This document shows positions 1 through 64,000 of a stretch of DNA of 64,000 nucleotides, piece by piece. A program made the translations under genes and the position numbers. The stretch covers positions 960,001 to 1,024,000 of the forward strand of contig CP000068.1 in NCBI GenBank assembly GCA_000002445.1, in the 5' to 3' direction. Source of the DNA: Trypanosoma brucei. Lineage: Eukaryota. Each line of letters begins with the position of its first letter. The first letter of the stretch is position 1. A model generated the notes under the pieces. The model ran no database searches. It was not told where the DNA came from and saw only the letters and a list, made by a program, of their open reading frames with translations.

Positions 1-693
1 TATGAATTTTATGGGGAGACCGACGGGCAGGCGTATTACATGCATCCCATCACATACAAAATGTTGTGTGTGGATGCTGAGGCCCGTAACTCGCCTCTCC
101 GCAACGTTGTAGAGGCTCCGGTAGAGGAGATTACGACGTTTACGCAGGACGAGGCATCCAGGAAACGCTACAGAGTTTTTGCTCACGTACCACTTCATGC
201 AACAATAAAGTTGTGTCTTCTTGACCTGAGCGACATTGTTCTTGCGTCCACAATGAAGATTTTCGAACCAACACTTGCACGGCTGCGGAAGTCACGGCAA
301 CTTCGGGAATCGAGTATTAGCAGCAGTACCGAAGATTCTACGTGGCAGGAGTACCTCCGACGCTACCGCACTGATTGGCGGGGTGAGGCAGAGAGAACTT
401 TGGAGGATATGAGCCCGATGTCGGAATTTATGATGTCGGAGATGTCTGCAGATTTCGAGCGTCTACCAGCACTTGAACTCTCCCCATCCGATGGTACTCC
501 GCCCCTTGGTCCCGTGCCGCAAGCATCAGCGGGAAGGGAAACACCCGGAGGAGGTTGCTGGAAGACCGGCAACTCTCTCCAGCTTTTCTCTTCACCTCCA
601 GTGCGCCCCGTTGTGCCTACATGGGGTGGGCACGGCTTCAATCCAAACAAACCATCGTCGAACGTGTCTCTAGCTGAGGGGCGGAAGAGGTAA
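1..693 (+). CDS. hypothetical protein, 5' partial (frame open from window start; stop TAA 691-693)
   Basis: Frame 1 is open from nt 1 and the ORF 40..693 continues it. The strand matches the downstream + genes. No recognisable domain. Confidence 0.45.
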   Translation, partial: YEFYGETDGQAYYMHPITYKMLCVDAEARNSPLRNVVEAPVEEITTFTQDEASRKRYRVFAHVPLHATIKLCLLDLSDIVLASTMKIFEPTLARLRKSRQLRESSISSSTEDSTWQEYLRRYRTDWRGEAERTLEDMSPMSEFMMSEMSADFERLPALELSPSDGTPPLGPVPQASAGRETPGGGCWKTGNSLQLFSSPPVRPVVPTWGGHGFNPNKPSSNVSLAEGRKR

Positions 694-1397
694 CATGAAG
701 GGCTGCAATATTTTATTGGGGCGTGCATTTCCGTAAAAAGAAAAAAAATTAAATCAAGTAATGCCAATAACACATTTCTGTGGCGCAGTTTTATGGTTGC
801 CGAGGAAAAGAGGCATAGAGCTAAAGATGCCCTCCACACACACACACACGTATACATCTATATATATATATATATATACGTGTGTGTGCGGATCGTTCCC
901 CCCTCTTCACCTAACTTCAGTGGATAAGTGTGAGGAAAGCAGGGGAAAGGACGGTGAAGTAGATACTTCATGTATACAACATGGGTTGGCACTGCCTTCG
1001 GAAGATATATGGCTGGAAGCTGGGCGTGGAAGAGTAAGTTAAGTGAGACCGCGCACCGGATCCTGTCTGCTCCATGGGAAGGATGAATGTGGTTGCGTTA
1101 GTTCGCCCAGGTGTGAGGAGAGGGGTTGTTTGCCATTTTCCTTTTGATCGATCACCGCTCGATGGTGTTTTCTTTGCAGCAAGTGGTTGTGTTTTACACT
1201 TTGAGCCACGTTTCAAAGAATGCAAATTGTTTTTGCTTTTCTTCATCCTTCCTCATTTCCCTCTCCAATTGGGGTTATTTCTTATTACGCTTTTTACCCT
1301 TTAAATTTGTACGCCACGCAAAACCTTCCGGAACCGGAGTGGCGAAGGAAACCGTTTGTGTTACAAGCGATCTTGATTGTTTAGCATATCATGCGAG

Positions 1398-2402
1398 ATG
1401 TGGGGACCAAACCAGGAGGTAGCGCACCCGCGACACGACGGCAAATCATTCTACCTCCCATCAACTAGTGCGGCGGGTGCTGCTGCTCTCGGTGCTTCCC
1501 TACTGCCGCATAGTAACTTGGTTTGTGCGCCATTGAATCCTCATATAGCGCGGGAACCAGTGGATACTGCAACCGGGGATGGTGATGGGACAGTTCGTGC
1601 TTTACTCACACGGTTCCGTATTGAGAACGAGCGACTTCGTGATCAGGTAAAGGCGCACGTGGTGCAAGAAGCTCTCCTTACGCAGCGTTTGCAGGAGTTA
1701 AGTGCAAGAAACACAGCGCTCCACCTACAGGATTTCCGAAAGAGGGATAACGACGCTGTAGTGGAGAAACTGAAGAAGCAACTGGAGGTGAAGGAGATGG
1801 AGGTGCGTGCACTGCAACTTCAAGTTGGAGAGTTAAATGGTCGTATTTCAGCCTACGAGGAGGCGATTTCGCGCCCCGACCACCCCCAGGGTCTTTCTGC
1901 AAATTCGATGGATCGTGTGCGGGAGCTCATTTGTGAAGCTTTGAGCAGTGCAGGTTTTTTGACACGCGTCGCGAATGCGGTGGAGCACTGCCACCCTTCA
2001 ACACACGAGGTAACAGATTGCCCCCGCTCAGTTGAAGAGTGCACTAATCATTGTCTCCAGGCTGCTATGCGCGGGAATAAGGAATTGCCTGGTGAAACAG
2101 CGGCGCGTGGTCACCATGTGTCTTGTGAGGAGCTCGCTTCTGCCCTTCGTGAGGAGGTTTTGTTTTGCGAAACGGTAGCGGTTCGTGTGGCCGCAAAGCT
2201 GTTCATGGAACGTTCGTCAGCGGATTCCTCTGCGAAGGCTGATCGTGGAACTGGTTTGCAGCATCAGGAGGAGTCCGCGCCTCCGCTTGCGAGGCCCACC
2301 GCCGAGTGTCCGGCGGAGGCGCATGAATTGCCGCAAAGTGACCGCCGGCCTCGCCGCAAGCCCGCCGCTCGACCCACCGTGGAGGATTGCGAAGTGCAGT
2401 GA
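1398..2402 (+). CDS. coiled-coil hypothetical protein
   Basis: The track ORF 1377..2402 starts on TTG, and the first ATG is at 1398. Heptad-like coiled-coil stretch (LTRFRIENERLRDQVKAH...LKKQLEVKEMEVRALQLQV). Polypyrimidine tract 1231-1312 upstream. Confidence 0.55.
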   Translation: MWGPNQEVAHPRHDGKSFYLPSTSAAGAAALGASLLPHSNLVCAPLNPHIAREPVDTATGDGDGTVRALLTRFRIENERLRDQVKAHVVQEALLTQRLQELSARNTALHLQDFRKRDNDAVVEKLKKQLEVKEMEVRALQLQVGELNGRISAYEEAISRPDHPQGLSANSMDRVRELICEALSSAGFLTRVANAVEHCHPSTHEVTDCPRSVEECTNHCLQAAMRGNKELPGETAARGHHVSCEELASALREEVLFCETVAVRVAAKLFMERSSADSSAKADRGTGLQHQEESAPPLARPTAECPAEAHELPQSDRRPRRKPAARPTVEDCEVQ

Positions 2403-2640
2403 AGTGCTTAATGATAGAAGAATATAGAAAAACGCGTCTACCCAATGTGTTTCAGTGCAGACCTTACTCCCTTTCCATATGCCGCCCGCCCCTGTGGCCT
2501 TCACAGTGAGAAGGAGGGATGCATGTGACCCGTGTAACTCTTAGGATTGCATCTCCCCTTGCAACTGACGCTGGGAATGTATTGCCGTCGGATGGGGGGA
2601 GGAGGTGGACAACAATGCTGTCAGCGATGGCGGCGTTGAC

Positions 2641-2720
2641 GTTTTTTTTTTTTTTAAGCCCTCGTTAACTGTTATGTGGATTATTCTTCCTTCTTCCCAT
2701 TTTTCTTTTTCTTATTCGAC
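2641..2720 (+). promoter_or_regulatory. polypyrimidine tract (T14 plus CT-rich) and downstream AG: trans-splice acceptor / polyadenylation coupling signal for the 2873 gene
   Basis: Kinetoplastid mRNA processing uses a polyY tract followed by an AG dinucleotide 50-150 nt upstream of the ATG. Confidence 0.55.
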
Positions 2721-2872
2721 ACATTATCGTGGTACAGAAAGAAGTAGCCGCATCAAAAAAGGTAACTCGACAGAGAGATAAGGCACTTCATTCTCCCGAC
2801 TGGAATCGGTAAGAAAGGTACGAAAGCTACTTAGCGGTTGCCACAGCAAGCTAAAAGCGGAGGTGTTACATC

Positions 2873-3178
2873 ATGTCCTCCGGTTTCCATTTTCATGACG
2901 TGTCCAATGACGCCATCAAAGGAATGCCACCGAGCGAGGCTTTACATAAGCACCTGGAGAATGCGCAGCTCGCGCACCGCATTTGCCTTGCCAAGGCACT
3001 AAAGGCTGGTGAACCCCCTGTGGAAAAATGTGCACTCACGTGGGGTGAAGTGCTCATACGGTACCAGGCCTGGTCCGAGTATCGCCCACCCTTCCAGGAT
3101 AGTGTTGCACAGGCAAAATACAAGAAGTACTGGAGCAAAAAGCGACAGGAAGAGGACGACAAGAATCCATTCAAATAA
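2873..3178 (+). CDS. small hypothetical protein (101 aa)
   Basis: ATG verified at 2873. A T14/polypyrimidine tract at 2641-2720 followed by AG lies just upstream, which is a classic trans-splice acceptor arrangement. It is the last + strand gene before the strand switch. Confidence 0.4.
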   Translation: MSSGFHFHDVSNDAIKGMPPSEALHKHLENAQLAHRICLAKALKAGEPPVEKCALTWGEVLIRYQAWSEYRPPFQDSVAQAKYKKYWSKKRQEEDDKNPFK

Positions 3179-6100
3179 CTGGTGTGCTTAACACGGGGAA
3201 CGGGGCACCCCTTGGGAGTTGCTTGCTGTACGGTTCCAAGGAATGGCGTAACGTTGATGTGTGTGTTTTTAGCGGATATATTTTATTGCAGTGGCGTGTG
3301 TAGCAGTTGGTCGGGTAAGGAATTGAACGAAAATTTGTCTGTTTGTTGGCTGCTTTTTGCAGCCTTAGGAGCATGCTGGAGAGTATTTACACCGAATTAG
3401 TTCCGTTTCCCATTCAGTCTCTCTCCCCTCCTCAAATTTGGGGGGGGGGCTTTTCATGATATTGTTGTGCACGTTGGTAAAACCAAAAAGATTTCTAACT
3501 AAACCTCTATCTCCTCCGCTTATTGTTTTCTGTCACCTTAGCTTTTTCTTCGTTAAAAGGCAATATAGCTCCACTACTCATGGGCGAGATGGGAATGGTA
3601 GGAAAAATAAATGCTCGGCGTGGCTGCGCAAACCAAATACACCTCTCAAAGCCATGTCTTTCTTAGTTTACGGAATTATTTGGATCTAAAGGACGGTGCT
3701 CTTGTCGAGAGGTGAGGTGTCTCCGAGATCAACCACGACACCAGGGCTGTTGATCATCCTTTTCGACTCCATTAGAAAAAGGCTCAGTTAACCACCCGCC
3801 ATATGCAACAACCTTGAGGCAGTTGGCACCGCCTCAACTGCAACGCGAGCGGACGAAGAGGGTGAAACTGTGGGGTTAAAAAGTATTAGGGTCAATGAGG
3901 AAAGTGAAAAGGGAGGGAAGTTGCGGATATTAATCGAGGAGCGAAGGTGGATGTTCATTAGGGCATCCACTCTTCATTAGGTGCCAGAGGAAAGCTGCGT
4001 TGCTTACGCGTCGCGCTTTACACAATCGTGCGGATAGTGAATGAGGCCCCGCTCTGAAGAGTAAATAAGGCAGGAAACTCGGGCACCCGAAACAAAAGCC
4101 AGCAGCGCGAACAAAAAGTGGGAAGTTGGATAGCTGTAGGAAACGCGGCAGCACCAGCGAAGTTTAAACAGAGCCGAATGTTTCCACGGCGGAACACGAG
4201 GATATAGACGAAGGGTATGCCGAGTGGGGCGCCATTGGGAAGCACACGGCTTTTTTTTCTACTTTTTTCGGTTGCCAAAATGCTGCGAATTGCAACCGTA
4301 CAACTGACTGAAGGCGGCCCACTACTCATAGTGCCAAGGTGTTTTTTTTATTTTTGAGCCTCCGAGAGGGATACTTCCCGGAAACGTTTTGAGGTTTCAA
4401 TCGGGATCTTACGGCATGAAGTCTCCAAACCGATTATGAAAGGAGACACATGAAGGCAACATGGCCTCTGACAAAACGAAATGCGAGTGTCCCGGGCGTA
4501 AAATTACGTTAGCGGCACCGACGAGCACCGCATGGGGGCAGCTACTCGAAGCGAAAGATTAAGCGAGTAGCTGGTTGACACAAAGGCGCCTAAGCAAATA
4601 AGCACAGGAAACAATCTCGCTGAAGTTAAAGTTGCCGTTACACCTGGGGAGTGAGGGCTACATAAATGGAATAACTGGAGGAGACTCACTGGATAACAAC
4701 TGTAATAAGCTGGCAGCGGGAAGTGGTCCCCTCCGTTTCACACCTCGTGAGAATAGAATTGTGCTTAGCCCTGTATGTTGGCATGTTCAGATACAGAGCG
4801 CTTGGTAAAGAATGTAATGGAGGGATTATGATCATCGCGCCCACTTTGTAATGAATAGGCGACGCCGGTGCCGTGACATCGCGGTCCGCCCACGGACGCA
4901 GCGAATGGTAAGGAAGTGACGGAAGAAACGCACGAAAGACCGACAAAACGAGAAATAAAAAAAAAAAGGTGGCGACACTCGCGGTTATCTCGTCAGAAAT
5001 ATCCACGGTTCACGGAGAATGCGATAATCGCTATAGCGCGGACGAGGCGTTTGTGTGGGACAAAGTGAAGCACTGTCTCTGGGTTGCCGCTGTCACTAGA
5101 AACTTTGCAGACAAGGGAAAAGAAGGCACGGGGCGTAACACGCAACAGCGGAGCGGCACACTTGCTTCGCGCATACGGATGACACGCGACCAACGAAGAG
5201 AGAAATTCCGCAACCGCTAGAGACTGGAGTAGAGCACCGAGAGTCCTTTATTCATTTGCTTGAAAGTTTAGCAACCTTAAGCGCACACCCACACACACAC
5301 ATAAAAAAAAAAAGATGCGGCTGGCGCGAAAGTTGAAGTTACAGCCGCACACATGGGTAAAAAGTTGGCACGGCTCCTTTACACATACCCTGGTGTGTGC
5401 GTGTGTGCGGGGGGCCATACCAAAAAGCTGGAGAATCTCTCAATGCATTACTGCCGACCACCGGCGAGGAAATCCAGTCCGTACGTCAAAATATAACGTA
5501 GGTGATAATAATGTCGATAACGGTTCCATTCCGCATTCCGACAACTCAAATAAGTGTATTGGTGAGTCCGCAAGGTCTCCACTTCCCCAGTTGATCCTCC
5601 CTGAGGAAAAGAATGTTGAGCGCCCACACCTGCGATGTACACATATAAATTTAAATTGTCATGCCACCAACGCGACCAAGTGTAATAGAACCAATTTGCA
5701 AGGTTCAGTTGAGGTGCCTTTCGTTTATACCGACTGCTGAGCTCATAAGCTAGTTTGTGGTCGATAGTTTCACCCGGCCTCAAAAGGGAAGGGAAACGGT
5801 TACGCGATGGCATGATACTTTGGCTTTTTCTCTATAATATTGGTTTTGTAAAAAAAAAAAAGAGGGTAATGGGAAGATCATTGTGACCGGGAGGTCCAGT
5901 GAAGCATATAGTTTTTTTTTACTGTTATTTCCGCCAAACTAACCAACGAATTGCCACCAAACCCGATAACACTCGGCAGTAGAAACTATCGGGAACTTTC
6001 CTAGAAGCGGCACAACGTATACCAGTGTCTTGAGCGCATTTGTCCGTCCACACCCCGTGATTTTCTCATCTTACCTCGCTTTGCTGCATTCCTCTCCTCC

Positions 6101-7328
6101 TTTCTTTATGTTCATACGCATATATGCTATGTGCGTGTGTTTAAGAGCCAGTGCCAAATGAAGATAACTGACTTGCCTCACCATCCCCTTGAATCCCGTA
6201 CGTTACCTTGCCGACTACGTTTCCGCATCCACAACAACGTTCTAACCTGAGGTTCCACACTTAATAATCCTTCCTCTTTACCGCATGTGTATTCCAGCAT
6301 CACGACGCGCTTAACTCATGCCAGCCGCCGCTGCCACAACATCCGCATCGATTACTTCTGCTCACCATCCTCAATAGCAATATTGTTTGTGTGTGTGTGT
6401 GTGTGTGTTGTATTTGTTTGGTTGCGCCACGCATGCCCTCCAAAGTCAATTAATTCACCCCGTTCCCAGCGATCAAAATACTCAGCTGAGTCGAAGACCG
6501 CAAACGGCACGCACCTTTCCGATGGTTATCCTCAGGTAGTTGGAAATTCTCTGAGGCCGGCCGAGGCCCAAGGCAGCAAAACAAAAAAAAAACAGCAGTT
6601 ACGCGGGGGCGCACATAGCTTCATTTCCCCCCTTGGAAACGGGTCTGAGAAGCAGAACCATCCGTCTCCATAGCGGATCAAACAAAAAAAAACATTCACG
6701 TACATGCTTATAGATTTCTATATGTGTGTGATATCTTCTGCCTGTGATTATATCTATCTTTCCTCTTCGTCGGATTCCAGTTGGTGGGGCATTTGTAATG
6801 TCGTTTTTTTTTTTCGTTTCCTTCCTTTTCCCTTTAAGGACACATATTACCGTGTCACACCCGTTTAAGGTTGGTTGCCCCCCCCTCCCCATGTTTACGT
6901 CCATGCGTGCGTCAGCGCACAGCCGCCCCAATCACTGCTATTTCCAGCACTCCTTCACCAACGCGCATATCAACGGCATGGGGCCTCTCCTCGTTTTTCT
7001 CTCCTCCTACTGATATTGATATGTTCCTCGTTGCTTTTTTTTTTTTTGGAACCAATCACATACCATACTCAGGTATTGGCTTTCCATTCAACTCTTTAAG
7101 ATTCGGAGGCGGGGTATAAATTCAGCAGCTGATTAATGCGTATGTGTGAAGGATCCAGCACAAACCCAGAGGCCTGTGATATTCACTTATTCTCCTTTTC
7201 TTTTCGCATGCTCTTTCGCTTTTACTTCGCCACATTACATCCACATATATATATATATATATATTAGAATTTCCCCCTTATGGTTACCTGTGAAGTTCAC
7301 TTTACACTCGCAAAATTTTCCTCATCCC
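3179..7328. other. convergent strand-switch region (end of + PTU meets end of - PTU); probable RNA pol II termination zone
   Basis: All credible CDS left of 3178 are on the + strand and all right of 7329 are on the - strand. No ORF with an ATG start and protein-like composition lies between them. Confidence 0.6.
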
Positions 7329-8093
7329 TTATTCCCCCCTAATCTCAAAATCCGGTGTTACCGTCGTGGCGAAGGCTTGCAATTCGTCGTTACGTAGGGC
7401 GCGTGGTAAAGTTTGCGGGTGCCCGTTGACCGAAGGAGGAGGAAATGAGTTCTCAGGATTGGCGGGAGGCAACATGTTAACACCGGATCTTTCCCTAGAC
7501 AGTTCCTCCAGACGGCGGAGGATGCCATCACAGGAGTTCTTTTGCCTTTTCCCCACATTCCACATGTATACTAACGCAGAATATAGCAATTTTCCAACAT
7601 AAATCATTTTCTCTGTTAGATGCAACCTCTTTTTTAATTGCCCCGCGGAGAAGCCCAGTTCCCGAATCCAATCATTGAAATATCCGAAAATGAGGCGGAA
7701 CAACTGAGAACCCGCCTCCAAATCTTTGATGGTTGTATCCCTTGAATCCAATGCCTCTCTCAAGTCATCAATGATTTTCCTCCTAACTTCATCAGCACCA
7801 ACATTACGACCCACCATCGGCCAGTAATATTCCTGAAGGAGAGTGATAAACTGGGGATATGTTGTTTCAGTTTCTAGCGACCACATTCTTCCCTGTTCAT
7901 CCTCAACGGTTGAATGGTTCGTATAAAGTTTTGGGTCATCTAATTTCATGGTTTCGTCAAGCCATGCAATGGCAAAGTTGATATTATATCCCCGGCCGCT
8001 CTTACCGATTCCACCGTGTGTAATTCCTTGTTTGCTCCCCACACTGCTATCAGTTGAATAGTGAACGCGCCCACTGTTTTCTTTGTTAATCAT
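7329..8093 (-). CDS. hypothetical protein
   Basis: The track ORF ends at 8156 but that start is TTG (plus strand caa at 8154-8156). The first ATG is at 8093 (cat at 8091-8093). On the minus strand a polypyrimidine tract (8276-8345) lies upstream. Confidence 0.5.
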   Translation of the reverse strand: MINKENSGRVHYSTDSSVGSKQGITHGGIGKSGRGYNINFAIAWLDETMKLDDPKLYTNHSTVEDEQGRMWSLETETTYPQFITLLQEYYWPMVGRNVGADEVRRKIIDDLREALDSRDTTIKDLEAGSQLFRLIFGYFNDWIRELGFSAGQLKKRLHLTEKMIYVGKLLYSALVYMWNVGKRQKNSCDGILRRLEELSRERSGVNMLPPANPENSFPPPSVNGHPQTLPRALRNDELQAFATTVTPDFEIRGE

Positions 8094-8700
8094 TAACGTT
8101 AATGTTTTTTTTTCCTTTTGTATGGCAGTGACACTAGGCGTTCCCCGCCGCTGCAACGAACTAATATTACTTTTTTTTTCTTCTGCACTACTTCAATTAA
8201 TTGAGGGGTGCGTGTGAGTGCTTATTTTCGTGACCGCAGCAGCTTGTGGTTCTTGTGAGTACCCCCTTCCTTAGAGGGATTTTGGATTGTAAAATAAAAT
8301 AAAATAAGATACGACAATAAATAAATAAGGAAAAGAAAGGAGGAATAATGGTACATTCAACAGAAAATGCACCCAAAAGCGATTCCGTCCCCTCCCCCCC
8401 CCTCCGCTTCCATGTCACCTCACCCATTACTTCCTCTTCCCCACAGCACCTTCGACAACAATCACAAAAGGTACAAGTTATTTTCCCCCTCCACTTCCTC
8501 TTCTTCATCTTCATCTTCATCCCCCTCCATTTGTACTTTCAGTCCACGTGAGCACTAAAACCATCGTTCAATGTTTAACACGGTTCAGTTGTTCCCATCA
8601 CACGGACAGAAAAAGGACCGTATTTCCCACATTTGCGCCTTTCATAAACAATAATAAACACACCCAAAAGAAAAGAAAAGAAAAGTTTCCGCTTGCATCT

Positions 8701-9357
8701 TCAGAAACCCAACCCCAGCAGCCAGTGGTGCAACACCATACGACCATCAAGTGCCACATTGTACACATAAATGGAGTGGCTCCGCACAAATATTTTTTTT
8801 GTTGGAAAAATCTTGAGCAGTTCCTCCTCAAAGCGGAACATATCGCCCTCCACCTGTTGGATGCGGAGGTAAAATGCTGGCATTAAGTTACGAGGATGCA
8901 TAGAGAACACCTTTCCTGGAAGTACACCGTTACTGCTGCGGTGTACGAAAAATGGAATCGTATCGAGCGGATCAGCGGGTCCTAAAGGCGGAAGGTACCC
9001 AACAGCAGAATCCCTTCCCACTACACCAACTGCTTCGGGTTCTTCTTGACAACGTTGCGGTGGGCACAATTTAGCGAAGTCGTGCAATTTGTATCGGAGC
9101 GGTAGTTTCAGCAGCTCGTCGTAAACATCGCTTCGCAGCGCACGGTTCCATTTGCTATATTGAATTCGCGGCACCGGAAGAGCGGCCGCAACGTTCGCCT
9201 CAGGAGGCATTGCACCAGCAGAAATATTTGCCGCCACATCCGTTGGGCTCACAATGTTGATGTATTTTCCGGTACTGGGCATTACATCACGCCCCAGCGA
9301 TGTGTTTGCCGCGGTTCCTCCGAGCCACACGCGGCGCAAACGTGACCGGTTCAGCAT
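8701..9357 (-). CDS. hypothetical protein with N-terminal mitochondrial-presequence-like segment (MLNRSRLRRVWLGG)
   Basis: ATG verified at 9357. The N-terminus is Arg-rich and amphipathic. Confidence 0.5.
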   Translation of the reverse strand: MLNRSRLRRVWLGGTAANTSLGRDVMPSTGKYINIVSPTDVAANISAGAMPPEANVAAALPVPRIQYSKWNRALRSDVYDELLKLPLRYKLHDFAKLCPPQRCQEEPEAVGVVGRDSAVGYLPPLGPADPLDTIPFFVHRSSNGVLPGKVFSMHPRNLMPAFYLRIQQVEGDMFRFEEELLKIFPTKKIFVRSHSIYVYNVALDGRMVLHHWLLGLGF

Positions 9358-10337
9358 TTGTACCTAAGACGCTAAAAAGGATTAGTTCAGAGCCTCTCTG
9401 ATTTTGCTGATTTCACCGCCAATGTAAAAAATTACGTATAAATGTATACGTGCGCAAGTAAGTAATATCCTAAGTGAGCGTGGATATGTCCGTTTACCAA
9501 AAACAAGCGTTCTTTACCCAACTCTCCACACAGCTCTGTGCGTGTGTCTCAATTGTTGCGGGCTGCTTCAACAGTTGAACAAACAATGCAGAAGAAAGAA
9601 GGAAAGCCAACAACGACAATATGTATATATATATATATATATACATGCGCACGCACACGAATACGTGCACGTGGTGAGGTAGACAAGGTTGTATAGAAGA
9701 ATATCAAGGCATGAAGAGAAAATGGGGCTTCCTTTTCCCCAACGTGTGCAAATGTTTGCAACGGAATACTGCATTGCCTTTCTCTTTCTCCCGTGCTTTA
9801 GCAGTGCACTACGTTATGTATGTAGGAATGATGAGGCGCCAGGGTAGTGGTTTCTGCACGCTGAAGTATTGCTACCTCAGACATACAAACATCAACCTCC
9901 TCTTTCCAGCTGCCATCACTAATATTAAATTCTTATGTTAAGACTTCTTTCCCTCGTTTCTACAAAGTTTCATTGCACTCCTTGTCGGCCCCCCCCTCCC
10001 CGGATACGCCCATCGCTCGACCCTTCACTTCACTTTTCCCCCCTCTCTTTTCTTTTTCTTTTTTTCCTTTTTGAAAGTAGCCCCTCTCCTCAAACAAATC
10101 TGGAGCCTTTCTTTATGACGTATAACCTGAACTGTTCACCCCATGCCATCATTCGCTTCCCATTTGCTATCGCCCCATCGCATATGCACATGTACGCGCA
10201 CACATACATACACGTATATATATACACATACACATATATATATATATATATTGTTGTTACCTCGTCGGATGAGGGTTTCAACACGACAGAGGGGGGAGAG
10301 AGGAGGAGGCACTAATACTTCAATATGTTCCTTACGC

Positions 10338-11279
10338 CTAAAGTGTCATGGCTTGGCGTCGTGCACGGGAACGTTTGCCAACCTGCGCACTGTACGTTGC
10401 CGATCCTACTGCTTGCACAGAGCGCGTAGCTGTGCACCAATTGCACCGCAATTCCATACGCCTACCCTCCTTCGTTAGTGTGGTGTCAATCTTGTGGCAT
10501 GAGTTACACTTCACGTACTCGTCCAAATACTTTATCAAAATTTTATCGAAATCTGTCACTTTCTGAATTTCATACTTGAGAATGAGAGAGTCGTTGCTGT
10601 CAAGGTTCCCACCAACAGAGAGCTCCTTCTCAATATAATCCTTCACATCCTCAATAGGGCGGCTGAACACCTCACATATTCTGCGAAAGTTGACAATAAC
10701 AACCTTCTTTTTACTTATTTTCTCCACCTGCGGCACAGGTAGCTGATTGCGCTCCGACATGCCGCTGCTCTCTTTGTTACGGTTTAGCGCAATAAAGATT
10801 CGCTGCAGCATATCATTGTAGGTATATCCAGTGCAAACCTCAGAGCCCGTGCCGTTGGAGTTGTTGTTGTTGCTGCTGCTGCTGCCGGTAACGTCGAGGA
10901 AACGTTCCACACGAGGCGCATGATTTGTTTTCCGCCGTTGCTGATCAAACTCGGCCATCCGCCGCTCCACTTCGCTTCGAGTTACTTGTTGAAGCAACGC
11001 GTGAAGATCTGCCGCGCTGTACGTGTCGTATGCTATTGCAAAAATATCCTCTGCGACTACGGGACTCGGTGCTACCGGCGGTGGAGGATTTGTTGTGGTT
11101 GTGGTTGGGCCCGAAACGCTGGATGTTACGAAGGGATCTTTTAATGTCGTGGCCTCCTCATACGGTACCGCTTCACTCGCGCGCGGAGCTTTGGAGCGGC
11201 GGTTGTCACCAGCGGCATTTGCCCCTCGGGAACGGCCCCCAAGCCGTAACTCTTTTGAAACTTCCGGTTGTTCAGCCAT
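10338..11279 (-). CDS. EIF2B: eukaryotic translation initiation factor 2 beta subunit (eIF2-beta)
   Basis: ATG verified at 11279. The C-terminal C4 zinc ribbon CNSCHKIDTTLTKEGRRMELRCNWCTATRS, followed by QAVGSATYSAQVGKRSRARRQ, matches the eIF2-beta/eIF5 family signature. Confidence 0.85.
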   Translation of the reverse strand: MAEQPEVSKELRLGGRSRGANAAGDNRRSKAPRASEAVPYEEATTLKDPFVTSSVSGPTTTTTNPPPPVAPSPVVAEDIFAIAYDTYSAADLHALLQQVTRSEVERRMAEFDQQRRKTNHAPRVERFLDVTGSSSSNNNNSNGTGSEVCTGYTYNDMLQRIFIALNRNKESSGMSERNQLPVPQVEKISKKKVVIVNFRRICEVFSRPIEDVKDYIEKELSVGGNLDSNDSLILKYEIQKVTDFDKILIKYLDEYVKCNSCHKIDTTLTKEGRRMELRCNWCTATRSVQAVGSATYSAQVGKRSRARRQAMTL

Positions 11280-12899
11280 CTTGTTGTCCTTCTTTTTTCC
11301 TTCTTTTCTCCCTTTATTGTTATTACTATTATCCTACTGCTTCTTAATTTATTTTACCCGCTTGCTTATATACCGCTACTTTTCCTCTTCTTGTAACTTC
11401 TAAAAGTTTTTATTTAGTTATTATTTTTTTTTTGCGGTCCCCGCACACGCTCACCCCCCAAACACCGGTGTCAATACGGAAAAAAAAAGAAAAAGAAATG
11501 GGGAAATTTTTGTAATGGTACATTTATTCGACCGGTTGTTTCTTGAAACCACTGCTTCCTTTTTCTTCCTTTTTAGTAACATTCCCCTTCACATCCGCAA
11601 CTCTTTTCTTTTCTTTTGATGACATTCCACATATATATATATATATATCGGGTAACGTTACTTCTGAATGTATTGCAGAGAGGTGTGTGTGTGATTACGC
11701 CTTGCATTGAAGTGCAGAAACCAACTCGTCGAGTGAGTTAATAATTATGACAATAATAATGATAATAAATAGTAATGATAATATAATTCAAATATGCGTT
11801 AAGAAAATAATGTCATAAATAAATAATTATATATATATGTATACTTATGTAGATGAAGTAGACCTTCTTTTAATGGACTACAACTCCCCCCACCCCCCCC
11901 AAAAAAAACGAATCAAAAAAAAAGGATTAAAAAATATTGGTGATGAGAGCTGACAACTTTGTTCCCATCATTACCACAGATTCCGTTTATTTCCCTTCTT
12001 TTTTTTCTTTTCCCCTTCCTCCTCTTCTCTACGGCCGTTTTTAATATTCATATATTTGACATTAGCTGTTTTTAGTTGTAACGAAACCAATTGGAGAAAG
12101 CGGAAAGTAAGGAAACAAAAACGCAAAGGGGAATAAAGAAATACAAATGCTAGAAAAGAAATCGTACGAAGAAGGGGGGAGGCTTAAAAATAAAACAAAC
12201 AAACAAACATGCAAACAAGTAAAAATGACATCGTCTTACAAAAATGGGGAAAGGGGAAAAAATAAAAATTTAAACAAGCCGACTCATGGAAACAATTTAC
12301 AGTTTATCGTGCATGGACATGTTTATCTGCAGAATAAAGTAAAATAAAATAAAAACAACGGTAACGACAACGTCAAAAGAGAAAAAAATAAAAAAAAATA
12401 GGGCAATTCATCCAGTCAGATAGGAATCCCACCGCATTCACTCTGTTGAATACAAATAAATATTTTTAAAAAAAACCGTTATTTATTTATATTTTTTATA
12501 TTTTAAGAGTCGTGACACACGGGTTAATAGGAGGAACAAATAAGTCAAAACATAACGTAGCAACACATTCAAATTTACACCAAAGGAAAACAAAACAGAA
12601 AAAAAATCAAAAATAAAAGAAGACAAGAATCAAGGAATCGTGTTGCAATTCGGATTTTTACAAGAGATATAACAAAATAATATACGTAAAGAAAACAAAC
12701 TTTTATCTGTCCTTTGCACTTTAGTAAAATTGCTTAGTCAATTGCTTGGCTGTTGGTAAAAATAAAAATAAAAAAACAAATTAGTGAATTAATGAATTAG
12801 AAACTGCAGCACGGAAATATAAAGGTGGACCTCTGCGTTTCACTCTTCTCTTTTTTTATTTCAATTTCGTGTGCCGACTCGAAAAAAAAAATCCACATA

Positions 12900-12943
<44 letters not shown>

Positions 12944-12986
12944 TTTTTTCTGCTTTCACTTCCATCAATGAACACGAAATGAGATA

Positions 12987-13053
<67 letters not shown>

Positions 13054-14406
13054 ATAAGGGGAGGGATAAAATAATAGCAAAAGTTATCATCACTATAACG
13101 ATAGATAACAAAAAAAACTATCTTTAAAAGCGTAACCAAACACAACCACACACCTGCATTCGTAACTGTACTGTAATGACAGATAAATCAATGGAAATGG
13201 ACGGTAGAAGTTGAACCAAAACTTAGGACAGAAATCAAAAAGTTTAAGTGAATGGTAAAATAGCAAAGACAAAAGAGAAAACACGCGAGAGGAATGAACA
13301 ACACCACAAACCAAAAATACAATAAAAAAATAAAAAGAGAAGAAATGAGTGAAACAAATGGGGGTAATAAAAAGCGTTTTTTTTAAATTTTGCGGCTGCT
13401 GACACATTAAAAGTTCTCATTCTCTCCGTCTCACACACAAGCGTACGATAATAATTTCCTCCTCTCGAATGGAAGACGTTTAAAAACACGCTAAAAATAA
13501 AATGAATGTGTCGCAAACGTGATGCACCGGATTGGGGAGAAGTATTGAAACAAATGCGTGATAAATATTTGCAGAGATAAAAAAAAATGATAGAAACCTG
13601 TTCCCTTTGACTTTTTTTTCCCCTTCCCCACCCTGTATTCCACTATTTGTTTTCTTTGTGCGGCTTTGGTGTTGTCCGCCTATTGCCGTTTTATTCTCTT
13701 TATTTCTTTGCGTATATATCTATCCTCCTTTCCCTTCTTCCTAAACCGCCTGGTTAGGGGAGACACTCCGCTGGCATCAAAAACAAAATAGAGTCAAGCG
13801 GAGCATGGAGGGAAAAGGAAAAGAAAAACAACAACAACACCTTCGTGTTATTGTTTCACTCATAACTTTTGCGTAGGGAATGGTAGAAAGGAATAAATGT
13901 ATATTTTAATAAAGGAGCGAAGGGGGAAAGCAAAAGCAAAACAAAGGAAAAATACAGACAAAAAAGGAATTTAAAACAGAAAAAATTGAACAATACGTAT
14001 TGATTTCTTTCGGGTTGTCACGTTTTGTCTGATTTCTCTTCCGACACCCGTGTTTTTATGTAACCAAATACGGGTAGGAGAATAAAAACAAGAAATATAT
14101 AAAGAAAATAATGATAAGGAAGGAGGGATAGAGCGATAAGGGTACAACATACACCTTATTTTCTTTCCTTTCATCCGCTAACTTAAGCGAACGTACCGGT
14201 AGATCATTCGACCGATTCCTTGTTTGTTTTTTCGCTTGTGCCTCCTCCCTCCCCCCCCCCCATACACACATCACCCACAAAACACCGTACATCACACGCC
14301 GTGCATCCAACCACATTAAAAACATGGAGACAAGATAGAAAAGAAAAACAAACAAACAAAAACCAGAAGAACACTGAGAGACTACCAGACACACACACAC
14401 AGTCGA
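11280..14406. other. 3.1 kb AT-rich intergenic/UTR region with multiple long (TA)n arrays
   Basis: No protein-like ORF. Extreme A/T skew and microsatellites. Probably a long 3' UTR of the upstream - strand gene plus the processing signals for eIF2-beta. Confidence 0.5.
12989..13051. repeat. (TA)~31 microsatellite; second (TA)n block at 12911-12940
   Basis: Read directly from the sequence. Confidence 0.95.
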
Positions 14407-15507
14407 TTACGTGGGACCAAATAAGGGAAAGAAACTATAGGAACCTTCGCCACCACTCCATGAATTATCTTTAAAACAAGACTGCGAGAAAGGTGACGAC
14501 AACCTCAGATGCGGCTCCACGTCGCATTGGGGTGCAAACGTTGGCACAAGTGGCCGAAAAGATGACTCCCGCCATGTCATTTCCCGCCCCACGCCTTTGG
14601 GTTTTGTAGGAGTTTTAGGTGCCATTGGCTTCAGATGAGGTGAACCCGCCGCAACTACGTTTAAAACGTTGGGACTCAGCTGCTTCAGGCGCCGTGGGTT
14701 AGTAGGGGGTGGGATCGATTTAATCGTGTTCATTTGTATCGACAGTTGTTGAAGTTCAACAGTTTTTCGGCCCAAGCAACACGTGATGATCGACGTGGAA
14801 AGAAGTCTCGATTTGTTGGAATCGCTAACCAACACCAAATGATCCGATACGTCAAGTTTGTGAGTTTCACGAGCAGGAGAGCGCGCCGGTGGACTCCTTG
14901 TCACTTCCTGTACGTCCTTCACACCTTCTTTCGCATTGGCAAACAACCCCCAAGCACTCGGGCCACTCCAGTCGCGCAGTTGTGACTCCGTTGAAGGCAT
15001 CGCAACTTCACTTTGCCACCGCGATTGTAGCTGACGATCCCCCCGAGTTTGCACTTCCAGGAGAGAAGGAAGGTGAAGTGGAGCCACTACGGGGGATTTT
15101 TTTTGAGCGAGTTCATTCGCAAATGCATACGTCCCCCAGGAGCAGACGGTTGACTCTGCGCTCCGGATTTTGCTCTCACGACGGCTCCTCCCTATTCTTG
15201 GTGAGGTTAAAGGACCACGGGAATTGGATGTGCTTGTCCTCGTTGTTGAATGCGTTTCACGTGTCGTTAGTGTCGGTAACTTCATTCCCGCTAATCCTTT
15301 CCATGATTTTGAATCAGCGCTCTTCTCATCTACGCTGCTCAAACGGGGCAGCAGAAACCGCGATCGACTACCCCTTTCGTTGAAGTTGGAACCCGCGTCG
15401 CAGGAAATACATGCCGTTCTTCTGCGTGTGTGTGTATTCTTCTGCCTTCCAGTGTCATCGGTTGTATTGGGCGTGTCTGTGGGGTTTGCATTCACAAAAT
15501 TTTTCAT
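14407..15507 (-). CDS. hypothetical Ser/Thr/Pro-rich protein
   Basis: The track start at 15567 is GTG. The first ATG is at 15507 (cat at 15505-15507). It is longer than the overlapping antisense ORFs and follows the PTU polarity. Confidence 0.45.
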   Translation of the reverse strand: MKNFVNANPTDTPNTTDDTGRQKNTHTRRRTACISCDAGSNFNERGSRSRFLLPRLSSVDEKSADSKSWKGLAGMKLPTLTTRETHSTTRTSTSNSRGPLTSPRIGRSRRESKIRSAESTVCSWGTYAFANELAQKKSPVVAPLHLPSLLEVQTRGDRQLQSRWQSEVAMPSTESQLRDWSGPSAWGLFANAKEGVKDVQEVTRSPPARSPARETHKLDVSDHLVLVSDSNKSRLLSTSIITCCLGRKTVELQQLSIQMNTIKSIPPPTNPRRLKQLSPNVLNVVAAGSPHLKPMAPKTPTKPKGVGREMTWRESSFRPLVPTFAPQCDVEPHLRLSSPFSQSCFKDNSWSGGEGSYSFFPLFGPT

Positions 15508-16449
15508 CTCCTCCCTCGGGAAAGATTCTATATCACACCTCCGGTGATGTGTCCAGCAGCAAAACACTGAACTGTTTTCCAGAAGTTTTGGTTTTCAGCC
15601 CACGCCACCGCTTGTAATACAAGACCTCGGGTCTACTCAGAATAATTCTTTCGGCTTACCCCTGTTGCACGACTCACCTCCTCCTTGCCACAGTGGAGTT
15701 ACGCTTTAACCTCTTTCTTTTATTTTCCTTCTCTCGTGCTGTTGTTGCCTTTTTTTTTTTAGTGCACCGGCCAATGCGCATACACTTCTATATATTACGT
15801 ACAAATACCGTTTGCACTCAACAAAATGCCACAAAGCCCAACTCCTTTACTTTAACAGAAACCCCACTTCTTTTTTTCTTTTTAATGTATAAATAAAGTG
15901 GTCCAGGTATTCTGGCTATTATTACAACTTATTGTCCACCTTTATAATTTTATGTCTTCACCCTATGTACTTCACGCCCCCCTTTTTGTCTTTTTAGTTT
16001 TCTTAACTCCCGTTTCAGGTGACAAAAAGAGACGAAGCCAATCTCCCTTGGCGATATCTTCTCCACAAAGATATATTTCACTCCCTTTTGTTTCCTTCCC
16101 CACTCCCTTTGGAGCCACTCGGCGGATTTTAAAAGATCGCCCCTGCAGCTGTGGAGAGTCTAATAACAGTGGAGGTGATGCTGTAATCACAATGTAAAGG
16201 GTATCGTCCAGAAGAGGAGGGAGAAAAGAAATAAACAAATAAATAACGGAGCCGTTACGATTAGGAGGTTGAGAACAAGAGAGCAGTAAGTAACGTTATG
16301 AGTTGGGTCACAATGGCACAAGAGAGAAAAAAAGTTAACAACCGTTAGACTCCTACTGATGTGTATGTACGCGCGTGTTTGCGTACGCGTACGTGATGCA
16401 GTGACGCGTGGTAGATGCGGAAGCAAATAAAATGAATGACTGCAGTTCG

Positions 16450-17100
16450 TTACTCCTCTCCTGAAGGTGGGGGAGGCGGGCGCATGGCTTTGTCTTCCTC
16501 CCGTATTTCCACACGATACTCTGCTGAGCTGCGCTGCTGCTGCCAGTGATGGCGTCCACTAGTTGGTCCCAAACCACGTTGTTGGTGAAGGTACTCCCGT
16601 CCCGGTTGCACGTCCTGAAAATGTTGAAACTGCTGCCGACTTAACTCGGGGTCGTAAACTTCCTCCATATATGTTGCCACGTCTTGTCCGGTATCGCGTG
16701 GGATGCCCATGCTGTCGTACTCGTACGTGTGTGTCCGGGTAAAGTTATGGTGCTTCTCAAGCACATATATCGCACGCCGGGCCTCTTCAATACACTCGTC
16801 GATAAGTAACTTTTCCGTGGCGGTCGCTCGTCGGCGGAAAGCAAAGCGGCAGTAGGCGATGAGGCTGCGACGGCGAACACTTTTGAAGTCCATAAGCCCC
16901 TTAATAATGTTGCGGTAGAGAAGCAACACGAGACTTTTGTGCTCTGGTGTTGGTGTGAATTCCCAAACCTCCCTTCGCGCATGAGGACGCGGTTTCACTT
17001 CTTGTTCTTCCTCCGGAGAATGCAGTTTCTGAGTCGGAATGAACTTCTGCCTCAACAGCGGGGTGGAAAATAATACACCTCGCCGCGTTATGGGCAACAT
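16450..17100 (-). CDS. LYR-motif (Complex1_LYR-like) family protein, probable mitochondrial
   Basis: ATG verified at 17100. The segment LVLLLYRNIIKGLMDFKSVRRRSLIAYCRFAFRRR fits the LYR tripeptide motif with a downstream Phe and basic residues. Confidence 0.45.
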   Translation of the reverse strand: MLPITRRGVLFSTPLLRQKFIPTQKLHSPEEEQEVKPRPHARREVWEFTPTPEHKSLVLLLYRNIIKGLMDFKSVRRRSLIAYCRFAFRRRATATEKLLIDECIEEARRAIYVLEKHHNFTRTHTYEYDSMGIPRDTGQDVATYMEEVYDPELSRQQFQHFQDVQPGREYLHQQRGLGPTSGRHHWQQQRSSAEYRVEIREEDKAMRPPPPPSGEE

Positions 17101-18472
17101 CCGCCGTCCTCCTAAGAGACGGAATACAAATAAGACAATCCTATGTGGTTCTCCTTGTGTACTGCCGCGTCCTCTAGCCGCTTACACTAACATACACAAC
17201 CACTGGTCGCTGTGTAGGTTACTTCGCGTAATAGTGATAGGAAGGAAGGAATAAAATACGCACACATCAACACACGCACATAAATTGGCACCACGTAACG
17301 GCGCAAATCTTGCCGTTAAAACGTAACGAGGTTTCCGGAACAATATAAGATGACCCTCAACTGCACGTTAACACGCAAATGTAAATACACTTGCGCACAA
17401 CAACATCCCCAATAAAGAGAGAGAGATAGAGTGGTGGGGAAACAGAAAAAGGGACACACAGAAAATTATAGAGCAACGATACAGAAAGGAAACCACAAAT
17501 TAAAACATAGCGAGCCAAAATCTCCCTCTAGGAGGGAACAAAGGGACGGAGGCACGTGTTAGGAACACGCACCAGCAAGTGACCATCATGTCGTCGGTGA
17601 TTTCTCTACAAACCTCCAACCTATACACATTCACACGACGTTTCCAACATTGGAACTTAAAACCAACCACGAAGGAGGGAAGCGCAGGTGTCATTTGCAG
17701 TATAATCACGTCTCACGAGAACCTGAACGTTTTATCCCTCGAACTTCATTTATTATTTGTTGATTGAAAACGAAGTACCATCAAAAAACTTCCACCATAT
17801 ATAAATGCACACATATATATTATATATAAAAACATACGAATATATAGATTTTTTACAGCAATTTCCCCTTCCTTCCTTGCTTTGAAGGGTGCATAGATTC
17901 TATTTTTTCCCCTCTTCCCTCTTGCATGAAAAAGAACCACAAAATCGTATATGACGCACAAACACTTCCTAACACTGTGTACCTGTGTTTCCACCCCCCC
18001 CTCACAAATCACAGAGTACTTCACCAAATCTCACGTTTGTTTTGTTTTCTCCGTTTTTTTTTAAAAAAATCCTCCGCCTTACATACACTACTTTTTCTCA
18101 CTGTCCTCTCCATCTAAGCACATGTTTTAATCTTTTAATTTTACTCTCTCTCTCTCTCTCTCTCTTTGTCTCCATGTACACGCTGACTACACTACTCTGT
18201 TGACTGATGAGTCCAACCAAACAGCATCTCTAACGTTCTGTCTCTTTTCTTTTTACGCGAGAACATCCCACACAGTGCCCTTAACTTCGCATGCACTACT
18301 CGTTCAATGACTTGCCCCTTTTCAATCTGTTTACCCAGTTTCACACAATCTGCTTTAATACCAAGTGACAAACTCATGTTCAGTACAAAAAAAACACACA
18401 CACACACACACACACACATATGTAGCATCATCGAGAGCAACAAGTATGGTACAGCAACGACACTCACAACTC

Positions 18473-21400
18473 TTAAAGCTCCTGGACATTACTGAAGAAG
18501 GGGCTATTAGGGTTGAATTGAACATGCGTTGCCTCAAAGTTTTCACCCACAACCTCAAAACAATGCATTGCCATTTTTGCAGTTAGCCGCTTGTCGGGAT
18601 CGGTCACCAGTAGTGATAGAACGAAACTAGCAAATTCCAGCGAATAGTTTCGCGCCAGGATGTCGTTCATCACCATGGCAGCAAAACCCTCCCGTTCGGC
18701 CTCCTCGTACATCAGACGCACCGTCTGTACCGTTACACGGGCTGTTGCAAGAGCATACAGCACGCAACCGAGGCTCCACAAGTCGCTTGCTGTAGAGGTT
18801 TGACCAACCCAACACTCCGGTGCAATGTACGGTCGTGTGCCACCTCCTCGCCCCATCTTGCGGCGCCCCTCTAGCACAAAAGCAAGGCCAAAGTCCGTTA
18901 CAACAATAGGAATGATATCTGCTGTAATTCTCGTTGGGCAACCACCGCGACTGGTGGACCGCGGTGACTTTCCCCTTTCCTTCGGCGTTTCGTCAAACAC
19001 CTCAACTGCAACGGCAAGCGGAGAGGTAACGTCTTTCCCCTCCTTGCTTCCACCTTCCCTGTTGCAACCGTGATGAGATTTGCTGCCCCCATGCTCATGG
19101 CGCGAGCTCCCACTGCAGTCAAGGGGATTCCCACGAATAAGGATATTTTCGGGCTTAAGATCGCGGTGTACTATAGGCGGGCGCTGCGAGTGCAAGTGGT
19201 GAAGAACCGAAGAAAGTTGGTATGCAATTGAGAGTAGTTGCGGCTCCGTGAAGGGGTTTTCGCGCATCACAAACATGTCCTCCAGTTTCTTGTATATGTC
19301 ATTCATACCACTGCCACAGTTACTAGTGGAAGCCGCACCTACTCTACGGTCGGGTGCTGCGGCTCGCCCACATGGCGATGAACCGCAAGAGTCTTCTCCA
19401 CAAAACAACCTCGGCGCAGTGACTTCTGGAGGGAGAAGCGGGCTTTGACTGTTAGAGGAAATTAGACGCACCCCGTCCGAAGTATCCTCATCTCGTTTAT
19501 TAAGTTTTTCTTCATATGCACATGCTGCTTGCAGCTTTTCCCTCTCTAGTTGGGAGCGAACCTTGGGGTTATGGGTAGCGGAGTGTCGCATAGCGTAACC
19601 ACAGAGGTCACCAAGCGGATGATACTCCATGACAAGTCCTAGATAGCGGCTATGAGCTAGTCCTTGGTCCGGTGATGGCTGTGAAGAACGTTCCCTCACT
19701 TCAGCCACTGGTTTGAGTGGTGAGTGGCAGAGTGAAGCTGGAGGTACATTATCATTCGTTGGTAATATAACAACTCCATTTCCCATTGAGTATGGCTGTC
19801 TCCCCGGTGTTTGTGTGCCGTCCACCCTATGGTTGGTGTTAGTCACGGCACCAAGCGAGTGAGAACAAACATTGTTTCGGCCTCTTTCACTACGTTGAAC
19901 CTGCTGCCCCATCAGTGACGGTTGATATGTCGCCACTGTTTGCAAAGATGACACGCGACCCTCCCTTCCAATGTGGCCACCTAAAATACTAGAAGTGTCA
20001 ATTTCTGCAGTCAACACTTTAGTTGAGCTATTCCTCTGGAGGCGAGCTGCACGCACGGCGTCTGCGACCGACTTCGGTTTGGACATCGCCGGCACCGAAC
20101 AATGCGTAGGTGCGCAGGCGCATAAGTCCTCCGCCACAAAGTTGGTGTATTGCACACTTCCGGCGGCCGGTTGCACGTAATTGGGTAATGTGGGTGTTGG
20201 CGGTAATGCCGGTTGTGGACATCTGGCGACACCAGAAGCAGATATTGCGATATCGAAGTCCTTGTAGTGTATTCCACCCCGTGGAGCATAGCTTGTTCTC
20301 TTTGAAGTGGTAAGTGATTCGCCCTCCTGCTGTTGCTGCTCGCACTGGTCGTTGTTTTCGCCCTGTTGTTGTTGTTGAACTATAGGGGACGGCATTGGTT
20401 CCGTGGGTTGCGCAAAGTTGGGGTAGTGAACCACGATGGCTTGCTGTCGGGCTGGTGTAGTTAGCTGCGATGGTGTACCTACGGTCCTTACTGCTACAGT
20501 TGCCGAGTTCCCCTCTGCTCCAACAGCACTGGACGTGGTTAAACGGGTCGGTGCATTTGGCGGTGATGTTTCATGCACATCAGGAGGAGGCTGTGCGTGG
20601 TTTGAAGACCGTACACTTCCACAATGTGTTGACACCGAGGCAGCAGATGCTGATGGAGGAGGTGCAGTGGAGACCAGATTGTCCTCTTTACTCCGCTTGC
20701 CGATCGACGGTGGTGGCATATAAGACACTTCATCCGTACCTTTAGCCGTGTGTGATCTCGCAGGATCTGTGATATCGACCTTCTGAGGTTCAGCCAACGG
20801 TTTCTGACTTGCCGGCACTTCAGGTATATTACGTTTTTCTCCATGCGGTCCCGCAGGTGCACGCGGGATACCTGCATCCAACAGAGGTGCGTCGAGGCGC
20901 GAACAATTTATTTCCTTCGATGCAAACGCACAAGATCCTCGCTTCGGCTGAAAAACATATGGAGATGTCATCGCATGCGCCAAGAAGGCCTGTGGTGTTG
21001 AAGGAGATTCATTACCACCTGTAAACTCATAATTCATGAACATTTCCACAATTCGTATAATGTTTGGGTGGCCCTGCAGGGAGTTAATTGTTTCACACTC
21101 CCTTAGTGCGTCTAAGCGTTCTTTGTTATCTCTGCACACAAGGTATTTGAGAGCGAACTGCTGTTTGCTGCGTCTATGCTTGACCAAATATACAGACGAA
21201 AATGCACCTTCTCCAATACGTCGTACCACCTCGTAGCGCGAGTCCCGTGTAGTGTTCTTTACCACCATATCCATCTCTGTTCTGAAATTTGCACCATCCC
21301 CAGCAATTCTTAGATTCCGCGGAGTTGCAGCCGACCCACTTGCGGCTTCGGCAACTTTCCTCCTATGGCTTCTATCTGGTTCTGCCACGAACTGCCTTCT

Positions 21401-23401
21401 CCCGCCTGCCCTTTTGGGAGATATTCTGCTACCAATTGTCTTTCTCTCTTCCTTCGCAAGAAGATGTACAGTATAGTCCCCATCGGGTCCCCCAGCGGTT
21501 ACAGGACGAGAAATTACCGTTGTTGTCACCACCACCACGATAAGACCAGCGAGGCAAGTGGTAAAGACGCCAATAGTGTACAGAAGTTTGCGGTTTAGAC
21601 CTTCCTGGGGTTGCGGAGTCACCTCATGATGAATTCTGAACGGCGTGAAGGTGACCGGAGTATAGAGAAGAGACATTTCTACCGCTGCAGGGCAACCTCT
21701 GTCCACACAAGGGAGAGGTACAAAACCATTGGCAAAGCACACGAAAACACGCGTTGCCTCACCCATTGGGTAGAACACCGCCACCGTCGCTTCGTCCTCT
21801 TGCTGGAATACTTGTGCGTCCGTAGTCCCCGCCACGTTATCCGTACAGCGGACATTACTAGACAACCGCACAAATCCGCTGCGGGGTGGCCGCAAGGTGA
21901 GGTTAAGCGGGACACCAACGGGTATTACAGCACGCACCTCAGCTACGCTTGTGACCGCAACATCACTCGCACGGTAGAAGAGACGAGTGGAAGCCGTACC
22001 ATCAGCATCGAAACCACCAATATTAAAGAACACCATGGTTGCACCAAGAAGTCCAGTTGAGAGTGGGAAAGCAAAGGGTGTTGATATCTCAGTTGGAAGT
22101 GGGCTTCTACCGCCAATCAGCGGTTCCCACATATCTGGGCTGCTATCATTTCCGTTGTTGGGATTTGTGTGGTTGAAAAGTTTCTCAATGTCGAGGCAAT
22201 TGACGAAACTACTATTCATCATAACGCACAACCTACCGTTGAAGGCAAACATATGCCTTTTTTGAGGACTGGGAATGCTCAGTTCCATGTTACATGGCAC
22301 ACCAGGTATAAGAGACAAGGAAAGGGACGCACTAGTTTTGCTACTGTTGTCGTCATTTACAAGCGGATCACTTTCAACAAGCATAACAACCTGCACTGCG
22401 GGTGTAGGACACCACAAACCCACGGAAGATACTTCACCGGAATTGTCTGTCGCATTGACCCATTTGTGCCCCTCTGAGCACTCGCGAAACAGTTCCGATT
22501 CCCGCTGCTCAAGGGGCCCGTCATGATGCACCTCACCACCGACAACATACATAAGTGCGTTATCAAGTGTGACGAGCGGGTTTCGCACTGCCGTTGTGAG
22601 GTTGAAGATATCGGGATGGTACTGCCGTTTCTGTGTATCATACACATCCACAGTGCCAATAACTCCGCCCGTGTTCATATCAACTCCGCCCACGATGAAG
22701 AGTAAATGGCCATGTGAGGCACATGTAGCGTTGGCACGAAGTACTGTGCCCGCTGGTACACTGTCACCCACGCGCTCTTCCGCCTCTGCTCCCCTTGAGT
22801 CACTGACCCATGACTGTATGAGAAAGTGATCCACAACTTTGGTCATATCATTAGAGAGTGCCCATATGCTCGCGTACTGCTCCCTAACCAACGGGGACTG
22901 CGGAAACCCATCCCTCTCAGGGTAGTAATAACTGCAGGCACCAACAACATATACGCCCGAATTGTTTTGGTCATCAATATCATCTACCCGTACTGCACTC
23001 GTGGGGCCAGCCACCATAAGAGGTGTTGCATTCCCGTGTGCCCCACTACCAAGTCCTCGACCGCCCAGTTTGATGGGAAGTTCCATGTGCTGTGGCTCCG
23101 TTTGATCACTGGGGTCCACAATGTCAACGGCATTGACGCGCTGAGTACACGCAACATCTCTACAACCACCAATGATGACGAGGGAACCATTTAACCACAC
23201 AACGGCACTGTATGCTCGACCAATCGCCATTTCCGAGTCAAACGGTACCCATGAATCATCAGAATCCTTCAATGTACCATTGGTCGCGCGCCTAAGAGTT
23301 GAAGATTCTGCCTCACCCAACAGATAAACAACATTTGCGCCAAACAAAATTGTTACAAAAGCTACAAACACCAACATACAGAACAATGGCCGCACAACCA
23401 T
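18473..23401 (-). CDS. receptor-like protein kinase I: signal peptide, kelch-type beta-propeller-like ectodomain, single TM helix, ePK domain with ~450-aa low-complexity insert
   Basis: The track ORF reaches 23611, but its first codon is TTG and the next 69 codons read through a (TA)n/T9 tract. The first ATG is at 23401 (MVVRPLFCMLVFVAFVTILFG, a signal peptide). Repeated GG-containing propeller blades (IIGGCRD, FIVGGVDMNTGG, YVVGGEVHHDGP). TM LLYTIGVFTTCLAGLIVVVVTTTVI at about 21495-21570. Kinase motifs: GEGAFSSVY, ALKYL, HRDLKPENIL (~19165), VVTDFGLA (~18890), PYIAPECW. Confidence 0.85.
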   Translation of the reverse strand: MVVRPLFCMLVFVAFVTILFGANVVYLLGEAESSTLRRATNGTLKDSDDSWVPFDSEMAIGRAYSAVVWLNGSLVIIGGCRDVACTQRVNAVDIVDPSDQTEPQHMELPIKLGGRGLGSGAHGNATPLMVAGPTSAVRVDDIDDQNNSGVYVVGACSYYYPERDGFPQSPLVREQYASIWALSNDMTKVVDHFLIQSWVSDSRGAEAEERVGDSVPAGTVLRANATCASHGHLLFIVGGVDMNTGGVIGTVDVYDTQKRQYHPDIFNLTTAVRNPLVTLDNALMYVVGGEVHHDGPLEQRESELFRECSEGHKWVNATDNSGEVSSVGLWCPTPAVQVVMLVESDPLVNDDNSSKTSASLSLSLIPGVPCNMELSIPSPQKRHMFAFNGRLCVMMNSSFVNCLDIEKLFNHTNPNNGNDSSPDMWEPLIGGRSPLPTEISTPFAFPLSTGLLGATMVFFNIGGFDADGTASTRLFYRASDVAVTSVAEVRAVIPVGVPLNLTLRPPRSGFVRLSSNVRCTDNVAGTTDAQVFQQEDEATVAVFYPMGEATRVFVCFANGFVPLPCVDRGCPAAVEMSLLYTPVTFTPFRIHHEVTPQPQEGLNRKLLYTIGVFTTCLAGLIVVVVTTTVISRPVTAGGPDGDYTVHLLAKEERKTIGSRISPKRAGGRRQFVAEPDRSHRRKVAEAASGSAATPRNLRIAGDGANFRTEMDMVVKNTTRDSRYEVVRRIGEGAFSSVYLVKHRRSKQQFALKYLVCRDNKERLDALRECETINSLQGHPNIIRIVEMFMNYEFTGGNESPSTPQAFLAHAMTSPYVFQPKRGSCAFASKEINCSRLDAPLLDAGIPRAPAGPHGEKRNIPEVPASQKPLAEPQKVDITDPARSHTAKGTDEVSYMPPPSIGKRSKEDNLVSTAPPPSASAASVSTHCGSVRSSNHAQPPPDVHETSPPNAPTRLTTSSAVGAEGNSATVAVRTVGTPSQLTTPARQQAIVVHYPNFAQPTEPMPSPIVQQQQQGENNDQCEQQQQEGESLTTSKRTSYAPRGGIHYKDFDIAISASGVARCPQPALPPTPTLPNYVQPAAGSVQYTNFVAEDLCACAPTHCSVPAMSKPKSVADAVRAARLQRNSSTKVLTAEIDTSSILGGHIGREGRVSSLQTVATYQPSLMGQQVQRSERGRNNVCSHSLGAVTNTNHRVDGTQTPGRQPYSMGNGVVILPTNDNVPPASLCHSPLKPVAEVRERSSQPSPDQGLAHSRYLGLVMEYHPLGDLCGYAMRHSATHNPKVRSQLEREKLQAACAYEEKLNKRDEDTSDGVRLISSNSQSPLLPPEVTAPRLFCGEDSCGSSPCGRAAAPDRRVGAASTSNCGSGMNDIYKKLEDMFVMRENPFTEPQLLSIAYQLSSVLHHLHSQRPPIVHRDLKPENILIRGNPLDCSGSSRHEHGGSKSHHGCNREGGSKEGKDVTSPLAVAVEVFDETPKERGKSPRSTSRGGCPTRITADIIPIVVTDFGLAFVLEGRRKMGRGGGTRPYIAPECWVGQTSTASDLWSLGCVLYALATARVTVQTVRLMYEEAEREGFAAMVMNDILARNYSLEFASFVLSLLVTDPDKRLTAKMAMHCFEVVGENFEATHVQFNPNSPFFSNVQEL

Positions 23402-24181
23402 TGTATATATATATATATATTTTTTTTTTATAACTTCTTTTATCCAAGTGTTTTTATGACTGTCTGTATGAAAGTTCGGATACAATTCGCCAGAAATCCG
23501 GGGACTAGCGGGTAGCAAATGTGGCAGTGACGCCAGAGCACCACGAACTGCTCTTCCCCCTCCTCCACTGCTACCAATAATGTAGTTGTACTGTAAACAA
23601 TCACAACACAAATAAATAAGTAAATAAAGGGAAAGTTTGCACCATTAATGACAGGAAAAGTCAAGGAAGATATCAAGAAGGGAGTACGAGTAGTATGGGC
23701 GTTGCAAGTGATGGCAACAAAAAAATCAGAGGGAACAGAATGATTTCGTTCGCCACTTCCCTTTTCTACAACTGTGACCGTGCATATTAGTGGAAGGTAC
23801 ATCAGGGAGGGGGAAAGGATTGACTGATATTACTGAAGAATAAAAAGTTATATATATTTACGGAGAGGGGGGGGAGAGAACAGGAAAAACAATTAGCGGA
23901 TGGAAAAAGTGGGCTTACTGTACTCATATATCCGTTCTCCACTTTTTTTCATTTTTTAAAAAAATCAAAGCACCAAATCGGAAAACTCGGACGGACACTG
24001 CTATATACCGCAGTAAGGAACTAAAACAAAATGCGTACAGAAACAATAAATTATATATACGTCCGTAAGATAGTTTGAATCTACTTTGAAACTCTTGTTA
24101 CACAACTTTCTCCTTGTACGCTAACATCAACTGAGACACACCTATATCCACACACATACACACGCACAAGCAAGCAAACGA

Positions 24182-24212
<31 letters not shown>

Positions 24213-24769
24213 ATAGTGGTGGTAATGAACAAAATAGAGTCCAACAGCTGAAGACACGGAATAGTTCAATAACGTAATAAAAAAAGAAGCAAGCAAATAG
24301 AAAAAAAGTTGAAAGGGCGCTAACCGCAACGACCGCAAGGATGGGGTAGTTCCCCGTTTACAGGTTTAGAGGACCGGCAGTAGAAACGCAACCCCTAATG
24401 AATAAAATATGTCCCGCCAACAAACCGTTGCACGACAAAGATTAACCGAAGTAAACACCATACTACTTTTCATTCCCGCGAGTCTTGCATCATACCATTC
24501 GCCAGTATAGTCGTGATGCTTACGGAACGGCTGCAGCAGCGCCATGCAGGTGGTACATCACTGCTAACGATCCAACCCTTCACCAGTTGTCACCTTTCCC
24601 CCTTTCCCCAATTTCGTCCTCGTACCTTCCTTACCAACTACTTCCAGCTGATCAATTATCAGACTCTCATTTCTTCCTCTTTCTGCTTTCTTTACAATCC
24701 TCACTGTCCTCTCCTCACCTGCTAGCTAATAAAGAATAAATACCATCTTTATTTCGACACCAGTGACCC

Positions 24770-27700
24770 TCAAACGTTTTTGGAAACTGTCAGTGGCACC
24801 GGAGATTCCCTTTTCGATGAATTAAGAGAAGTTGCAACAAGTGAAGGAGACTCTCGTGCAATAAAAAATTCGCACTGCTCACCCTCCTCTGCGACAGTTT
24901 CGAAATACTGTTGGAGCACCTGCAATCGGCGACTCCTTCTACCATTTGGGGAGCCTAGTTTGTGTGCCCGAGCAACCGGAGGAACGTCCATCGTATTATG
25001 GTGTTCCTGTCGCATGCCCTGGCTTGAATCAGCGTGTGATCCATGGGAGAAACTAGTAATGGGAGGCATATTTTGTGACTCTACCGCTTTTGGTGGGGGA
25101 CTATTTAGTCCGAATCCTTCACCGGCCCCTCCAGACGGTGTAACAACTTCAACTGTGGCCCCACTGCGGTGCGTAGAGAAACTTGTAGATTTCAGCGTCC
25201 CGCAGACTACATCAGATCCTTGACCACTTACCGGTGCCCTCGATTCACCTCCGTATCCACTGACTTCCTCAGACGTCGCAGCCACCAACTGTTTATAGGA
25301 ATCGTCATGCATTATTCCACCTTCTGCTCCATTTCCTTCCTCATCACTGCATCCACTCGCAACATCATCGTCCCCCTTATACACCGTAACCATCGCAGCC
25401 TCTTCCGTCAGGCCATCCGTACCCTTACGACGCCTGCGAATAAATCTCAGGGCTTCCTCAGCACTTGGCCGGCGAGCTGGATCTGGCTCCAAAAGATAAA
25501 CAATGAAGGCCGCAAGTGCCATACTATACCCGTATACCTGTGTTAATTCTTCCAGCAACTTCTTTTTGAAGTCTGGTTTGTTGGACTCGCTAAACATAAC
25601 TTTTACATTGTCACTTTCTACGCGCTTTGCGCATACGGCGTAAAGAATGCACCCGGTGGCCCAAATATCCACCTTTGTGGAGTAGTGTCGCTGCCAACAC
25701 TCCGGTGCCACATACGGCAGCGAACCGACGCCCGTTTCGCAGAAGGTCTTGTCCATCACACGCGAAAGTCCAAAGTCTGTCACAACAATGCGCAGCGTCT
25801 CCTCTGAGGCGCCGGTGCCGATTCTTCCGCTGCTGTTCTTCGAACTCCAATCTACCCTGTCATATCTATCCCGGTTCCTCCCCCTTTTCACAGCAGGCGA
25901 CGAATCGAGAAGAATGTTTTCTGGCTTTAAGTCACGGTGAATGATTGGCGGTTTTTGTTGGTGCATGAACTGCAGAACCGTTAGTATCTGAAATGCAATG
26001 CTCACCACTGTCTTTTCAGGAATCTTTGGTTCTGACTTTTGTTGCCGCACCCACATACCCAAGTCCCCCCTCTCATGATAAGCCATTACAAGTGATAAGT
26101 ACCGCTCCCCCGCCTGGGGGCGGTGTGATGGTACGTGGGATTCTGATTCATCACCGCTGCCTACACGGTGAATGCGAGTGGGATCGTGTAGCAGCAGCTC
26201 ACCGCGACACTGACGTCGATACGCGCCTTTCCTCCCATCAACGCCGTCGGAGGTCGGTAGATGGGTATCAAACCGATAGGACATGAACATGTCAACGAGG
26301 CATATCACATTTGGGTGCCCTTGAAGGGTGTAAGCGACCTCACACTCTCGCATGGCCTCGTGACGATCCATGTCATCGGCACATTGAACGTACTTCAATG
26401 CGAATCGTTCTCCATCCATCACTCGTTCCACAAGGTACACTACGGAGAATCCACCCCTACCGAGGCGGCGCAGTACCCGGTATTTTCCATCCAGCAAACT
26501 TTGTTTCTGGTGCACCGGAAGAGCAGCACCTGGACCGAAACCTCGGCGATGTCTGCTCTTATCATCATTTTCGTCATCGTAGTCACCAGATTCGTCCTCC
26601 GAGAAACATCCTTCGACTACAGTCACATCAACTTCCTTACCATGTTTGTGCCTTATAGCATAACTTATCATGCTAGCACTCCACAGCACTAAACTCACAC
26701 CACATCCTACTGCCACACCAACAAGGTAAAGTGGTTCAACAGCTGGTGGCGGCACCGGCTGAGGACCTGGTGGATCCGGTACCCAATGAGTTACAGGGGA
26801 AAGAACAAATGGGTCGTTTGCATTTAGTGGTCGGTAGAAACCAGTAGTACACGGTCCTTGATGCGCATCCATCGCGCCCAGCGGTACGTGTGGCGCCCTT
26901 AACATTGATGAGGATGATTCATGCACCGCCCTCTCGTTACACCGCTGGACGGTGGCCGCTCCAGTGGAGAAGCAGACATAAACAAACAACTGCTCGTAAA
27001 ACACATTATCTGTATCATTACCGAAACTTCTTTGCGTTGGTCGGGGATGAAACACAAATTCATCTCGATGTGTGGTGCTGGTGTTTATGTAAGGAGTGGT
27101 GATATTATGTATACCGTTTATGAGGGAGCCAGTGAGAGTGATCGGACCCACGGCAACGGTGTTCACGACCGCGGAGACGTTCTTGCCCGGGTCAGTCATA
27201 TTTACTACGTAGGGCCAAGTATTGGCGAATGACAAATTCCCCAAGTTTAACAATACAGAGTTGCACGCAGGCGAATCGGAAAGCCGCAACAAACATGTTG
27301 ATGATGTTAGATTGCCGCTCACTTCCCCTGTAGCATTGATGCCCTGACAGGCAGTTGAAATCTGTTCCGACAAAAGGATTGCAAACGTGAAATTATACCA
27401 CAGTGGCTTATACCCGTTTACGTGCACTGTCCAGTTTCCGTCTTTATTTGGCAAGTCCGCCGGAGGGGGCGTTGGTTGATCGTGCATTGTTGCATTAGCT
27501 GTTGGTTGCTCCTCGTCATGAAATGGGTCGTCGAGAACACTCTGCCCCGTATGTGATATACTGTCCACCTCTGTCGTATCTCCTTTCGAAAATTTGGCCT
27601 CTACTATTTGGCCTCCTTCCCCACTGCGCGCTATTCCTAACATTTGCCGGTGTGTCGCGTCATCTGCCACTGAAATGTAGTTAAATCCCTGCACCGTCAC

Positions 27701-29044
27701 ATCAGCATGACCGTCTGCAACATGCACGTTACCGGTGAAGAGATCGCGTGAAATACCCGTCCCATCCGGTGGGGGTATTTGCCCGCCTATGAGATAGAGT
27801 GACATGCCGTCGGCATTTGGTACGGAAGCAATAACGGCGTTGGTACGCAGCGGTGCAAAACCAATCATCACATCTGTCGCGTCACTACCCGGCCCTGAGA
27901 GGTCCACCCATGACTCCAGTCGATCGAAAGAACGTCGATATGTTGCCGCAATCATTGCCAACGTTCGATTGTATATCATGAGCTGCGGCGACAACCAGTC
28001 TAACAACTCAGAGTCGAACTGACCAACATCTGCCGTGAAGTATGTGGGGTCCACAACATACACGTTGTCGTTGTATTCTGGCCAGCCTCTGTAGTCACGG
28101 CAGCCCCCTCCAATAAACACAAGCTCACTGTTGTCTACCACGCCCGGTGTAATAAGTGAGGTGCCCAACCCCCAACCAGCGTCGACAAATTGTCCAGTAA
28201 CTGTGTTGAACTGTGAAACGGACGTCATGGGGTTACCATCTATTAACGATACACCACCTACGATATAAATTGTACCATTGCCATTCCCCACACAACTAGC
28301 GTTGAAGCGAAGTGTTGCGGTGTCGGGAATCGAAATGTGTTGTATATCCATTGAGAGATCATCCACTGGAGGGAACTGCTGTTGGTACAACCTAATTACT
28401 TGGACAGATCGAAGAGTTGCATTGATTGTTTGCCCGCGACCAGGACGAACACCATAGGGAAGCATTGTACAGAAGCCAATAACGTACACTGTCGATCCCA
28501 GCCGAACTGCGTTTGATGTTCCGACAGCCGGAAAGTGCAACTTCGCCGGCACGCGCACGTCCCCTTTGGTTCTCCCGTGAAAAGTTTCACTACCACTACC
28601 GTCGTGTGCAAATGTTGCATTATCTTGAAACATCATGGGTGTCACAAATGTCTCGGTAGTTATATCCAAAGCACTGATCGTGGTAAGTGCGTAATACCGG
28701 ACGAAGTTCTCTGCCGATGTGAAGGGCCGAACGAGCCGGGTACCTCCAACGATAAGAACATAACGACCCATCGATACCGCTGACGGCAAAATACCCGTTA
28801 CGTTGAGGCTGGCTTTGCTTGGACTCCATCCCGTAAAGGTAACAGTTGTTTGGTCGGTGTCATCGTCAAGGAGAGATGATACCGCTTGAACGGCATTAGC
28901 AGATTCGTGACGCCGCGCAGGCGTGGCCCTCAGTGGCGCTGCTAAGGAATAACGGGATGTGAGGGAGAGGAGCAGCAGAGCCCATATCCTAAGAAAAAGG
29001 CAATATCTAACCAACACCATGCGTCCTCCTGGCGTTGTGGTCAT
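24770..29044 (-). CDS. receptor-like protein kinase II (paralogue of kinase I): signal peptide, beta-propeller-like ectodomain, TM helix, ePK domain
   Basis: The track start at 29089 is TTG. The first ATG is at 29044 (MTTTPGGRMVLVRYCLFLRIWALLLLSLTSRYSLAAP, a signal peptide). Propeller-like blades (YVLIVGGTRL, YIVGGVSLIDGN, YLIGGQIPPPDG, FIGGGCRDY). TM LYLVGVAVGCGVSLVLWSASMISYAI (~26655-26735). Kinase motifs: LGRGGFSVVYLV, ALKYVQC, IIHRDLKPENILLD (~25930), VVTDFGLSRV (~25790), PYVAPECW. Confidence 0.85.
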   Translation of the reverse strand: MTTTPGGRMVLVRYCLFLRIWALLLLSLTSRYSLAAPLRATPARRHESANAVQAVSSLLDDDTDQTTVTFTGWSPSKASLNVTGILPSAVSMGRYVLIVGGTRLVRPFTSAENFVRYYALTTISALDITTETFVTPMMFQDNATFAHDGSGSETFHGRTKGDVRVPAKLHFPAVGTSNAVRLGSTVYVIGFCTMLPYGVRPGRGQTINATLRSVQVIRLYQQQFPPVDDLSMDIQHISIPDTATLRFNASCVGNGNGTIYIVGGVSLIDGNPMTSVSQFNTVTGQFVDAGWGLGTSLITPGVVDNSELVFIGGGCRDYRGWPEYNDNVYVVDPTYFTADVGQFDSELLDWLSPQLMIYNRTLAMIAATYRRSFDRLESWVDLSGPGSDATDVMIGFAPLRTNAVIASVPNADGMSLYLIGGQIPPPDGTGISRDLFTGNVHVADGHADVTVQGFNYISVADDATHRQMLGIARSGEGGQIVEAKFSKGDTTEVDSISHTGQSVLDDPFHDEEQPTANATMHDQPTPPPADLPNKDGNWTVHVNGYKPLWYNFTFAILLSEQISTACQGINATGEVSGNLTSSTCLLRLSDSPACNSVLLNLGNLSFANTWPYVVNMTDPGKNVSAVVNTVAVGPITLTGSLINGIHNITTPYINTSTTHRDEFVFHPRPTQRSFGNDTDNVFYEQLFVYVCFSTGAATVQRCNERAVHESSSSMLRAPHVPLGAMDAHQGPCTTGFYRPLNANDPFVLSPVTHWVPDPPGPQPVPPPAVEPLYLVGVAVGCGVSLVLWSASMISYAIRHKHGKEVDVTVVEGCFSEDESGDYDDENDDKSRHRRGFGPGAALPVHQKQSLLDGKYRVLRRLGRGGFSVVYLVERVMDGERFALKYVQCADDMDRHEAMRECEVAYTLQGHPNVICLVDMFMSYRFDTHLPTSDGVDGRKGAYRRQCRGELLLHDPTRIHRVGSGDESESHVPSHRPQAGERYLSLVMAYHERGDLGMWVRQQKSEPKIPEKTVVSIAFQILTVLQFMHQQKPPIIHRDLKPENILLDSSPAVKRGRNRDRYDRVDWSSKNSSGRIGTGASEETLRIVVTDFGLSRVMDKTFCETGVGSLPYVAPECWQRHYSTKVDIWATGCILYAVCAKRVESDNVKVMFSESNKPDFKKKLLEELTQVYGYSMALAAFIVYLLEPDPARRPSAEEALRFIRRRRKGTDGLTEEAAMVTVYKGDDDVASGCSDEEGNGAEGGIMHDDSYKQLVAATSEEVSGYGGESRAPVSGQGSDVVCGTLKSTSFSTHRSGATVEVVTPSGGAGEGFGLNSPPPKAVESQNMPPITSFSHGSHADSSQGMRQEHHNTMDVPPVARAHKLGSPNGRRSRRLQVLQQYFETVAEEGEQCEFFIARESPSLVATSLNSSKRESPVPLTVSKNV

Positions 29045-30948
29045 GACCACTTCCTCCCCGTCTCCTTTCCTGCTCCAGGTAGCTGTCAAATGATTACAAA
29101 TGCAATCACAGACGCCAACGCGAAGTAATAGAGGAAAGCGGTGGTAATGACTATTATTAGTACCAATGGTAGAAGAAAATGGAACACTAAAGTAAAAAAA
29201 AAAAGAAAACTGTCCGTCAGACAGCCAAGGCGCGCGTATGTACCCTGCTACTACTAATGCTTCTGCTGACGCGCCACGCTGTTAACAGGCACCCTAAGGA
29301 GCCTTGACGTAAGAAGTGACGTAGCAAAAAAAAAAAAAAATGGAGTTAAAAGTGGAAGTGGCATATATGTGGGGTAAATTAATAACTTTAGTGTTGAAAA
29401 TATAACGGAGACAGCACAGTTCTTCTACAATAATGATACATATATATATATATATATATCTTTTTTAAAAATTTTGAACCTTTGCGTTATATTATGGCGT
29501 GTTACTCTTACCCGGCTCCTCTTTTAGAATGCATTCACGTGGAGAGGGAAAGGGTAAAAACATATAAGCAAAGAAGCACTTTTTAACGGAGGGAGTAAAT
29601 CAAGGTTAACACGGGAACAAACGAGTAGAAAAAAATGGGAACTTTAGTTAAAACGATCTCAGAACAAATCAGAACACCCACTAACTCTCAAGGGGGACGA
29701 ACAAGAGCGAAATGATGGGGAAACGGACCGCTACCCTCTTCTACATTTTTTTTAAAAAAAAAATTGTGGTGGAACTCACATGCGGGTCTGAGCAACGGGA
29801 AGTCATTAGTGCCGTTGTCGCTCCTTCTCTTACTTGCATTTTTTTCTTTACCACGTCCCTCCCCCTTTTTTTTTTCCTCCAAGTAATGTGACTGAAATGA
29901 ATAGAAGAGCGAAATAAGTGCTTGGAAACGTGTAAACTGCCACAAACAAACGCACAAAAAGGAAAAATACAGAAACCAGCATCCCCTACACTCAAGATGG
30001 TTCTGCCATCCTGCAGCACAACACAAAGTAAGAGTGGCAACGTTCTTCTTTACAAAAAAAAAAATGATTGTCCCTTATTTTAACTGATGGAGAGCCCACA
30101 CCAACCAAAAACAACACTACATAATATTATCATGCTGAAGCGCATATGGGAGACTTGCAGACGATAATGTGCGAGATAATTGCGCGAAGTCCGCTGAAAA
30201 GGTCGAAGAGGAAAGGAAGGGGAAATATGGAGGCCAGACGGCGAAGAAAAACAAAAGGGAAGGGTTGTGGGGACAAGCAAAAAAAAAAAAACAGAATAAA
30301 AACTCGCGAAGAACTACATGTAGAGTGAACAGTGAAGAGAAAAGACACTTCAACAGAAGGAGTACAAAACAACACTGGTACCAAATGTTTGCGAGGAAAC
30401 GTGGCTCACAAACCTGTTACCGAGCATATTTCTGGAACTCATTGGTTTATTTTCTGTTGAAGGTGCAATGAATTTAGAATGACATGAAAAAGAAAAAAAA
30501 AGTCTTCTCGCCCCCCCCCCCAACATTCCTTCTCTTTCCCCTCTTAGTATCTTTCCCCATTTTATTTCCTTCCCCTAGACTTTTTCATGCGGATAAATTA
30601 GCTCAGACACCACATACACACACACACACCGTACCATACCGCCTTCCCTTCTTCACATTATCCACACTGTTATAATCGCTATAGTTTCTTTCCTACTCGT
30701 CTCTCATATCTTTTCCTGACGGTCTGCTCCCTCCTTTCCTTAACTTCAACACAAACATTGTTACTATTATAATCACCATTATTTTTTTTCCTCGCTTTGC
30801 TTGCAGTGCACACTCAATTCCGCACATAAGTGTCTACATACACCCACCATCTCACGCAGGTACGGTTGGCCTCATTCCCAACGGAAGGAAACTCAACCCG
30901 ACAAAAACGTAAGAGAGAGAGAGAGGAAAAAAAAAAAGAAAGAAGACA

Positions 30949-32910
30949 TTACTTTTCAAAGAGCGTGGTGAGAGAATTTTCTGTATGAAGTTTCTCAATG
31001 GCACGTGCAAGCAACGGAGCAATAGGCAACACGCGCAGCCTCCTGGCGATGTGAGGATTTTTAAAGACCTCGTCGTGCTCTACGCTATCCGTAACCACAA
31101 TAAGATCGATAGGACTTTCTATGAGCCGCTCAACCGCGCGACCTGATATGATGAAGTGCGTTGCGATAAGTATGATACGACTGGCACCTTCCTCCCGCAA
31201 CTTGCAGGCAGTTTGACATATTTCAGTAGCTTCGTCAACAGAGGTATCTACAACAATGCACAGTTTCCCTTGTACATCTCCAACAAGGTCAATGCCTTCA
31301 GAGGTGATCGTGGTATCGCCATCATCTTGGATGGCGCAAATTCCCTGCTCCTGCTGCAGTAGCGCCTGCTCGAAGGCGCGTGTGCTCCCTACATTCGCAC
31401 CGCAATGGTTTATGTTGAGCACAGTATCCTGCAGCCCCCGATAAACCTGGCGCCTTACCGCTGTGCACAGTGGAACGAACTGCTCATCGGGGGAGAGTTT
31501 TTTGTACTGCATTAGCGCGTCTGCGAAATTCTTTGCACGATGAACACCGGCTCCATTGGGTGCCACGACGGTAATATTCCTGAAGTCGTGCCCTTCAGCG
31601 GTCAGCTGGTTCGCAATGTACTGAACGAACTCATACCGCGCTGATATCAGCTCAAGTGGAACGGAAAACATTCCTTCTACCTGATCGATGGGCATGTCAA
31701 CAGTTATTACGTGTTGGCAGCCCATACTCTCCAATATCTCCGCCACTGCAGCCATGGAAGAAACACTTTCAGTAAAGGAAATATAGGGAATAACAGCCGT
31801 AATACGCGCCGCAGAACTTGCTCTTGCCGCATGTATCATGAGAGCAAGTTCCATTAAAGTACCGGAGTGGGACAGACCCACACGATCGCACCTCACCAGT
31901 GACTGAAGCACAAACAAATCGTCGCCGCGAACGGAACGTGGGAGCACCACGTTCACTTCTCCATTTGGATATTGACCGCAACACGGTGGGTAACGGTTGC
32001 ATTGAAGCACTTCGCATATCATCTTCTCGCAAAAGAGGCTTGTACTTCCTGGAAGAATGCAGACGGCAAAATCACCGTGTCTCTCCTGGTGTGGGAGCCG
32101 AAGTGTGAAGAAGAAAGTGTCGCTGTGCGGGAGAATGCGGCGGACATTTACCCCCGCTCGGTGCTCATATCGTGTAAGGACCTCTACTGTCTCTTCATAT
32201 GTTAGGCGAAAGACGGTGCCGTAAAATGCAATGAGGTCGAGGGCAACACGTCGCAGGTCATTTGCCGGCTGCGATATTGTACTACAGCTGATAACCTTAT
32301 CAACCATCAGCAGATGCTTTTGTAGCTCCAGACTGTCACGGGCGCAGCGCTGCATGAACTTCTTCAGTATTTTACGCAAAGCGGCCAGATTCAGAGCCCT
32401 GTATTGCAATATGGCCTGAGTTTTCACGTAGAGCTTCGGGATGTGTTCCTCGGGGCGTGCCCGGATCTCCTCTTCACTCATATTCTTTAGTTCTTCCACA
32501 CCTGCCAGGAGATCCGCCTCGAGACACTGTTGGTATTGCTTAACCTTTGTGAACGACAGCTGGATATCTTTGAAGAATTTCACCTCCAGTTCGGAACGTC
32601 TTTTCAGAAGTTCATCCAAAGAGCGTTTAGGGCTAAGGGAACTCCCCCCTGTTTGTGGCAATTTCATAGCCTCCGGTTGGTTAGCGAAGACGTCTTCAGT
32701 TTCCGAAGCAGTGCTTGTGTCCGCCGCGGCCGCTCTCGCTTCAATCTCACGAACTCGTTCGATTTCTTTGCACAGTTGTTCCAACTCCTTCGCGATTGGC
32801 TTCAGTTCAAAGTAAGCGACATAATTGTTGAGCGTGAAATCTGTATTGTACTCCGAAAGAAGGCGGCGGTGGAAGGCTTGCCCTTCAGAGCGACCCTTTC
32901 CTGTGCGCAT
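30949..32910 (-). CDS. SPX domain fused to a PRPP-synthetase-like (ribose-phosphate pyrophosphokinase family) domain, predicted catalytically degenerate
   Basis: ATG verified at 32910. The N-terminal ~215 aa carries the SPX hallmarks (MRTGKGR...YVAYFELKPIAKEL..., ALNLAALRKILKKF). The C-terminal part aligns with PRPS along its length: NGEVNVVLPRSVRGDDLFVLQS, LMELALMIHAARASSAARITAVIPY, GCQHVITVDMPIDQVEGMF (the canonical DLHA His is Pro), VAPNGAGVHRAKNFA, and LVGDVQGKLCIVVDTSVDEATEI (the PRPP loop DDMADTCGT is degenerate). Confidence 0.8.
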   Translation of the reverse strand: MRTGKGRSEGQAFHRRLLSEYNTDFTLNNYVAYFELKPIAKELEQLCKEIERVREIEARAAAADTSTASETEDVFANQPEAMKLPQTGGSSLSPKRSLDELLKRRSELEVKFFKDIQLSFTKVKQYQQCLEADLLAGVEELKNMSEEEIRARPEEHIPKLYVKTQAILQYRALNLAALRKILKKFMQRCARDSLELQKHLLMVDKVISCSTISQPANDLRRVALDLIAFYGTVFRLTYEETVEVLTRYEHRAGVNVRRILPHSDTFFFTLRLPHQERHGDFAVCILPGSTSLFCEKMICEVLQCNRYPPCCGQYPNGEVNVVLPRSVRGDDLFVLQSLVRCDRVGLSHSGTLMELALMIHAARASSAARITAVIPYISFTESVSSMAAVAEILESMGCQHVITVDMPIDQVEGMFSVPLELISARYEFVQYIANQLTAEGHDFRNITVVAPNGAGVHRAKNFADALMQYKKLSPDEQFVPLCTAVRRQVYRGLQDTVLNINHCGANVGSTRAFEQALLQQEQGICAIQDDGDTTITSEGIDLVGDVQGKLCIVVDTSVDEATEICQTACKLREEGASRIILIATHFIISGRAVERLIESPIDLIVVTDSVEHDEVFKNPHIARRLRVLPIAPLLARAIEKLHTENSLTTLFEK

Positions 32911-33627
32911 GCGGTTCCTATTTTGTGTTATGTTATGTTTTTTATTTTGTTTTATTTTATTGAATATATCCTCGCTTTCTCTGCCTTTTTCCTCCCTCTC
33001 GGGCGTCTACGTGTCGCGAATTTGAGAGATAATTGCTCCAGTTTTTGCCCAGGGGTTTATGTTAAATTTCTTTGCCACGTTATTCCTTCCTCTCGTTGTT
33101 GGTTTCCCTCCGCTTAAATAAAAGAATGTCAATTGCAAAAACATAGATGGTGAGCAAATAAAACAAAGCAAAACAAAAGAAAACGGAAACAAAGCGGTTG
33201 CGGGGTGGATGGTTTAAAAAAAAAAAACGTGTTGGCGCCCTTCATTCCCTTATTGCCATCATGATGTGCATAATTTAAGGCACCTCATATCGGTTAGAAA
33301 AAAACATAATTGTACACGTATCAAACCGTAGGAAGAGAAGGACGGTGTATTTTTGTTATTGACTCTGAGAAAAGGGAAGAAAAAGAATGGAATAACGACT
33401 CATTTATTTTCTTCTCTTTTTCTCAGAGTCAATAACAAAAGTAAAAGTATATTGAACCAGTTTCTCCACAATGGGCCCACATGTTGTATCACATGACTAC
33501 AAAGAAAAAAAAAGTCTGGAATGGAAATAATACAAAAATATTTAAAAAAATGACAACAATCTAAAAACTCAAACAATTCCACAGTAAAGCAAAGATACTG
33601 CAATGTGAAGATATGTGCCCCCAAACT

Positions 33628-33630
<3 letters not shown>

Positions 33631-33667
<37 letters not shown>
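33631..33667. repeat. (TA)~18 microsatellite
   Basis: Read directly from the sequence. Confidence 0.95.
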
Positions 33668-33670
<3 letters not shown>

Positions 33671-33948
33671 ACCAATGAAGAAATCAAAGATATGTTTACG
33701 ACGTGGGGAACCCCAGTGAGGTAATGAGGTTATCGTGATGAGAAAAAAAGGACAGAAAAAGAAACGGTAGTAGTTGTGAGGAATTATGGAAGTAAAAGTG
33801 GCCCTCATAACTACGAAAGCAGCCCTGTTAGGCTATAATAAGCAAACCTGATGATTCACAAAAAAAAAAACTGGAAATAAAATGTATACTTTGGTGTACG
33901 CGCGCAACTGACAAAAAGTACATGGCATGTGGAAACGCTGTTCTCCCT

Positions 33949-34530
33949 TCATTGTGATTGACGTGCGATTCCCCAGAAGTCAGGCAGTGAGTTATGTATG
34001 GTACGAGCAACTTTACCACTTCCCTGCTTCCCGTTTATGCTTTCTTTGCCTTGTTCCTTCTTTATTGAATACAATGCGTTGTGACAAAAACCTTGGCGAA
34101 TAACAGACTCCCGCAACACGGATCTTGCGTACTCACCGTAATAATCAATTGGTGTTTGCCGCTCCGCACTGTTTTTGCAATCTCCCATGGGCACCTCAGT
34201 AACCCAAAGACCAAGCGCCTCTAATGCGTGGGACCGATCATTACCCGTCACTTTAGAATTGCTGCTGCTGCTGTTGCCGCCGCTAATGTAATGTTCGGCG
34301 TTTCTGAAACAAGGGCCCGCAGTGAGCGAAGGTAGCTTATGCAGAAGTTCTAGTTGTTTCTGTACGGTGCAGTGATACAATGCAGATGCCTGCATTTCAG
34401 CCGTAGGTGAACGTTCTCTTTTCCATGTTATCCCTACCATTGGGCTTGTTGAATGGCCGGTACTACTGACCTTTTCATTGCTTGACATGTTTCTGTGTGT
34501 GTCTCGTAGAGTTTTTCTCACCAGCGTCAT
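33949..34530 (-). CDS. hypothetical protein
   Basis: The track start at 34707 is TTG. The first ATG is at 34530 (cat at 34528-34530). On the minus strand a long polypyrimidine tract (34535-34690) lies upstream. No recognisable domain. Confidence 0.4.
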   Translation of the reverse strand: MTLVRKTLRDTHRNMSSNEKVSSTGHSTSPMVGITWKRERSPTAEMQASALYHCTVQKQLELLHKLPSLTAGPCFRNAEHYISGGNSSSSNSKVTGNDRSHALEALGLWVTEVPMGDCKNSAERQTPIDYYGEYARSVLRESVIRQGFCHNALYSIKKEQGKESINGKQGSGKVARTIHNSLPDFWGIARQSQ

Positions 34531-34820
34531 ATGAAAGGACGCGTGTATACGGGGAAACGTATGAGAAGAATCAACGAAGGCAAGGGAGGGGGAAAAAAAC
34601 ACCGCAAAGGTTATGAAGGTACAAGAAAGTGAACAGATAAGGAAATCAAACGAAAAAGAAAAAACACACAAACATGGTCCTTTTCCTCCTTTTTCTCTAA
34701 CGTACAATTACAAACGCACAAATATAAGTGAAGTGGGTTAGCATTACAATCACATGATTAGTTCGCATTCTATAGGAAGTAAACTCTTCGCATGGGAAGC
34801 GTACATACTTGCTTGTTCCC

Positions 34821-35447
34821 TCACGGTGGAAGCATCAATGTCAGAGAAGCAGATGCCTTATTATAAATCCCCTGCTCAGGGAGGTCTAAAGAAACACTAG
34901 TGAAGGCACCGGCCCAACCAACGACATCCGATCCACCCTTATCTTCTGGCAGCACAAAAAATTTGCGTGGCATCAACAACATCGGTGTTGTGTTTGCTCT
35001 GGAGCATCCAAATGGGGGACACACTCCAAGCCGAACCCGCAATGGTTGCATGGTGTTCAGGTCGTGAAAGAATCCTTCCTGGTCATTCCTTAGGTTTGTG
35101 CTACGTTCACGGATGCTCCAGTTCGTGTTACTGTGGCGGATTTCCATTGAGCTCCGCCGGGCTCCCGGCCCGACCGCGTCCTCCCCTAAATCTTGCTCTG
35201 CCTCAGTTTCATCGACATTACGAGGCGAACGCTCGGCAGTTGCGCTGCGGGTGCGCTTCCGTGATATTTGCGGTGATATTTGCGCATCGCCTCTCGAGCT
35301 CCGTTGCCGCTCAGCGCCTTCCCTCCCTTCTTCCTCTTCGTATCGTAGCTCCGATACTGCTGACAGGTTTTCCTCCCCCAACATTTCTGTGCCATCGTTT
35401 GTGGGTTCCTTATCGCCTCTCCTACGAAGTTGTTTTTTCGGCCCCAT
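34821..35447 (-). CDS. hypothetical basic/acidic protein
   Basis: ATG verified at 35447. Consistent with the PTU strand. An antisense ORF of comparable length (34967..35479 +) exists, so the strand call rests mainly on polarity. Confidence 0.4.
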   Translation of the reverse strand: MGPKKQLRRRGDKEPTNDGTEMLGEENLSAVSELRYEEEEGREGAERQRSSRGDAQISPQISRKRTRSATAERSPRNVDETEAEQDLGEDAVGPGARRSSMEIRHSNTNWSIRERSTNLRNDQEGFFHDLNTMQPLRVRLGVCPPFGCSRANTTPMLLMPRKFFVLPEDKGGSDVVGWAGAFTSVSLDLPEQGIYNKASASLTLMLPP

Positions 35448-35966
35448 CTAGTCACGCGGCTTGTAGGAATCAAAAATAGAGGGTTACCGTTTTCTAGACG
35501 GGTATCTGCCACTACGTTAGATGATGGTAGAAAAGTTTGTGTGCTCGTTAGAGGGTTACTTTACACGCCCTTTTCTTCTATTTAACAATATACCACACAG
35601 TACTGAAAGGAAGTGGCAGAGGAGAGTTGTCAAAGCAACAAATATACGTTTTTTTTTAAAAAAAACGTACACACGCATAAACAAACAGGAAGAGAGACAA
35701 AAGAGAGGGATAAGGAAAATAAAACCGAACGGGAGACGCAACGGTAGCCGACAGCGACCTGCAATGGAGCATCTCCATGTTATCAACTCATTTAAATAAA
35801 AAAATAAGTACATCACAAAAAATTTTCCAACAGGTTGTGTATTCACAGTGCTTGGTCTCAATGAATAGGCAAGGGGGTGGAGTGGATCGCTTTGCTTTCC
35901 CCCCCCCCTCTTTTACCTCTCCCCCCTCCCCCCTCCTCGATTACCCGATTGTGACTATTTTTTTTT

Positions 35967-36746
35967 TCACTGTGCTGTCGGTGGGGTGCCTGTCCCACCA
36001 CCCCTACCGAATCGTTTCACAGTATTCATGAATGCCATTGTGTGCATTTGAATGTTTCGCATTTTGGTTGCCTGCTCGGGCGTTAGGCGTTGGCCGCTCA
36101 TAATACTACGCTGTATATTTTCCATATCCGTACGCATTGCAGGTGTCAGAGATTGCATTGCCATCTGCATCATCATCATTTGCTCTTGGGAAGGGCCATG
36201 ACCATGACAATGTCCATGACTGTGTGAATGCCCGTGATCGTGGGAGTGACCGTGTTCGTGGGAATGAGAATGAGAATGAGAGGGATCATTACAATTATGA
36301 TTGCCCATTAACGGCTGCAACTCCGGCGTTGTCGCAGATATCGTTAATAGTTGCGATTCTTCCACCATACACATTGCCTTAATTAACGATGTTGTTTCAG
36401 GGTCAGGGTATCCCGTTACAGCCATCTTTAGTTCCTCCAAAATGCGGGCACCAGTTAATGAAGCGGTCGTATCGTCACCTGCATTACCATCGATATCGCC
36501 TCCCTCAACACTGCCTTGTTGGTTTTGTGCTCCTTGTTGCCTATTGGCGTTGTGATTGGTGAGGAACTCCACCTGCTTCTTCTCGTAAATGAGTAATAGT
36601 TCTAATAGAGAGGTCGGTATGGGTTCCTTCAATGCGGCAGCGCGGACACTTTCAATGAAGGCTGGTTTCTCCATCTCAGCCCTCAGTACTCGTACGAACT
36701 CATGCACTTCATCTCGTGTCAACGTCATGTTTGGCCTCGTCGCCAT
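35967..36746 (-). CDS. hypothetical protein with histidine-rich (HS/HG)n metal-binding-like tract
   Basis: ATG verified at 36746. The segment PSHSHSHSHEHGHSHDHGHSHSHGHCHGHG is followed by a Met/Gln-rich tail. Confidence 0.55.
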   Translation of the reverse strand: MATRPNMTLTRDEVHEFVRVLRAEMEKPAFIESVRAAALKEPIPTSLLELLLIYEKKQVEFLTNHNANRQQGAQNQQGSVEGGDIDGNAGDDTTASLTGARILEELKMAVTGYPDPETTSLIKAMCMVEESQLLTISATTPELQPLMGNHNCNDPSHSHSHSHEHGHSHDHGHSHSHGHCHGHGPSQEQMMMMQMAMQSLTPAMRTDMENIQRSIMSGQRLTPEQATKMRNIQMHTMAFMNTVKRFGRGGGTGTPPTAQ

Positions 36747-38346
36747 TTTTTTTTTTTAAACCTTCAACTTGCCTCAGGCAAATAATCAGTGAGGGGGCGT
36801 CGCTCTAAGAACGGCAGAGGCAAGAGCCGAATCAGATGCGTATGGTCTTAGAGGTGAAGCTGCTAAAGTATCTTACAAACCCTTAATTCAGTGTTTCACT
36901 CACACGGCGCACCAAGTTGTCTCCTTATGTAAAAATATATGGAACTGTATATATATATATATATAGATATATATATATATATATTGTATCGTCCTTATTA
37001 TGGGCCCCTCTATCCGTGGAAAAGGGAGAAACCTCTTGTTTGTTTCCCTTGCCACTAAAGTCCGTAACTGCAAAGTTCAGTATAAATAATGGAAAAAGAA
37101 AGGATCAAAAAAAATAAAATAAAATAAATAAAGAAGTGAATTGGATATGAAGAGAGATCACAACCCATGGAGACGTCATTAATGCACCTAATCAGTTGAA
37201 TTGTTTCAAACCTTCTACCAAATTACAAAAAGGATAGAAAATAGGACGACGGCACTCACTTTTGTTCATACCTTGCACTGCCTTGAGTTTTATCACTCAT
37301 AATATCTTTTTTTTTGTTCTGCTGCCGCCCCTACTGCTGCGGTTGAGAGAGAGAATCCACAGATGCGACATATCCCTCCCAATACTCCACATCACACAGC
37401 TGGGTAATAAAAAGAAGATGCAATTGTTAAATTGCATCCTTTTCTCTCTTTTTTTTTACCACTATGTTTGCAAGTCTATTTCGTGTGTGATGTGAACGTT
37501 CCATCTCTTTCCCTTCCCATGTGAAATCATCTTCTCACCTACCTTTCTTTTTTTTTAAAAAAATAGTGAAAGAAAAGTGAAAAGGAAAAAAGGTGTAAAG
37601 AACAATAACCCCTACAAAAGAAAACAAACAAACAAATAGTTAGGGTTTGATTTTACGGGAAAGTTGTGATGGACGAAGCAGAATCCACAAAAAGTAAAAA
37701 AGAGAAATGAAACTTTTTAAAAAAACGCACATCGAGAAATAACAGGCACAAGTGGATGATATGATATATTTCTATTGCTTCATTTTATTTTACTTTTTTC
37801 CCATCGTTATAACGGGATGTTCGGTAAGTTTATGCGCCCACACTTCTTTAATATTTGGAATGGCAGCTGCAACCGGCAAACGACCGCAGAAGTAAAACCA
37901 ATAAAATAAAAAGAAGGTGAAGTTGGCCTCATAGGGGTATAAGGAATGATGCCAACGGCGGCAACGACATCAACAGCTGAAAGATCGCGGAGGAGTGAAT
38001 AAAAAAAAAAAAGAAGGAGCGTCCAGGAGGTTTTCAGTTTGGTCACATATATTTAATTAACAAAATATATATATATATATATATAATTGAGGGGGGGAGG
38101 AGGAGGAGGAGGATCCGTCCCGTTCCAACCATAAATCAGGTTTCTGAAACAAAAAAAAAACGTCGCAATTCCCCCCCCCCCATCACGCGCACTTATGCCA
38201 ACCATTTTCCTCCTGTTCCCATCATTAAGCGTTCAAGCTCTCTTTTTCTTTTCTTCATAGCTTTCATATGACTCTTTCCTTTTTCTTTCCTCTCTGTTTA
38301 AACTCCCTCATTCTCTGATCTTTTCCAGCCCTTCCTTCATTTCCAA

Positions 38347-38369
38347 CATCATCATCATCATCATCATCT
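38347..38369. repeat. (ATC)n trinucleotide microsatellite
   Basis: Read directly from the sequence. Confidence 0.9.
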
Positions 38370-38449
38370 AATGAACACTGCTTCCATCATTTGTTTTGTT
38401 TTCATTGTTTCATTCTTTTCTTTTTCTTTTTTCTTTTTTTAAAAAAGGA

Positions 38450-38794
38450 TCACGCCATGCACCAAAGACACCCGCCTGTCTGCTCCACCATCGCATCAAT
38501 CACATCATCATCTTCCATACCCAACTCTTCTGGTGTTTTGGTTTCGTCAATTGGTGTTCCATCAAAAAGGAAGCGCACGCTGTTACGCGATATTCCCTGC
38601 TTCTTGCAATACGTATCAATGAGTTTTTTTAGGGCCGTGCGGGATTTGATACGGAAAAACATTTCCGCGCCATCAGCATTCACAACTTTTACAGCCACAA
38701 GTGCAGTTTCCTCCTTGCAGGTTCCTTCTGCCCCTTCACCTCCATTATTTGAGGGCTCACCGCCGTTGTTGGAGTTATGAGTGGGTTCGTCCAT
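38450..38794 (-). CDS. SUMO: small ubiquitin-like modifier SUMO (precursor with C-terminal CLWCMA after the di-Gly)
   Basis: ATG verified at 38794. The ubiquitin-like core EMFFRIKSRTALKKLIDTYCKKQGI...FLFDGTPIDETKTPEELGMEDDDVIDAMVEQTGG matches the SUMO/Smt3 family, and the precursor is Gly-Gly processed. Confidence 0.9.
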   Translation of the reverse strand: MDEPTHNSNNGGEPSNNGGEGAEGTCKEETALVAVKVVNADGAEMFFRIKSRTALKKLIDTYCKKQGISRNSVRFLFDGTPIDETKTPEELGMEDDDVIDAMVEQTGGCLWCMA

Positions 38795-39725
38795 TTACAA
38801 ACACACACACACACGCAAAACAGAAAGACAAATATAAACGAAAAGTGATAGAAGGTAACAAAGGGGAAAAAGTAGAAAAAGAAATGAAAAAAAACGCGTG
38901 GGCTCAGAAATGAACCCAACTCGATGTTACGTTTTTTTTTGTCTTTCCTTCCCTTTTTTATTCTTATTATCTCTGCTGTTCGACACAGATTTATCACTAT
39001 TCTAATGTGACTCCTACGAGTTGTGCTAAGGCAAGAGGAAGTCGGGGAGAAAGCAAACTTTATTTCCTTTTTTTTTTGCTGAAAAAACGGCAGTAACAAC
39101 AACAATAATAATACCACTAAAGTCGATTACTAACAGACAAAACAGACAGAGAGGTACACTCATACACACAGAGAGAGAGAGAGAGACACATATGAGGATG
39201 TGGATATGAGGGAAATTAAACCAAAGAAGAATATATCACACACCATGATTATCCGGAAAGGTCAATGGGAGGAGGGGTGTAAACGAGCAAAATTCCAACG
39301 CTTAACGATATCAAACCGTCATGCCTTTCCCCTTCTTTTCCCTTCACCATAGGCAAAACAAGTTTAACAAACACCTCCACGTAACCACAAGGACATAAAT
39401 ACACCCAAAACGAGAGCAGAAGAGAAGAAAAGTAGAAAGTAAGTAGCGACGAGGCATAAGTGCTAACGGCTCCAACAAAATAAAAATGGTAGTCCACGCA
39501 TCCTCTCTTCGTACGCTCTTTCCAAATTGTAAGTAAGTTGCTTGTCCACTTCGTCACCGAGAAGAAACCTTCGCAACACGCCACCTAAATGACACAGTGA
39601 CATCACATCTCACCAGCAATAAATTTCATTGAGTGAAGTAATACCACAGAAAAGTGGGCTTTATGCCTTGTTTACTCCCCCCCCCTCTGTTCTTCTGTTG
39701 AATTGTGTCATTTCCGCGCGGGTGA

Positions 39726-39727
<2 letters not shown>

Positions 39728-39777
<50 letters not shown>
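39728..39777. repeat. (TA)25 microsatellite
   Basis: Read directly from the sequence. Confidence 0.95.
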
Positions 39778-39779
<2 letters not shown>

Positions 39780-39848
39780 GTTTCCCCTTCGTTCCCATAC
39801 TCTCTAGTTTCCCTTTACTCCTCTCATGTTCCCTCCTACGTGTCCACG

Positions 39849-40475
39849 TTACATTCCGGTGTACCAGCACCATATCAATGCCAGTGGAACAAGCACAAGT
39901 TTTGCCCATGAGTGGTCTTCGGCAATTAGCGTAATAAAACCCACCCGCGGCACCAGCACGGCAACTTTCCCAATGATATCTTTTTTCTCTACCCAATGAT
40001 ATCCGCGCGGATATAATGTACGGTCATCCATTTCATTGTTATCCCCTTTCGTGAGGTACAAACGAGTCACACCGTCCTCAAGTAATCGAATGCGATGGAC
40101 GCGATGAACGATTGGAATTGTACGGTTGGGGAGAGAGAAAACAACGACATCCCCCATCGTGGGTTCGCCAATATTATGCAGAACAAGTAAGTCACCACGA
40201 AACATGAAGGGTTCCATACTTCCTGAGAGCACCACAACAAGTGGGCTTTCACAATCGGTCACCGCGATGGCTGTACGCCAACCAACAAAGAATGTGCAGA
40301 GAGTTACCAACATTAAGAAGGTGTTGCGTCTGTCCGGCATTGTATCAACAATGTCCTTAAAAGTTTTTTTAATGTAATTAATGGGTCCTGTTTGTGCAGA
40401 CATGGCTAATGATTCCACATGCTGCTCACGCAAAATCCGCAGCGCCGTCGCATCAGCCCGATGCAGCAATGACAT
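39849..40475 (-). CDS. SEC11: signal peptidase complex catalytic subunit SEC11 (S26 family)
   Basis: ATG verified at 40475. Has the SPase I box VVLSGSMEP (catalytic Ser), then ...GDVVVF...IVHRV (catalytic His), with an N-terminal TM segment. Confidence 0.85.
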   Translation of the reverse strand: MSLLHRADATALRILREQHVESLAMSAQTGPINYIKKTFKDIVDTMPDRRNTFLMLVTLCTFFVGWRTAIAVTDCESPLVVVLSGSMEPFMFRGDLLVLHNIGEPTMGDVVVFSLPNRTIPIVHRVHRIRLLEDGVTRLYLTKGDNNEMDDRTLYPRGYHWVEKKDIIGKVAVLVPRVGFITLIAEDHSWAKLVLVPLALIWCWYTGM

Positions 40476-41200
40476 GATAACTCTTATGGGTTGACTACGA
40501 TCCTCCTTTCACCCTTTTTTTTGCGAACTTTATCTCCTCTCTCCTTTGATTTTTCTGTTTGTTTAATAATGTTAATTTGAACTCTGTAACCTTCACTCTT
40601 TTCCACTTTTTCTTTAATATTATCACTTTGGTTTGGTGATCCACCTAAAGCTCAGCTAAAAAAAAAATGTAAACTGCGGTCACTGTGGAAGAGGGAAACA
40701 ACAAATGCACAAGAAACACAGGAAAAAAAAGAGAAAAATGCAGAAGATAATAGACATACATTGAACCGTTAAGAATAAGAAATACCAATATGCAGATATT
40801 AGCAAGTCATACATAACCTCACCATTAAAAATATTTATGATTTTATCTTCCACTTTTGAAGAGCGTGCGCGAAACTTCTATTGTTACGATTGTTGTGATC
40901 CGCATCTGCTTATCGCCTCCCTTTGTGGCTTGTGTTTCCGCTTCGATCATTTAAATTTTTCTTTCTTCATATGCCCGCGCATTTATTAAGTGATTAACGC
41001 CATGATGGTGTCAGTGGACGCAGCGATCGGACAACAGTTCCTTGCCACCCCCCTACACAAACTTCGTTTCCGCCCTCTTTTTTTTTTTTGCACTACCAAT
41101 GAAAAAGGCGGAATTTCTCCATGTGGCGCTAAATAAAATGTTACTTTCGCTCATCAAGAGAAGATGCACCCAGCCAAGGGGAGAACAAATGTTGCCGCAG

Positions 41201-44200
41201 TTATTCAGGAAGAAGGAATATGTGGCGTGAGCCATTGCCTTCCTCCTCTTCAACTCGCTCAGCTGCCTGCCTTAATAACAGTTGCGCATCGGTATTTCCC
41301 ACGCAAGCGTAACTTAAGTCACACATTGTGGCGTCTGACTGCTTTGCAGCGTCCTCCTCCTCCTCCTCGTCCTCATCGCCCCCCGTTTCATTCCCTTCTG
41401 TTTTGAATTTCTTCGGTACCGCCTGCATCCGCCGTGACGGGAGGTGGACATGCTGAAGAGCTTTCAAAAGGTCTGCGGCAATGTAATCCAAATCGTTGCT
41501 GTGAGTTGTGAATACATCAATGTACGCTGCTGAATGTCGGAAGAGACACGACGTGATGGAAGAGAGACACAATGACTTCAAGGATGGCGAAATGCCGTGG
41601 CAGTGACCGTGGGTGGCATCCTTCACGAGCTGAAACAGGAACGAAGCAAGTTGATTCAGCACAACGCTGCTACAGTAGCCACGTGATACACCGTCAAGGC
41701 AGCGGGTGAAGAGGAAGGAAAGTAAAGTCGGCAACAGATGCGCTCGCTGCCAAAGCACGTGCCGTGGCAACAACGTTGCCGAAAGTAGTCGAATAATTCG
41801 CAAAATGACAGACTCAGACAGGTATTGGGATCCATTACGGTACCCACTGGTACCGGTGAAAAGCAACGACGTAATGAAACTCATTTCGTGATCAATAAAG
41901 ACCTCATCTTCGTGTAGCGCCGCAAGGGGCAGCGTACACAACTGCAGCACACGGCAACACAAGCTGTGTGTACCCTCATCGTTTCGTTTGCTGCAATCGT
42001 GTGATGATACAACGGCGGCTTCAGCATTCACCAACAGACGCTTCGCGTCGTTGCGCCATATACTGAAACGCATGTGTGGAACGAAGCTGAGGCGATGCAG
42101 CGCTTCTGCTACAGCCGTCAACAGCTTCTGATGCCTGTCCTGTAGCTTTCGAAGATGTTGACACGCCCCCGTCGCTAATGGTATGGACGCGTGGAGGAGA
42201 GCATGCATATACTCCACCAGTAAAGACTGTGAGGGGCTTGTTGCGAAAGTATGCAGAATTTCTGGTATGATACAAAGTTGTTCAATCAACCAAAGCGTCG
42301 CTTTTTCCGTCTGATAAGCAGGATCACGCTGTAGAGCCACTATACGAAGTGTTACACATTCGCTTTCATGTTGTGATGCAATCTCTTGCGCTTCCTCCAG
42401 CAGACAATCCGTCGAATCGGAACAAAAGTTATCATAATTGCCGCACTCGTGCACATTGAAGCTCCCTAGTAGAGCAGCAAACCAGCGTGATGGGGAGTGG
42501 TTTGTTGTATCTTCAAAACCACCATCTTCAGACAGATCGCTTTGCCGACGCTCCTCATACGCAGCATAAAGAACCCACAAGGCTCGTGTCACCGCGCGGT
42601 TGCACGAACTCAGCATCGGCAACAGCACCGAGGCACTGCGTCGTCGCGACGCACTTTTGGAGGGTGCGAACAATTTGCGCAGCTTTGCGGCGGTGTCCGA
42701 AAGCTCACCTGACGCCACAGCAACGGCAGCCAAGCTGCGCCCGTTCCCAACGGGTTGCCGTTCATAGCTCCTCCCCCTTTTGTTGGCTTTTCCTCCTTTC
42801 CCACGATGGTTCACATTTTCTGACGCATCTTTCAATGCGGGAAGTCGAACACGTTCCAGTGTGACATAAAGCGAAGACATAGCGTGTAGCAGTGGCACGG
42901 ATGATTGGGGCTGGTGACGCTCCTCCACAAGTCCCTTCACCACCTCTTGAAGCAACTTACGCAGAAGATCCACCCAACGCAAGGAAACCTCAGTCAACTT
43001 GGTTCCCTCTACAACTATTGCTGATTCTTTTTTGTCCTCCGTGGCCTCCACGTGGTCAACACCACCTAGCGATGCTTCGAAAACCTTTCTTTCCCCCACG
43101 GTTTCCTCTTTAGCTCTGATGTCTTCTGCTGAACGGTGATGCTTCTTATCTGCGAGACGAGTCTTCTCCCCGTTGTCACCACTCTCACTATTCTCCACGC
43201 GACGCCGTTTTTCCGGCACTCTTACTGTCGAGGCAGTATCCCTGTGGCCCTCTTTGAGAACATAAGTTAAAGAAGTTCCGCTCATTGCGTCCAAAAATAT
43301 TGAAAGAACAGCGTAATTCCCGTCTTCGAGGCAAGCGTGCATTTTGTCAGCGACACTAATAATGAATTTTTGCGCGATAGGGGAGCTCATGGCTGTTTTG
43401 GTATCATAACGACACGCAGTCATGGCCATGGTGTAGAGCTGCCGCAATATGCCCAATGCATATCTTGATGACAGTGACAATCCGCTATCACTGTCCTTCG
43501 TGCTACATTGTTGTATCAGCAAGGCTGCAAACTTTGCTGAGAACATTCTACGCACAAGCTTCGTACAATCGTCGATTCCTTGCTTTGCCGCTGCCACCCT
43601 GATCCCCTCCGCATCGGTACAACTTTCCCCCTCTGCTGTATATCTGTTGCTAGCGTAAAGCATGGCATCGGCGACTGTAAACTGAACCCCTACGGTTTCC
43701 ATGAATGCCTCATTGAGTCCGTCGCGCTTGCGGTCACTCTTTCGACCACGATAATGCTCAAAACGATGATTTTCTTGATTTTCCTCGCTTTGTGTGTGTA
43801 AAAGAACCCAACGGAAAAGTGTTCGCACGCCCTCCTCACACACCAGAAGATTTAATACGAACTGAAGAATTTGTTGCCGTAGCAAGCACGACATACTACG
43901 TTGAACGTTTCTCTCTTCCTTATAAATAATCATCAACCAATGCACAAAATTTTGTAGAATCGGAAGCCACTGCGGAAGGTGACCAACACGACCCAAAACA
44001 TCATTTAACGCTGCAAACAACCTAATCAGGGGCGTATCCTCGGACCCCTTACCACCTGCGCTATCATTTTCATTCTTGGAGGTCATGTCGTGACGACATG
44101 CCAGAAGTTCCGAGTCATCAACATTCACCAACACCTCACAGAGGGCCTCCAACAGCAAACCTCCGCATGCCGCCATGCACCTTGAAAGCCATTGAGCACT

Positions 44201-47200
44201 CTTCGATTTCGTGAAACTGAGCTGTAGGAGCCAAACAAAAGCTGCACGAACACGTTTTGGTTTTGTGAAATGAACAAGGGAACTCCACTCTTCTTCGTTT
44301 AGCGTGTCGGCCAATGACAAAGCCAGATCGGCCTCATGATCAGGCAACACACCGCCCTCACTTTCCACAAGCATGTAGGAAAGCACAGTGTTCCCCAATC
44401 TCCGAGCCGACGAGGCGGGACCAACAGTGAAGCCAAGGGCCATGGATGTGGACCGCGCTAACATGAGCCGCTGCAACACGAACCGGGGTATAAGTGGTGG
44501 ACACTGCGTGGTGTGTGCGTGCCTCATCTGAGTTGTTATGCTTAGCGAAGCGCACAGATCGTCGACGGTAAGGGAACCGACAAGGGCGTCCACCTGCTGC
44601 TGCAGACACCACATGGATTCTTCGAGAAGTTGTAAGTAAGCATCCAAATTAGAGATACCAAGGTCCTGAAGGCAACTTAGGATAAGTGTCCGTGAACTGT
44701 AAATGGCATTGAGAGTAAGAAGTACAAGACGGTGGACCATTTTTTGCGGAATGACGGCCGCGCTGCACAGAAGAAGGGAGCTTTTTTCATTTTTTTTCTT
44801 CAGCTTATCGTCCTCCCTTGAGTTTTGCTCCTTTACCGGTAGGAACGTTTTGTGCAACTTGTTCACAAAAAACGACGACAGTGCGAGCTCCAACTCTGCT
44901 GCTCGCTCAAGGATAGAAGTGGCTGAGATGGATGTTGGTACAACTCCACTCAATACCGTCGAGACTACATCAAGTATGAAGAGTACACCCTGAGGTTCCA
45001 TACGAGACATCGTGGTCTTTACATTTAGTTTCTGATCTTCAGTTCCCAATGCTGTAACTTCGTCCTTCTCTGGGTTTGTTGCGGCATCATCGCCGCCGCC
45101 GCTTTCTTCGTTAACCTCCTCTTCAGAAGCCCAGTTAGAGACGTACGATAACAAACGAAGAAGCAGGTGCTCTGGGTCCATGGAAACATTGCATGCCTCT
45201 ATCAATGCTGCACGGATGTCAGGACGGGAAAAGATCTCCCGCAGTCCTACGGTTGTGCTGCTGGCTGCGGTGCCCCCGACCACTGTGTCCTCACCCTCCA
45301 CGACCTTACTTCGGTAAATCGCGTTCCCATCCTCCTTTACCTGCAAGACGATTGCATCGAGTAACATGGATATCCTGTTGCCTTTCCCCAAACGCGTAAT
45401 CAGGTTGACAAGAAAATCGTGCAGAATTGTAGTAGGAAACGCCTCTGCTTTTTCACCACCCAGATGACTCGACGCATTCGCCTTGGAGATACGAGAGGCA
45501 ATCTGTAGAATCGCTGGAACGTTCTTATCAATTACCTGTGGCGCAATCAACTCATAGGTGGACAAGCACTGTGTCAGCGCTCGTTCCACAACCGGCCGTG
45601 TCTCATGCGCAACGTCGTGACACGATGTGAGTAGCTGCGGCAAAACAACTTTCGCAAAGAGTAATCCCAGTACTTCATAACCGAGGCCCTTATTATACCG
45701 AAGGTCATTTCCAAGATGAAATACAGAAGGCGTCCCCTTCGCAGTAATGTTTGTAGCGGAAAACGAAATGGTATTGCGGACGAAAGTAAATAGGTCCCCG
45801 ATAGTACGCCATATCAAAGCACGTAAACCAGTGGTTTCCAACAGGTTATCACTCAAACCAGCTTCACCTACAGCAACGAGAAATTTCTGGAGACCGAGTA
45901 CCACTTCTTCCAAAAGAATAAGTGGAAGGTTTGTGTTATCATCTTCTGATTGATGTAGACATGGAGCATTGTGAGTTTGCCCATTGTCTGTGTTACTGGC
46001 GTCGATAACAGAGAGAAATTCCCGATAGGATGCGATGGATGGCTTCGACAGTGTGGATATCATGCTCGCACGGCTCATGAGTGAAAAAGAACTTAGTTGC
46101 GACACAACGGAACATCTGTCCTCGTCATCATCGATATTAGAGTTTCTCATACGTTTACCAGCGTATCTGTCGGATGCATGACTATTGGTAAGACCGTCAC
46201 CACCGTCGCCTTTATCCGTGTTTACCTCAACCCTGCTGTACCCATCACTGGAGTGAGTAGAAGCGTGATCACTATCATCCTTCCCGCCACTGCTGACGCT
46301 ATTAGCCCTCGAAGATGATCCCCAGCGCCGCCGACCACGATCTTGACGCGTTTCACGCTCTCTCAGCCACACCATCCGCCGCTGTTCCTGAGCAAACACG
46401 GTCCAACTCTCCTCCGCACAGAAACTACGGAAGAAGAATGGAATACTTGCAATCCAACCCGCCAAAAGAAGAGCGGCGTGGTGCTGCTCAGCAACGGGGA
46501 GTTTAGTGAATAAGGAAAGAGTCGATCGTTCAACTGGAGGTGTGGTAACGTGCGTAAGCATCGAATACTCCGTGGAGTCCCGCACGTTGTTCTGCATTAG
46601 TTTGATATCATCCCCACGGAAGTACACTACGATACGTGTGGCTCGATTACATGCGGCGGTAGAAAACAAAGAGGACAACGTCCGACGAAATGAACCAACA
46701 TCCGTGCAGCAGCACCCCGAAGGGGCCTCTGACACCATAGCGTCACAGAAACTAACCTTCTGGAAAGTTGAGAAATAACTAAGCGATGCAATCAGTGAAC
46801 CACTCGCCACCGTGTCCGCCCACGTAAGCAGGCAACTCGTCATGAAACTGTCGTTTTCGACATCTCGGCTTCTCGAGCGGATAATACAGTTAGGGGAACA
46901 CTGCGGACCACTACACTCCGTGTTCTTTACCTCCTTTACGTTGCCGGTGGTTTTGGTAGGTGACATGCCCGCGCCTGCTTTGGAAAGGTACTGAGAAAGA
47001 AGCGTGGGGCAAGGTCGTACGCTGTACAAAGCATTGAACGGCTGCTTTGATTGCATTACACGGAGTTGACGCACGACCGCCATTACCAATCCGGTACTAC
47101 TACGGCACAAGCTGTTCAGCAGCGCAGCCTCCCCGTTGGTATCGTTGACAGCTGCATGTCGTAACATAGTTGACACGATAAATGCATCCAGTGCGCTGGA

Positions 47201-47746
47201 AAGTAAATGTACCAGTGCTTGGGCCATCTGTGGTGAGTCTCCCATGTAAACCTTCGTATGGCGACCGCATGCCTCGGCAACCTTCCACAGAAGTGTATGA
47301 AGCCCCACTGCTTCTTCCAGGGGCGTAGCGAAAACTTTCCCGTCCAATGAAACATTCTCCCCATTCCGCTCATTCTCATTTCTTAGGTTGAACCGTTGCT
47401 CGTCCATATGGCGCACAACAAGCGCGGTAGCGTAACTTACCGCGTACAGCAAGGACTCACTAACTGTTACCTTTGACGGTACTCCATGATATGTAACATT
47501 AACATCACCACCACCCGGTTGTACGCTTTCCACAGTTGCCGCATCCTTTTCCTTATCTTGACCTTTACTGATGTCAGGATCAAGCTCTTCAAGACACGCC
47601 TGCCACGTGGGAATATGTGTCAATGCGTGAATGTTGGAACGCTTCGCGTCCCGAAGGGACGAGTTTACAAAGTCGCTTGCAGTTTTTCGCTTCTGGGCAA
47701 GCTGGCCATATCGCTCAAGTTTCTGAACCGCCGCACAGGAGAGCAT
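41201..47746 (-). CDS. very large (about 2181 aa) predicted alpha-helical solenoid hypothetical protein
   Basis: The track start at 47761 is GTG. The first ATG is at 47746. A single uninterrupted ORF with Leu-rich helical composition throughout and no diagnostic catalytic motif. Confidence 0.7.
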   Translation of the reverse strand: MLSCAAVQKLERYGQLAQKRKTASDFVNSSLRDAKRSNIHALTHIPTWQACLEELDPDISKGQDKEKDAATVESVQPGGGDVNVTYHGVPSKVTVSESLLYAVSYATALVVRHMDEQRFNLRNENERNGENVSLDGKVFATPLEEAVGLHTLLWKVAEACGRHTKVYMGDSPQMAQALVHLLSSALDAFIVSTMLRHAAVNDTNGEAALLNSLCRSSTGLVMAVVRQLRVMQSKQPFNALYSVRPCPTLLSQYLSKAGAGMSPTKTTGNVKEVKNTECSGPQCSPNCIIRSRSRDVENDSFMTSCLLTWADTVASGSLIASLSYFSTFQKVSFCDAMVSEAPSGCCCTDVGSFRRTLSSLFSTAACNRATRIVVYFRGDDIKLMQNNVRDSTEYSMLTHVTTPPVERSTLSLFTKLPVAEQHHAALLLAGWIASIPFFFRSFCAEESWTVFAQEQRRMVWLRERETRQDRGRRRWGSSSRANSVSSGGKDDSDHASTHSSDGYSRVEVNTDKGDGGDGLTNSHASDRYAGKRMRNSNIDDDEDRCSVVSQLSSFSLMSRASMISTLSKPSIASYREFLSVIDASNTDNGQTHNAPCLHQSEDDNTNLPLILLEEVVLGLQKFLVAVGEAGLSDNLLETTGLRALIWRTIGDLFTFVRNTISFSATNITAKGTPSVFHLGNDLRYNKGLGYEVLGLLFAKVVLPQLLTSCHDVAHETRPVVERALTQCLSTYELIAPQVIDKNVPAILQIASRISKANASSHLGGEKAEAFPTTILHDFLVNLITRLGKGNRISMLLDAIVLQVKEDGNAIYRSKVVEGEDTVVGGTAASSTTVGLREIFSRPDIRAALIEACNVSMDPEHLLLRLLSYVSNWASEEEVNEESGGGDDAATNPEKDEVTALGTEDQKLNVKTTMSRMEPQGVLFILDVVSTVLSGVVPTSISATSILERAAELELALSSFFVNKLHKTFLPVKEQNSREDDKLKKKNEKSSLLLCSAAVIPQKMVHRLVLLTLNAIYSSRTLILSCLQDLGISNLDAYLQLLEESMWCLQQQVDALVGSLTVDDLCASLSITTQMRHAHTTQCPPLIPRFVLQRLMLARSTSMALGFTVGPASSARRLGNTVLSYMLVESEGGVLPDHEADLALSLADTLNEEEWSSLVHFTKPKRVRAAFVWLLQLSFTKSKSAQWLSRCMAACGGLLLEALCEVLVNVDDSELLACRHDMTSKNENDSAGGKGSEDTPLIRLFAALNDVLGRVGHLPQWLPILQNFVHWLMIIYKEERNVQRSMSCLLRQQILQFVLNLLVCEEGVRTLFRWVLLHTQSEENQENHRFEHYRGRKSDRKRDGLNEAFMETVGVQFTVADAMLYASNRYTAEGESCTDAEGIRVAAAKQGIDDCTKLVRRMFSAKFAALLIQQCSTKDSDSGLSLSSRYALGILRQLYTMAMTACRYDTKTAMSSPIAQKFIISVADKMHACLEDGNYAVLSIFLDAMSGTSLTYVLKEGHRDTASTVRVPEKRRRVENSESGDNGEKTRLADKKHHRSAEDIRAKEETVGERKVFEASLGGVDHVEATEDKKESAIVVEGTKLTEVSLRWVDLLRKLLQEVVKGLVEERHQPQSSVPLLHAMSSLYVTLERVRLPALKDASENVNHRGKGGKANKRGRSYERQPVGNGRSLAAVAVASGELSDTAAKLRKLFAPSKSASRRRSASVLLPMLSSCNRAVTRALWVLYAAYEERRQSDLSEDGGFEDTTNHSPSRWFAALLGSFNVHECGNYDNFCSDSTDCLLEEAQEIASQHESECVTLRIVALQRDPAYQTEKATLWLIEQLCIIPEILHTFATSPSQSLLVEYMHALLHASIPLATGACQHLRKLQDRHQKLLTAVAEALHRLSFVPHMRFSIWRNDAKRLLVNAEAAVVSSHDCSKRNDEGTHSLCCRVLQLCTLPLAALHEDEVFIDHEMSFITSLLFTGTSGYRNGSQYLSESVILRIIRLLSATLLPRHVLWQRAHLLPTLLSFLFTRCLDGVSRGYCSSVVLNQLASFLFQLVKDATHGHCHGISPSLKSLCLSSITSCLFRHSAAYIDVFTTHSNDLDYIAADLLKALQHVHLPSRRMQAVPKKFKTEGNETGGDEDEEEEEDAAKQSDATMCDLSYACVGNTDAQLLLRQAAERVEEEEGNGSRHIFLLPE

Positions 47747-48544
47747 CACAATCCCAACCACTACAACTTTTCACTAAAATGCCGAATAAAAAGGATGGAG
47801 AAGGGGGAAAATGTTTGCTACTTGGAGAAAAGACGAAGCGAGGTCACAACAACAAAAATAGAACGTCAAGCAGTTACCTACTTTTTTTTGGTTTCCATTC
47901 TATTGATACAGTAACCATTGCTAAGGGGGGGGGGAATCTGGTAAAAGGAATGCTCGGGTGCTAACCAACCCAGCGAGCTCTGCAACCGCCCTCCTTTTCC
48001 ATTTCTGTTCCCACTCATAAATTTCTGATGAAAATTATTGATTACTTAACTGTAGTGACTACTTTCCCCTTGCTCTCCTTTTTATTTTTGTCGTTGGCAA
48101 CTTCCTTCCTTCCTTCTTTTTCTTTTTTGCTTTTGGATGTTTTTCTTTCTCACCCGTCCCAATGGTTCTTGAAATTTGTCCTCATGACGTACACAACATT
48201 ATGCACGAAAGAGCCAGAAGATGCAATATTCACGACAAATAACACGCACCCAAGTGATTTGAACATATGTTGACTCACCTTTAAAAAAAAAAAGCACTCT
48301 CCTTATTAAAATTTATTCGAGTCTCAATGGTTCCTTCTTCGTTGTCACACCTTGAAATGGCATTTCTTCCGCTCTTCTCGACTGTTGAAAGAAAGAAATA
48401 GACAACAAAAGGTAATAATAATAGTCACATCACATCTTTATACACGCCGGCGTAAATCGCCACGCTGTTATTAAAAAACGAAAGCATTCAATCACCTCAT
48501 CTCTTTTATGAAGCAATGAGCAGTTTAACCTCCACCACCATATT

Positions 48545-50938
48545 TTACTGGTCGTACACCGGTGAGTCAGTTTCACGGTCTTCATTAATAATAGTGGTGC
48601 GATTCTCCTCTCCATCATCTTCACGACGACGAGTCTCACTGCGGTGCTTGCTCGCATGGCTGCCAGAGTCGATGTCGACACTCTTGTGGCGGTTGGGCAC
48701 CTGGTTATTTACAAAGTGGCGAAGGACATAATTATCCACAGATTTGCGCAGGCGAGTCTCAACATCTTTCTCCAATGTGGCTCGGAGATTGGTTGCCTGA
48801 AGTGACAGTGAGATTCCCTTGCGTTTTGACTCTGCTTTAAGAGCCCGCCCAAGTAGTTCCTTAGCAGTGTGAGAGAAGTCCTCCTTATTTAACACGGCAG
48901 GTTTACCGCGAAGTCCACGAAGGTACAATGTTAATTGTTCGAGAATAACACGTTTCGCCGAGCTTCTCCAATCACCGGCGTTTCGCGAGCCGCGGGCTAC
49001 ACTACTTGCATTACTTCTGCCGTGTTTCCTAGAAGTGCCGCTAGTTGCATCCCACATCACGGATGATGCTCTCGAAGATGCACGGGACATTGAGCCTGCA
49101 CGGCTTAGCGATCGACCAGTGCGTGAAATGCTCCTCATATGTTGACTTGCCATAGTGGCATCGCATCCTGCAGCATCAGGCACTTCACTCCTTCCCCATA
49201 AGGACTCCTGTGACGGTAAGCGAAGAGTTTGGCTGCACTGCGCACTGTAGTATCCATGTTGCTGGGCGGCTAGGGAGTCGGGTGCTGTCGCACTTGCATC
49301 GATAATAAAAGTCGCACGTGGGTCAAAACTTGTTTTGAGTGGAGAAAGTACTGGGATATCGGCGTCCGCGTCGATTGCGACGGCGGTATCGGTAGTAACA
49401 TTAAAGCCAAGCCCGAGGGCGTTGTAACCAACCAAATCAACGCCATCTTCCATACAACTTTCTGAGTGACGTTCATTCTCAAACCTGAGGTCGTTAAAGT
49501 TGTATATGGTGGTCGGCCTTCGCTGCCTCGGAATGATATCGTTTGTTTTGTGGGAAGCAGCGTTGTAGCACTCCCTTGCACGCTGGTCCACCTTCCTGAG
49601 TGTCTGGGAGAAACGCCTGGAGACCGGTCGCTTATCACTCATGGGGTCGAGAACAATCATCTCACGGGACCTCCGCCAGTTTTCCATCACAGAAGCCTTT
49701 GGAGCTCTCAAACCTAACTTTCCGAGACCCTGTTTGGATGCAACAAACCGTTCCCGTTCCCGCTTCTGGGAGCCGTAAACGTCCAGCAGAGCAGCCGCCG
49801 ACTCGCGTGGGAGGGCCGTGGCGGACGCTGCATCCAACAAGTAGCCAAAAGAGGTATCGACAAACGAGAAAAGCTGGGTTGCTGCCCTTCTGCGCTTCCG
49901 TTCGTGCTGCGGAGGCGTTATCTTCTCCATATGAAGTTCCTGTTTAACAATTTCCTCCACGCTGAACGAATCCTCCAGAAATTTTATCCGATTCCGAATA
50001 TTTTTTAGTTCCTCGGTTTCTAGCTGCTCCTCATTCTCACTTTCTGCGTCGCGTATCAATCGCCTAAGGTGCAGAACTTCTGCCCGTAAGGCCACCAGCC
50101 TCGCCTCTACAGCGCGAATAAGCGCAGACTGTTGTAAATTGAGAGCACAATCACTAGCTTTAGCCTCATCGACTGCTTTGCGGTGGTAATAGTTTATTTC
50201 AGCAACAAAGGGGGCTACAGGAGACCCGGCGCAGCTGTCAAAGAATCCAACATAATCCCCTGGACGTCTTTCAGAAGGAGAGGAGAAGCCGCGGCGAGAA
50301 GTGTTCTTGGTGGCGTTGGACCCTTTCTTCCCTTTGGATGTTGGTGTGAAACCCAAACTTTTCTCGATTTCTCGCCAGTGCCCCAACCCAACCCCCTCTT
50401 CTTCTTCTTCATCCTCTCTGCTAAAAGAGCTCTCCTCGGAACCTTCTGAGGTGCCACTGTTTCTTTCGTCGCTGCTGCTTGCTGTGTAATCATCCTCGTT
50501 ATCCATAATACGCGCGTTCTTCCTCGTTTTCTTGAGGGGAACGGCAGCACCATCTCTCTTTTTTCCAGTAGCTTTCCTCTCTTTTCCTTTCTTTGTCCTT
50601 TTTTCTCTGCTGGGCCTCGCCGTCCACTCATTATCACCATCTGCAGATTCGTTTTCTCCACTACCTGTTCCCATGATGAGTTGCTTAGCAACCGCGACAC
50701 CGGCAGCAGCGGCTGGGTGGTTCATGCGCTCTTGATTATTCATATCAAACGGCTCAACAGCGGTTAAGGGAACAACAGAGCCGGATTCACTACCGAGGAA
50801 GTACACAAACTGATTATCAGCAGGGACATCCACTGGTGCCTCTTCTGCAGGAACTACGATTGCGGCATAATACACATCTTCATACAGGACCCAGCGCAGG
50901 CTACTTCCGGGGTCTGATGCTTCTGAGTGTTGCGCCAT
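48545..50938 (-). CDS. hypothetical protein with coiled-coil segment and basic, Ser-rich regions
   Basis: The track start at 51064 is TTG and reads through a (GT)n-encoded CVCVC stretch. The first ATG is at 50938 (cat at 50936-50938). Confidence 0.6.
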   Translation of the reverse strand: MAQHSEASDPGSSLRWVLYEDVYYAAIVVPAEEAPVDVPADNQFVYFLGSESGSVVPLTAVEPFDMNNQERMNHPAAAAGVAVAKQLIMGTGSGENESADGDNEWTARPSREKRTKKGKERKATGKKRDGAAVPLKKTRKNARIMDNEDDYTASSSDERNSGTSEGSEESSFSREDEEEEEGVGLGHWREIEKSLGFTPTSKGKKGSNATKNTSRRGFSSPSERRPGDYVGFFDSCAGSPVAPFVAEINYYHRKAVDEAKASDCALNLQQSALIRAVEARLVALRAEVLHLRRLIRDAESENEEQLETEELKNIRNRIKFLEDSFSVEEIVKQELHMEKITPPQHERKRRRAATQLFSFVDTSFGYLLDAASATALPRESAAALLDVYGSQKRERERFVASKQGLGKLGLRAPKASVMENWRRSREMIVLDPMSDKRPVSRRFSQTLRKVDQRARECYNAASHKTNDIIPRQRRPTTIYNFNDLRFENERHSESCMEDGVDLVGYNALGLGFNVTTDTAVAIDADADIPVLSPLKTSFDPRATFIIDASATAPDSLAAQQHGYYSAQCSQTLRLPSQESLWGRSEVPDAAGCDATMASQHMRSISRTGRSLSRAGSMSRASSRASSVMWDATSGTSRKHGRSNASSVARGSRNAGDWRSSAKRVILEQLTLYLRGLRGKPAVLNKEDFSHTAKELLGRALKAESKRKGISLSLQATNLRATLEKDVETRLRKSVDNYVLRHFVNNQVPNRHKSVDIDSGSHASKHRSETRRREDDGEENRTTIINEDRETDSPVYDQ

Positions 50939-52081
50939 GACGTTGTGGCTTGCGAGTAATTTTATGCCACTACACACACAAACACACACAAACGTCAAAA
51001 TAACTCCCAACGATTTAAAGGGGCGTTTTGTACTACTTTCGGAAACCACCTTTTTCTTTGTCAACTCTTTCCCCCTCAGTTAATTTCCTTGCGAGGTTTC
51101 GTTATTAAATAAATATATATATATATATATATGCCTGTTACCTTTTTCTTTATTTTACTTTCCTGTTTTTTTGACTGTTCCTTCCTTTTCTCTCTTTTGC
51201 AGGACGTAATAGCACCTGTTTGTTTTTTTTTAGGGGAAACAGATGCTCAGCAAAGTATAAACTTGTATGATAGTATTATCGCTCTGCCTCACTGTTGATA
51301 TGGATCGGATTTCCCCGCGAACAAATACTGTTGAGAACAGTACTGTCTCAACTTATTTACTATCTTTAAAGATATATATATATATATCTGTGTGTGTTTT
51401 GACCTTATTCTGCTCACTTTAAGATGTTTGTTTGTTTTTCCTTTCGTCGTTTCAACCCTCGACTAAGCTTCGGTGCAGAAATGACGAAGAAAGAGATGAA
51501 GAGGCGAATGCTCTCATATGTGTGTGCAGATTTATGTGTGTACCCAGTGTGTGAAACACAAAGCGAGACACATAATTACAGCACATTATTTCATTAGTAG
51601 TGTTTCTTTTTTTTTTCCTTTTTCCTCACTTTCGAGTAAACGAGGTTATTTGTTTCAAACACCACAGCGATAGTAATTTATCGACAACGTGCGAGCAAAC
51701 AATGCAGCGAGGGTGTCACTTCTGTTACATGCGAAGCGAAACCTAATGTATCTGAAACAAAAAAGCAGCCGTGATGGTTACAACGTTAACCGTGATAACA
51801 ATCATCCTGAAAAGTTCAACCACAATGGAAAAGAACAAAAGAGGAGAAAAGCATATAAATATCACTTGAGTGCAGCGAGAAAAATTATGACATTTTGCAT
51901 GTTCCTCTTCCCTTCTTTTGGTTTGTTTTAACATCCATCACTTTCGGTTTATTCCTTTACCTCTTTTTTCCTATTTTTTTTAAAAATTAATTCTCTGACT
52001 GGTGGTTTTATTCCTCACAATAGGTCGCATTCACACGTAAGTTACCAACTGATTTCTTAAGTGTCCCTCTCACGTTTCAGT

Positions 52082-52124
52082 ACAACACAACACAACACAA
52101 CACGCCATATCACATCACATCACG
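52082..52124. repeat. pentanucleotide repeats (ACAAC)n followed by (ATCAC)n
   Basis: Read directly from the sequence. Confidence 0.9.
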
Positions 52125-52508
52125 GCACAATGCAAGTTTGTGTTATTGTTAAGCACATATCATCTTAAGAAACATAAACCAACCCCTGCAGCCGCTGTGT
52201 TGAGATCTCCTCCACCCTTTTCAGTAGTAAAATGAGAGCGCCATGAATGGCGATAAAAATTCGAAATAAGCAAATGCCAATATACACCGAATATACCAAT
52301 CTTTCCCCCCTTTTCCATAATAGACACTTAAGTGCCGCCGCCTCCAACTGAAGAAACCTCCCAAGCGACATATTTGCGCGCGTTCGTTCCGATCCAGCTC
52401 GTGCTGGCATTGTATTCAGCACTACCAGAGTTAGTACGTTCATTTCTTTCGCCAAGAAGCCATCATTTAACTTATTTTTTTTTTGACGCTCACTATCTTT
52501 CCCTTCAT

Positions 52509-55500
52509 TCACCTTCTTGAATCTTTTCTGTGCAATCGCGACGAACCTTCCTCCCTGTGGAACCTTTTCCCTTCATCATCTCCCTCCTCATCGTCACATG
52601 AACTCCACACATATGTAATCGGTATCATACGAACTACTGCCGTATCGATGTCTTCATCACGGTTCCGCTGGTCCGACAACCAGCGCTCAACTTCCTCAAC
52701 GGGGCGTCTAGAAGTCGTAGCAATGGCGGCTACTTGAATGTTATGATGAAGAGCAAAAGCTTGTGGTGTGACACGATACTCACGCCTGGTATCTGGATGA
52801 GTAAACACTAAGGAACCAGTAGGTGCACGAAAGTAATACAGACCCTTCGAAGCACTCAAATTACAAGTCCAGCGATAGGGAAGGTGCGGGAAAGGGTGGC
52901 CACGAGGGGGGTACGAACTAAACTTCAGGGTCTTCGACAGAGACCTATCCGAATGCCGCCGTTCTCTACTGCCTCGTGTGCTTCTGCTCCTGCTCCTGCT
53001 TCTGCTCCGTTTCCTCCTGCTCCGGCCGTGTCTACGGTGGCTATGATGTCTGCGGCGACGATCGCGTCTGCCACCGTCCCCATCAGTGTGTTCATTTCGC
53101 TCGCCATACCTCCTCCCGCCGCTTCCAACTGTATGATACGACACCTTCATGAGATCCAGAGCCGCCAGGTCCAGGGCTTCCAGGCGAATGCGCTGGTCGT
53201 TAATCCACTCCTCTGCAACCTCCTTGGTTATGATGGGAGGTTGTTCTCGGGAGGCATCATCAGTTCTACACTCCTGTGACATCCGATTCGCGTACTCAAG
53301 AACTTCGTCTAACGTCACCGCTGTCCTGGCTTCCAGCAGAAAAGCTTGCGGAGCTACCATAAACTCTGTTGCATCTGTCGGGTGTTTATAAGTGGCAGGG
53401 CTTTTGCCGTCCCTAAAGTAGTAGTACCCATACGAACGGCTCATTGCAGACGTCCAACCTGTCGGAAGCGGAGTGAAGGGCTCACCAGTTCGCGGGTAGT
53501 GACGCATTGCAGCCGTCCACTCCGGCAGCCATCGCCTTGTTGTAACGTGCTGTTGTGCATCAGAACTCGGTTGCGGATTGTAACTGGATGATGTGCCCAA
53601 TATGGCTGTTGTGATGTTGGCCGGCTGTTGAGGATACGGTGGAGGAAGCACCGTGGACGACAACTTCTTCTCGATTTGCTCATAGCGCTCCTCGGAGGCA
53701 GGTTTCGCAAAGTACGCACTTCGAAGAGATTGATATGCCTCCTCAGAAGGTTGAACGCGCAACGCTGCTTCAAGAAGATTCAAGGCGTCGTGATCAGTGA
53801 ATACGCACCGCACACCAGAGTTTTTGTCAACCTCTTTGTTCTTACCAATATCCCGGGGCATCAACTCCATGAGGCGCAAGAAAGCGCCGCAAAGACGAGC
53901 GGTTTCGACGCTCAGTGTGGGACTCACATTACTCTTCGAAAGGGCGACACGAATGAAATAGAAGTGGTCACGTGTCAGGCTAGTTTTTGAAGCGTACAGT
54001 ATGTTTGCGAATTCCTCGCCGTTGAAGAAGTCCGCATTTAGGTACAACCGCAGTAGTGACCGGTACACAGCACCTTCGATATCCCAAAGCATGAAACTGG
54101 ACTGTCTCGATACCTCTCCTTTCAAATTTTCTTCCTTCTTACCACTTTGAGGACACTCCGGCATTGACTGAAAAAACGTTTCCAATGCCTTCGTTTCTGC
54201 CAAGAACTCTGCAACACTCTCTCGCTGCTCACTCGACATGGCTGTCAGGAGCGCGTCAATCGCACTCCCTACTTGGGACGTCAGTCGACCCATTGCTGCT
54301 GCTTGTGATGTTTGTGCTGACTCACCAGCCAGGCTCTGGATGTGTTCGTGCAACCACATGGCTAAAGAGGCCCAGTGGCGCAAGAGGCGAAGCACAAGGG
54401 GGTTTGCTGCCGTGGGGTCGCTTCGGAGGGCCACGACACCAACAGACTGCACCACTGTTGTGTCTAACAAAAACGGAAGAATACAGCGACACAGAAGGGG
54501 AAGTAACTTCGCTGCATGGCAGTTGGCGAGTGCTGTCAGGATTGATATCGCTCCTTTGCTAGCCAGCAGGTAGGGTAGAAGCGTTGGAAGTTGTTTAATC
54601 TTCTTCGGCTGAGTCCCTTCAGTTTCCGTTGCTGGCTTACCCGCCGTGGTCGTTGCCTCAACAGAAGCTATTGTTTCTCCATCTTTTGGTCGGGCATATT
54701 GTTGGTCCCAAGCCGCCTGTTCATCATTGCAGCTACCGCTATTTTCCACCAGTAGTGCTTCCACAATACGCGACCGACCATCATTGAATTCCTCGCTGGT
54801 ACTAGTTAAAATAATTCGGATGTCGGCAGAGTGCTGCTGCAGAAATGAAACGATGTCTTCTACCTCAGGGCTCAAGGGTGGCACAGAGAAATCGCAAGGA
54901 ATGCTAGGAAACATCAATTCTTTATCACGCAGGCGGTCTTCACCTTCGTTGTTTGACGGCATTGCCTGTGCTGTCTCAATTGGACCTTCATATTCACCAT
55001 CGACGCGCGTTGTGGTTTCGCCGCTATTTAAAAGGTTTGTGTTTCCATTTTGCAAGGCCCCCAATGGGAACGCCAACTGCACCCTTTCCACAATTTTCGC
55101 AGCCAAACTATTCACATCATCCACCGTTATAGAAGACACACACGGTGCGCCATTTATCGTGATTGGTTGCACCTGCACGGCCACCCGCTCCTCTACTCGA
55201 ACTGTTGGAACGAAACTGCCAAATGTTGATTGCCCCAAAATAGAAGGCATAGAGGATGGCACGGCGTGACTATGGTGATGTTGAGGAATCGGGTAGCCGT
55301 ATGGTGGGGCTGCGTATTGCGCGTACGTCGATGGCGGATAATAGCCAGCCGCACCCCCGGGCGGACCTCCCCCTGACCCCCAATACATCATCTGAGGTGG
55401 TGGTTGTTGAGTTGTGTTATTGTCACCGGTATTTCCCTCCTCAGCATCCTCATTAGAGATTTCTTCTTCAACTAACTCAGGATAATCAGTTTTCGGTGCT

Positions 55501-57182
55501 TTCATTTCATTTATGTTACTCATGACAGCTGCTTGATAGGGAGGCGGCGTGTCCGTACGCGGTGGTGGGGGTGGTGGCGGTTGCTGCCAAGCGGCAGTTG
55601 GAGCAGCATAGCCATAATATGAACCGTAAGGAGGACATGATTGCGACCCACTATGTGGTATCGGTGCTGGCGTTGCACGGGGTGGAGCGGCAGCAACATG
55701 AGGCACGCTTACTTCAGCGGCAGGTGGTGCATGCGCCTCAGCACGCGGTGCTGACTGGCCACTGCGGTGCCGTGCGCTTGGCTTCTGCTGTTGCTCTGCT
55801 GTGCGCACGTCTTTTTGGCCATCCGCCTTCACCTCTTGAAGAAGTTCAGTGATGTCATTGTCGACGAAGTCCTCTTCACTTAGTTTTTGTGGTTTCACCC
55901 CGGTGCCCAAACCCCCAAATATATCAACTTCTTCCTTAGCGTTGCGAGACCACATTGGACTACCAGACCTTACCCACCTCCCTCCCCTCTTCTCCTCGAT
56001 GTCGCTGCTCTTGCCAAGGTAATCGTCGTCGTCAGCAGCCTCATCATCCTCGTATTTAGCCCCATTATTGCTATAATCATTAGTCTCACCAGTGTCATCC
56101 TTCACATCGCGCCGCAGCCTCGAATTCTCCCCGACGTCCGACCCTTTTTGGCGCCCCACCGCTACCCGCGGGCCTCCCTTGGATTGCGAGAACTCATCCA
56201 TACAGTCTGCCATTGTGATGAGCACCCCGCAACGCTGAAACAGCGTATATTGCACGAGAAACGAGCAGAAAGGGTTCCACAACCACTCATACACCGTCCC
56301 CGGTTTCTTTACCGCCACGTAAAAGACACCAGGCTCAAAACCGGAAATAACATTCATATCATTTTCCCCGTTTCCAGTTTCCGGTTGAAAGAGAGAACCA
56401 ATGTCCTCGCTTGTTATGCCACGTCCTCCATTAAGCAGAAATTGATAGTCCGTAACTTGAAACGTAGCGCACGGTGGCACTACCCGTTTGTTGCCACCAA
56501 AACTGCCGCCACTATTCAGGTCCCCATCGTCTTCCAACACAAAACCCGCACAAAGGCCAACATTGGTAAACTCCTCCATGACGCGCATTGCCAACCTCAC
56601 ATCACGCCCAAAGGTGACAACAAGCTGCATCAACTCTGTTCCCATCTTTACAAAACGCAGCGACGTTATTGCAGTTGTCGCCCGCTGATAGGCAAGGAGC
56701 TCAACGATATACTTCACAAGACTTCTGCCGTATTCCTTTGGTGTCATTCCCTCCGGCACAACACCGTCAAGTTGCAGCACTACAGACGCCGATGGTGTTA
56801 TATGCGGTGGCTGCTGCGCTTGTACAGGCGCAGAGGGTATGAGATGCAACTCTGGAACCGTAGCCGGCAACACCTGACGTGCACCGCTCCACGTTGGTGG
56901 GGGTGAGACAGGGTTACGCAACACCATCTGCTGGCAATATTGAAGAGCCTCTTCAGCAGTAGCCTCTTCCGATAGATATCCTGCGGGTTGCTGATGTTGC
57001 TGCTGTTGTGCCTCCTCTCCCACACCTTCTTGCGAAGCCTGAGCGGCCACCGCGGGGTACGCCGTGTTATCTCCATCCACAAAAGGGGCACCCGTTGCGG
57101 GAGGGTCCACCGCATCGGTGACGCCCATGTTGGCCCCCTGAAGCTGCGGTTGCTGTTGTTGTGGTCGTTTAAATGTGTACAT
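52509..57182 (-). CDS. large low-complexity protein with two WW-like domains, a PPPY motif, Pro/Gln-rich tracts and a C-terminal RS/RH-rich domain
   Basis: The track start at 57500 is TTG, and the next ATG at 57443 translates a polypyrimidine tract. The likely start is the ATG at 57182 (MYTFKRPQQQQ), with a pyrimidine tract immediately upstream on the minus strand. WW-like segments: LPTGWTSAMSRSYGYYYFRDGKSPATYKHP and LPYRWTCNLSASKGLYYFRAPTGSLVFTHP. RS domain: RRRRHHSHRRHGRSRRKRSRSRSRSRSTRGSRERRHSDRS. Confidence 0.7.
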   Translation of the reverse strand: MYTFKRPQQQQPQLQGANMGVTDAVDPPATGAPFVDGDNTAYPAVAAQASQEGVGEEAQQQQHQQPAGYLSEEATAEEALQYCQQMVLRNPVSPPPTWSGARQVLPATVPELHLIPSAPVQAQQPPHITPSASVVLQLDGVVPEGMTPKEYGRSLVKYIVELLAYQRATTAITSLRFVKMGTELMQLVVTFGRDVRLAMRVMEEFTNVGLCAGFVLEDDGDLNSGGSFGGNKRVVPPCATFQVTDYQFLLNGGRGITSEDIGSLFQPETGNGENDMNVISGFEPGVFYVAVKKPGTVYEWLWNPFCSFLVQYTLFQRCGVLITMADCMDEFSQSKGGPRVAVGRQKGSDVGENSRLRRDVKDDTGETNDYSNNGAKYEDDEAADDDDYLGKSSDIEEKRGGRWVRSGSPMWSRNAKEEVDIFGGLGTGVKPQKLSEEDFVDNDITELLQEVKADGQKDVRTAEQQQKPSARHRSGQSAPRAEAHAPPAAEVSVPHVAAAPPRATPAPIPHSGSQSCPPYGSYYGYAAPTAAWQQPPPPPPPRTDTPPPYQAAVMSNINEMKAPKTDYPELVEEEISNEDAEEGNTGDNNTTQQPPPQMMYWGSGGGPPGGAAGYYPPSTYAQYAAPPYGYPIPQHHHSHAVPSSMPSILGQSTFGSFVPTVRVEERVAVQVQPITINGAPCVSSITVDDVNSLAAKIVERVQLAFPLGALQNGNTNLLNSGETTTRVDGEYEGPIETAQAMPSNNEGEDRLRDKELMFPSIPCDFSVPPLSPEVEDIVSFLQQHSADIRIILTSTSEEFNDGRSRIVEALLVENSGSCNDEQAAWDQQYARPKDGETIASVEATTTAGKPATETEGTQPKKIKQLPTLLPYLLASKGAISILTALANCHAAKLLPLLCRCILPFLLDTTVVQSVGVVALRSDPTAANPLVLRLLRHWASLAMWLHEHIQSLAGESAQTSQAAAMGRLTSQVGSAIDALLTAMSSEQRESVAEFLAETKALETFFQSMPECPQSGKKEENLKGEVSRQSSFMLWDIEGAVYRSLLRLYLNADFFNGEEFANILYASKTSLTRDHFYFIRVALSKSNVSPTLSVETARLCGAFLRLMELMPRDIGKNKEVDKNSGVRCVFTDHDALNLLEAALRVQPSEEAYQSLRSAYFAKPASEERYEQIEKKLSSTVLPPPYPQQPANITTAILGTSSSYNPQPSSDAQQHVTTRRWLPEWTAAMRHYPRTGEPFTPLPTGWTSAMSRSYGYYYFRDGKSPATYKHPTDATEFMVAPQAFLLEARTAVTLDEVLEYANRMSQECRTDDASREQPPIITKEVAEEWINDQRIRLEALDLAALDLMKVSYHTVGSGGRRYGERNEHTDGDGGRRDRRRRHHSHRRHGRSRRKRSRSRSRSRSTRGSRERRHSDRSLSKTLKFSSYPPRGHPFPHLPYRWTCNLSASKGLYYFRAPTGSLVFTHPDTRREYRVTPQAFALHHNIQVAAIATTSRRPVEEVERWLSDQRNRDEDIDTAVVRMIPITYVWSSCDDEEGDDEGKRFHREEGSSRLHRKDSRR

Positions 57183-57300
57183 TCTATTCTTCCCCCTTTT
57201 AAACAACAGCGCGTTGCAGTGTTCCAGGAGTATAAACGTGAAGTGTAGGTATAACAGCAAAGGAAAGTTGAGAAGGGGACTCAGTTGAAAGAGTGAGAGC
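57183..57300 (-). promoter_or_regulatory. minus-strand polypyrimidine tract upstream of the WW/RS gene start (trans-splice acceptor region)
   Basis: The reverse complement reads ctctcactctttcaactgagtccccttctcaactttcctttgctgtt...AG..ATG. Confidence 0.5.
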
Positions 57301-58493
57301 CGGTGTAAACAAACATCACTGGGGATGGAAACCGCCCCCACGGCACAGGGGAAGTATGCGTCAGAACTTGAAGACGCGAGAAACAATGGTACCGCCAAAA
57401 GCCGAAAACAAAGAGGTGGTCGAAGTGACCCGTGGTGGGACATGATTCGCTGTTTAGTACGAAACGAAAAAAAGAGGTAAAAATGTGAGGGACAAAACAA
57501 GAAAGGCGCGTAAACAGGAACGGAGAAGTATTAGCAACCCCGGTAATACTGCAAAACACAATGGGCACCACAGCTACACATTAAGATAGTTTCCATTATT
57601 TTTGCTCACAAGTGGATAATGGAAACCAATAGATACGAACGTCAGGCCTTTAGGCATACAATCTGGTACAGAGAACATGGATTAGACCAACCACTTTGGT
57701 GGCGGCACCCGTAGCTCTCCTTCCAGGCCTCCATCATCACAACCCTCTTTTCCCTACCTCTTCTTCTTTGTGCTCTCCCCTCTTCCTCTTCCTTCCCATT
57801 CCCTCTATCGCAGTGCAGTACACAATGACAGTGGTGTCCATTTACCAACACAACCATCACTGTCCGTTGAAATATAACTGGTAGAAATACCGCTTCGCGA
57901 GGTACGGTGTGCATACACCAGCACTCACGATGTAATACATCAAATCAAACATACAAAATTATTATAACCCCACAATTAAGTGGGAAAATGGGGCCACCAT
58001 TATATGAAAGATTACCAGAACAATGATACCCCCCAAAAAACCAATCCCTTGCATTCAATTCTCATCAGTCATTGACCCAGCGCAGTTTCCCCCCGTTTTT
58101 GTACGATGTGTATATATGTGCACATACATTTGCTCTTATCACCCGCCTTTGCCAATTGCACATCTTACCCCTTTCTTGCTCTCCAAGGCGCTGCTGGGTC
58201 ACACGTTTTCTCACATCTCCCTGTATCAAAACAATCTGTCAACCAGATACCGCACCAGTGATATGGAACGAATACATCGATCATCCACCGCATCACCTTC
58301 GCTATCAGTCAAATCCTACATGCTTTTTTTTCTTCACATCACTCTTATTCGTACAAGGGGAGCACCCGTTGGTCACCATTTCCTTCCTTTTATTATTCGT
58401 AACGCTTTTTACGCTAGCGGGCTCACCCTGAGAAATACACAAGTGTATATATTTCTATGTTTTCACTGGTAGACGGAAACATCTTCTGCTGCA

Positions 58494-61400
58494 TTACAAT
58501 GGCAGCAAGTGAGCACCAGTGGCGAGTGGTGAGAAGGCGCAACACATTGACCACTGCAGGGCCTCACTCTGCGAAATGTAGGAGTCACCATCCTCGAGCC
58601 GAATCGCCGGTCCAACAATTGGTTCAAGAGTCAGGGCAGATTTATGTTGAGTGCACTCTGTCAGGCTAAGATAAGGAAGCACTGCACCAACTACTGAACA
58701 CTCGACTTCCACAGAATGCGGTGAATAGGCAGAAAGATGTGGCTGCGCTTTGGTTAGCTGTCCCATGAGGGAGTGGTCACTCCCAGCGAGCTCTCGGGCT
58801 TTCGTAAAGGCAGGATTCAGTAGTTTGGGGAATCGATAAACCTTTACGCACATCAGGGCAGCAAGAAGGAAGGTTTGTGCAAGAAACTTGCGCGCCACCG
58901 CCGAATGTCTTTTTGTCCCTGCCTCCGGTGGTGTGGCAGTCACCGTCGCGGCCGGTAACGGTATCGCTAGCGGTACTGGCGCTGCGGGTGGTGGTGGTGG
59001 TGGGGGCGTTGCCGGTGGGGCGGAGTCAGTTGAAAGGCCCTGAATTACAAGGGTTACGTAAGACGAGACCGTATATGCTTGCTTTAGATAAAAGACAGTA
59101 TGAGCTCCATCTATGTCTTGCAGCACCACCTGGAAAATGTTGTCGATAAAGCTGCTTATAGTCTGTATAAGGTCCTCGCCTGTTTCAGAACCAATCGGTT
59201 TACTTGGTGACAACACCATGGCGGCGACTTGATTAACAGATGCAAGACCATCATTGGCGTGCTTTTGCTGGATGCTTGCCATGTCGAGGGGGAGTTGGAG
59301 ACGCTTACATTCATTAAGGACCTTTTCATGGAATGTCGTGAGTTTCTGGGCTGCTTGAGTGCCGTTGATATCACCTTCTTTGCTAGCCGCTGAGGTAGCC
59401 ATACCACCTTTACCGCTGCCGATACCCATAATGGGGTTGATCAGTGCGTGCTGATAAAGCGTTAATACCGTGGCAAGACCATCGTATACATTTGACTGTC
59501 GTGTAGCACACACTAGTGCCGTATCCCATTGTTGTTGACTACAAGACTGCAACATAGAGAGTCGATATCCTGCATCTATTGTTGCCAAGTGCTGCAATGG
59601 AACAGTATGAATAAGAAGGTGCGCCAATGTGACGTCCCCGCTGCGGATAAGGTGCATAGCTGCGTCATCGTTAGCACCCTCAGCGAGCAGAGATGCGGCT
59701 ACAATGCGGGGATTGGAGGCATTCTTAAACACCGTTGCTCTGGCATCCATTAATTCCAACGCAGCCCTCGAAGTACCGTTTGTATCAACTGCAGTGTTAT
59801 GCAGCGGCTCCTCGCTCTTCTGTTCGTCCGCTCGCTGCGGACATGTCTTTAATAACACCACGGCCTCATCGAAATTCTTTTCTGACTGCGAGGCAACACA
59901 CCGAGCGGCCACCGCACTTTCCTCCGCCATAATAAAATAACGTACGGCTCGCATGTCCCCTATCTTTTTCATTGCTTCCGCTGCCTTCAGACAAACTGAT
60001 CGCCAAAAGTCTCGACTCACTAGCGGCGCTGCACTGATGGCACTGTCCCATTCCCCCGCTTCCATCATCAGGTCACAGTACTCATTCACCTTCCCCACAA
60101 GTAGCATCCCATTAGCTGCCTCCACCAGCCGTGCACTCTTGTACGCTTCTCCTGCGGCAACGACAGATTTGTTGTGCGCCTTATCCACTGCCAACTTGGC
60201 CCGGGCCGTGTAAATCTCCACCAATTGACTGTGTGGAAGCACCGTACACTCCGCGTGCGAAATATCAGTTGGATTGCTTGCAAGTTTGGCGATCCGCGAG
60301 ATGTCTGCAGCGCCAAAAGGGAACTCGAAGAAATCTGTGATCAGTTCCATTCTCTTCTGGGGGGTGGTGTTACCATCCTTCAACTCTTTGCACAGATGTT
60401 GCAGGACTTCAGCTGCAACCAGTGCTGCATTCCCAGTTGCTGCCGAGGGAGCAGCCATCAGGACAGTATCGTCTGACGTGATGCAGCGGTCCACTGTACC
60501 TAATGATGCCTCCAAACTCAGGTGCCGTAAGAGCCCCATGTACCAAAATGTGACCGCCCCGTCTCTAGCCGCTGCAGCAAACACAAACGGCCGCTGGGGG
60601 TGACTACTGAGGGCCACTACCTCTGAACCGGAACAACGCGCAGAAAACAAATTGGTTTCAGTACGGATGTCCCACAGGCGCAGGGTACAGTCTGCACCGG
60701 CTGAGAGTACGAGATAGGGTGCGGCGTTACACCATGCAACGGCATGAACTCGACCGGTGTGGCCCCGTAACACGCGCGCGCTTACGGATGTTGCGTGGGA
60801 TGTTGTGGTGGACAGGTCCCATAGACGCAATGTCGAGTCGCGGCTACAACTGAGCAGCAGGTGTCCAAAAATCCCATTATAAGCAACGCCAGTAACGGCA
60901 TCCGTGTGACCCGAGAGCACAAGTGTGGGCGATTCCCGGTTAACACTAGTCTGAAACAGAAGAACCTGGCCGTCCTTACAAGCCGCTGAGAAGTTTTTGG
61001 CGTTTCGCGGGTCAAAATCCACTGAAAGAACGACGGTTGGTGTACGGTATCGCCGTAATTCCTTTCCGTCCCTCGCTGCCAGCAAAGAAACACTACCGGA
61101 ATATCCAGCTACGATACAGCTACCCGACTCCACGCGGCTCCACGCAATGCAGGACACAGCACCACTACTCGTGAGTGTTATGCGCCAGTTCTCTCGATGC
61201 GTACTTACATTGTAACTTATAACTAACCCATTGCTAAGTGCAACGGCGATATTTTTACCTGTAGGGCTCCAATCAACGCCCTGGACCGCAACGGTGCCAG
61301 CATAGATCCTTGATTGTAGCTCCAATTGCCTCGTGTTCCACATGTTAACGTTGCCATCGGCACCAGTTGTGGCAAGCACATCTTTGTTGTGGTATGCGTA

Positions 61401-62693
61401 GCGACAACTGTGCAACGTATCTGTATGACTAGGTGGTGTCTGAAACTCTATGTCGTGCCGCTGTGTGCTGTAAACGACAACTCTCCCGTTTTTAAGAGAA
61501 AGAACAATGTGCTCTGATGCAAAAGACACCGCTGAAGCTATAGCGTCCCCTGCTGGAGCTTTTGGAAAATAGTCCTCTAGACCTTTGCATTTACTCTCGG
61601 GGTGGGTCGTAGTCCATACAGGGGCCCACACGTGAGAATGAGTACGGCTTGTGACGGTCCATACACGCAGCTTACTGGACTCACCATCAGTCGTTACGAA
61701 TGTGCCTGCCTGAGCGGGTAAAAATGAAATGGACGTCACCGGTGTATCATGCACCTCAAACACCTGAACAACAGCGGCGGTCGTGACATCCACAACCGCG
61801 AGTGCCCCCTCGGAGGATCCAGCAACAGCATGGTTGATGTTATTTGGGTCGAAGACCAACGACGTAACAGCGTGTGAGCAGGTGTCTTTGTCTCCCTCAC
61901 CGCCGTGTCCAGCGTTGCCAGTTGCGTCAGAAACGGTGACACCAGATTTCCCCTTTTCAGCTGCAGATGAAGAAGTTCTCAAAAACGGCTTTATAGCGTG
62001 ACTCTGCTTTAGTCCGTTTACAGGATGCAAGGAAAACACACACAACAGGCCTCCAGACGTTCCCACAGCAATTACGTCGGGACGCGTGGGTGACGCGCTC
62101 ATGCAACAAACAGCTCCCGCTGTATGGTCATGCTTATGACTTCCACCGTCCGCTGAAACCTTTGCACTGTGTGTTGTAACCCCATCGTGCATATTAGCAG
62201 AAACCACGTAACCTTTTGACGTGCCAAACAAAATATGGTGCTTACCGGAAACAAGCACCTGCCGAGGAGCACCTCCACTTTTGAAGAAATCCTTGACGCT
62301 TTCCAACACCGCCTTACTGTTGAGTAACTCGCAATTCGTTAACTTCCAGACAACTGCATGCGCATCGCTCGTAACGCATGCAACGTACTCGTCGTTAAGG
62401 TGGAACGACATTATTGTTCCTCTAACACCATTGGAAAAGACACGAGAGAGAGGATATGTTGTAACCACCTTCTCATTTCCAGTGGCATTGGGTCCACTGT
62501 AGTTGGAAGAGCCAGGTTGCATCGAGCTCGACCGTCGCGACGTTATCTCGCTGGATTTGTGATTTATTGGATTATATAGATAAATTGAATCCGACGAGCT
62601 GTACGCAATCATATTGTTGTAAGCCATAACGGGAGATGCGCACCGCTGCCCGCAGCCAGCCGTAATGAGCGCAACTGCATTTAGTGGATCCAT
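58494..62693 (-). CDS. WD40-repeat protein (N-terminal ~700 aa, probably two beta-propellers) with C-terminal alpha-helical/TPR-like solenoid
   Basis: ATG verified at 62693. Multiple WD-like blades (e.g. GHTGRVHAVAW...LRLWD, GHTDAVTGVAYN...LRLWD, ...VWKL). The C-terminal half is helical. The architecture resembles IFT/coatomer-type proto-coatomer proteins. Confidence 0.8.
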   Translation of the reverse strand: MDPLNAVALITAGCGQRCASPVMAYNNMIAYSSSDSIYLYNPINHKSSEITSRRSSSMQPGSSNYSGPNATGNEKVVTTYPLSRVFSNGVRGTIMSFHLNDEYVACVTSDAHAVVWKLTNCELLNSKAVLESVKDFFKSGGAPRQVLVSGKHHILFGTSKGYVVSANMHDGVTTHSAKVSADGGSHKHDHTAGAVCCMSASPTRPDVIAVGTSGGLLCVFSLHPVNGLKQSHAIKPFLRTSSSAAEKGKSGVTVSDATGNAGHGGEGDKDTCSHAVTSLVFDPNNINHAVAGSSEGALAVVDVTTAAVVQVFEVHDTPVTSISFLPAQAGTFVTTDGESSKLRVWTVTSRTHSHVWAPVWTTTHPESKCKGLEDYFPKAPAGDAIASAVSFASEHIVLSLKNGRVVVYSTQRHDIEFQTPPSHTDTLHSCRYAYHNKDVLATTGADGNVNMWNTRQLELQSRIYAGTVAVQGVDWSPTGKNIAVALSNGLVISYNVSTHRENWRITLTSSGAVSCIAWSRVESGSCIVAGYSGSVSLLAARDGKELRRYRTPTVVLSVDFDPRNAKNFSAACKDGQVLLFQTSVNRESPTLVLSGHTDAVTGVAYNGIFGHLLLSCSRDSTLRLWDLSTTTSHATSVSARVLRGHTGRVHAVAWCNAAPYLVLSAGADCTLRLWDIRTETNLFSARCSGSEVVALSSHPQRPFVFAAAARDGAVTFWYMGLLRHLSLEASLGTVDRCITSDDTVLMAAPSAATGNAALVAAEVLQHLCKELKDGNTTPQKRMELITDFFEFPFGAADISRIAKLASNPTDISHAECTVLPHSQLVEIYTARAKLAVDKAHNKSVVAAGEAYKSARLVEAANGMLLVGKVNEYCDLMMEAGEWDSAISAAPLVSRDFWRSVCLKAAEAMKKIGDMRAVRYFIMAEESAVAARCVASQSEKNFDEAVVLLKTCPQRADEQKSEEPLHNTAVDTNGTSRAALELMDARATVFKNASNPRIVAASLLAEGANDDAAMHLIRSGDVTLAHLLIHTVPLQHLATIDAGYRLSMLQSCSQQQWDTALVCATRQSNVYDGLATVLTLYQHALINPIMGIGSGKGGMATSAASKEGDINGTQAAQKLTTFHEKVLNECKRLQLPLDMASIQQKHANDGLASVNQVAAMVLSPSKPIGSETGEDLIQTISSFIDNIFQVVLQDIDGAHTVFYLKQAYTVSSYVTLVIQGLSTDSAPPATPPPPPPPAAPVPLAIPLPAATVTATPPEAGTKRHSAVARKFLAQTFLLAALMCVKVYRFPKLLNPAFTKARELAGSDHSLMGQLTKAQPHLSAYSPHSVEVECSVVGAVLPYLSLTECTQHKSALTLEPIVGPAIRLEDGDSYISQSEALQWSMCCAFSPLATGAHLLPL

Positions 62694-63494
62694 CTGTATG
62701 AGTTACAGCGACTGGTGTGCTTTCAAGTTGGTTCTTACTTGAAGTTTCCCCTGTTTTTTTTTCAGATATGTATGTAGGTAGAGTGTAATCACCAAAATCC
62801 TTATCTCCGCACAGTGAGCGACCGATGAAAGTTCGTCCTCCTGTTCCCAACCTGTTGTTGTTATTACTGTACCGGGAATCCTTACTGTTACACCAGTAGG
62901 GGGTGAAGGTGTACGGAACAGAAAGACGAACCTGATCTATGAAGCTATATATTTTCCTTTTAACAACCTATATTTGTTACCCACTCCTTTTCACACAAAT
63001 ATGAGCACAAAAATAATATCTTTGGATCCTTCTATACAAATATGAGTATATATATATATATGTTCCCCCCAAAATATATACCCTTCCTGATATGTGTATC
63101 CTTCGTTTGATCCGTTTCTTATTAAACGGATGTCGCAATGGGTAACACTACTTCCTCTCCTTCACTATAATAACGTATTTTGTTATGTATTTACTTGCCC
63201 CCTGGTTGTTGATAGGTATGCCAATAATCACGCCAACAGCAATATAAAACAAGGGTTGAAGAAGTTAAAGGGGTGAAGAACTAAGGTGAAAGAGTTGTTA
63301 AACAATACCAATCGAATTTTTAACAACTGACGAAAGGAAGATTGAAAAAGTAAAAAAGCATTCCATGAGCAGACCCGTGGCTCCGTTTGTGGGAAGCAAG
63401 GCCAAGCAGCAAGAAAGAAGGGCGAAGCAGCACGCACACTCTAACCACTTAGAAGTCCAACAAAGCTGACGAAAAAAAAAAACTTGATATATAC

Positions 63495-63522
63495 GTGTGT
63501 GTGTGTGTGTGTGTGTGTGTGT
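63495..63522. repeat. (GT)14 microsatellite
   Basis: Read directly from the sequence. Confidence 0.95.
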
Positions 63523-63558
63523 ATTTATGTGCACATACTTCCTTATGTACCTCTCCTT

Positions 63559-64000
63559 TCAGCTGCTAGAGCTTTCATCCCTTTCAAAAAGCATCTGTTG
63601 AAGATCATTCACTTCACACGAAACAACAACACACCAATGGACAACGTCCAGCAGATTCCGCATCGCTGCGGTCCATTCACCATCGCTTACTTCGCCATAC
63701 CGTACCGATAGACCGCCCACTTTCTCTCCCTTTATAGCAAAAGGTGGTGATGACGGAGTAACCCACCCATGTTTCACAACTTCTGCTCTTGTATCTGCAT
63801 TGGCTGCAGTTTCTGACCGGTCGCCCCTTTCGCTGCGCTCCACACACTCACGCAACTGCTGCAGGCGCCGCCCCATCCACACAGTAATCTCACGGACACA
63901 CGAAGCAACACCAAAGCATGCTTTGTCAAACGTCTTTCTCGAGAAAAAATTATCTTTAATGAAAAAGTCAACGGTGATGTTGGGTGCGTCCGGTGGCGCG
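63559..64000 (-). CDS. 3' (C-terminal) fragment of a minus-strand gene whose 5' end lies beyond the window
   Basis: I translated the minus frame from nt 64000 downward and found no stop until 63559. The track M at 63882 is a GTG, so this is not a real start. Confidence 0.45.
   Translation of the reverse strand, partial: APPDAPNITVDFFIKDNFFSRKTFDKACFGVASCVREITVWMGRRLQQLRECVERSERGDRSETAANADTRAEVVKHGWVTPSSPPFAIKGEKVGGLSVRYGEVSDGEWTAAMRNLLDVVHWCVVVSCEVNDLQQMLFERDESSSS

What the first reader, a model, noticed from the sequence alone, without database searches (positions are those of the whole stretch)
18473..29044. Tandem pair of divergent receptor-like protein kinases with beta-propeller ectodomains
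Two adjacent same-strand genes share one architecture: cleavable-looking signal peptide, a ~700-aa ectodomain made of repeated GG-containing blades (kelch/galactose-oxidase-like), one TM helix, then a cytoplasmic ePK domain with intact catalytic motifs (HRDLKPENIL, DFG, APE). Transmembrane receptor-type kinases are rare in kinetoplastids, and a tandem duplicated pair suggests a lineage-specific sensing module. The paralogues have diverged strongly in ectodomain sequence and in the size of the kinase-domain inserts, consistent with an old duplication under diversifying pressure.
Basis: partly seen in the sequence, partly recalled or inferred. Interest (0 to 1): 0.75.

Follow-up and report, generated by a model that had tools for sequence, protein, structure and literature searches.

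The report
Tandem Kelch-propeller transmembrane kinases, Trypanosoma brucei
Two neighbouring Trypanosoma brucei genes (Tb927.5.3150 and Tb927.5.3160) encode membrane-spanning protein kinases whose outer part is a six-bladed Kelch propeller; one is already published as an ER membrane kinase, and its twin has the same build but is missing from the published list.

Summary
The window is T. brucei TREU927 DNA. The two minus-strand genes are Tb927.5.3150 (A, 1642 aa) and Tb927.5.3160 (B, 1424 aa).

- **Paralogy.** A and B are homologous in the kinase and also, weakly, in the ectodomain.
- **Age.** The B-then-A gene order is conserved in T. cruzi, Leptomonas and environmental kinetoplastid-like contigs. 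The duplication is therefore ancient.
- **Other lineages.** Leishmaniinae carry a third, kinase-degenerate paralogue. Their A orthologue has lost the propeller.
- **Prior knowledge.** Most of this is published. Jensen et al. 2021 described A (signal peptide, transmembrane domain, Kelch) and localised it to the ER. Both genes are "orphan" kinases with no RNAi fitness phenotype.
- **What is new.** B was missed as an eleventh transmembrane kinase. The full fold and the family history are also new.

"Diversifying pressure" and surface localisation are not supported. Function remains inferred: a lumen- or outside-facing sensor kinase.

The parts
18473..23401 (-). Gene A = Tb927.5.3150 (XP_844987.1), 1642 aa, CDS including stop
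   Evidence: ORF. Exact match to the TREU927 protein. The cloning primers of Jensen 2021 encode its first and last residues. The Jones 2014 RNAi primer maps at 21979-21998.
23336..23401 (-). A signal peptide (aa 1-22)
   Evidence: Hydrophobic N-terminus, Kyte-Doolittle 2.5. Annotated as '1-22 (ss)' in Jensen 2021 Table S2.
21992..23254 (-). A Kelch beta-propeller (about aa 50-470), six GG-type blades
   Evidence: Kelch_1 E 2.7e-10, two stretches. It aligns blade for blade with B and its orthologues. The family profile hits KLHL2 and NS1-BP Kelch domains in the PDB. A's own AlphaFold2 model failed (pLDDT 37.5), so the fold is inferred from homology to B.
21587..21991 (-). A membrane-proximal Cys-containing all-beta 'stalk' domain (aa 471-605)
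   Evidence: The conserved motifs RLS..C..N.AGT and VYVCF are shared with B and all family members. No Pfam hit.
21509..21577 (-). A transmembrane helix (aa 609-631)
   Evidence: Kyte-Doolittle 2.37. TMHMM 607-629 in Jensen 2021 Table S2.
18557..21256 (-). A cytosolic ePK domain (aa 716-1615), split by three inserts; the largest lies between beta4 and beta5 (aa 796-1248, nt 19658-21016)
   Evidence: Pkinase E 5.7e-40 in three stretches. The inserts are only 27-33% identical to T. cruzi, against 77-90% for the kinase core.
24770..29044 (-). Gene B = Tb927.5.3160 (XP_844988.1), 1424 aa, CDS including stop
   Evidence: ORF. Exact match to the TREU927 protein. The Jones 2014 Tb927.5.3160 RNAi primers map at 28598-28617 and 28077-28096.
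28940..29044 (-). B signal-peptide-like N-terminus (aa 1-35)
   Evidence: Hydrophobic stretch LFLRIWALLLLSL followed by SLA/AP. This is a heuristic call only; no signal-peptide predictor was available.
27650..28852 (-). B six-bladed Kelch beta-propeller (aa 65-465)
27461..27649 (-). B disordered acidic/Pro-rich linker (aa 466-528)
   Evidence: pLDDT below 50. It is 27% identical to T. cruzi. Seven of the 13 differences between T. b. brucei and T. b. gambiense fall here.
26750..27460 (-). B membrane-proximal all-beta domain (aa 529-765), homologous to A's stalk with an extra N-terminal part
   Evidence: Confidently modelled beta strands. It is 53% identical to T. cruzi. It shares the RLS..C and VYVCFS motifs with A. 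The fold was not assigned.
26666..26740 (-). B transmembrane helix (aa 769-793), followed by the basic stretch RHKHGK
   Evidence: Kyte-Doolittle 1.96 over 19 aa with no charged residue in about 26 aa. All B orthologues have a stronger hydrophobic segment (2.3-3.2) at the same position. B is not among the ten TMHMM-predicted transmembrane kinases of Jensen 2021.
25445..26500 (-). B cytosolic ePK domain (aa 849-1200) with short inserts
   Evidence: Pkinase E 7.1e-42. The core is 83-94% identical to T. cruzi.
24773..25444 (-). B C-terminal tail (aa 1201-1424), low complexity
   Evidence: No Pfam hit. It is 34% identical to T. cruzi.

Best explanation
Genes A (Tb927.5.3150) and B (Tb927.5.3160) are ancient tandem paralogues. 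Each encodes a type I membrane Ser/Thr kinase.

Shown here: an N-terminal signal sequence, a six-bladed Kelch beta-propeller, an all-beta stalk, one transmembrane helix, and a catalytically complete 'RD'-type ePK domain with disordered inserts.

Inferred: the propeller and stalk face the lumen of the secretory pathway, which is topologically the outside of the cell, and the kinase faces the cytosol. The propeller binds a protein or glycan partner on its top face. Occupancy changes the oligomeric state across the single-pass helix. The kinase domains then trans-phosphorylate their activation segments and phosphorylate cytosolic substrates.

The published location of A (ER, plus some posterior endosome-like signal) makes an endomembrane sensor the most likely setting, rather than a classical cell-surface receptor. 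The genes are individually dispensable for bloodstream-form growth in culture, so the role is probably conditional or redundant between the paralogues.
For: - **Identity.**
- **Kinase integrity.**
- **Kelch fold.**
- **Transmembrane helix and topology.** A single conserved hydrophobic segment sits 60-90 aa before the kinase in every family member. Sequon density is 1.97 and 2.21 per 100 aa in the ectodomains against 0.49 and 0.32 in the cytosolic parts. Basic residues follow B's helix.
- **Paralogy.**
- **Conservation pattern.** The kinase core is 77-94% identical between T. brucei and T. cruzi, and the propeller and stalk are 41-53% identical with few gaps. Both halves are therefore under purifying selection.
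- **Family size.** About 25 cluster representatives share the same signal peptide, propeller, transmembrane helix and kinase build.
- **Synteny.** The order PRS-like gene, then B, then A is conserved in T. cruzi.
- **Localisation of A.** ER in bloodstream forms, and a reticulated pattern in TrypTag: Jensen 2021, PMC8519429.
- **Fitness.** No loss of fitness by RNAi: Jones 2014 Table S1, PMC3894213.
Against: - No ligand, substrate, kinase activity or topology has been measured for either protein.
- The ER signal for A came from an ectopically expressed, C-terminally tagged copy, so mislocalisation or retention is possible. The authors say they cannot exclude that some protein reaches the plasma membrane.
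- B has never been localised, as far as the searchable literature shows.
- B's transmembrane helix and signal peptide rest on hydropathy and on conservation among orthologues, not on a dedicated predictor. TMHMM evidently did not call the helix.
- A's own structure model failed.
- Leishmaniinae A orthologues work without any propeller, so the ectodomain is not indispensable for every function of the kinase.
Confidence: 0.6

Rival explanations
1. The proteins are classical cell-surface or flagellar-pocket receptor kinases. A small, functionally relevant pool reaches the surface, where the propeller senses a host-, vector- or parasite-derived ligand.
For: - The type I architecture carries 12-17 N-glycosylation sequons in the ectodomain.
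- A shows extra V5 signal that does not overlap BiP in the posterior, endosome-rich region. The authors could not exclude a plasma-membrane pool.
- No KKXX-type ER retrieval motif is visible at either C-terminus (sequences).
- The absence of a culture phenotype would fit a sensor needed only in the host or vector.
Against: The bulk of tagged A co-localises with BiP, with Pearson coefficients of 0.56-0.76 across the ER-localised kinases. TrypTag shows a reticulated pattern in procyclic forms. No surface-proteome evidence was found in the searchable literature.
Confidence: 0.2
2. A and B, together with the third paralogue where it is present, work as a heteromeric receptor/co-receptor complex rather than as independent homodimeric sensors. 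One subunit supplies the ligand-binding ectodomain and the other supplies catalysis.
For: - Tandem linkage and retention of both copies extend across trypanosomatids and into environmental relatives.
- In Leishmaniinae the labour looks divided. The propeller-bearing paralogue has degenerate catalytic motifs (HGN or QGD for HRD; DGG or DAG for DFG). The catalytically intact A orthologue has lost the propeller but keeps a transmembrane anchor.
- Single knock-downs give no phenotype.
Against: Gene order is generally highly conserved in kinetoplastid polycistrons, so linkage alone says little. There is no interaction data. In Trypanosoma both proteins keep a complete ectodomain and a complete kinase.
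Confidence: 0.15
3. The propeller is not a sensor. It is a luminal enzyme or lectin module, of the kind represented by Kelch-fold sugar mutarotases and specifier proteins. In this reading the kinase merely regulates or anchors it.
Against: These matches are no better than those to protein-binding Kelch domains such as LZTR1, KLHDC3, KLHL and Keap1. Sequence identity is 12-15%. No catalytic residues were identified or tested. Leishmaniinae A orthologues dispense with the propeller altogether.
Confidence: 0.05

Closest known systems
Tb927.5.3150 as described in Jensen et al. 2021 (PLoS One 16:e0258814, 'membrane kinome of T. brucei')
   Same: It is gene A itself. The paper reports a signal peptide, a transmembrane domain, two Kelch or Kelch-like motifs and a C-terminal ePK domain, ER localisation, and conservation in T. 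cruzi and Leishmania.
   Different: - The paper lists ten transmembrane kinases and does not include the neighbouring paralogue Tb927.5.3160 (gene B).
- It marks only Kelch blades, not a complete six-bladed propeller plus stalk.
- It counts a TMHMM 'TMD' at 442-464. That segment aligns with the sixth blade motif (MVFFNIGGF), so it is probably a beta strand.
- Here the L. major orthologue (LmjF.08.0530) is shown to lack the propeller.
PERK and IRE1 (ER-resident type I stress-sensor kinases); in trypanosomatids the PERK-like eIF2K2 (Tb927.4.2500)
   Same: They share a type I topology with a luminal sensor domain and a cytosolic kinase, and ER or endomembrane residence (published for A). A large insert lies between beta4 and beta5 of the kinase; that this is typical of eIF2-alpha kinases is my own background knowledge.
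   Different: The luminal domain here is a Kelch propeller, not the IRE1/PERK luminal fold. The kinase is classed 'Unique' or 'Orphan', not PEK. The nearest solved kinases by sequence are NEK7, GAK, AAK1 and CAMK members. There is no RNase domain.
Plant and Entamoeba receptor-like Ser/Thr kinases (type I RLKs)
   Same: They share the layout of signal peptide, extracellular repeat domain, single transmembrane helix and cytosolic RD Ser/Thr kinase.
   Different: As far as I know, a Kelch propeller is not among the described plant RLK ectodomains (LRR, LysM, lectin, malectin and others); this was not tested. The kinase is not of the IRAK/Pelle (TKL) lineage. Surface localisation has not been shown.
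Six-bladed Kelch propellers (LZTR1, KLHDC3/10, KLHL/Keap1, muskelin, NS1-BP)
   Different: Those are cytosolic or nuclear substrate adaptors. Here the propeller is placed behind a signal peptide, carries many N-glycosylation sequons and is fused through a transmembrane helix to a kinase.

Membership tests
Eukaryotic protein kinase superfamily (Pfam PF00069), catalytically competent | Pkinase HMM score above the gathering threshold | tested here: met
   A scores 137.8 bits and B 144.1 bits against a cut-off of 31.7.
Eukaryotic protein kinase superfamily (Pfam PF00069), catalytically competent | Gly-rich loop, beta3 Lys, alphaC Glu, HRD Asp, DFG Asp and APE all present | tested here: met
   A has GEGAFSSV at 730, FALK at 749, RECE at 767, HRDLKPEN at 1412, DFG at 1503 and APE at 1527. 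B has the equivalents at 862, 881, 899, 1036, 1090 and 1113. Enzymatic activity itself was not tested.
Kelch-repeat six-bladed beta-propeller | Kelch-repeat HMM hit above the gathering threshold | tested here: met
   Met for A: Kelch_1 scores 40.0 bits against a cut-off of 20.1. Not met for B taken alone: Kelch_4 scores 17.5 against 21.6 and Kelch_1 14.9 against 20.1. The family profile hits PDB Kelch domains at E 2.9e-9.
Kelch-repeat six-bladed beta-propeller | Closed propeller of six four-stranded blades with the hydrophobic-GG strand-2 motif | tested here: met
   In the B model (pLDDT above 90 in the propeller) the six GG or equivalent motifs all coincide with predicted strands. They lie at B aa 98-101, ~187, 259-263, 310-314, ~364 and 417-421. 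The top structural matches are all six-bladed Kelch domains. For A this is inferred from the alignment only, because its own model failed.
Type I receptor-like kinase (signal peptide, ectodomain, single transmembrane helix, cytosolic kinase, at the cell surface) | Cleavable signal peptide and a single transmembrane helix between the ectodomain and the kinase | tested here: met
   This rests on hydropathy, conservation and sequon asymmetry. For A there are published SignalP and TMHMM calls. No dedicated predictor was run for B.
Type I receptor-like kinase (signal peptide, ectodomain, single transmembrane helix, cytosolic kinase, at the cell surface) | Residence at the plasma membrane and ligand-dependent activation | not testable with these tools
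   Published data place tagged A mainly in the ER. No localisation data exist for B. No ligand is known.
PERK/IRE1-type ER stress-sensor kinases | Luminal domain homologous to the IRE1/PERK sensor domain | tested here: not met
   The luminal domain is a Kelch propeller plus a beta stalk. No IRE1 or PERK luminal match appeared in Pfam.
PERK/IRE1-type ER stress-sensor kinases | Kinase domain of the PEK (eIF2-alpha kinase) or IRE1 family | tested here: not met
   Both genes are classified 'Unique' (Parsons 2005) and 'Orphan' (Jones 2014). The best PDB sequence hits are NEK7, GAK, CAMK1 and Snf1. PKR appears only within one construct named 'PKR, Ser/Thr-protein…' (6npy_B).
Galactose oxidase / glyoxal oxidase-type secreted Kelch enzymes | Seven-bladed propeller with a copper-radical site | tested here: not met
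   Six blades are seen, and no galactose oxidase appears among the top 50-60 structural matches. Copper-ligand residues were not examined.

The most novel reading that the evidence does not exclude
The locus encodes a kinetoplastid-specific, multi-subunit receptor system. It consists of two or three ancient tandem paralogues: C, B and A, in that order after the PRPP-synthetase-like gene. The products would assemble into heteromeric complexes in which propeller-bearing and catalytic roles can be split between subunits. Leishmaniinae appear to show such a split: a propeller-bearing pseudokinase sits next to a propeller-less active kinase. Such a complex would be a new class of eukaryotic transmembrane signalling module with a Kelch-propeller ectodomain, sensing a luminal or extracellular protein or glycan cue relevant to life-cycle or stress responses.
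Probability: 0.15. Interest if true: 0.7.

Novelty: new member of a known kind. Interest (0 to 1): 0.35.

Why it matters
Trypanosomatids have very few membrane-spanning kinases and no known receptor kinase. Each candidate therefore matters for the question of how these parasites sense host, vector or organelle state.

The practical gains here are modest.
- The published T. brucei membrane kinome of ten should probably be eleven, because Tb927.5.3160 has the same architecture as Tb927.5.3150.
- The two genes are paralogues, so the negative single-gene RNAi results may reflect redundancy. A double knockout is the informative experiment.
- The ectodomain is a complete, well-modelled six-bladed Kelch propeller that could be expressed for ligand screening.
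- Domain loss in Leishmaniinae, together with a pseudokinase paralogue, offers a natural experiment on which parts are needed.

Tried and rejected
1. **Word-indexed homologue searches with ectodomain queries.** Searches returned only one or two hits and did not even recover the query's own cluster. They were useless for distribution. The exhaustive profile search solved this.
2. **AlphaFold2 of A's ectodomain.** With an 8-sequence alignment it gave pLDDT 37.5 and was discarded. No fold search was run on it.
4. **AFDB50 fold library.** It was not available, so I could not look for the two-domain ectodomain outside the PDB. I also could not assign the fold of the stalk domain, because whole-chain searches are dominated by the propeller.
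5. **A wrong assumption, corrected.** I first took L. major XP_001681081 (P0041) to be LmjF.08.0530, the A orthologue. Synteny and BLAST showed it is a third paralogue. The true A orthologue is the next gene and lacks the propeller. The labels in the trees are wrong in this respect.
6. **PERK/IRE1 membership.** Considered and rejected (see the membership test).
7. **Remnant of the third paralogue or further copies in the window.** None was found (tblastn).
8. **ORFs between A and B (23402-24769).** Only short ORFs are present, and none was pursued as a candidate gene.
9. **tRNA and tandem-repeat scans.** They found nothing relevant to the finding.
10. **Literature searches for B.** Its old and new identifiers and those of its orthologues gave no paper beyond the kinome lists.

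Full report
**What is there**

The flagged interval holds two long minus-strand ORFs. Read from their first ATG they are gene A (18473-23401, 1642 aa) and gene B (24770-29044, 1424 aa).

Both are identical to annotated 'protein kinase, putative' entries of Trypanosoma brucei brucei TREU927: XP_844987.1 and XP_844988.1, on a 1,608,198-bp chromosome record.

Published primers fix the gene names.
- The cloning primers for Tb927.5.3150 in Jensen et al. 2021 encode MVVRPLFC and FFSNVQEL, which are the two ends of A.
- The RNAi primers of Jones et al. 2014 for Tb927.5.3160 map inside B at 28598-28617 and 28077-28096.
- One of their Tb927.5.3150 primers maps inside A at 21979-21998.

**Checking the observation**

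- **Kinase.** Pfam finds Pkinase in both (E 5.7e-40 and 7.1e-42). Kelch_1 is above threshold in A, and only sub-threshold Kelch hits appear in B. All canonical catalytic motifs are present in both proteins, and both are RD kinases.
- **Inserts.** The kinase domains are interrupted. A has about 450 aa between beta4 and beta5, about 110 aa between alphaD and alphaE, and about 70 aa before DFG. B has shorter inserts at the first and third positions.
- **Transmembrane segment.** A single hydrophobic segment precedes each kinase, at A 609-631 and B 769-793. Every orthologue has one at the same place.
- **Topology.** N-glycosylation sequons are 4-7 times denser on the N-terminal side, and B's helix is followed by RHKHGK. 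Both features fit an N-terminus-out, kinase-in orientation.
- **Paralogy.** BLASTP of A against B gives 51% identity in the N-lobe, 32% in the C-lobe, and a significant 25% match over 171 aa of the ectodomain (E 3e-7). The multiple alignment shows shared blade motifs and a shared membrane-proximal Cys-containing motif set.

**Fold of the ectodomain**

A first AlphaFold2 run on A with 8 sequences failed (pLDDT 37.5).

I then collected the family with an exhaustive profile search. It gave 195 hits at E<1e-3, of which 37 were below 1e-10. A 33-sequence alignment produced a good model of B's ectodomain, with mean pLDDT 79.2 and pTM 0.83. The model has three parts.
- A propeller at B aa 65-465, mostly above pLDDT 90.
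- A disordered linker at about aa 472-514.
- A second, all-beta domain at about aa 525-755.

Six hydrophobic-GG strand motifs coincide with modelled strands, so the propeller has six blades. It is not galactose-oxidase-like with seven blades. The propeller accounts for about 400 aa, not the whole ectodomain. The fold of the stalk was not assigned.

**What is already known**

- Parsons et al. 2005 list both genes as 'Unique' ePKs. Tb05.27M3.180 is paired with LmjF08.0530 and Tc..503955.100. Tb05.27M3.200 is paired with Tc..503955.110 and has no Leishmania partner. Only the first appears in their table of kinases with predicted transmembrane domains.
- Jensen et al. 2021 describe Tb927.5.3150 as one of ten T. 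brucei kinases with a predicted transmembrane domain. They report a signal peptide and two Kelch or Kelch-like domains. A C-terminally V5-tagged copy co-localised with BiP in bloodstream forms, with some extra posterior signal, and TrypTag shows a reticulated pattern.
- Tb927.5.3160 is not in their list. Their TMHMM screen evidently missed B's rather weak helix, whose Kyte-Doolittle score of 1.96 compares with 2.3-3.2 in its orthologues.
- Their extra TMHMM 'TMD' at 442-464 of A falls on the sixth blade motif. It is probably a strand rather than a helix.
- In Jones et al. 2014, Table S1, both genes are 'Orphan'. They show no loss of fitness in the Alsford RIT-seq screen and Alamar blue ratios of about 1.0.
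- I found no other paper that mentions either gene or its orthologues.

**Evolution**

Gene order at this locus differs between lineages, as the table shows.

| Lineage (locus) | Gene order |
|---|---|
| T. brucei (this window) | PRPP-synthetase-like, B, A, small conserved gene |
| T. cruzi (L003) | PRPP-synthetase-like, B, A, small conserved gene |
| Metagenomic scaffold (L004) | B-like gene immediately followed by an A-like gene |
| Unknown kinetoplastid-like organism (L002) | Three tandem paralogues: C-like, B, A |
| Leptomonas seymouri (L007) | PRPP-synthetase-like, C, B, A |
| L. major (L006) | PRPP-synthetase-like, C, A |

- The T. cruzi A orthologue is 39% identical to A over its full length.
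- The Leishmaniinae C paralogues are 1927-2351 aa. They keep the propeller and the transmembrane helix but have degenerate catalytic motifs: HGN or QGD for HRD, DGG or DAG for DFG, and a broken Gly-loop. Their Pkinase scores fall below Pfam's cut-off.
- The Leishmaniinae A orthologues keep an intact kinase and a transmembrane anchor but have no propeller. In L. major the helix lies 85-101 aa after M88, which matches Jensen's table for LmjF.08.0530.
- The T. brucei window holds no third copy or remnant of one.
- NJ trees separate an A clade and a B clade, each containing Trypanosoma and more distant sequences. These trees are rough, and one of my labels in that call was wrong (see 'tried and rejected').

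The duplication therefore predates the Trypanosoma-Leishmaniinae split.

Between T. brucei and T. cruzi the kinase core is 77-94% identical. The propeller and stalk are 41-53% identical with few gaps, and the inserts and linkers are 17-33% identical. This is purifying selection on the folded parts with fast drift in disordered parts. It gives no sign of diversifying selection on the ectodomain, although no codon-level test was run.

**How it most likely works**

Shown: the domain order, the intact catalytic motifs, the Kelch fold and the conservation pattern.

Inferred from the type I build and from published ER localisation:
- The propeller and stalk lie in the lumen of the secretory pathway and the RD kinase lies in the cytosol.
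- A partner binding to the propeller alters oligomerisation through the single helix.
- This drives activation-segment phosphorylation and then substrate phosphorylation.

I favour an endomembrane (ER to endosome) sensor over a surface receptor, because of the BiP co-localisation of A. However, the tag was ectopic and C-terminal, and B has never been localised.

Redundancy or heteromerisation between the paralogues could explain the negative single-gene RNAi results. The Leishmaniinae split into a propeller-bearing pseudokinase and a propeller-less kinase is suggestive of co-operation, but it is not evidence of interaction.

**Comparison and verdict**

The closest known thing is gene A itself, as published. 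By analogy it works like PERK or IRE1, or like plant receptor-like kinases. It is not a member of those families, because both the luminal domain and the kinase class differ.

Its suggested surface location, its 'diversifying pressure' and its implied novelty are not supported.

The new elements are modest.
- B is an overlooked transmembrane Kelch kinase.
- The fold is a complete six-bladed propeller plus a stalk.
- The family extends from two to three members.
- Leishmaniinae have lost domains from some members.

I rate this a new member of a known kind, with interest 0.35.

Noticed in passing
L006 (L. major GCA_916722125.1 OU755542.1) 10001-16984 and 17388-23639; L007 (Leptomonas seymouri) 1824-8879, 10001-15031, 16710-22634: Leishmaniinae carry a third tandem paralogue with a propeller, a transmembrane helix and degenerate kinase motifs (HGN or QGD, DGG or DAG). 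In L. major it is annotated as a 'conserved hypothetical protein'. Their orthologue of Tb927.5.3150 (LmjF.08.0530) has lost the Kelch ectodomain but keeps a transmembrane anchor. L. major appears to lack the B type.
   Followed up: partly
L002 (Logan SRR7085473 contig) 278-3490, 3726-7559, 7802-10777: An unidentified kinetoplastid-like organism has three tandem Kelch-transmembrane kinases (C-like, B, A). The two complete ones have intact kinase motifs; the third is cut by the contig end before its catalytic loop. This suggests the three-gene array is ancestral and that Trypanosoma lost the first copy.
   Followed up: partly
window 27461-27649 (B aa 466-528): Seven of the 13 amino-acid differences between the T. 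b. brucei and T. b. gambiense B proteins cluster in the 63-aa disordered linker between the propeller and the stalk.
   Followed up: no
window 21992-22100 (A aa ~442-464): The published TMHMM 'TMD' at 442-464 of Tb927.5.3150 coincides with the sixth Kelch blade motif (MVFFNIGGF). It is probably a buried beta strand, not a membrane helix.
   Followed up: partly
window ~2400-7300: GC skew changes sign near 6 kb. The only large plus-strand ORF (1377-2402) lies upstream of a long run of minus-strand genes. This looks like a divergent strand-switch region between polycistronic units.
   Followed up: no
window 12000-14000 and 39728-39777: There is an AT-rich patch (GC 0.317) containing a perfect (AT)31 microsatellite at 12990-13051. 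A second perfect (AT)25 repeat lies at 39728-39777.
   Followed up: no
window 30949-32910: This PRPP-synthetase-like gene has a roughly 280-aa N-terminal extension ahead of its Pribosyltran_N domain. It is a syntenic neighbour of the kinase array in T. cruzi, L. major and Leptomonas. The Leptomonas orthologue has a faint SPX hit.
   Followed up: no
window 41201-47761, 48545-51064, 52509-57500: Three large minus-strand ORFs (2186, 839 and 1663 aa) have no Pfam hit at E<1e-3.
   Followed up: no
window 10338-11279 and 58494-62693: Other context genes are an eIF-5/eIF-2B-domain protein (eIF2-beta-like) and a 1399-aa multi-WD40 propeller protein. Neither has an evident link to the kinases.
   Followed up: no

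What the first reader, a model, noticed from the sequence alone, without database searches (positions are those of the whole stretch)
19660..21025. ~450-aa low-complexity insertion splitting the kinase domain of kinase I
The N-lobe (GEGAFSSVY ... IVEMFMNYEF, coded ~21240-21025) is separated from the hinge/C-lobe (YLGLVMEYHPLGDL at ~19650, HRD at ~19165) by about 1.36 kb of S/T/P/Q-rich sequence. The paralogue carries only ~60 aa at the same position. A second ~90-aa insert sits between HRD and DFG. These look like lineage-specific regulatory or phospho-acceptor loops, or alternatively an assembly artefact.
Basis: seen in the sequence. Interest (0 to 1): 0.5.

Follow-up and report, generated by a model that had tools for sequence, protein, structure and literature searches.

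The report
Giant disordered loop inside a trypanosome kinase
A membrane protein kinase of Trypanosoma brucei (Tb927.5.3150) really does carry a 459-residue, mostly disordered loop inside its catalytic domain; the loop is translated, sits at the same point in all related parasites (about 1,200 residues in Leishmania relatives) and contains a few short conserved motifs, so it is a real but fairly ordinary kind of kinase insert loop.

Summary
Kinase I is Tb927.5.3150 of T. brucei TREU927: minus strand, ATG 23401, stop 18473, 1642 aa. The N-lobe ends at aa 793 (nt 21023) and strand beta5 starts at aa 1253 (nt 19645). The 459 codons between them have no stop in frame, against 11-24 stops in each of the other five frames.

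It is not an assembly artefact. Four Trypanozoon assemblies give the same 1642-aa length. The whole ORF was PCR-cloned and expressed as one tagged protein of at least 178 kDa (Jensen 2021). Orthologues keep an insert at the same position: 417-492 aa in five Trypanosoma species and 1136-1232 aa in Leishmaniinae.

There are three inserts, not two.

The big insert is compositionally biased and predicted disordered rather than truly low-complexity. It holds four conserved islands: three copies of hydrophobic-x-Y-x-[N/D]-F, and one SVADAVRAAR helix.

With the inserts removed, the core is a complete canonical kinase of the "orphan/unique" class. It is not an eIF2alpha kinase.

Most likely function (inferred): a flexible docking or regulatory loop, working like the PERK kinase insert loop. 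It is a new member of a known kind, of moderate interest.

The parts
18473..23401 (-). Whole gene Tb927.5.3150 (kinase I), 1642 aa plus stop. Layout: signal peptide, lumenal/extracellular region with a Kelch motif, one TM, then a kinase domain split by three inserts.
   Evidence: ORF. The exact protein is XP_844987.1. Published cloning primers map to 23401 and 18476. Pfam finds Pkinase in 3 stretches plus Kelch_1.
21506..21586 (-). Transmembrane segment, aa 606-632.
   Evidence: Kyte-Doolittle peak of 2.37 at aa 612-630. A TMHMM TMD at 607-629 is listed in Jensen 2021 S2 Table.
21023..21241 (-). Kinase N-lobe, beta1-beta4, aa 721-793 (G-loop GEGAFSSV, FALK lysine, alphaC, HPNIIRIVEMFMNYEF).
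   Evidence: Aligns to canonical kinases. pLDDT about 90, with beta4 at aa 784-790. 79-81% identical in T. grayi and T. rangeli.
19646..21022 (-). INS1: the 459-aa insert in the beta4-beta5 loop (aa 794-1252). This is the reported finding.
   Evidence: No stop in frame. 22-25% identity to orthologues. pLDDT below 50 over nearly all of aa 797-1242.
20414..20431 (-). Conserved island 1, VHYPNF (aa 991-996).
   Evidence: Y, N and F are invariant in five Trypanosoma species. RYxNF-type motifs also occur in Leishmaniinae and Phytomonas.
20255..20272 (-). Conserved island 2, IHYKDF(D) (aa 1044-1049), preceded by KRTSYAPRG.
20138..20155 (-). Conserved island 3, VQYTNF (aa 1083-1088), preceded by VQPAxG.
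20042..20080 (-). Conserved island 4, KPKSVADAVRAAR (aa 1108-1120), a short predicted helix.
   Evidence: Nearly invariant in Trypanosoma. Present as GRLSVSAAIRxARAGQ in Leishmaniinae. The only secondary structure AF2 predicts inside INS1, a helix at aa 1112-1120.
19577..19645 (-). Strand beta5, hinge and alphaD, aa 1253-1275 (YLGLVMEYHPLGDL...).
   Evidence: AF2 places beta5 at aa 1252-1259 with pLDDT above 90.
19268..19576 (-). INS2: ~103-aa insert between alphaD and alphaE (aa 1276-1378). Partly helical.
   Evidence: The hinge-to-alphaE gap is 117 aa against a family baseline of 10-13. AF2 predicts helices at aa 1279-1306 (pLDDT 78-89) and 1365-1381. Orthologues have 107-110 aa here.
19130..19267 (-). 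alphaE and catalytic loop, aa 1379-1424 (HRDLKPEN at 1412-1419).
18917..19129 (-). INS3: ~71-aa insert between the catalytic loop and DFG (aa 1425-1495). G/S/R/E-rich and predicted disordered.
   Evidence: A gap of 77 aa against a baseline of 7. pLDDT below 50.
18476..18916 (-). DFG, activation loop (GGGTRPYIAPECW), the rest of the C-lobe and the conserved C-terminal tail FNPNSPFFSNVQEL (aa 1496-1642).
24770..29044 (-). Tandem paralogue Tb927.5.3160 (kinase II), 1424 aa. Its beta4-beta5 insert is only 56 aa (aa 926-981, nt 26102-26269).
   Evidence: RNAi primers of Jones 2014 map inside it. The tandem order is kept in T. b. gambiense and T. grayi.

Best explanation
INS1 is a genuine, translated, intrinsically disordered kinase insert loop.

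Where it sits. It leaves the N-lobe of Tb927.5.3150 at the hairpin between strands beta4 and beta5. These two strands lie side by side, so the ends of the loop meet and the kinase fold closes normally around them. Two smaller loops interrupt the C-lobe. Together the three inserts stretch a ~290-residue catalytic core over ~920 residues.

How it evolved. This loop is an expansion hot spot in a kinetoplastid-specific family of orphan kinases, many of which have a membrane-anchored, receptor-like layout:
- about 20-65 aa in most members;
- 56 aa in the tandem paralogue;
- 72-103 aa in the sister group of the K1 lineage;
- 417-492 aa in Trypanosoma K1 orthologues;
- 1136-1232 aa in Leishmaniinae K1 orthologues.

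What constrains it. Most of the loop drifts freely. Four short islands are held constant: three hydrophobic-x-Y-x-[N/D]-F motifs and one basic amphipathic helix, SVADAVRAAR.

What is shown: reality, position, disorder, conservation pattern and evolutionary history.

What is inferred: the function. I propose that the loop is a flexible platform on the back of the N-lobe. It would use the conserved motifs, and probably phosphorylation of its many S/T residues, to recruit a partner or substrate or to regulate the kinase itself. This is how the beta4-beta5 insert loop of PERK works.
For: Reality and continuity:
- There are 0 stops in frame against 11-24 in the other frames, P = 3e-9.
- The protein is identical in T. 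equiperdum and 9 residues different in T. b. gambiense.
- Published cloning primers map to the exact ends of the ORF.
- The tagged protein runs 10-20% above 178 kDa and is in the ER, and an endogenous C-terminal tag gives a reticulated pattern.

True loop insertion:
- With the three segments removed, the core aligns as one stretch to canonical kinases, and the score rises from 64 to 98 bits.
- AF2 gives the core pLDDT about 90, with beta4 (aa 784-790) and beta5 (aa 1252-1259) in place.
- All catalytic motifs are present.

Disorder:
- pLDDT is below 50 over nearly all of aa 797-1242.
- 98% of the insert scores above the TOP-IDP disorder threshold.
- Pfam finds no domain in it or in the Leishmaniinae inserts.

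Conservation pattern:
- INS1 is 22-25% identical to orthologues, against 74-89% for the core pieces.
- The islands are invariant across five Trypanosoma species and recognisable in Leishmaniinae and Phytomonas.
- Y-x-[N/D]-F occurs 3 times against 0.01 expected, and 0 of 20,000 shuffles reach 3.

Evolutionary history.

The giant-insert version is functional. LmxM.08.0530 could not be deleted and was scored essential in two studies.

The PERK precedent. Its insert loop is in the same beta4-beta5 position. It is poorly conserved in sequence but conserved in size, autophosphorylated, dispensable for catalysis and needed for substrate recruitment.
Against: - No direct functional data exist for the loop.
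- No phosphosites were found for the gene in the three supplement sets I could search. The main T. brucei phosphoproteome (Urbaniak 2013) is not held in the library.
- AF2 does not dock any island onto the core with confidence.
- RNAi of Tb927.5.3150 gave no loss of fitness in bloodstream forms.
- Kinase activity of this protein has not been demonstrated.
- Between T. b. brucei and T. b. gambiense, INS1 has 3 nonsynonymous and 1 synonymous changes, while the core has 0 and 4. This fits weak constraint on most of the loop, although the counts are tiny.
- The loop length differs more than tenfold between lineages, so exact length cannot matter much.
Confidence: 0.6

Rival explanations
1. The loop is tolerated filler. 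The beta4-beta5 hairpin is a structurally permissive site, and the sequence there grew by slippage and drift. It has no function beyond not disturbing the fold. The conserved islands would be leftovers, or serve only to keep the loop soluble.
For: - INS1 is only 22-25% identical between Trypanosoma species.
- Length ranges from 72 to 1232 aa within the K1 lineage, and the loop also grew independently in Leishmaniinae K2 orthologues (116-253 aa) and in P0122 (1024 aa).
- Homopolymer runs are common, and 23-36% of the Leishmaniinae inserts are strictly low-complexity.
- pN/pS is about 1 on tiny counts.
- RNAi gave no phenotype in T. brucei.
Against: - Four islands are invariant across Trypanosoma and recognisable in Leishmaniinae and Phytomonas.
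- The motif occurs 3 times against 0.01 expected.
- Loop size is held at 417-492 aa across all five Trypanosoma species sampled.
- The reading frame is kept open over more than 1100 codons in an essential Leishmania gene.
- This rival probably does describe most of the loop. It fails only for the islands.
Confidence: 0.27
2. The interval is an assembly or annotation artefact: a frameshift, a chimeric join, or two separate genes encoding a half-kinase each.
For: Only prior suspicion. In addition, the annotated Phytomonas EM1 gene model (P0009) starts inside the insert, which looks like a split gene.
Against: - The frame is open.
- The protein has the same 1642-aa length in four assemblies, and orthologues in four further Trypanosoma species are collinear.
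- The ORF was PCR-cloned end to end and expressed at full size.
- The Phytomonas ORF in fact continues upstream through the N-lobe and a TM segment, so that gene model is simply truncated.
Confidence: 0.01
3. The segment is removed after transcription or translation, as a cis-spliced intron or an intein, so the mature kinase is contiguous.
For: None. It was considered only because the flanks rejoin into a perfect kinase core.
Against: - The in-frame ORF is kept in all orthologues.
- The tagged protein made from the genomic ORF runs above its predicted 178 kDa, not at about 130 kDa.
- Pfam finds no intein or other domain.
- Cis-introns are extremely rare in trypanosomes (general knowledge, not tested here).
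Confidence: 0.01
4. Kinase I is a divergent PERK-type eIF2alpha kinase, and INS1 is the family's hallmark insert between subdomains IV and V.
For: - The insert position is the same.
- The protein is in the ER.
- The topology is the same: lumenal domain, one TM, cytosolic kinase.
Against: - No eIF2alpha kinase is among the top 60 PDB sequence hits to the spliced core. These are CDPK, NEK1, RAD53, MARK and PDK1, at 1e-27 to 1e-22.
- None is in the top 50 structural hits.
- Published kinome studies class the gene as 'unique' or 'orphan' and state that it is not orthologous to PERK. Those studies list three other genes as the T. brucei eIF2alpha kinases.
Confidence: 0.03
5. INS1 hides a folded accessory domain or a membrane hairpin that current profiles cannot detect.
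For: CCTOP predicted a TMD 'punctuating' the kinase domain.
Against: - pLDDT is below 50 throughout, apart from one 9-residue helix.
- Only 20% of residues are hydrophobic, against 37% in the core.
- No hydropathy peak lies inside INS1. The only peak in the kinase region is the beta-strand/DFG segment at aa 1492-1510.
- Pfam finds nothing.
- The sequence cannot be aligned between species outside the islands.
Confidence: 0.03

Closest known systems
Kinase insert loop of PERK (EIF2AK3) and other eIF2alpha kinases (GCN2, HRI, PKR)
   Same: - The insert is in the same structural position, the beta4-beta5 loop of the N-lobe.
- Its sequence is poorly conserved, but its unusual size is kept among orthologues.
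- The overall layout matches: an ER-resident, single-pass protein with a lumenal domain and a cytosolic kinase.
- The PERK loop is dispensable for catalysis, autophosphorylated and needed for substrate recruitment (PMC2063550). That is the working model I adopt here.
   Different: - The catalytic core is not an eIF2alpha kinase by sequence or by fold ranking.
- The core is classed as 'unique' or 'orphan'.
- The Marciniak paper calls the PERK loop one of the largest among Ser/Thr kinases, without giving a length in the passages I read. From memory it is about 200 aa, which would make the 459-aa and ~1200-aa loops here much longer.
- Tb927.5.3150 has two further inserts in the C-lobe.
- It has defined conserved motifs, whereas the PERK loop lacks sequence conservation and binds substrate mainly through ionic contacts with its phosphorylated residues.
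- No phosphorylation or substrate data exist for it.
Human NKF4 family (PDIK1L / STK35)
   Same: - JGI names several close relatives of this family 'PDIK1L'.
- PDIK1L and STK35 also have an insert of 37-40 aa at the same beta4-beta5 point.
- They share local motifs: a Cys two residues after the catalytic Lys, HPNVI, and APE-x-W-x-x-x-Y-T/S.
   Different: - A profile of the kinetoplastid family scores NKF4 proteins no better than the best generic CAMK- or NEK-like kinases: median 127 against 133 bits. That comparison set was pre-selected as best hits, so the test is biased against NKF4.
- Identity is only 24-31%.
- NKF4 proteins are soluble and have no ectodomain or TM.
Tb927.5.3160 (tandem paralogue) and the wider kinetoplastid family found here
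   Same: - The architecture is the same: a hydrophobic N-terminus, an ectodomain, a TM-like segment and a kinase.
- The insert positions are the same.
- The tandem arrangement is conserved in T. b. gambiense and T. grayi, and in Leptomonas seymouri the two orthologues carry adjacent accession numbers.
   Different: - The beta4-beta5 insert is 52-60 aa in Trypanosoma K2 proteins.
- There is no alphaD-alphaE insert.
- The Y-x-N/D-F and SVADAVRAAR islands were not checked in K2 itself. None was found in the short-insert K1-like relatives (P0075, P0078, P0080, P0007).
- K2 has a long C-terminal tail instead.
Large catalytic-domain inserts of other parasite kinases (trypanosomatid and apicomplexan kinomes)
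   Same: Long, biased, poorly conserved insertions in surface loops of otherwise intact kinase domains are a recognised feature. The 2005 trypanosomatid kinome paper removed all insertions longer than 25 aa before building its trees.
   Different: In the papers I could search, this particular insert, its family-wide history and its conserved motifs are not described.

Membership tests
Eukaryotic protein kinase (ePK) superfamily, catalytically competent | G-loop, VAIK lysine, alphaC glutamate, HRD...N catalytic loop, DFG and APE, in canonical order. | tested here: met
   GEGAFSSV 730-737, FALK (K752), LRECE, HRDLKPEN 1412-1419, DFG 1503-1505 and APE 1527-1529. Pfam Pkinase scores 137.8 bits against a cut-off of 31.7. 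The spliced core aligns end to end with canonical kinases.
Eukaryotic protein kinase (ePK) superfamily, catalytically competent | Bilobal kinase fold. | tested here: met
   The AF2 core has pLDDT about 90. Foldseek matches solved kinases at probability 1.00 over 236-300 columns. This is a prediction, not an experimental structure.
Eukaryotic protein kinase (ePK) superfamily, catalytically competent | Demonstrated phosphotransfer activity. | not testable with these tools
   Jensen 2021 assayed only MEKK1 and FHK, not Tb927.5.3150.
Kinase insert loop (beta4-beta5, between subdomains IV and V), as in PERK/GCN2 | Extra sequence located between strands beta4 and beta5 of the N-lobe. | tested here: met
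   There is no gap at this point in the alignment to CDPK once INS1 is removed. AF2 places beta4 at aa 784-790 and beta5 at aa 1252-1259.
Kinase insert loop (beta4-beta5, between subdomains IV and V), as in PERK/GCN2 | Size conserved among orthologues while the sequence is poorly conserved. | tested here: met
   417-492 aa in five Trypanosoma species, at 22-25% identity.
Kinase insert loop (beta4-beta5, between subdomains IV and V), as in PERK/GCN2 | The loop is (auto)phosphorylated and needed for substrate recruitment, but not for catalysis. | not testable with these tools
   No phosphosite entries for the gene were found in the supplements searched. This needs experiments.
eIF2alpha kinase (PEK) family | The catalytic core is most similar to PERK, PKR, GCN2 or HRI. 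| tested here: not met
   No eIF2alpha kinase is among the top 60 PDB sequence hits or the top 50 fold hits. The literature classes the gene as unique or orphan and not orthologous to PERK.
eIF2alpha kinase (PEK) family | Phosphorylates eIF2alpha. | not testable with these tools
   No data.
NKF4 (PDIK1L/STK35) | The kinase core is closer to PDIK1L/STK35 than to other kinase families. | tested here: inconclusive
   The family profile scores NKF4 proteins at a median of 127 bits and the pre-selected best generic kinases at 133 bits. JGI names relatives 'PDIK1L'. Identity is 24-31%.
NKF4 (PDIK1L/STK35) | A short insert in the beta4-beta5 loop. | tested here: met
   PDIK1L has 37 extra residues and STK35 has 40 at the same profile position. 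The kinetoplastid family has 20-1232.
Intrinsically disordered region carrying short linear motifs | Predicted disorder with a biased composition. | tested here: met
   pLDDT below 50. 98% of the insert is above the TOP-IDP threshold. 20% of residues are hydrophobic, against 37% in the core.
Intrinsically disordered region carrying short linear motifs | Short conserved islands within otherwise unalignable sequence. | tested here: met
   Four islands. The motif count is far above chance.
Intrinsically disordered region carrying short linear motifs | The motifs bind a defined partner. | not testable with these tools
   No partner is known, and AF2 shows no confident docking onto the protein's own core.

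The most novel reading that the evidence does not exclude
Tb927.5.3150 and its Leishmania orthologue are a PERK-like ER sensor that evolved independently in kinetoplastids. A lumenal Kelch-type propeller would sense a signal. The cytosolic orphan kinase would then phosphorylate its own giant beta4-beta5 loop. The three hydrophobic-x-Y-x-[N/D]-F motifs and the SVADAVRAAR helix would recruit a specific effector. This would be a second ER-to-cytosol signalling route in organisms that lack a classical unfolded-protein response, and it would explain why the Leishmania gene is essential.
Probability: 0.08. Interest if true: 0.75.

Novelty: new member of a known kind. Interest (0 to 1): 0.38.

Why it matters
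- It removes doubt about a suspicious-looking gene model. The split kinase domain is real and is one polypeptide.
- The beta4-beta5 loop of a kinetoplastid-specific orphan kinase family is an expansion hot spot. It has grown from tens of residues to about 1200 in a Leishmania gene that two studies scored as essential.
- The analysis narrows about 460 residues of apparently featureless sequence to four short conserved motifs. These can be mutated directly.
- Such inserts also break gene prediction. The Phytomonas EM1 gene model is truncated inside the loop, and Pfam reports the kinase domain in three pieces. Kinome surveys that rely on contiguous domain hits can therefore mis-size or miss these kinases.

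Tried and rejected
- A DNA search of the region against the phage collection found nothing and was irrelevant.
- The first full-length homology search returned only 4 proteins, probably because biased-sequence words swamped the candidate list. I replaced it with a spliced-core query and an exhaustive search.
- The eIF2alpha-kinase hypothesis was prompted by the insert position and the ER location. It was rejected on sequence and fold ranking and on the literature.
- The tandem-repeat origin of the insert was rejected: there are no repeats in the ORF DNA.
- A hidden domain or TM inside the insert was rejected.
- Phosphosite support was not obtained. Three supplement sets had no entry for the gene, and Urbaniak 2013 is not held. 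This is absence of evidence only, because the stored files may be truncated.
- The pN/pS comparison of T. b. brucei and T. b. gambiense has too few substitutions (22 in the whole gene) to be informative.
- NKF4 membership is not supported by profile scores, although the insert position is shared.
- A first attempt to align the family failed on a reading-frame error. I replaced it with piece-by-piece mapping.
- One family member (P0081) mapped with an insert length of 0, which may be a mapping error. It was not used.
Full report
**Identity of the locus.** The window is Trypanosoma brucei brucei TREU927. The protein encoded on the minus strand from ATG 23401 to stop 18473 (1642 aa) is identical to XP_844987.1/AAZ11428.1. 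The same sequence is on record for T. equiperdum, and a 1642-aa version exists in T. b. gambiense DAL972 and in a second T. equiperdum assembly. The cloning primers published for Tb927.5.3150 map exactly to 23401 and 18476, so kinase I is Tb927.5.3150. The RNAi primers for Tb927.5.3160 map inside the neighbouring ORF (24770..29044), so that gene is the "paralogue".

**Check of the observation.**
- GEGAFSSVY is aa 730-738.
- The N-lobe ends with ...MFMNYEF at aa 793 (nt 21023).
- YLGLVMEYHPLGDL starts at aa 1253 (nt 19645).
- HRD is at aa 1412 (nt 19168).

The intervening 459 codons (nt 21022-19646) have no stop in frame, against 11-24 stops in each of the other five frames. The chance of that is 3e-9. 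The paralogue has 56 residues at this point.

Two corrections are needed. First, there are three inserts, not two. The HRD-to-DFG insert is about 70 aa rather than ~90. Second, "low-complexity" overstates the case. S+T+P+Q make up 37% of INS1 against 19% of the core, and hydrophobic residues 20% against 37%. However, only 10% of INS1 falls below a SEG-like entropy threshold, and the DNA has no tandem repeats.

**Are these true loop insertions?** When the three segments are deleted in silico, the remaining 295 residues align as a single stretch, end to end, with canonical kinase domains. The best hit is CDPK 3is5 over residues 21-278, and the score rises from 64 to 98 bits. All catalytic motifs are present.

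I ran an AlphaFold2 model of aa 695-1642 with a 37-sequence alignment.
- The four core pieces have pLDDT about 90.
- beta4 is at aa 784-790 and beta5 at aa 1252-1259.
- Nearly all of aa 797-1242 is below pLDDT 50.
- The only secondary structure in INS1 is a 9-residue helix at aa 1112-1120.
- INS2 is partly helical (aa 1279-1306 at pLDDT 78-89, and aa 1365-1381).
- INS3 is disordered.

Foldseek against the PDB returns ordinary Ser/Thr kinases (CDPK, CaMKII, WNK3, PhK-gamma).

**Artefact, split gene or excised element?** All three are rejected.
- The protein has the same 1642-aa length in four assemblies.
- T. grayi, T. rangeli, T. conorhini and T. vivax orthologues are collinear, with INS1 of 492, 472, 491 and 417 aa and similar INS2 and INS3.
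- Jensen et al. 2021 (PMC8519429) amplified the whole ORF and expressed it with a C-terminal V5 tag. They report that the tagged proteins ran 10-20% above predicted size, which is 178 kDa here. The protein co-localised with BiP in the ER.
- The TrypTag endogenous C-terminal tag is also reticulated, and ribosome profiling put most of these kinases near the median.

A C-terminal tag that follows an N-terminal signal/TM to the ER, at full size, excludes two separate proteins. It also excludes removal of a 50-kDa segment.

The one apparent split gene is the 487-aa Phytomonas EM1 model, which starts inside the insert. It is an annotation truncation. The open frame continues upstream through a ~440-aa insert, the N-lobe and a TM segment.

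**Conservation pattern.** Against T. grayi and T. rangeli, the core pieces are 74-89% identical and the inserts 21-29%. An alignment of INS1 from five Trypanosoma species cannot be aligned over most of its length but contains four sharply conserved islands:
- VHYPNF (aa 991-996);
- IHYKDF (aa 1044-1049);
- VQYTNF (aa 1083-1088);
- KPKSVADAVRAAR (aa 1108-1120).

The first three are copies of one motif, hydrophobic-x-Y-x-[N/D]-F. It occurs three times against 0.01 expected from composition, and none of 20,000 shuffles reaches three. The motifs use three of the only six Phe residues in the insert. The fourth island is exactly the short helix AF2 predicts. Leishmaniinae orthologues keep one or two R-Y-x-[N/D]-F motifs and G-R-L-S-V-S-A-A-I-R-x-A-R-A-G-Q, and Phytomonas keeps GVHYTNF. 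Short-insert relatives lack these islands.

**Family and history.** An exhaustive HMMER search with aa 695-1642 found 105 proteins at E <= 1e-30. I mapped the four core pieces onto each hit to measure loop lengths, and took taxon names from cluster look-ups. The beta4-beta5 insert, which is 0 in canonical kinases, has these lengths:

| Group | beta4-beta5 insert (aa) |
|---|---|
| Most family members | about 20-65 |
| Trypanosoma K2 proteins | 52-60 |
| Leishmaniinae K2 proteins | 116-253 |
| Sister group of the K1 lineage (unnamed environmental sequences) | 72-103 |
| Unnamed intermediates | 401-578 |
| Trypanosoma K1 orthologues | 417-492 |
| Leishmaniinae K1 orthologues (Leptomonas pyrrhocoris, L. 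seymouri, Leishmania braziliensis, Leishmania sp. Namibia) | 1136-1232 |

A neighbour-joining tree of spliced cores, without bootstrap support, recovers these groupings. The tandem K2-K1 order is conserved in T. b. gambiense and T. grayi, and the two L. seymouri orthologues have adjacent accessions. Pfam finds no domain inside the giant inserts. The loop is therefore an ancestral feature of the family that has expanded repeatedly and lineage-specifically.

**Function of the gene.**
- Kinome studies class the gene as "unique" or "orphan" (Parsons 2005; Jones 2014).
- RNAi in bloodstream T. brucei gave no loss of fitness.
- The Leishmania orthologue named by Jensen et al. is LmjF.08.0530.
- The L. 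mexicana gene LmxM.08.0530 is one of the kinases for which no null mutant could be made. It is listed as "Other/unique" with an endomembrane location (Baker 2021). A second CRISPR study scored it essential.
- That LmxM.08.0530 corresponds to the ~2000-aa proteins in my set is an inference. It rests on the shared gene number, and on the published note that the L. major orthologue lacks ~370 N-terminal residues, which matches the earlier N-lobe start (aa ~250-390) in these proteins.

**Mechanism.** What is shown: INS1 is a translated, disordered loop that leaves and re-enters the N-lobe at the beta4-beta5 hairpin, carries four constrained motifs, and is otherwise free to drift and grow. What is inferred: it acts as a flexible docking or regulatory platform.

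The best precedent is the PERK kinase insert loop, which occupies the same position. It is poorly conserved in sequence but conserved in size, is the main autophosphorylation target, is dispensable for catalysis, and is required to recruit eIF2 (Marciniak 2006). The ER location and the layout of lumenal domain, TM and kinase add to the resemblance.

This is an analogy, not membership. The core is no closer to eIF2alpha kinases than to CAMK, NEK or PDK1, and the literature says it is not a PERK orthologue.

The aromatic-x-x-aromatic spacing of the repeated motif recalls the FxxF hydrophobic motif of AGC kinases and Y-x-x-hydrophobic sorting signals. Both are comparisons from memory and were not tested. 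AF2 does not dock any island on the core with confidence.

The main rival is that most of the loop is tolerated filler. That is probably true for the unaligned ~90% of it, but it does not explain the islands.

**Closest named family.** JGI labels several relatives "PDIK1L". I verified my recalled human PDIK1L sequence against database entries at 100% identity. PDIK1L and STK35 carry a 37-40-aa insert at the same beta4-beta5 position and share local motifs. However, a profile of the kinetoplastid family scores them no higher than the best generic kinases, with medians of 127 and 133 bits. NKF4 affiliation is therefore unresolved.

**Verdict.** The artefact reading is refuted. The "regulatory loop" reading is plausible but unproven. 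The feature belongs to a known kind, the kinase insert loop or disordered region with short linear motifs. In the literature I could search, this instance, its extreme growth in Leishmaniinae and its conserved motifs are not described. Interest is moderate.

Noticed in passing
AF2 predicts a long helix (aa 1279-1306, pLDDT 78-89) whose charged, heptad-like sequence is conserved in T. grayi and T. rangeli. The paralogue has no insert here.
   Followed up: partly
window 24770-29044 (Tb927.5.3160): The paralogue has a hydrophobic N-terminus (aa 10-28) and a TM-like segment (aa 772-797) just before its kinase domain. It is not among the ten transmembrane kinases listed by Jensen et al. 2021, so it may be an overlooked eleventh membrane kinase. 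The evidence is a Kyte-Doolittle scan only.
   Followed up: partly
L003 6222-9464 (Phytomonas sp. EM1, HF955062.1): The annotated 487-aa protein (8001-9464) starts at a Met inside the beta4-beta5 insert. The open frame continues upstream for about 590 more codons and encodes a TM segment, the kinase N-lobe and a GVHYTNF island. The deposited gene model is therefore truncated.
   Followed up: yes
P0103, P0105, P0111 (Leishmaniinae-type K2 orthologues) and P0122 (2608 aa, EukProt): The same beta4-beta5 loop has expanded independently outside the K1 lineage: 116-253 aa in Leishmaniinae K2 proteins, and 1024 aa in an unnamed 2608-aa protein.
   Followed up: partly
window 18400-18418 and 23404-23420: Short dinucleotide microsatellites flank the ORF. 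(AC)9.5 lies about 55 nt downstream of the stop codon, and (TA)8.5 lies immediately upstream of the ATG.
   Followed up: no
window 23402-23611: The mechanical ORF extends 70 codons upstream of the real start, to a TTG at 23611. The annotated and experimentally used start is the ATG at 23401, which is followed by a signal-peptide-like segment.
   Followed up: yes
window 18872-18928 (aa 1492-1510): The hydrophobic stretch ITADIIPIVVTDFGLAFVL, the beta-strand leading into DFG, gives a hydropathy peak of 1.95. It is probably the spurious CCTOP 'TMD punctuating the kinase domain' mentioned by Jensen et al.
   Followed up: partly
window 12001-14000: This stretch is markedly AT-rich (GC 0.30-0.34, against about 0.50 elsewhere) and has a positive AT skew. 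It contains no ORF of 250 aa or more, so it may be a long intergenic or UTR region.
   Followed up: no

What the first reader, a model, noticed from the sequence alone, without database searches (positions are those of the whole stretch)
30949..32910. SPX domain fused to a catalytically degenerate PRPP-synthetase-like domain
The N-terminal ~215 aa carries the tripartite SPX signature (in other eukaryotes an inositol-pyrophosphate/phosphate-sensing module). The remaining ~430 aa align along their length with ribose-phosphate pyrophosphokinase. However, the catalytic His of the DLHA motif is replaced (DMPIDQ) and the PRPP-binding loop DDMADTCGT is degenerate (DTSVDEATE). There is also an ~70-aa insertion like those of non-catalytic PRS-associated subunits. 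This predicts a phosphate/PP-InsP-responsive regulatory subunit of a PRPP synthetase complex, linking nucleotide synthesis to phosphate status.
Basis: partly seen in the sequence, partly recalled or inferred. Interest (0 to 1): 0.65.

Follow-up and report, generated by a model that had tools for sequence, protein, structure and literature searches.

The report
SPX-fused dead PRPP synthetase paralogue (TbPRPS4)
This Trypanosoma brucei gene joins a phosphate-signal sensor (SPX domain) to a PRPP-synthetase copy whose active site is broken; the fusion was already published for T. cruzi as "PRPS4", and what is added here is sequence evidence that it is probably a regulatory subunit, not an enzyme.

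Summary
Window 30949-32910 (-) is one 653-aa ORF of Trypanosoma brucei, annotated "ribose-phosphate pyrophosphokinase, putative" (Q57Z76 / C9ZPH5).

Residues 284-653 are PRPP-synthetase-like but lack most substrate contacts. These losses hold in all 41 family members examined, while the closest unfused relatives keep every motif.

The fusion is not new. Mantilla et al. (bioRxiv 2020) named the T. cruzi orthologue TcPRPS4, pulled it down on 5-IP7 beads and listed Q57Z76. They call it an enzyme and do not analyse the active site.

My best reading is a non-catalytic, PP-InsP-sensing subunit of a heteromeric PRPP synthetase. That is inferred, not shown.

Novelty: already known as an object. Interest is moderate.

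The parts
30949..32910 (-). Complete 653-aa ORF: T. brucei SPX-PRS-like protein, orthologue of TcPRPS4 (UniProt Q57Z76 / C9ZPH5)
   Evidence: the preprint lists Q57Z76 in the PRPS4 clade
32155..32883 (-). SPX domain, aa 10-252. Model helices: 10-20, 33-66, 98-142, 146-151, 156-188, 194-208, 219-233, 238-252
32788..32823 (-). SPX helix alpha2 motif YVAYFELKPIAK. Y33 and K37 are equivalent to Y22 and K26 of the phosphate-binding cluster.
   Evidence: Invariant in 28/28 orthologues and 39/41 family members. Equivalence from the XPR1 and PHO1;H1 alignments. Cluster definition from PMC9911596.
32620..32712 (-). Low-confidence variable loop between SPX helices alpha2 and alpha3, aa 67-97
   Evidence: pLDDT below 50 at aa 77-79 and 85-92. 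The K41-F112 span ranges from 18 to 257 aa across the family.
32344..32400 (-). SPX helix alpha4 basic cluster RALNLAALRKILKKFMQRC. K180, K183 and K184 are equivalent to Vtc4 K129, K132 and K133. The K136 equivalent is Q187, with R188 adjacent.
   Evidence: Among 28 orthologues: K184 28/28; K180 25 K plus 2 R; K183 20 K plus 5 R; R188 26/28
32062..32154 (-). Conserved linker, aa 253-283 (..RRILPHSDTFFF..), joining the SPX and PRS-like domains
   Evidence: R258 invariant; I259, P261 and F267 at least 90% conserved. It is coding sequence, not an intergenic join.
31765..32061 (-). PRS-like N-terminal domain (Pfam Pribosyltran_N), aa 284-382. Contains the retained 'flag' residues Y314, N316, E318 and R328.
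   Evidence: Among 41 family members: F35 equivalent aromatic in 36 (F 31, Y 3, W 1, H 1), E39 equivalent 41/41, R49 equivalent 40/41.
31741..31788 (-). Remnant of the regulatory flexible loop, PYISFTESVSSMAAVA (aa 375-390). It is 9 residues shorter than in E. coli or human PRS. R96 is replaced by E, Q97 by S, and D98/R99 are deleted.
   Evidence: pairwise alignments. Same 18-aa length in 28/28. Canonical relatives keep ARQDRK.
31666..31698 (-). DMPIDQVEGMF (aa 405-415): Pro407 replaces the catalytic, Mg- and phosphate-binding His131
   Evidence: Role of H131 from PMC9232217. The His is kept in Leishmaniinae, the symbiont-bearing trypanosomatids (Angomonas, Strigomonas) and Bodo, 15/28, and lost in all Trypanosoma.
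31531..31566 (-). VAPNGAGVHRAK (aa 449-460): Asn452 replaces the Mg- and ribose-binding Asp170
31288..31512 (-). Expanded catalytic-flexible-loop region, aa 467-541: 76-aa span against about 21 in PRPS1. Hypervariable in length across the family, with one motif conserved in trypanosomatids (aa 509-527, nt 31330-31386).
   Evidence: The preprint reports an 85-aa insert in TcPRPS4.
31222..31254 (-). Degenerate ribose-5-phosphate loop VVDTSVDEATE (aa 553-563). Replacements: D221 to T, T225 to E, G226 to A, G227 to T, T228 to E.
   Evidence: Among 41 members: T225 to E/D in 41/41, G226 to A in 36/41. PAP41 shows a similar DDIIDDVDS.
30958..31293 (-). PRS-like C-terminal domain (Pfam Pribosyl_synth), aa 540-651
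   Evidence: E 4.8e-21

Best explanation
The gene encodes TbPRPS4. Its N-terminal SPX domain is competent to bind inositol pyrophosphates. That domain is fused to a PRPP-synthetase-fold domain that has lost the ability to bind ribose-5-phosphate and the ATP phosphates, so on its own the protein is not a PRPP synthase.

The most likely mechanism is co-assembly, through the conserved PRS oligomer interfaces, with one or more of the three canonical PRPP synthetase paralogues. In that complex it would act as a non-catalytic subunit. It may still contribute its retained trans-acting 'flag' residues (Y/F314, N316, E318) and R328 to a neighbour's ATP and allosteric sites. Occupancy of the SPX domain by PP-InsP would then tune PRPP output to cellular phosphate and energy status. 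This matters in organisms that depend wholly on PRPP-dependent purine salvage.

Status of each step:
- Shown here: the SPX fold and ligand residues; the family-wide loss of cis-acting catalytic residues; the retention of trans-acting residues.
- Shown by others: the T. cruzi orthologue is retained on 5-IP7-analogue beads.
- Inferred: catalytic inactivity; heteromer formation; the direction and existence of PP-InsP regulation of PRPP synthesis.
For: SPX domain:
- Profile-to-PDB hits are exclusively SPX proteins: PHO1;H1 5.5e-10, XPR1 8e-6, OsSPX2 3e-5, VTC4 3.5e-4.
- Library search with the N-terminal profile gave 244 hits. The top ones tested (10/10) are SPX-PRS fusions, and 60/60 of the following ones scanned are Pfam SPX proteins with EXS, ANK-GDPD, CitMHS or RING partners.
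- Phosphate-binding-cluster equivalents Y33, K37 and K184 are invariant in 28/28. Lysine-surface-cluster equivalents K180 and K183 are mostly K or R.

Degenerate active site, against the E. coli ligand contacts F35, D37, R99, H131, D170, D220, D221, T225, T228 (PMC9232217). T. brucei has Y, N, deleted, P, N, D, T, E, E.
- Across 41 family members T225 is E or D in 41/41, D221 is absent in 41/41, and the regulatory-loop deletion is present in every member.
- Columns that are invariant in real enzymes (H131, D170) drift freely here. The new states (E560, A561) are fixed, which indicates selection for a non-catalytic role.
- The closest unfused relatives, P0038-P0046, keep the canonical ARQDRK, DLH, SPD and DDMIDTxGT motifs, apart from the aberrant 915-aa P0039 and isolated single-residue changes.

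Retained trans-acting residues: the E39 equivalent is 41/41 and the R49 equivalent 40/41. F35 and D37 act on the neighbouring chain's ATP site.

Precedents:
- Human PAP41 (2ji4) matches as well as true PRS (E 6e-36). It has a similarly acidified ribose-5-phosphate loop and an insertion at the same place.
- Trypanosomatids repeatedly use dead paralogues as activators, for example DHS (PMC3663545) and AdoMetDC prozyme (PMC5201418).
- TcPRPS4 was enriched on 5-IP7-analogue beads, and three canonical PRPS paralogues exist in T. cruzi and T. brucei.
- Mammalian PRPS1/2 and PRPSAP1/2 were also InsP7-bead interactors (Furkert 2020, as cited in PMC8644344).
Against: - There is no direct evidence of any interaction with the canonical paralogues. 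None is in the window, and I could not retrieve their sequences to confirm that they are catalytically intact.
- No activity assay exists. The only publication calls the protein an enzyme.
- TcPRPS4 was not individually validated in that study. The evidence is bead pull-down plus mass spectrometry only, and enrichment could be indirect.
- One of the three lysine-surface-cluster lysines is lost (Q187). The T. brucei sequence alone is below the Pfam SPX threshold.
- The protein passes the TIGR01251 cutoff. Leishmania and Bodo orthologues keep the catalytic His and possibly the loop Lys, so residual or alternative chemistry cannot be excluded from sequence.
- A 2026 paper from the same laboratory states that Pho91 is the only SPX-controlled process shown in trypanosomatids. 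Nothing has yet been demonstrated for PRPS4.
Confidence: 0.55

Rival explanations
1. It is a catalytically active PRPP synthase (EC 2.7.6.1), as currently annotated and as named in the TcPRPS4 preprint. In this reading the SPX domain regulates its own catalytic domain in response to PP-InsPs.
For: It passes the TIGR01251 ribP_PPkin cutoff (172.9 against 113). The whole PRS fold is retained with E about 1e-36 to solved PRS structures. D220, D224, E39 and R49 equivalents are kept. Leishmaniinae and Bodo orthologues retain His131 and have K or R at the position MAFFT aligns with the catalytic-loop Lys. The authors of the only paper treat it as an enzyme.
Against: Six of the nine ligand contacts seen in the E. 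coli structure are lost in T. brucei: R99 deleted, H131P, D170N, D221T, T225E, T228E. The phosphate-gripping DTGGT loop is DEA(V/I)x in essentially all members, and the Thr is replaced by an acidic residue in 41/41. The regulatory/ATP loop is 9 residues shorter in every member. It falls far below the cutoffs of all NCBIfam PRS equivalog models. Columns that are invariant in enzymes vary freely.
Confidence: 0.1
2. It is a stand-alone PP-InsP/phosphate sensor or scaffold that no longer works with PRPP synthetases. The dead PRS fold would serve only as an oligomerisation platform (a homo-hexamer or filament displaying six SPX domains), or as a ligand-binding module for another phosphorylated metabolite. 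The output would go to some other partner, possibly through the conserved insertion motif.
For: The substituted pocket residues (E560, A561) are fixed rather than decaying, which is compatible with a new ligand or structural role. The insertion contains a motif conserved in trypanosomatids, ST..EKALRQQEEG. Some relatives embed the module in proteins of 1179-2608 aa. PRS proteins can form filaments (PMC9232217).
Against: Retention of residues that in PRS act in trans on a neighbouring subunit's ATP and allosteric sites (E39 41/41, R49 40/41, aromatic F35 equivalent in 36/41) is easier to explain if the neighbour is a working PRS. Every precedent for dead PRS paralogues (PAP39/41, yeast Prs1/Prs5; own knowledge) acts within PRS complexes.
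Confidence: 0.25
3. The fusion is an artefact: two adjacent genes joined by an assembly or annotation error.
For: None found. The only hint is that the T. brucei N-terminus alone scores below the Pfam SPX threshold.
Against: The reading frame is uninterrupted. The same architecture occurs in more than 40 sequences from independent genomes, metagenomes and complete transcriptome ORFs from MMETSP and EukProt. The junction is conserved coding sequence. The ORF has no internal polypyrimidine tract, while several lie upstream of the ATG. A protein with both parts was detected by mass spectrometry in T. cruzi.
Confidence: 0.01

Closest known systems
TcPRPS4 (TcCLB.507809.30) of Trypanosoma cruzi, Mantilla, Brown, Fiedler & Docampo, bioRxiv 10.1101/2020.01.09.900860
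   Same: Direct orthologue (59% identity by BLASTP, 66% in the MAFFT alignment, full length; P0006). It has the same SPX plus PRS-like architecture and an insertion at the same site. The paper lists the T. brucei protein Q57Z76 in the same kinetoplastid-specific clade and reports enrichment on 5-IP7-analogue beads.
   Different: The paper treats it as an enzyme of nucleotide synthesis and does not examine the active site. It did not validate PRPS4 individually. The T. brucei protein has shorter variable regions: a 76-aa loop span against 139 aa in T. cruzi.
Mammalian PRPP synthetase-associated proteins PAP39/PAP41 (PRPSAP1/2; PDB 2c4k, 2ji4)
   Same: Both have the PRS fold without catalytic competence. 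The ribose-5-phosphate loop is acidified (PAP41 DDIIDDVDS against Tb DTSVDEATE). Both have an insertion in the catalytic flexible loop region. The match is as strong as to true PRS (E 6e-36). PAPs act as non-catalytic subunits of PRPS complexes (own knowledge). PRPSAP1/2 were InsP7-bead interactors.
   Different: PAPs have no SPX domain. PAP41 keeps the His (DLHQKE) and a full-length regulatory loop, both of which are lost here. PAP41 lacks the F35 equivalent, which is kept here. Orthology was not tested, and the dead state probably arose independently.
Yeast Prs1 / Prs5 (PRS subunits with non-homologous insertion regions, working only in heteromers)
   Same: PRS paralogues with long insertions that function only together with other Prs subunits (own knowledge, not tested here).
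   Different: They have no SPX domain. The insertion sites and the catalytic-residue status were not compared here.
Trypanosomatid 'prozymes' (AdoMetDC prozyme, DHS dead paralogue)
   Same: This is a lineage-specific strategy in which a catalytically dead paralogue heteromerises with, and controls, the live enzyme (PMC3663545; PMC5201418).
   Different: Those prozymes carry no sensor domain and are regulated at the level of expression. Here a metabolite-sensing SPX domain is built in. The heteromer is not demonstrated for PRPS4.
Classical SPX proteins (XPR1/PHO1/SYG1 SPX-EXS, Vtc4 SPX-TTM, Pho81/Gde1 SPX-ANK-GDPD, Pho87/90/91 SPX-CitMHS, NLA SPX-RING)
   Same: Same N-terminal helical fold and the same Tyr/Lys ligand-binding surface.
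   Different: The partner domain is a PRPP-synthetase fold. None of the 60 generic SPX hits scanned had that fold. The third lysine of the lysine surface cluster is replaced.

Membership tests
SPX domain (Pfam PF03105) | Pfam SPX HMM score above the gathering threshold on this protein | tested here: not met
   14.8 bits, E 0.031, against a cutoff of 27.8; only the C-terminal half of the model is matched. 24/28 orthologues hit at E <= 0.01, best 2e-9.
SPX domain (Pfam PF03105) | Statistically significant sequence homology to established SPX domains | tested here: met
   Orthologue profile vs PDB: PHO1;H1 5.5e-10, XPR1 8.1e-6, OsSPX2 3e-5, VTC4 3.5e-4; all significant hits are SPX proteins. In the 1.84-billion-protein library, 60/60 scanned hits below the family itself are Pfam SPX proteins.
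SPX domain (Pfam PF03105) | SPX helical fold (alpha-helical hairpin plus helix bundle) | tested here: met
SPX domain (Pfam PF03105) | Phosphate-binding cluster (Vtc4 Y22, K26, K133) | tested here: met
   Y33, K37, K184: 28/28 in orthologues and 39/41 in the wider family
SPX domain (Pfam PF03105) | Lysine surface cluster (Vtc4 K129, K132, K136) | tested here: inconclusive
   K180 and K183 are present. The K136 equivalent is Q187 (E in most orthologues), with conserved R188 next to it.
SPX domain (Pfam PF03105) | Binds InsP6 / PP-InsPs | not testable with these tools
   Only indirect evidence: the T. cruzi orthologue was enriched on 5-PCP-IP5 beads by mass spectrometry
Class I PRPP synthase (EC 2.7.6.1; TIGR01251) | Two-domain PRS fold / family HMM above cutoff | tested here: met
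   TIGR01251 172.9 against 113. Pribosyltran_N and Pribosyl_synth both E about 1e-20. PDB PRS E about 1e-36.
Class I PRPP synthase (EC 2.7.6.1; TIGR01251) | Ribose-5-phosphate loop DD..DTGGT (E. coli D220, D221, T225, T228 contact R5P) | tested here: not met
   The loop is D-T-S-V-D-E-A-T-E: D221T, T225E, G226A, G227T, T228E. T225 is E or D in 41/41 family members.
Class I PRPP synthase (EC 2.7.6.1; TIGR01251) | Regulatory flexible loop Y94-T109 with the R96/Q97/D98/R99 ATP-phosphate contacts | tested here: not met
   The loop is 9 residues shorter, with R96E, Q97S and D98/R99 deleted; the same length occurs in 28/28
Class I PRPP synthase (EC 2.7.6.1; TIGR01251) | His131 and Asp170 (Mg2+ sites) | tested here: not met
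   P407 and N452. His is kept in 15/28 orthologues but in no Trypanosoma species.
Class I PRPP synthase (EC 2.7.6.1; TIGR01251) | Catalytic flexible loop Lys194 / Arg196 (own knowledge: essential in E. coli and B. subtilis PRS) | tested here: inconclusive
   The segment is TAVRRQV followed by the insertion, and the register is ambiguous. MAFFT puts R486 at K194 and Q488 at R196. With the invariant R487 placed at R196, K194 falls on V485. At most one of the two residues is kept.
Class I PRPP synthase (EC 2.7.6.1; TIGR01251) | Catalyses ATP + ribose-5-P -> PRPP + AMP | not testable with these tools
   No assay has been reported
Non-catalytic PRS-associated subunits (PAP39/41-like; 'prozyme'-like) | PRS fold with an inactivated substrate site and an insertion in the catalytic-loop region | tested here: met
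Non-catalytic PRS-associated subunits (PAP39/41-like; 'prozyme'-like) | Physical association with catalytic PRS paralogues and modulation of their activity | not testable with these tools
   Three canonical paralogues are reported in the genome. There are no interaction data.
Non-catalytic PRS-associated subunits (PAP39/41-like; 'prozyme'-like) | Common descent with metazoan PAPs | not tested
   E-values to PAP41, E. coli PRS and human PRPS1 are indistinguishable. No phylogeny was made.

The most novel reading that the evidence does not exclude
TbPRPS4 is an 'SPX-gated prozyme'. In this reading it is a dead PRPP-synthetase paralogue that completes hetero-hexamers with the live paralogues. It does so by lending its conserved trans-acting flag residues to their ATP sites. 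Its SPX domain, on binding 5-InsP7, switches the complex on or off.

This would make PRPP supply, and therefore all purine salvage in these purine auxotrophs, a direct output of inositol-pyrophosphate phosphate signalling. It would be the first SPX-controlled soluble metabolic enzyme complex, and only the second SPX-controlled process shown in trypanosomatids.
Probability: 0.35. Interest if true: 0.65.

Novelty: already known. Interest (0 to 1): 0.4.

Why it matters
Trypanosomatids cannot make purines de novo (own knowledge). Every purine nucleotide is therefore made by PRPP-dependent salvage, and control of PRPP synthesis is central to parasite growth.

The SPX-PRS fusion appears restricted to kinetoplastids and close relatives and is absent from the host. 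That is why its discoverers flagged it as a possible drug target.

If the PRS-like half is catalytically dead, as the sequence strongly suggests, three things follow. The database annotation "ribose-phosphate pyrophosphokinase" and the published label "enzyme" would be misleading. Assays and inhibitor screens should target the heteromeric complex or the SPX-ligand interface rather than a non-existent active site. The protein would also give a direct, testable link between inositol-pyrophosphate phosphate sensing and nucleotide metabolism. That link is hinted at in mammals, where PRPS and PRPSAP proteins bind InsP7 beads without an SPX domain.

Tried and rejected
- Single-sequence AlphaFold of the full protein gave pLDDT 42 and was unusable. 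It was replaced by an alignment-based model of aa 1-275.
- Pfam on the T. brucei protein alone gave only a sub-threshold SPX hit, so profile and fold tests were needed.
- Regex extraction of motifs from the extra family members failed and was replaced by an E-INS-i alignment.
- I looked for a second PRS paralogue in the window by tblastn and found none.
- The peer-reviewed version of the preprint (DOI 10.1111/mmi.14672) is not held.
- I found no later functional work under 'PRPS4', the accession numbers, 'SPX + PRPP synthetase + kinetoplastid' or 'prozyme + PRPP'. Nothing beyond the 2020 preprint turned up.
- Two recent VTC papers from the field do not mention the protein.
- Model coordinates are not exposed to scripts, so the basic patch could not be measured in 3D.
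- I could not retrieve the three canonical T. brucei PRS paralogues with the available search tools, so their catalytic integrity rests on the preprint's annotation only.
- I considered and rejected an assembly or annotation join (see the rival explanations).
- I considered synteny between the window and the metagenomic contig L001, since protein kinases lie near the gene in both. The gene order differs, so I treat this as coincidence.
Full report
**1. What is in the sequence**

Window 30949-32910 (minus strand) is a single uninterrupted 653-aa ORF with an ATG start. It lies in a run of large minus-strand ORFs typical of a trypanosomatid polycistron.

The protein is 100% identical to 'ribose-phosphate pyrophosphokinase, putative' of Trypanosoma brucei gambiense DAL972. 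It clusters at 90% identity or more with T. b. brucei TREU927 Q57Z76 and the T. equiperdum copy.

Full-length orthologues occur in all sampled Trypanosoma, Leishmania, Leptomonas, Novymonas, Porcisia, Angomonas, Strigomonas and Bodo saltans. They also occur in an MMETSP transcriptome and several metagenomic contigs.

**2. The PRS-like half**

- Pfam finds Pribosyltran_N (aa 284-382, E 9e-21) and Pribosyl_synth (aa 540-651, E 5e-21).
- TIGR01251 is passed (172.9 bits against a cutoff of 113). Every NCBIfam PRS equivalog model is missed by a wide margin.
- phmmer against PDB sequences gives E about 1e-36 to E. coli PRS, human PRPS1 and, equally, the non-catalytic human PAP41.

**3. The active site is broken, and it was broken in the ancestor of the family**

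The E. coli PRPS cryo-EM paper (PMC9232217) lists the following ligand contacts:
- F35 and D37, which act in trans on the neighbouring chain's ADP.
- R99 and H131, which bind the ATP phosphates and Mg.
- D170, which binds Mg and ribose.
- D220, D221, T225 and T228, which bind ribose-5-phosphate.

Through the HMMER alignments these map in T. brucei to Y314, N316, a deletion, P407, N452, D555, T556, E560 and E563.

The regulatory flexible loop (E. coli Y94-T109) is 9 residues shorter. R96 is replaced by E and Q97 by S.

The pattern across the 28-orthologue alignment, and then across 41 family members including representatives from the 1.84-billion-protein library, is as follows:
- The loop deletion is universal.
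- T225 is E or D in 41/41.
- D221 is absent in 41/41.
- G226 is A in 36/41.
- H131 and D170, which are invariant in real enzymes, drift freely. H131 is kept in 15/28 orthologues (Leishmaniinae, Angomonas, Strigomonas, Bodo) and replaced by P, A, S, Y or F in every Trypanosoma.

In contrast, the residues that act in trans on a neighbour are conserved. The E39 equivalent is 41/41, the R49 equivalent 40/41, and the F35 equivalent is aromatic in 36/41.

The closest unfused relatives returned by the search, P0038-P0046, keep ARQDRK, DLH, SPD, K-R-R and DDMIDTxGT; the exceptions are P0039, an aberrant 915-aa protein with several substitutions, and isolated single-residue changes (P0045 in ARQ and the loop Lys, P0041/44/46 in the R5P loop).

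The catalytic-loop Lys194/Arg196 pair cannot be placed unambiguously, and at most one of the two is kept.

The loop is expanded. The span is 76 aa against about 21 in PRPS1, and it ranges from 29 to 247 aa across the family. PAP41 carries its insertion at the same site. PAP41 also has an acidified ribose-5-phosphate loop (DDIIDDVDS).

**4. The SPX half**

The T. brucei sequence alone gives only E 0.031 to Pfam SPX, below threshold. Four independent tests settle the matter.
- (a) 24 of 28 orthologues hit Pfam SPX, best E 2e-9.
- (b) A profile of aa 1-275 from 16 orthologues hits only SPX proteins in the PDB: PHO1;H1 5.5e-10, XPR1 8e-6, OsSPX2 3e-5, OsSPX1, SYG1 and VTC4.
- (c) The same profile finds 244 proteins in the representative library. 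The ten top hits I scanned all carry PRS-like domains. The next 60 are all Pfam SPX proteins with the classical EXS, ANK-GDPD, CitMHS/Na-sulphate-symporter or RING partners, and their consensus is the textbook MKF..L..PEW..YIDY..LKK / LNxTGFRKILKKF.

For the ligand residues I used the definitions in PMC9911596. The phosphate-binding cluster is Vtc4 Y22, K26 and K133. The lysine surface cluster is K129, K132 and K136. The T. brucei equivalents are Y33, K37 and K184 (all invariant in 28/28), and K180, K183 and Q187. An almost invariant R188 lies next to the lost lysine. The spacing i, i+3, i+4, (i+7), i+8 puts these residues on one face of helix alpha4. I could not verify the 3D patch because coordinates are not exposed.

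**5. Not an artefact**

- The linker (aa 253-283) is conserved coding sequence.
- No polypyrimidine tract lies inside the ORF, while several lie upstream of the ATG.
- Complete transcriptome-derived ORFs carry both halves.
- The T. cruzi protein was seen by mass spectrometry.

**6. What was already known**

Mantilla, Brown, Fiedler and Docampo (bioRxiv 2020, 10.1101/2020.01.09.900860) found the T. cruzi orthologue among proteins retained on a non-hydrolysable 5-IP7 resin.

They noticed the N-terminal SPX domain and an 85-aa insert and named the protein TcPRPS4. They stated that it is unique to, and conserved across, Kinetoplastida, and they listed T. brucei Q57Z76 in that clade. They call it an enzyme with a 'putative activity'.

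The words catalytic, active site, inactive, pseudo- and regulatory subunit never occur in connection with it. It was not one of the four candidates validated individually.

I found no later functional study. A 2026 paper from the same laboratory says that Pho91 is the only SPX-controlled process demonstrated in trypanosomatids.

The peer-reviewed version of the preprint is not in the library, so I cannot exclude that it says more.

**7. How it most likely works**

Shown:
- An SPX domain with an intact phosphate-binding cluster.
- A PRS fold whose cis-acting substrate contacts are lost.
- Conservation of the trans-acting and oligomer-related residues.
- Retention of the orthologue on 5-IP7-analogue beads.

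Inferred:
- The protein has no PRPP synthase activity of its own (my estimate is about 0.85).
- It co-assembles with the three canonical PRPS paralogues reported in the genome. Precedents are the PAPs in mammals, Prs1/Prs5 in yeast (own knowledge), and the trypanosomatid 'prozymes' of AdoMetDC and DHS.
- PP-InsP binding to the SPX domain tunes PRPP output to phosphate status.

The mammalian observation that PRPS1/2 and PRPSAP1/2 are InsP7-bead interactors without any SPX domain suggests that the PP-InsP to PRPP link is older than this fusion.

Rivals:
- A divergent but active, SPX-regulated enzyme (about 0.1).
- A stand-alone sensor or scaffold no longer tied to PRS complexes (about 0.25).
- An artefact (about 0.01).

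**8. Verdict**

The object itself is already in the literature, so novelty is 'already known'. The increment here is the family-wide evidence that the PRS half is a pseudoenzyme that keeps its trans-acting residues. This contradicts the current annotation and gives a concrete, testable mechanism.

Interest is moderate (0.4).

Noticed in passing
window 31330-31386 (-), aa 509-527: Inside the otherwise hypervariable insertion of the PRS-like domain there is a short motif, STRAFEQALLQQEQGICAI (family consensus ST.g.EKALRQQEEG). It is conserved in all Trypanosomatidae but absent from bodonid orthologues. It may be a docking or regulatory element. The preprint describes the insert as having no homology to any PRPS.
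   Followed up: partly
P0069 and P0070 (representative-library hits): Two deep-branching members of the SPX-PRS family have lost all three phosphate-binding-cluster residues (Y to F/V, K to C/E, K to A/G). The SPX domain may therefore no longer bind ligand in those lineages.
   Followed up: partly
P0059 (2608 aa), P0060 (1284 aa), P0063 (1179 aa); Some family members are much longer. In P0060 and P0063 the SPX-like plus PRS-like module follows N-terminal extensions of about 370-410 aa; in P0059 the SPX-like domain is at the N-terminus (aa 7-296) and the rest of its 2608 aa was not examined. Their organisms of origin are unknown, and these could be gene-model fusions.
   Followed up: no
P0034 (EukProt EP00744, labelled Colponema vietnamica); An SPX-PRS protein attributed to an alveolate-related predator. 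It is probably contamination from its kinetoplastid prey (own knowledge of culture conditions, not tested). It should therefore not be read as evidence for the fusion outside Euglenozoa.
   Followed up: no
L001 (JGI metagenome contig Ga0609847_2047, 54 kb), gene at 10001-11743: The divergent family member P0036 lies in a dense, mostly same-strand array of intron-less eukaryotic genes: WD40, two protein kinases and a P450. This is kinetoplastid-like gene organisation. Its catalytic-loop insertion is almost absent (29-aa span), so the insertion expanded later, in trypanosomatids.
   Followed up: partly
P0039 (915 aa): An unfused PRS-like protein with a partly degenerate active site (YARQLDANTVNRPNI, DLHRPEVVGFF, VAPIGNTVKRA, DDMIDSASRV) inside a 915-aa protein. 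It may be another independent PRS pseudoenzyme.
   Followed up: no
window 18473-23611 (-) and 24770-29089 (-): Two very large protein kinase genes (1712 aa with a Kelch motif, and 1439 aa) lie directly downstream of the SPX-PRS gene in the same polycistron.
   Followed up: no
window 41201-47761, 48545-51064, 52509-57500 (all -): Three large ORFs (2186, 839 and 1663 aa) have no Pfam family at E <= 0.001.
   Followed up: no
window 12990-13051 and 39728-39777; AT-rich block about 12000-14000: Perfect (AT)31 and (AT)25 microsatellites. The first lies in a 2-kb stretch of only 32% GC, against about 47% for the window.
   Followed up: no
window 10338-11279 (-) and 58494-62693 (-): An eIF-5/eIF-2B-domain protein (313 aa) and a 1399-aa multi-WD40 beta-propeller protein flank the region. 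Both look like ordinary housekeeping genes.
   Followed up: no
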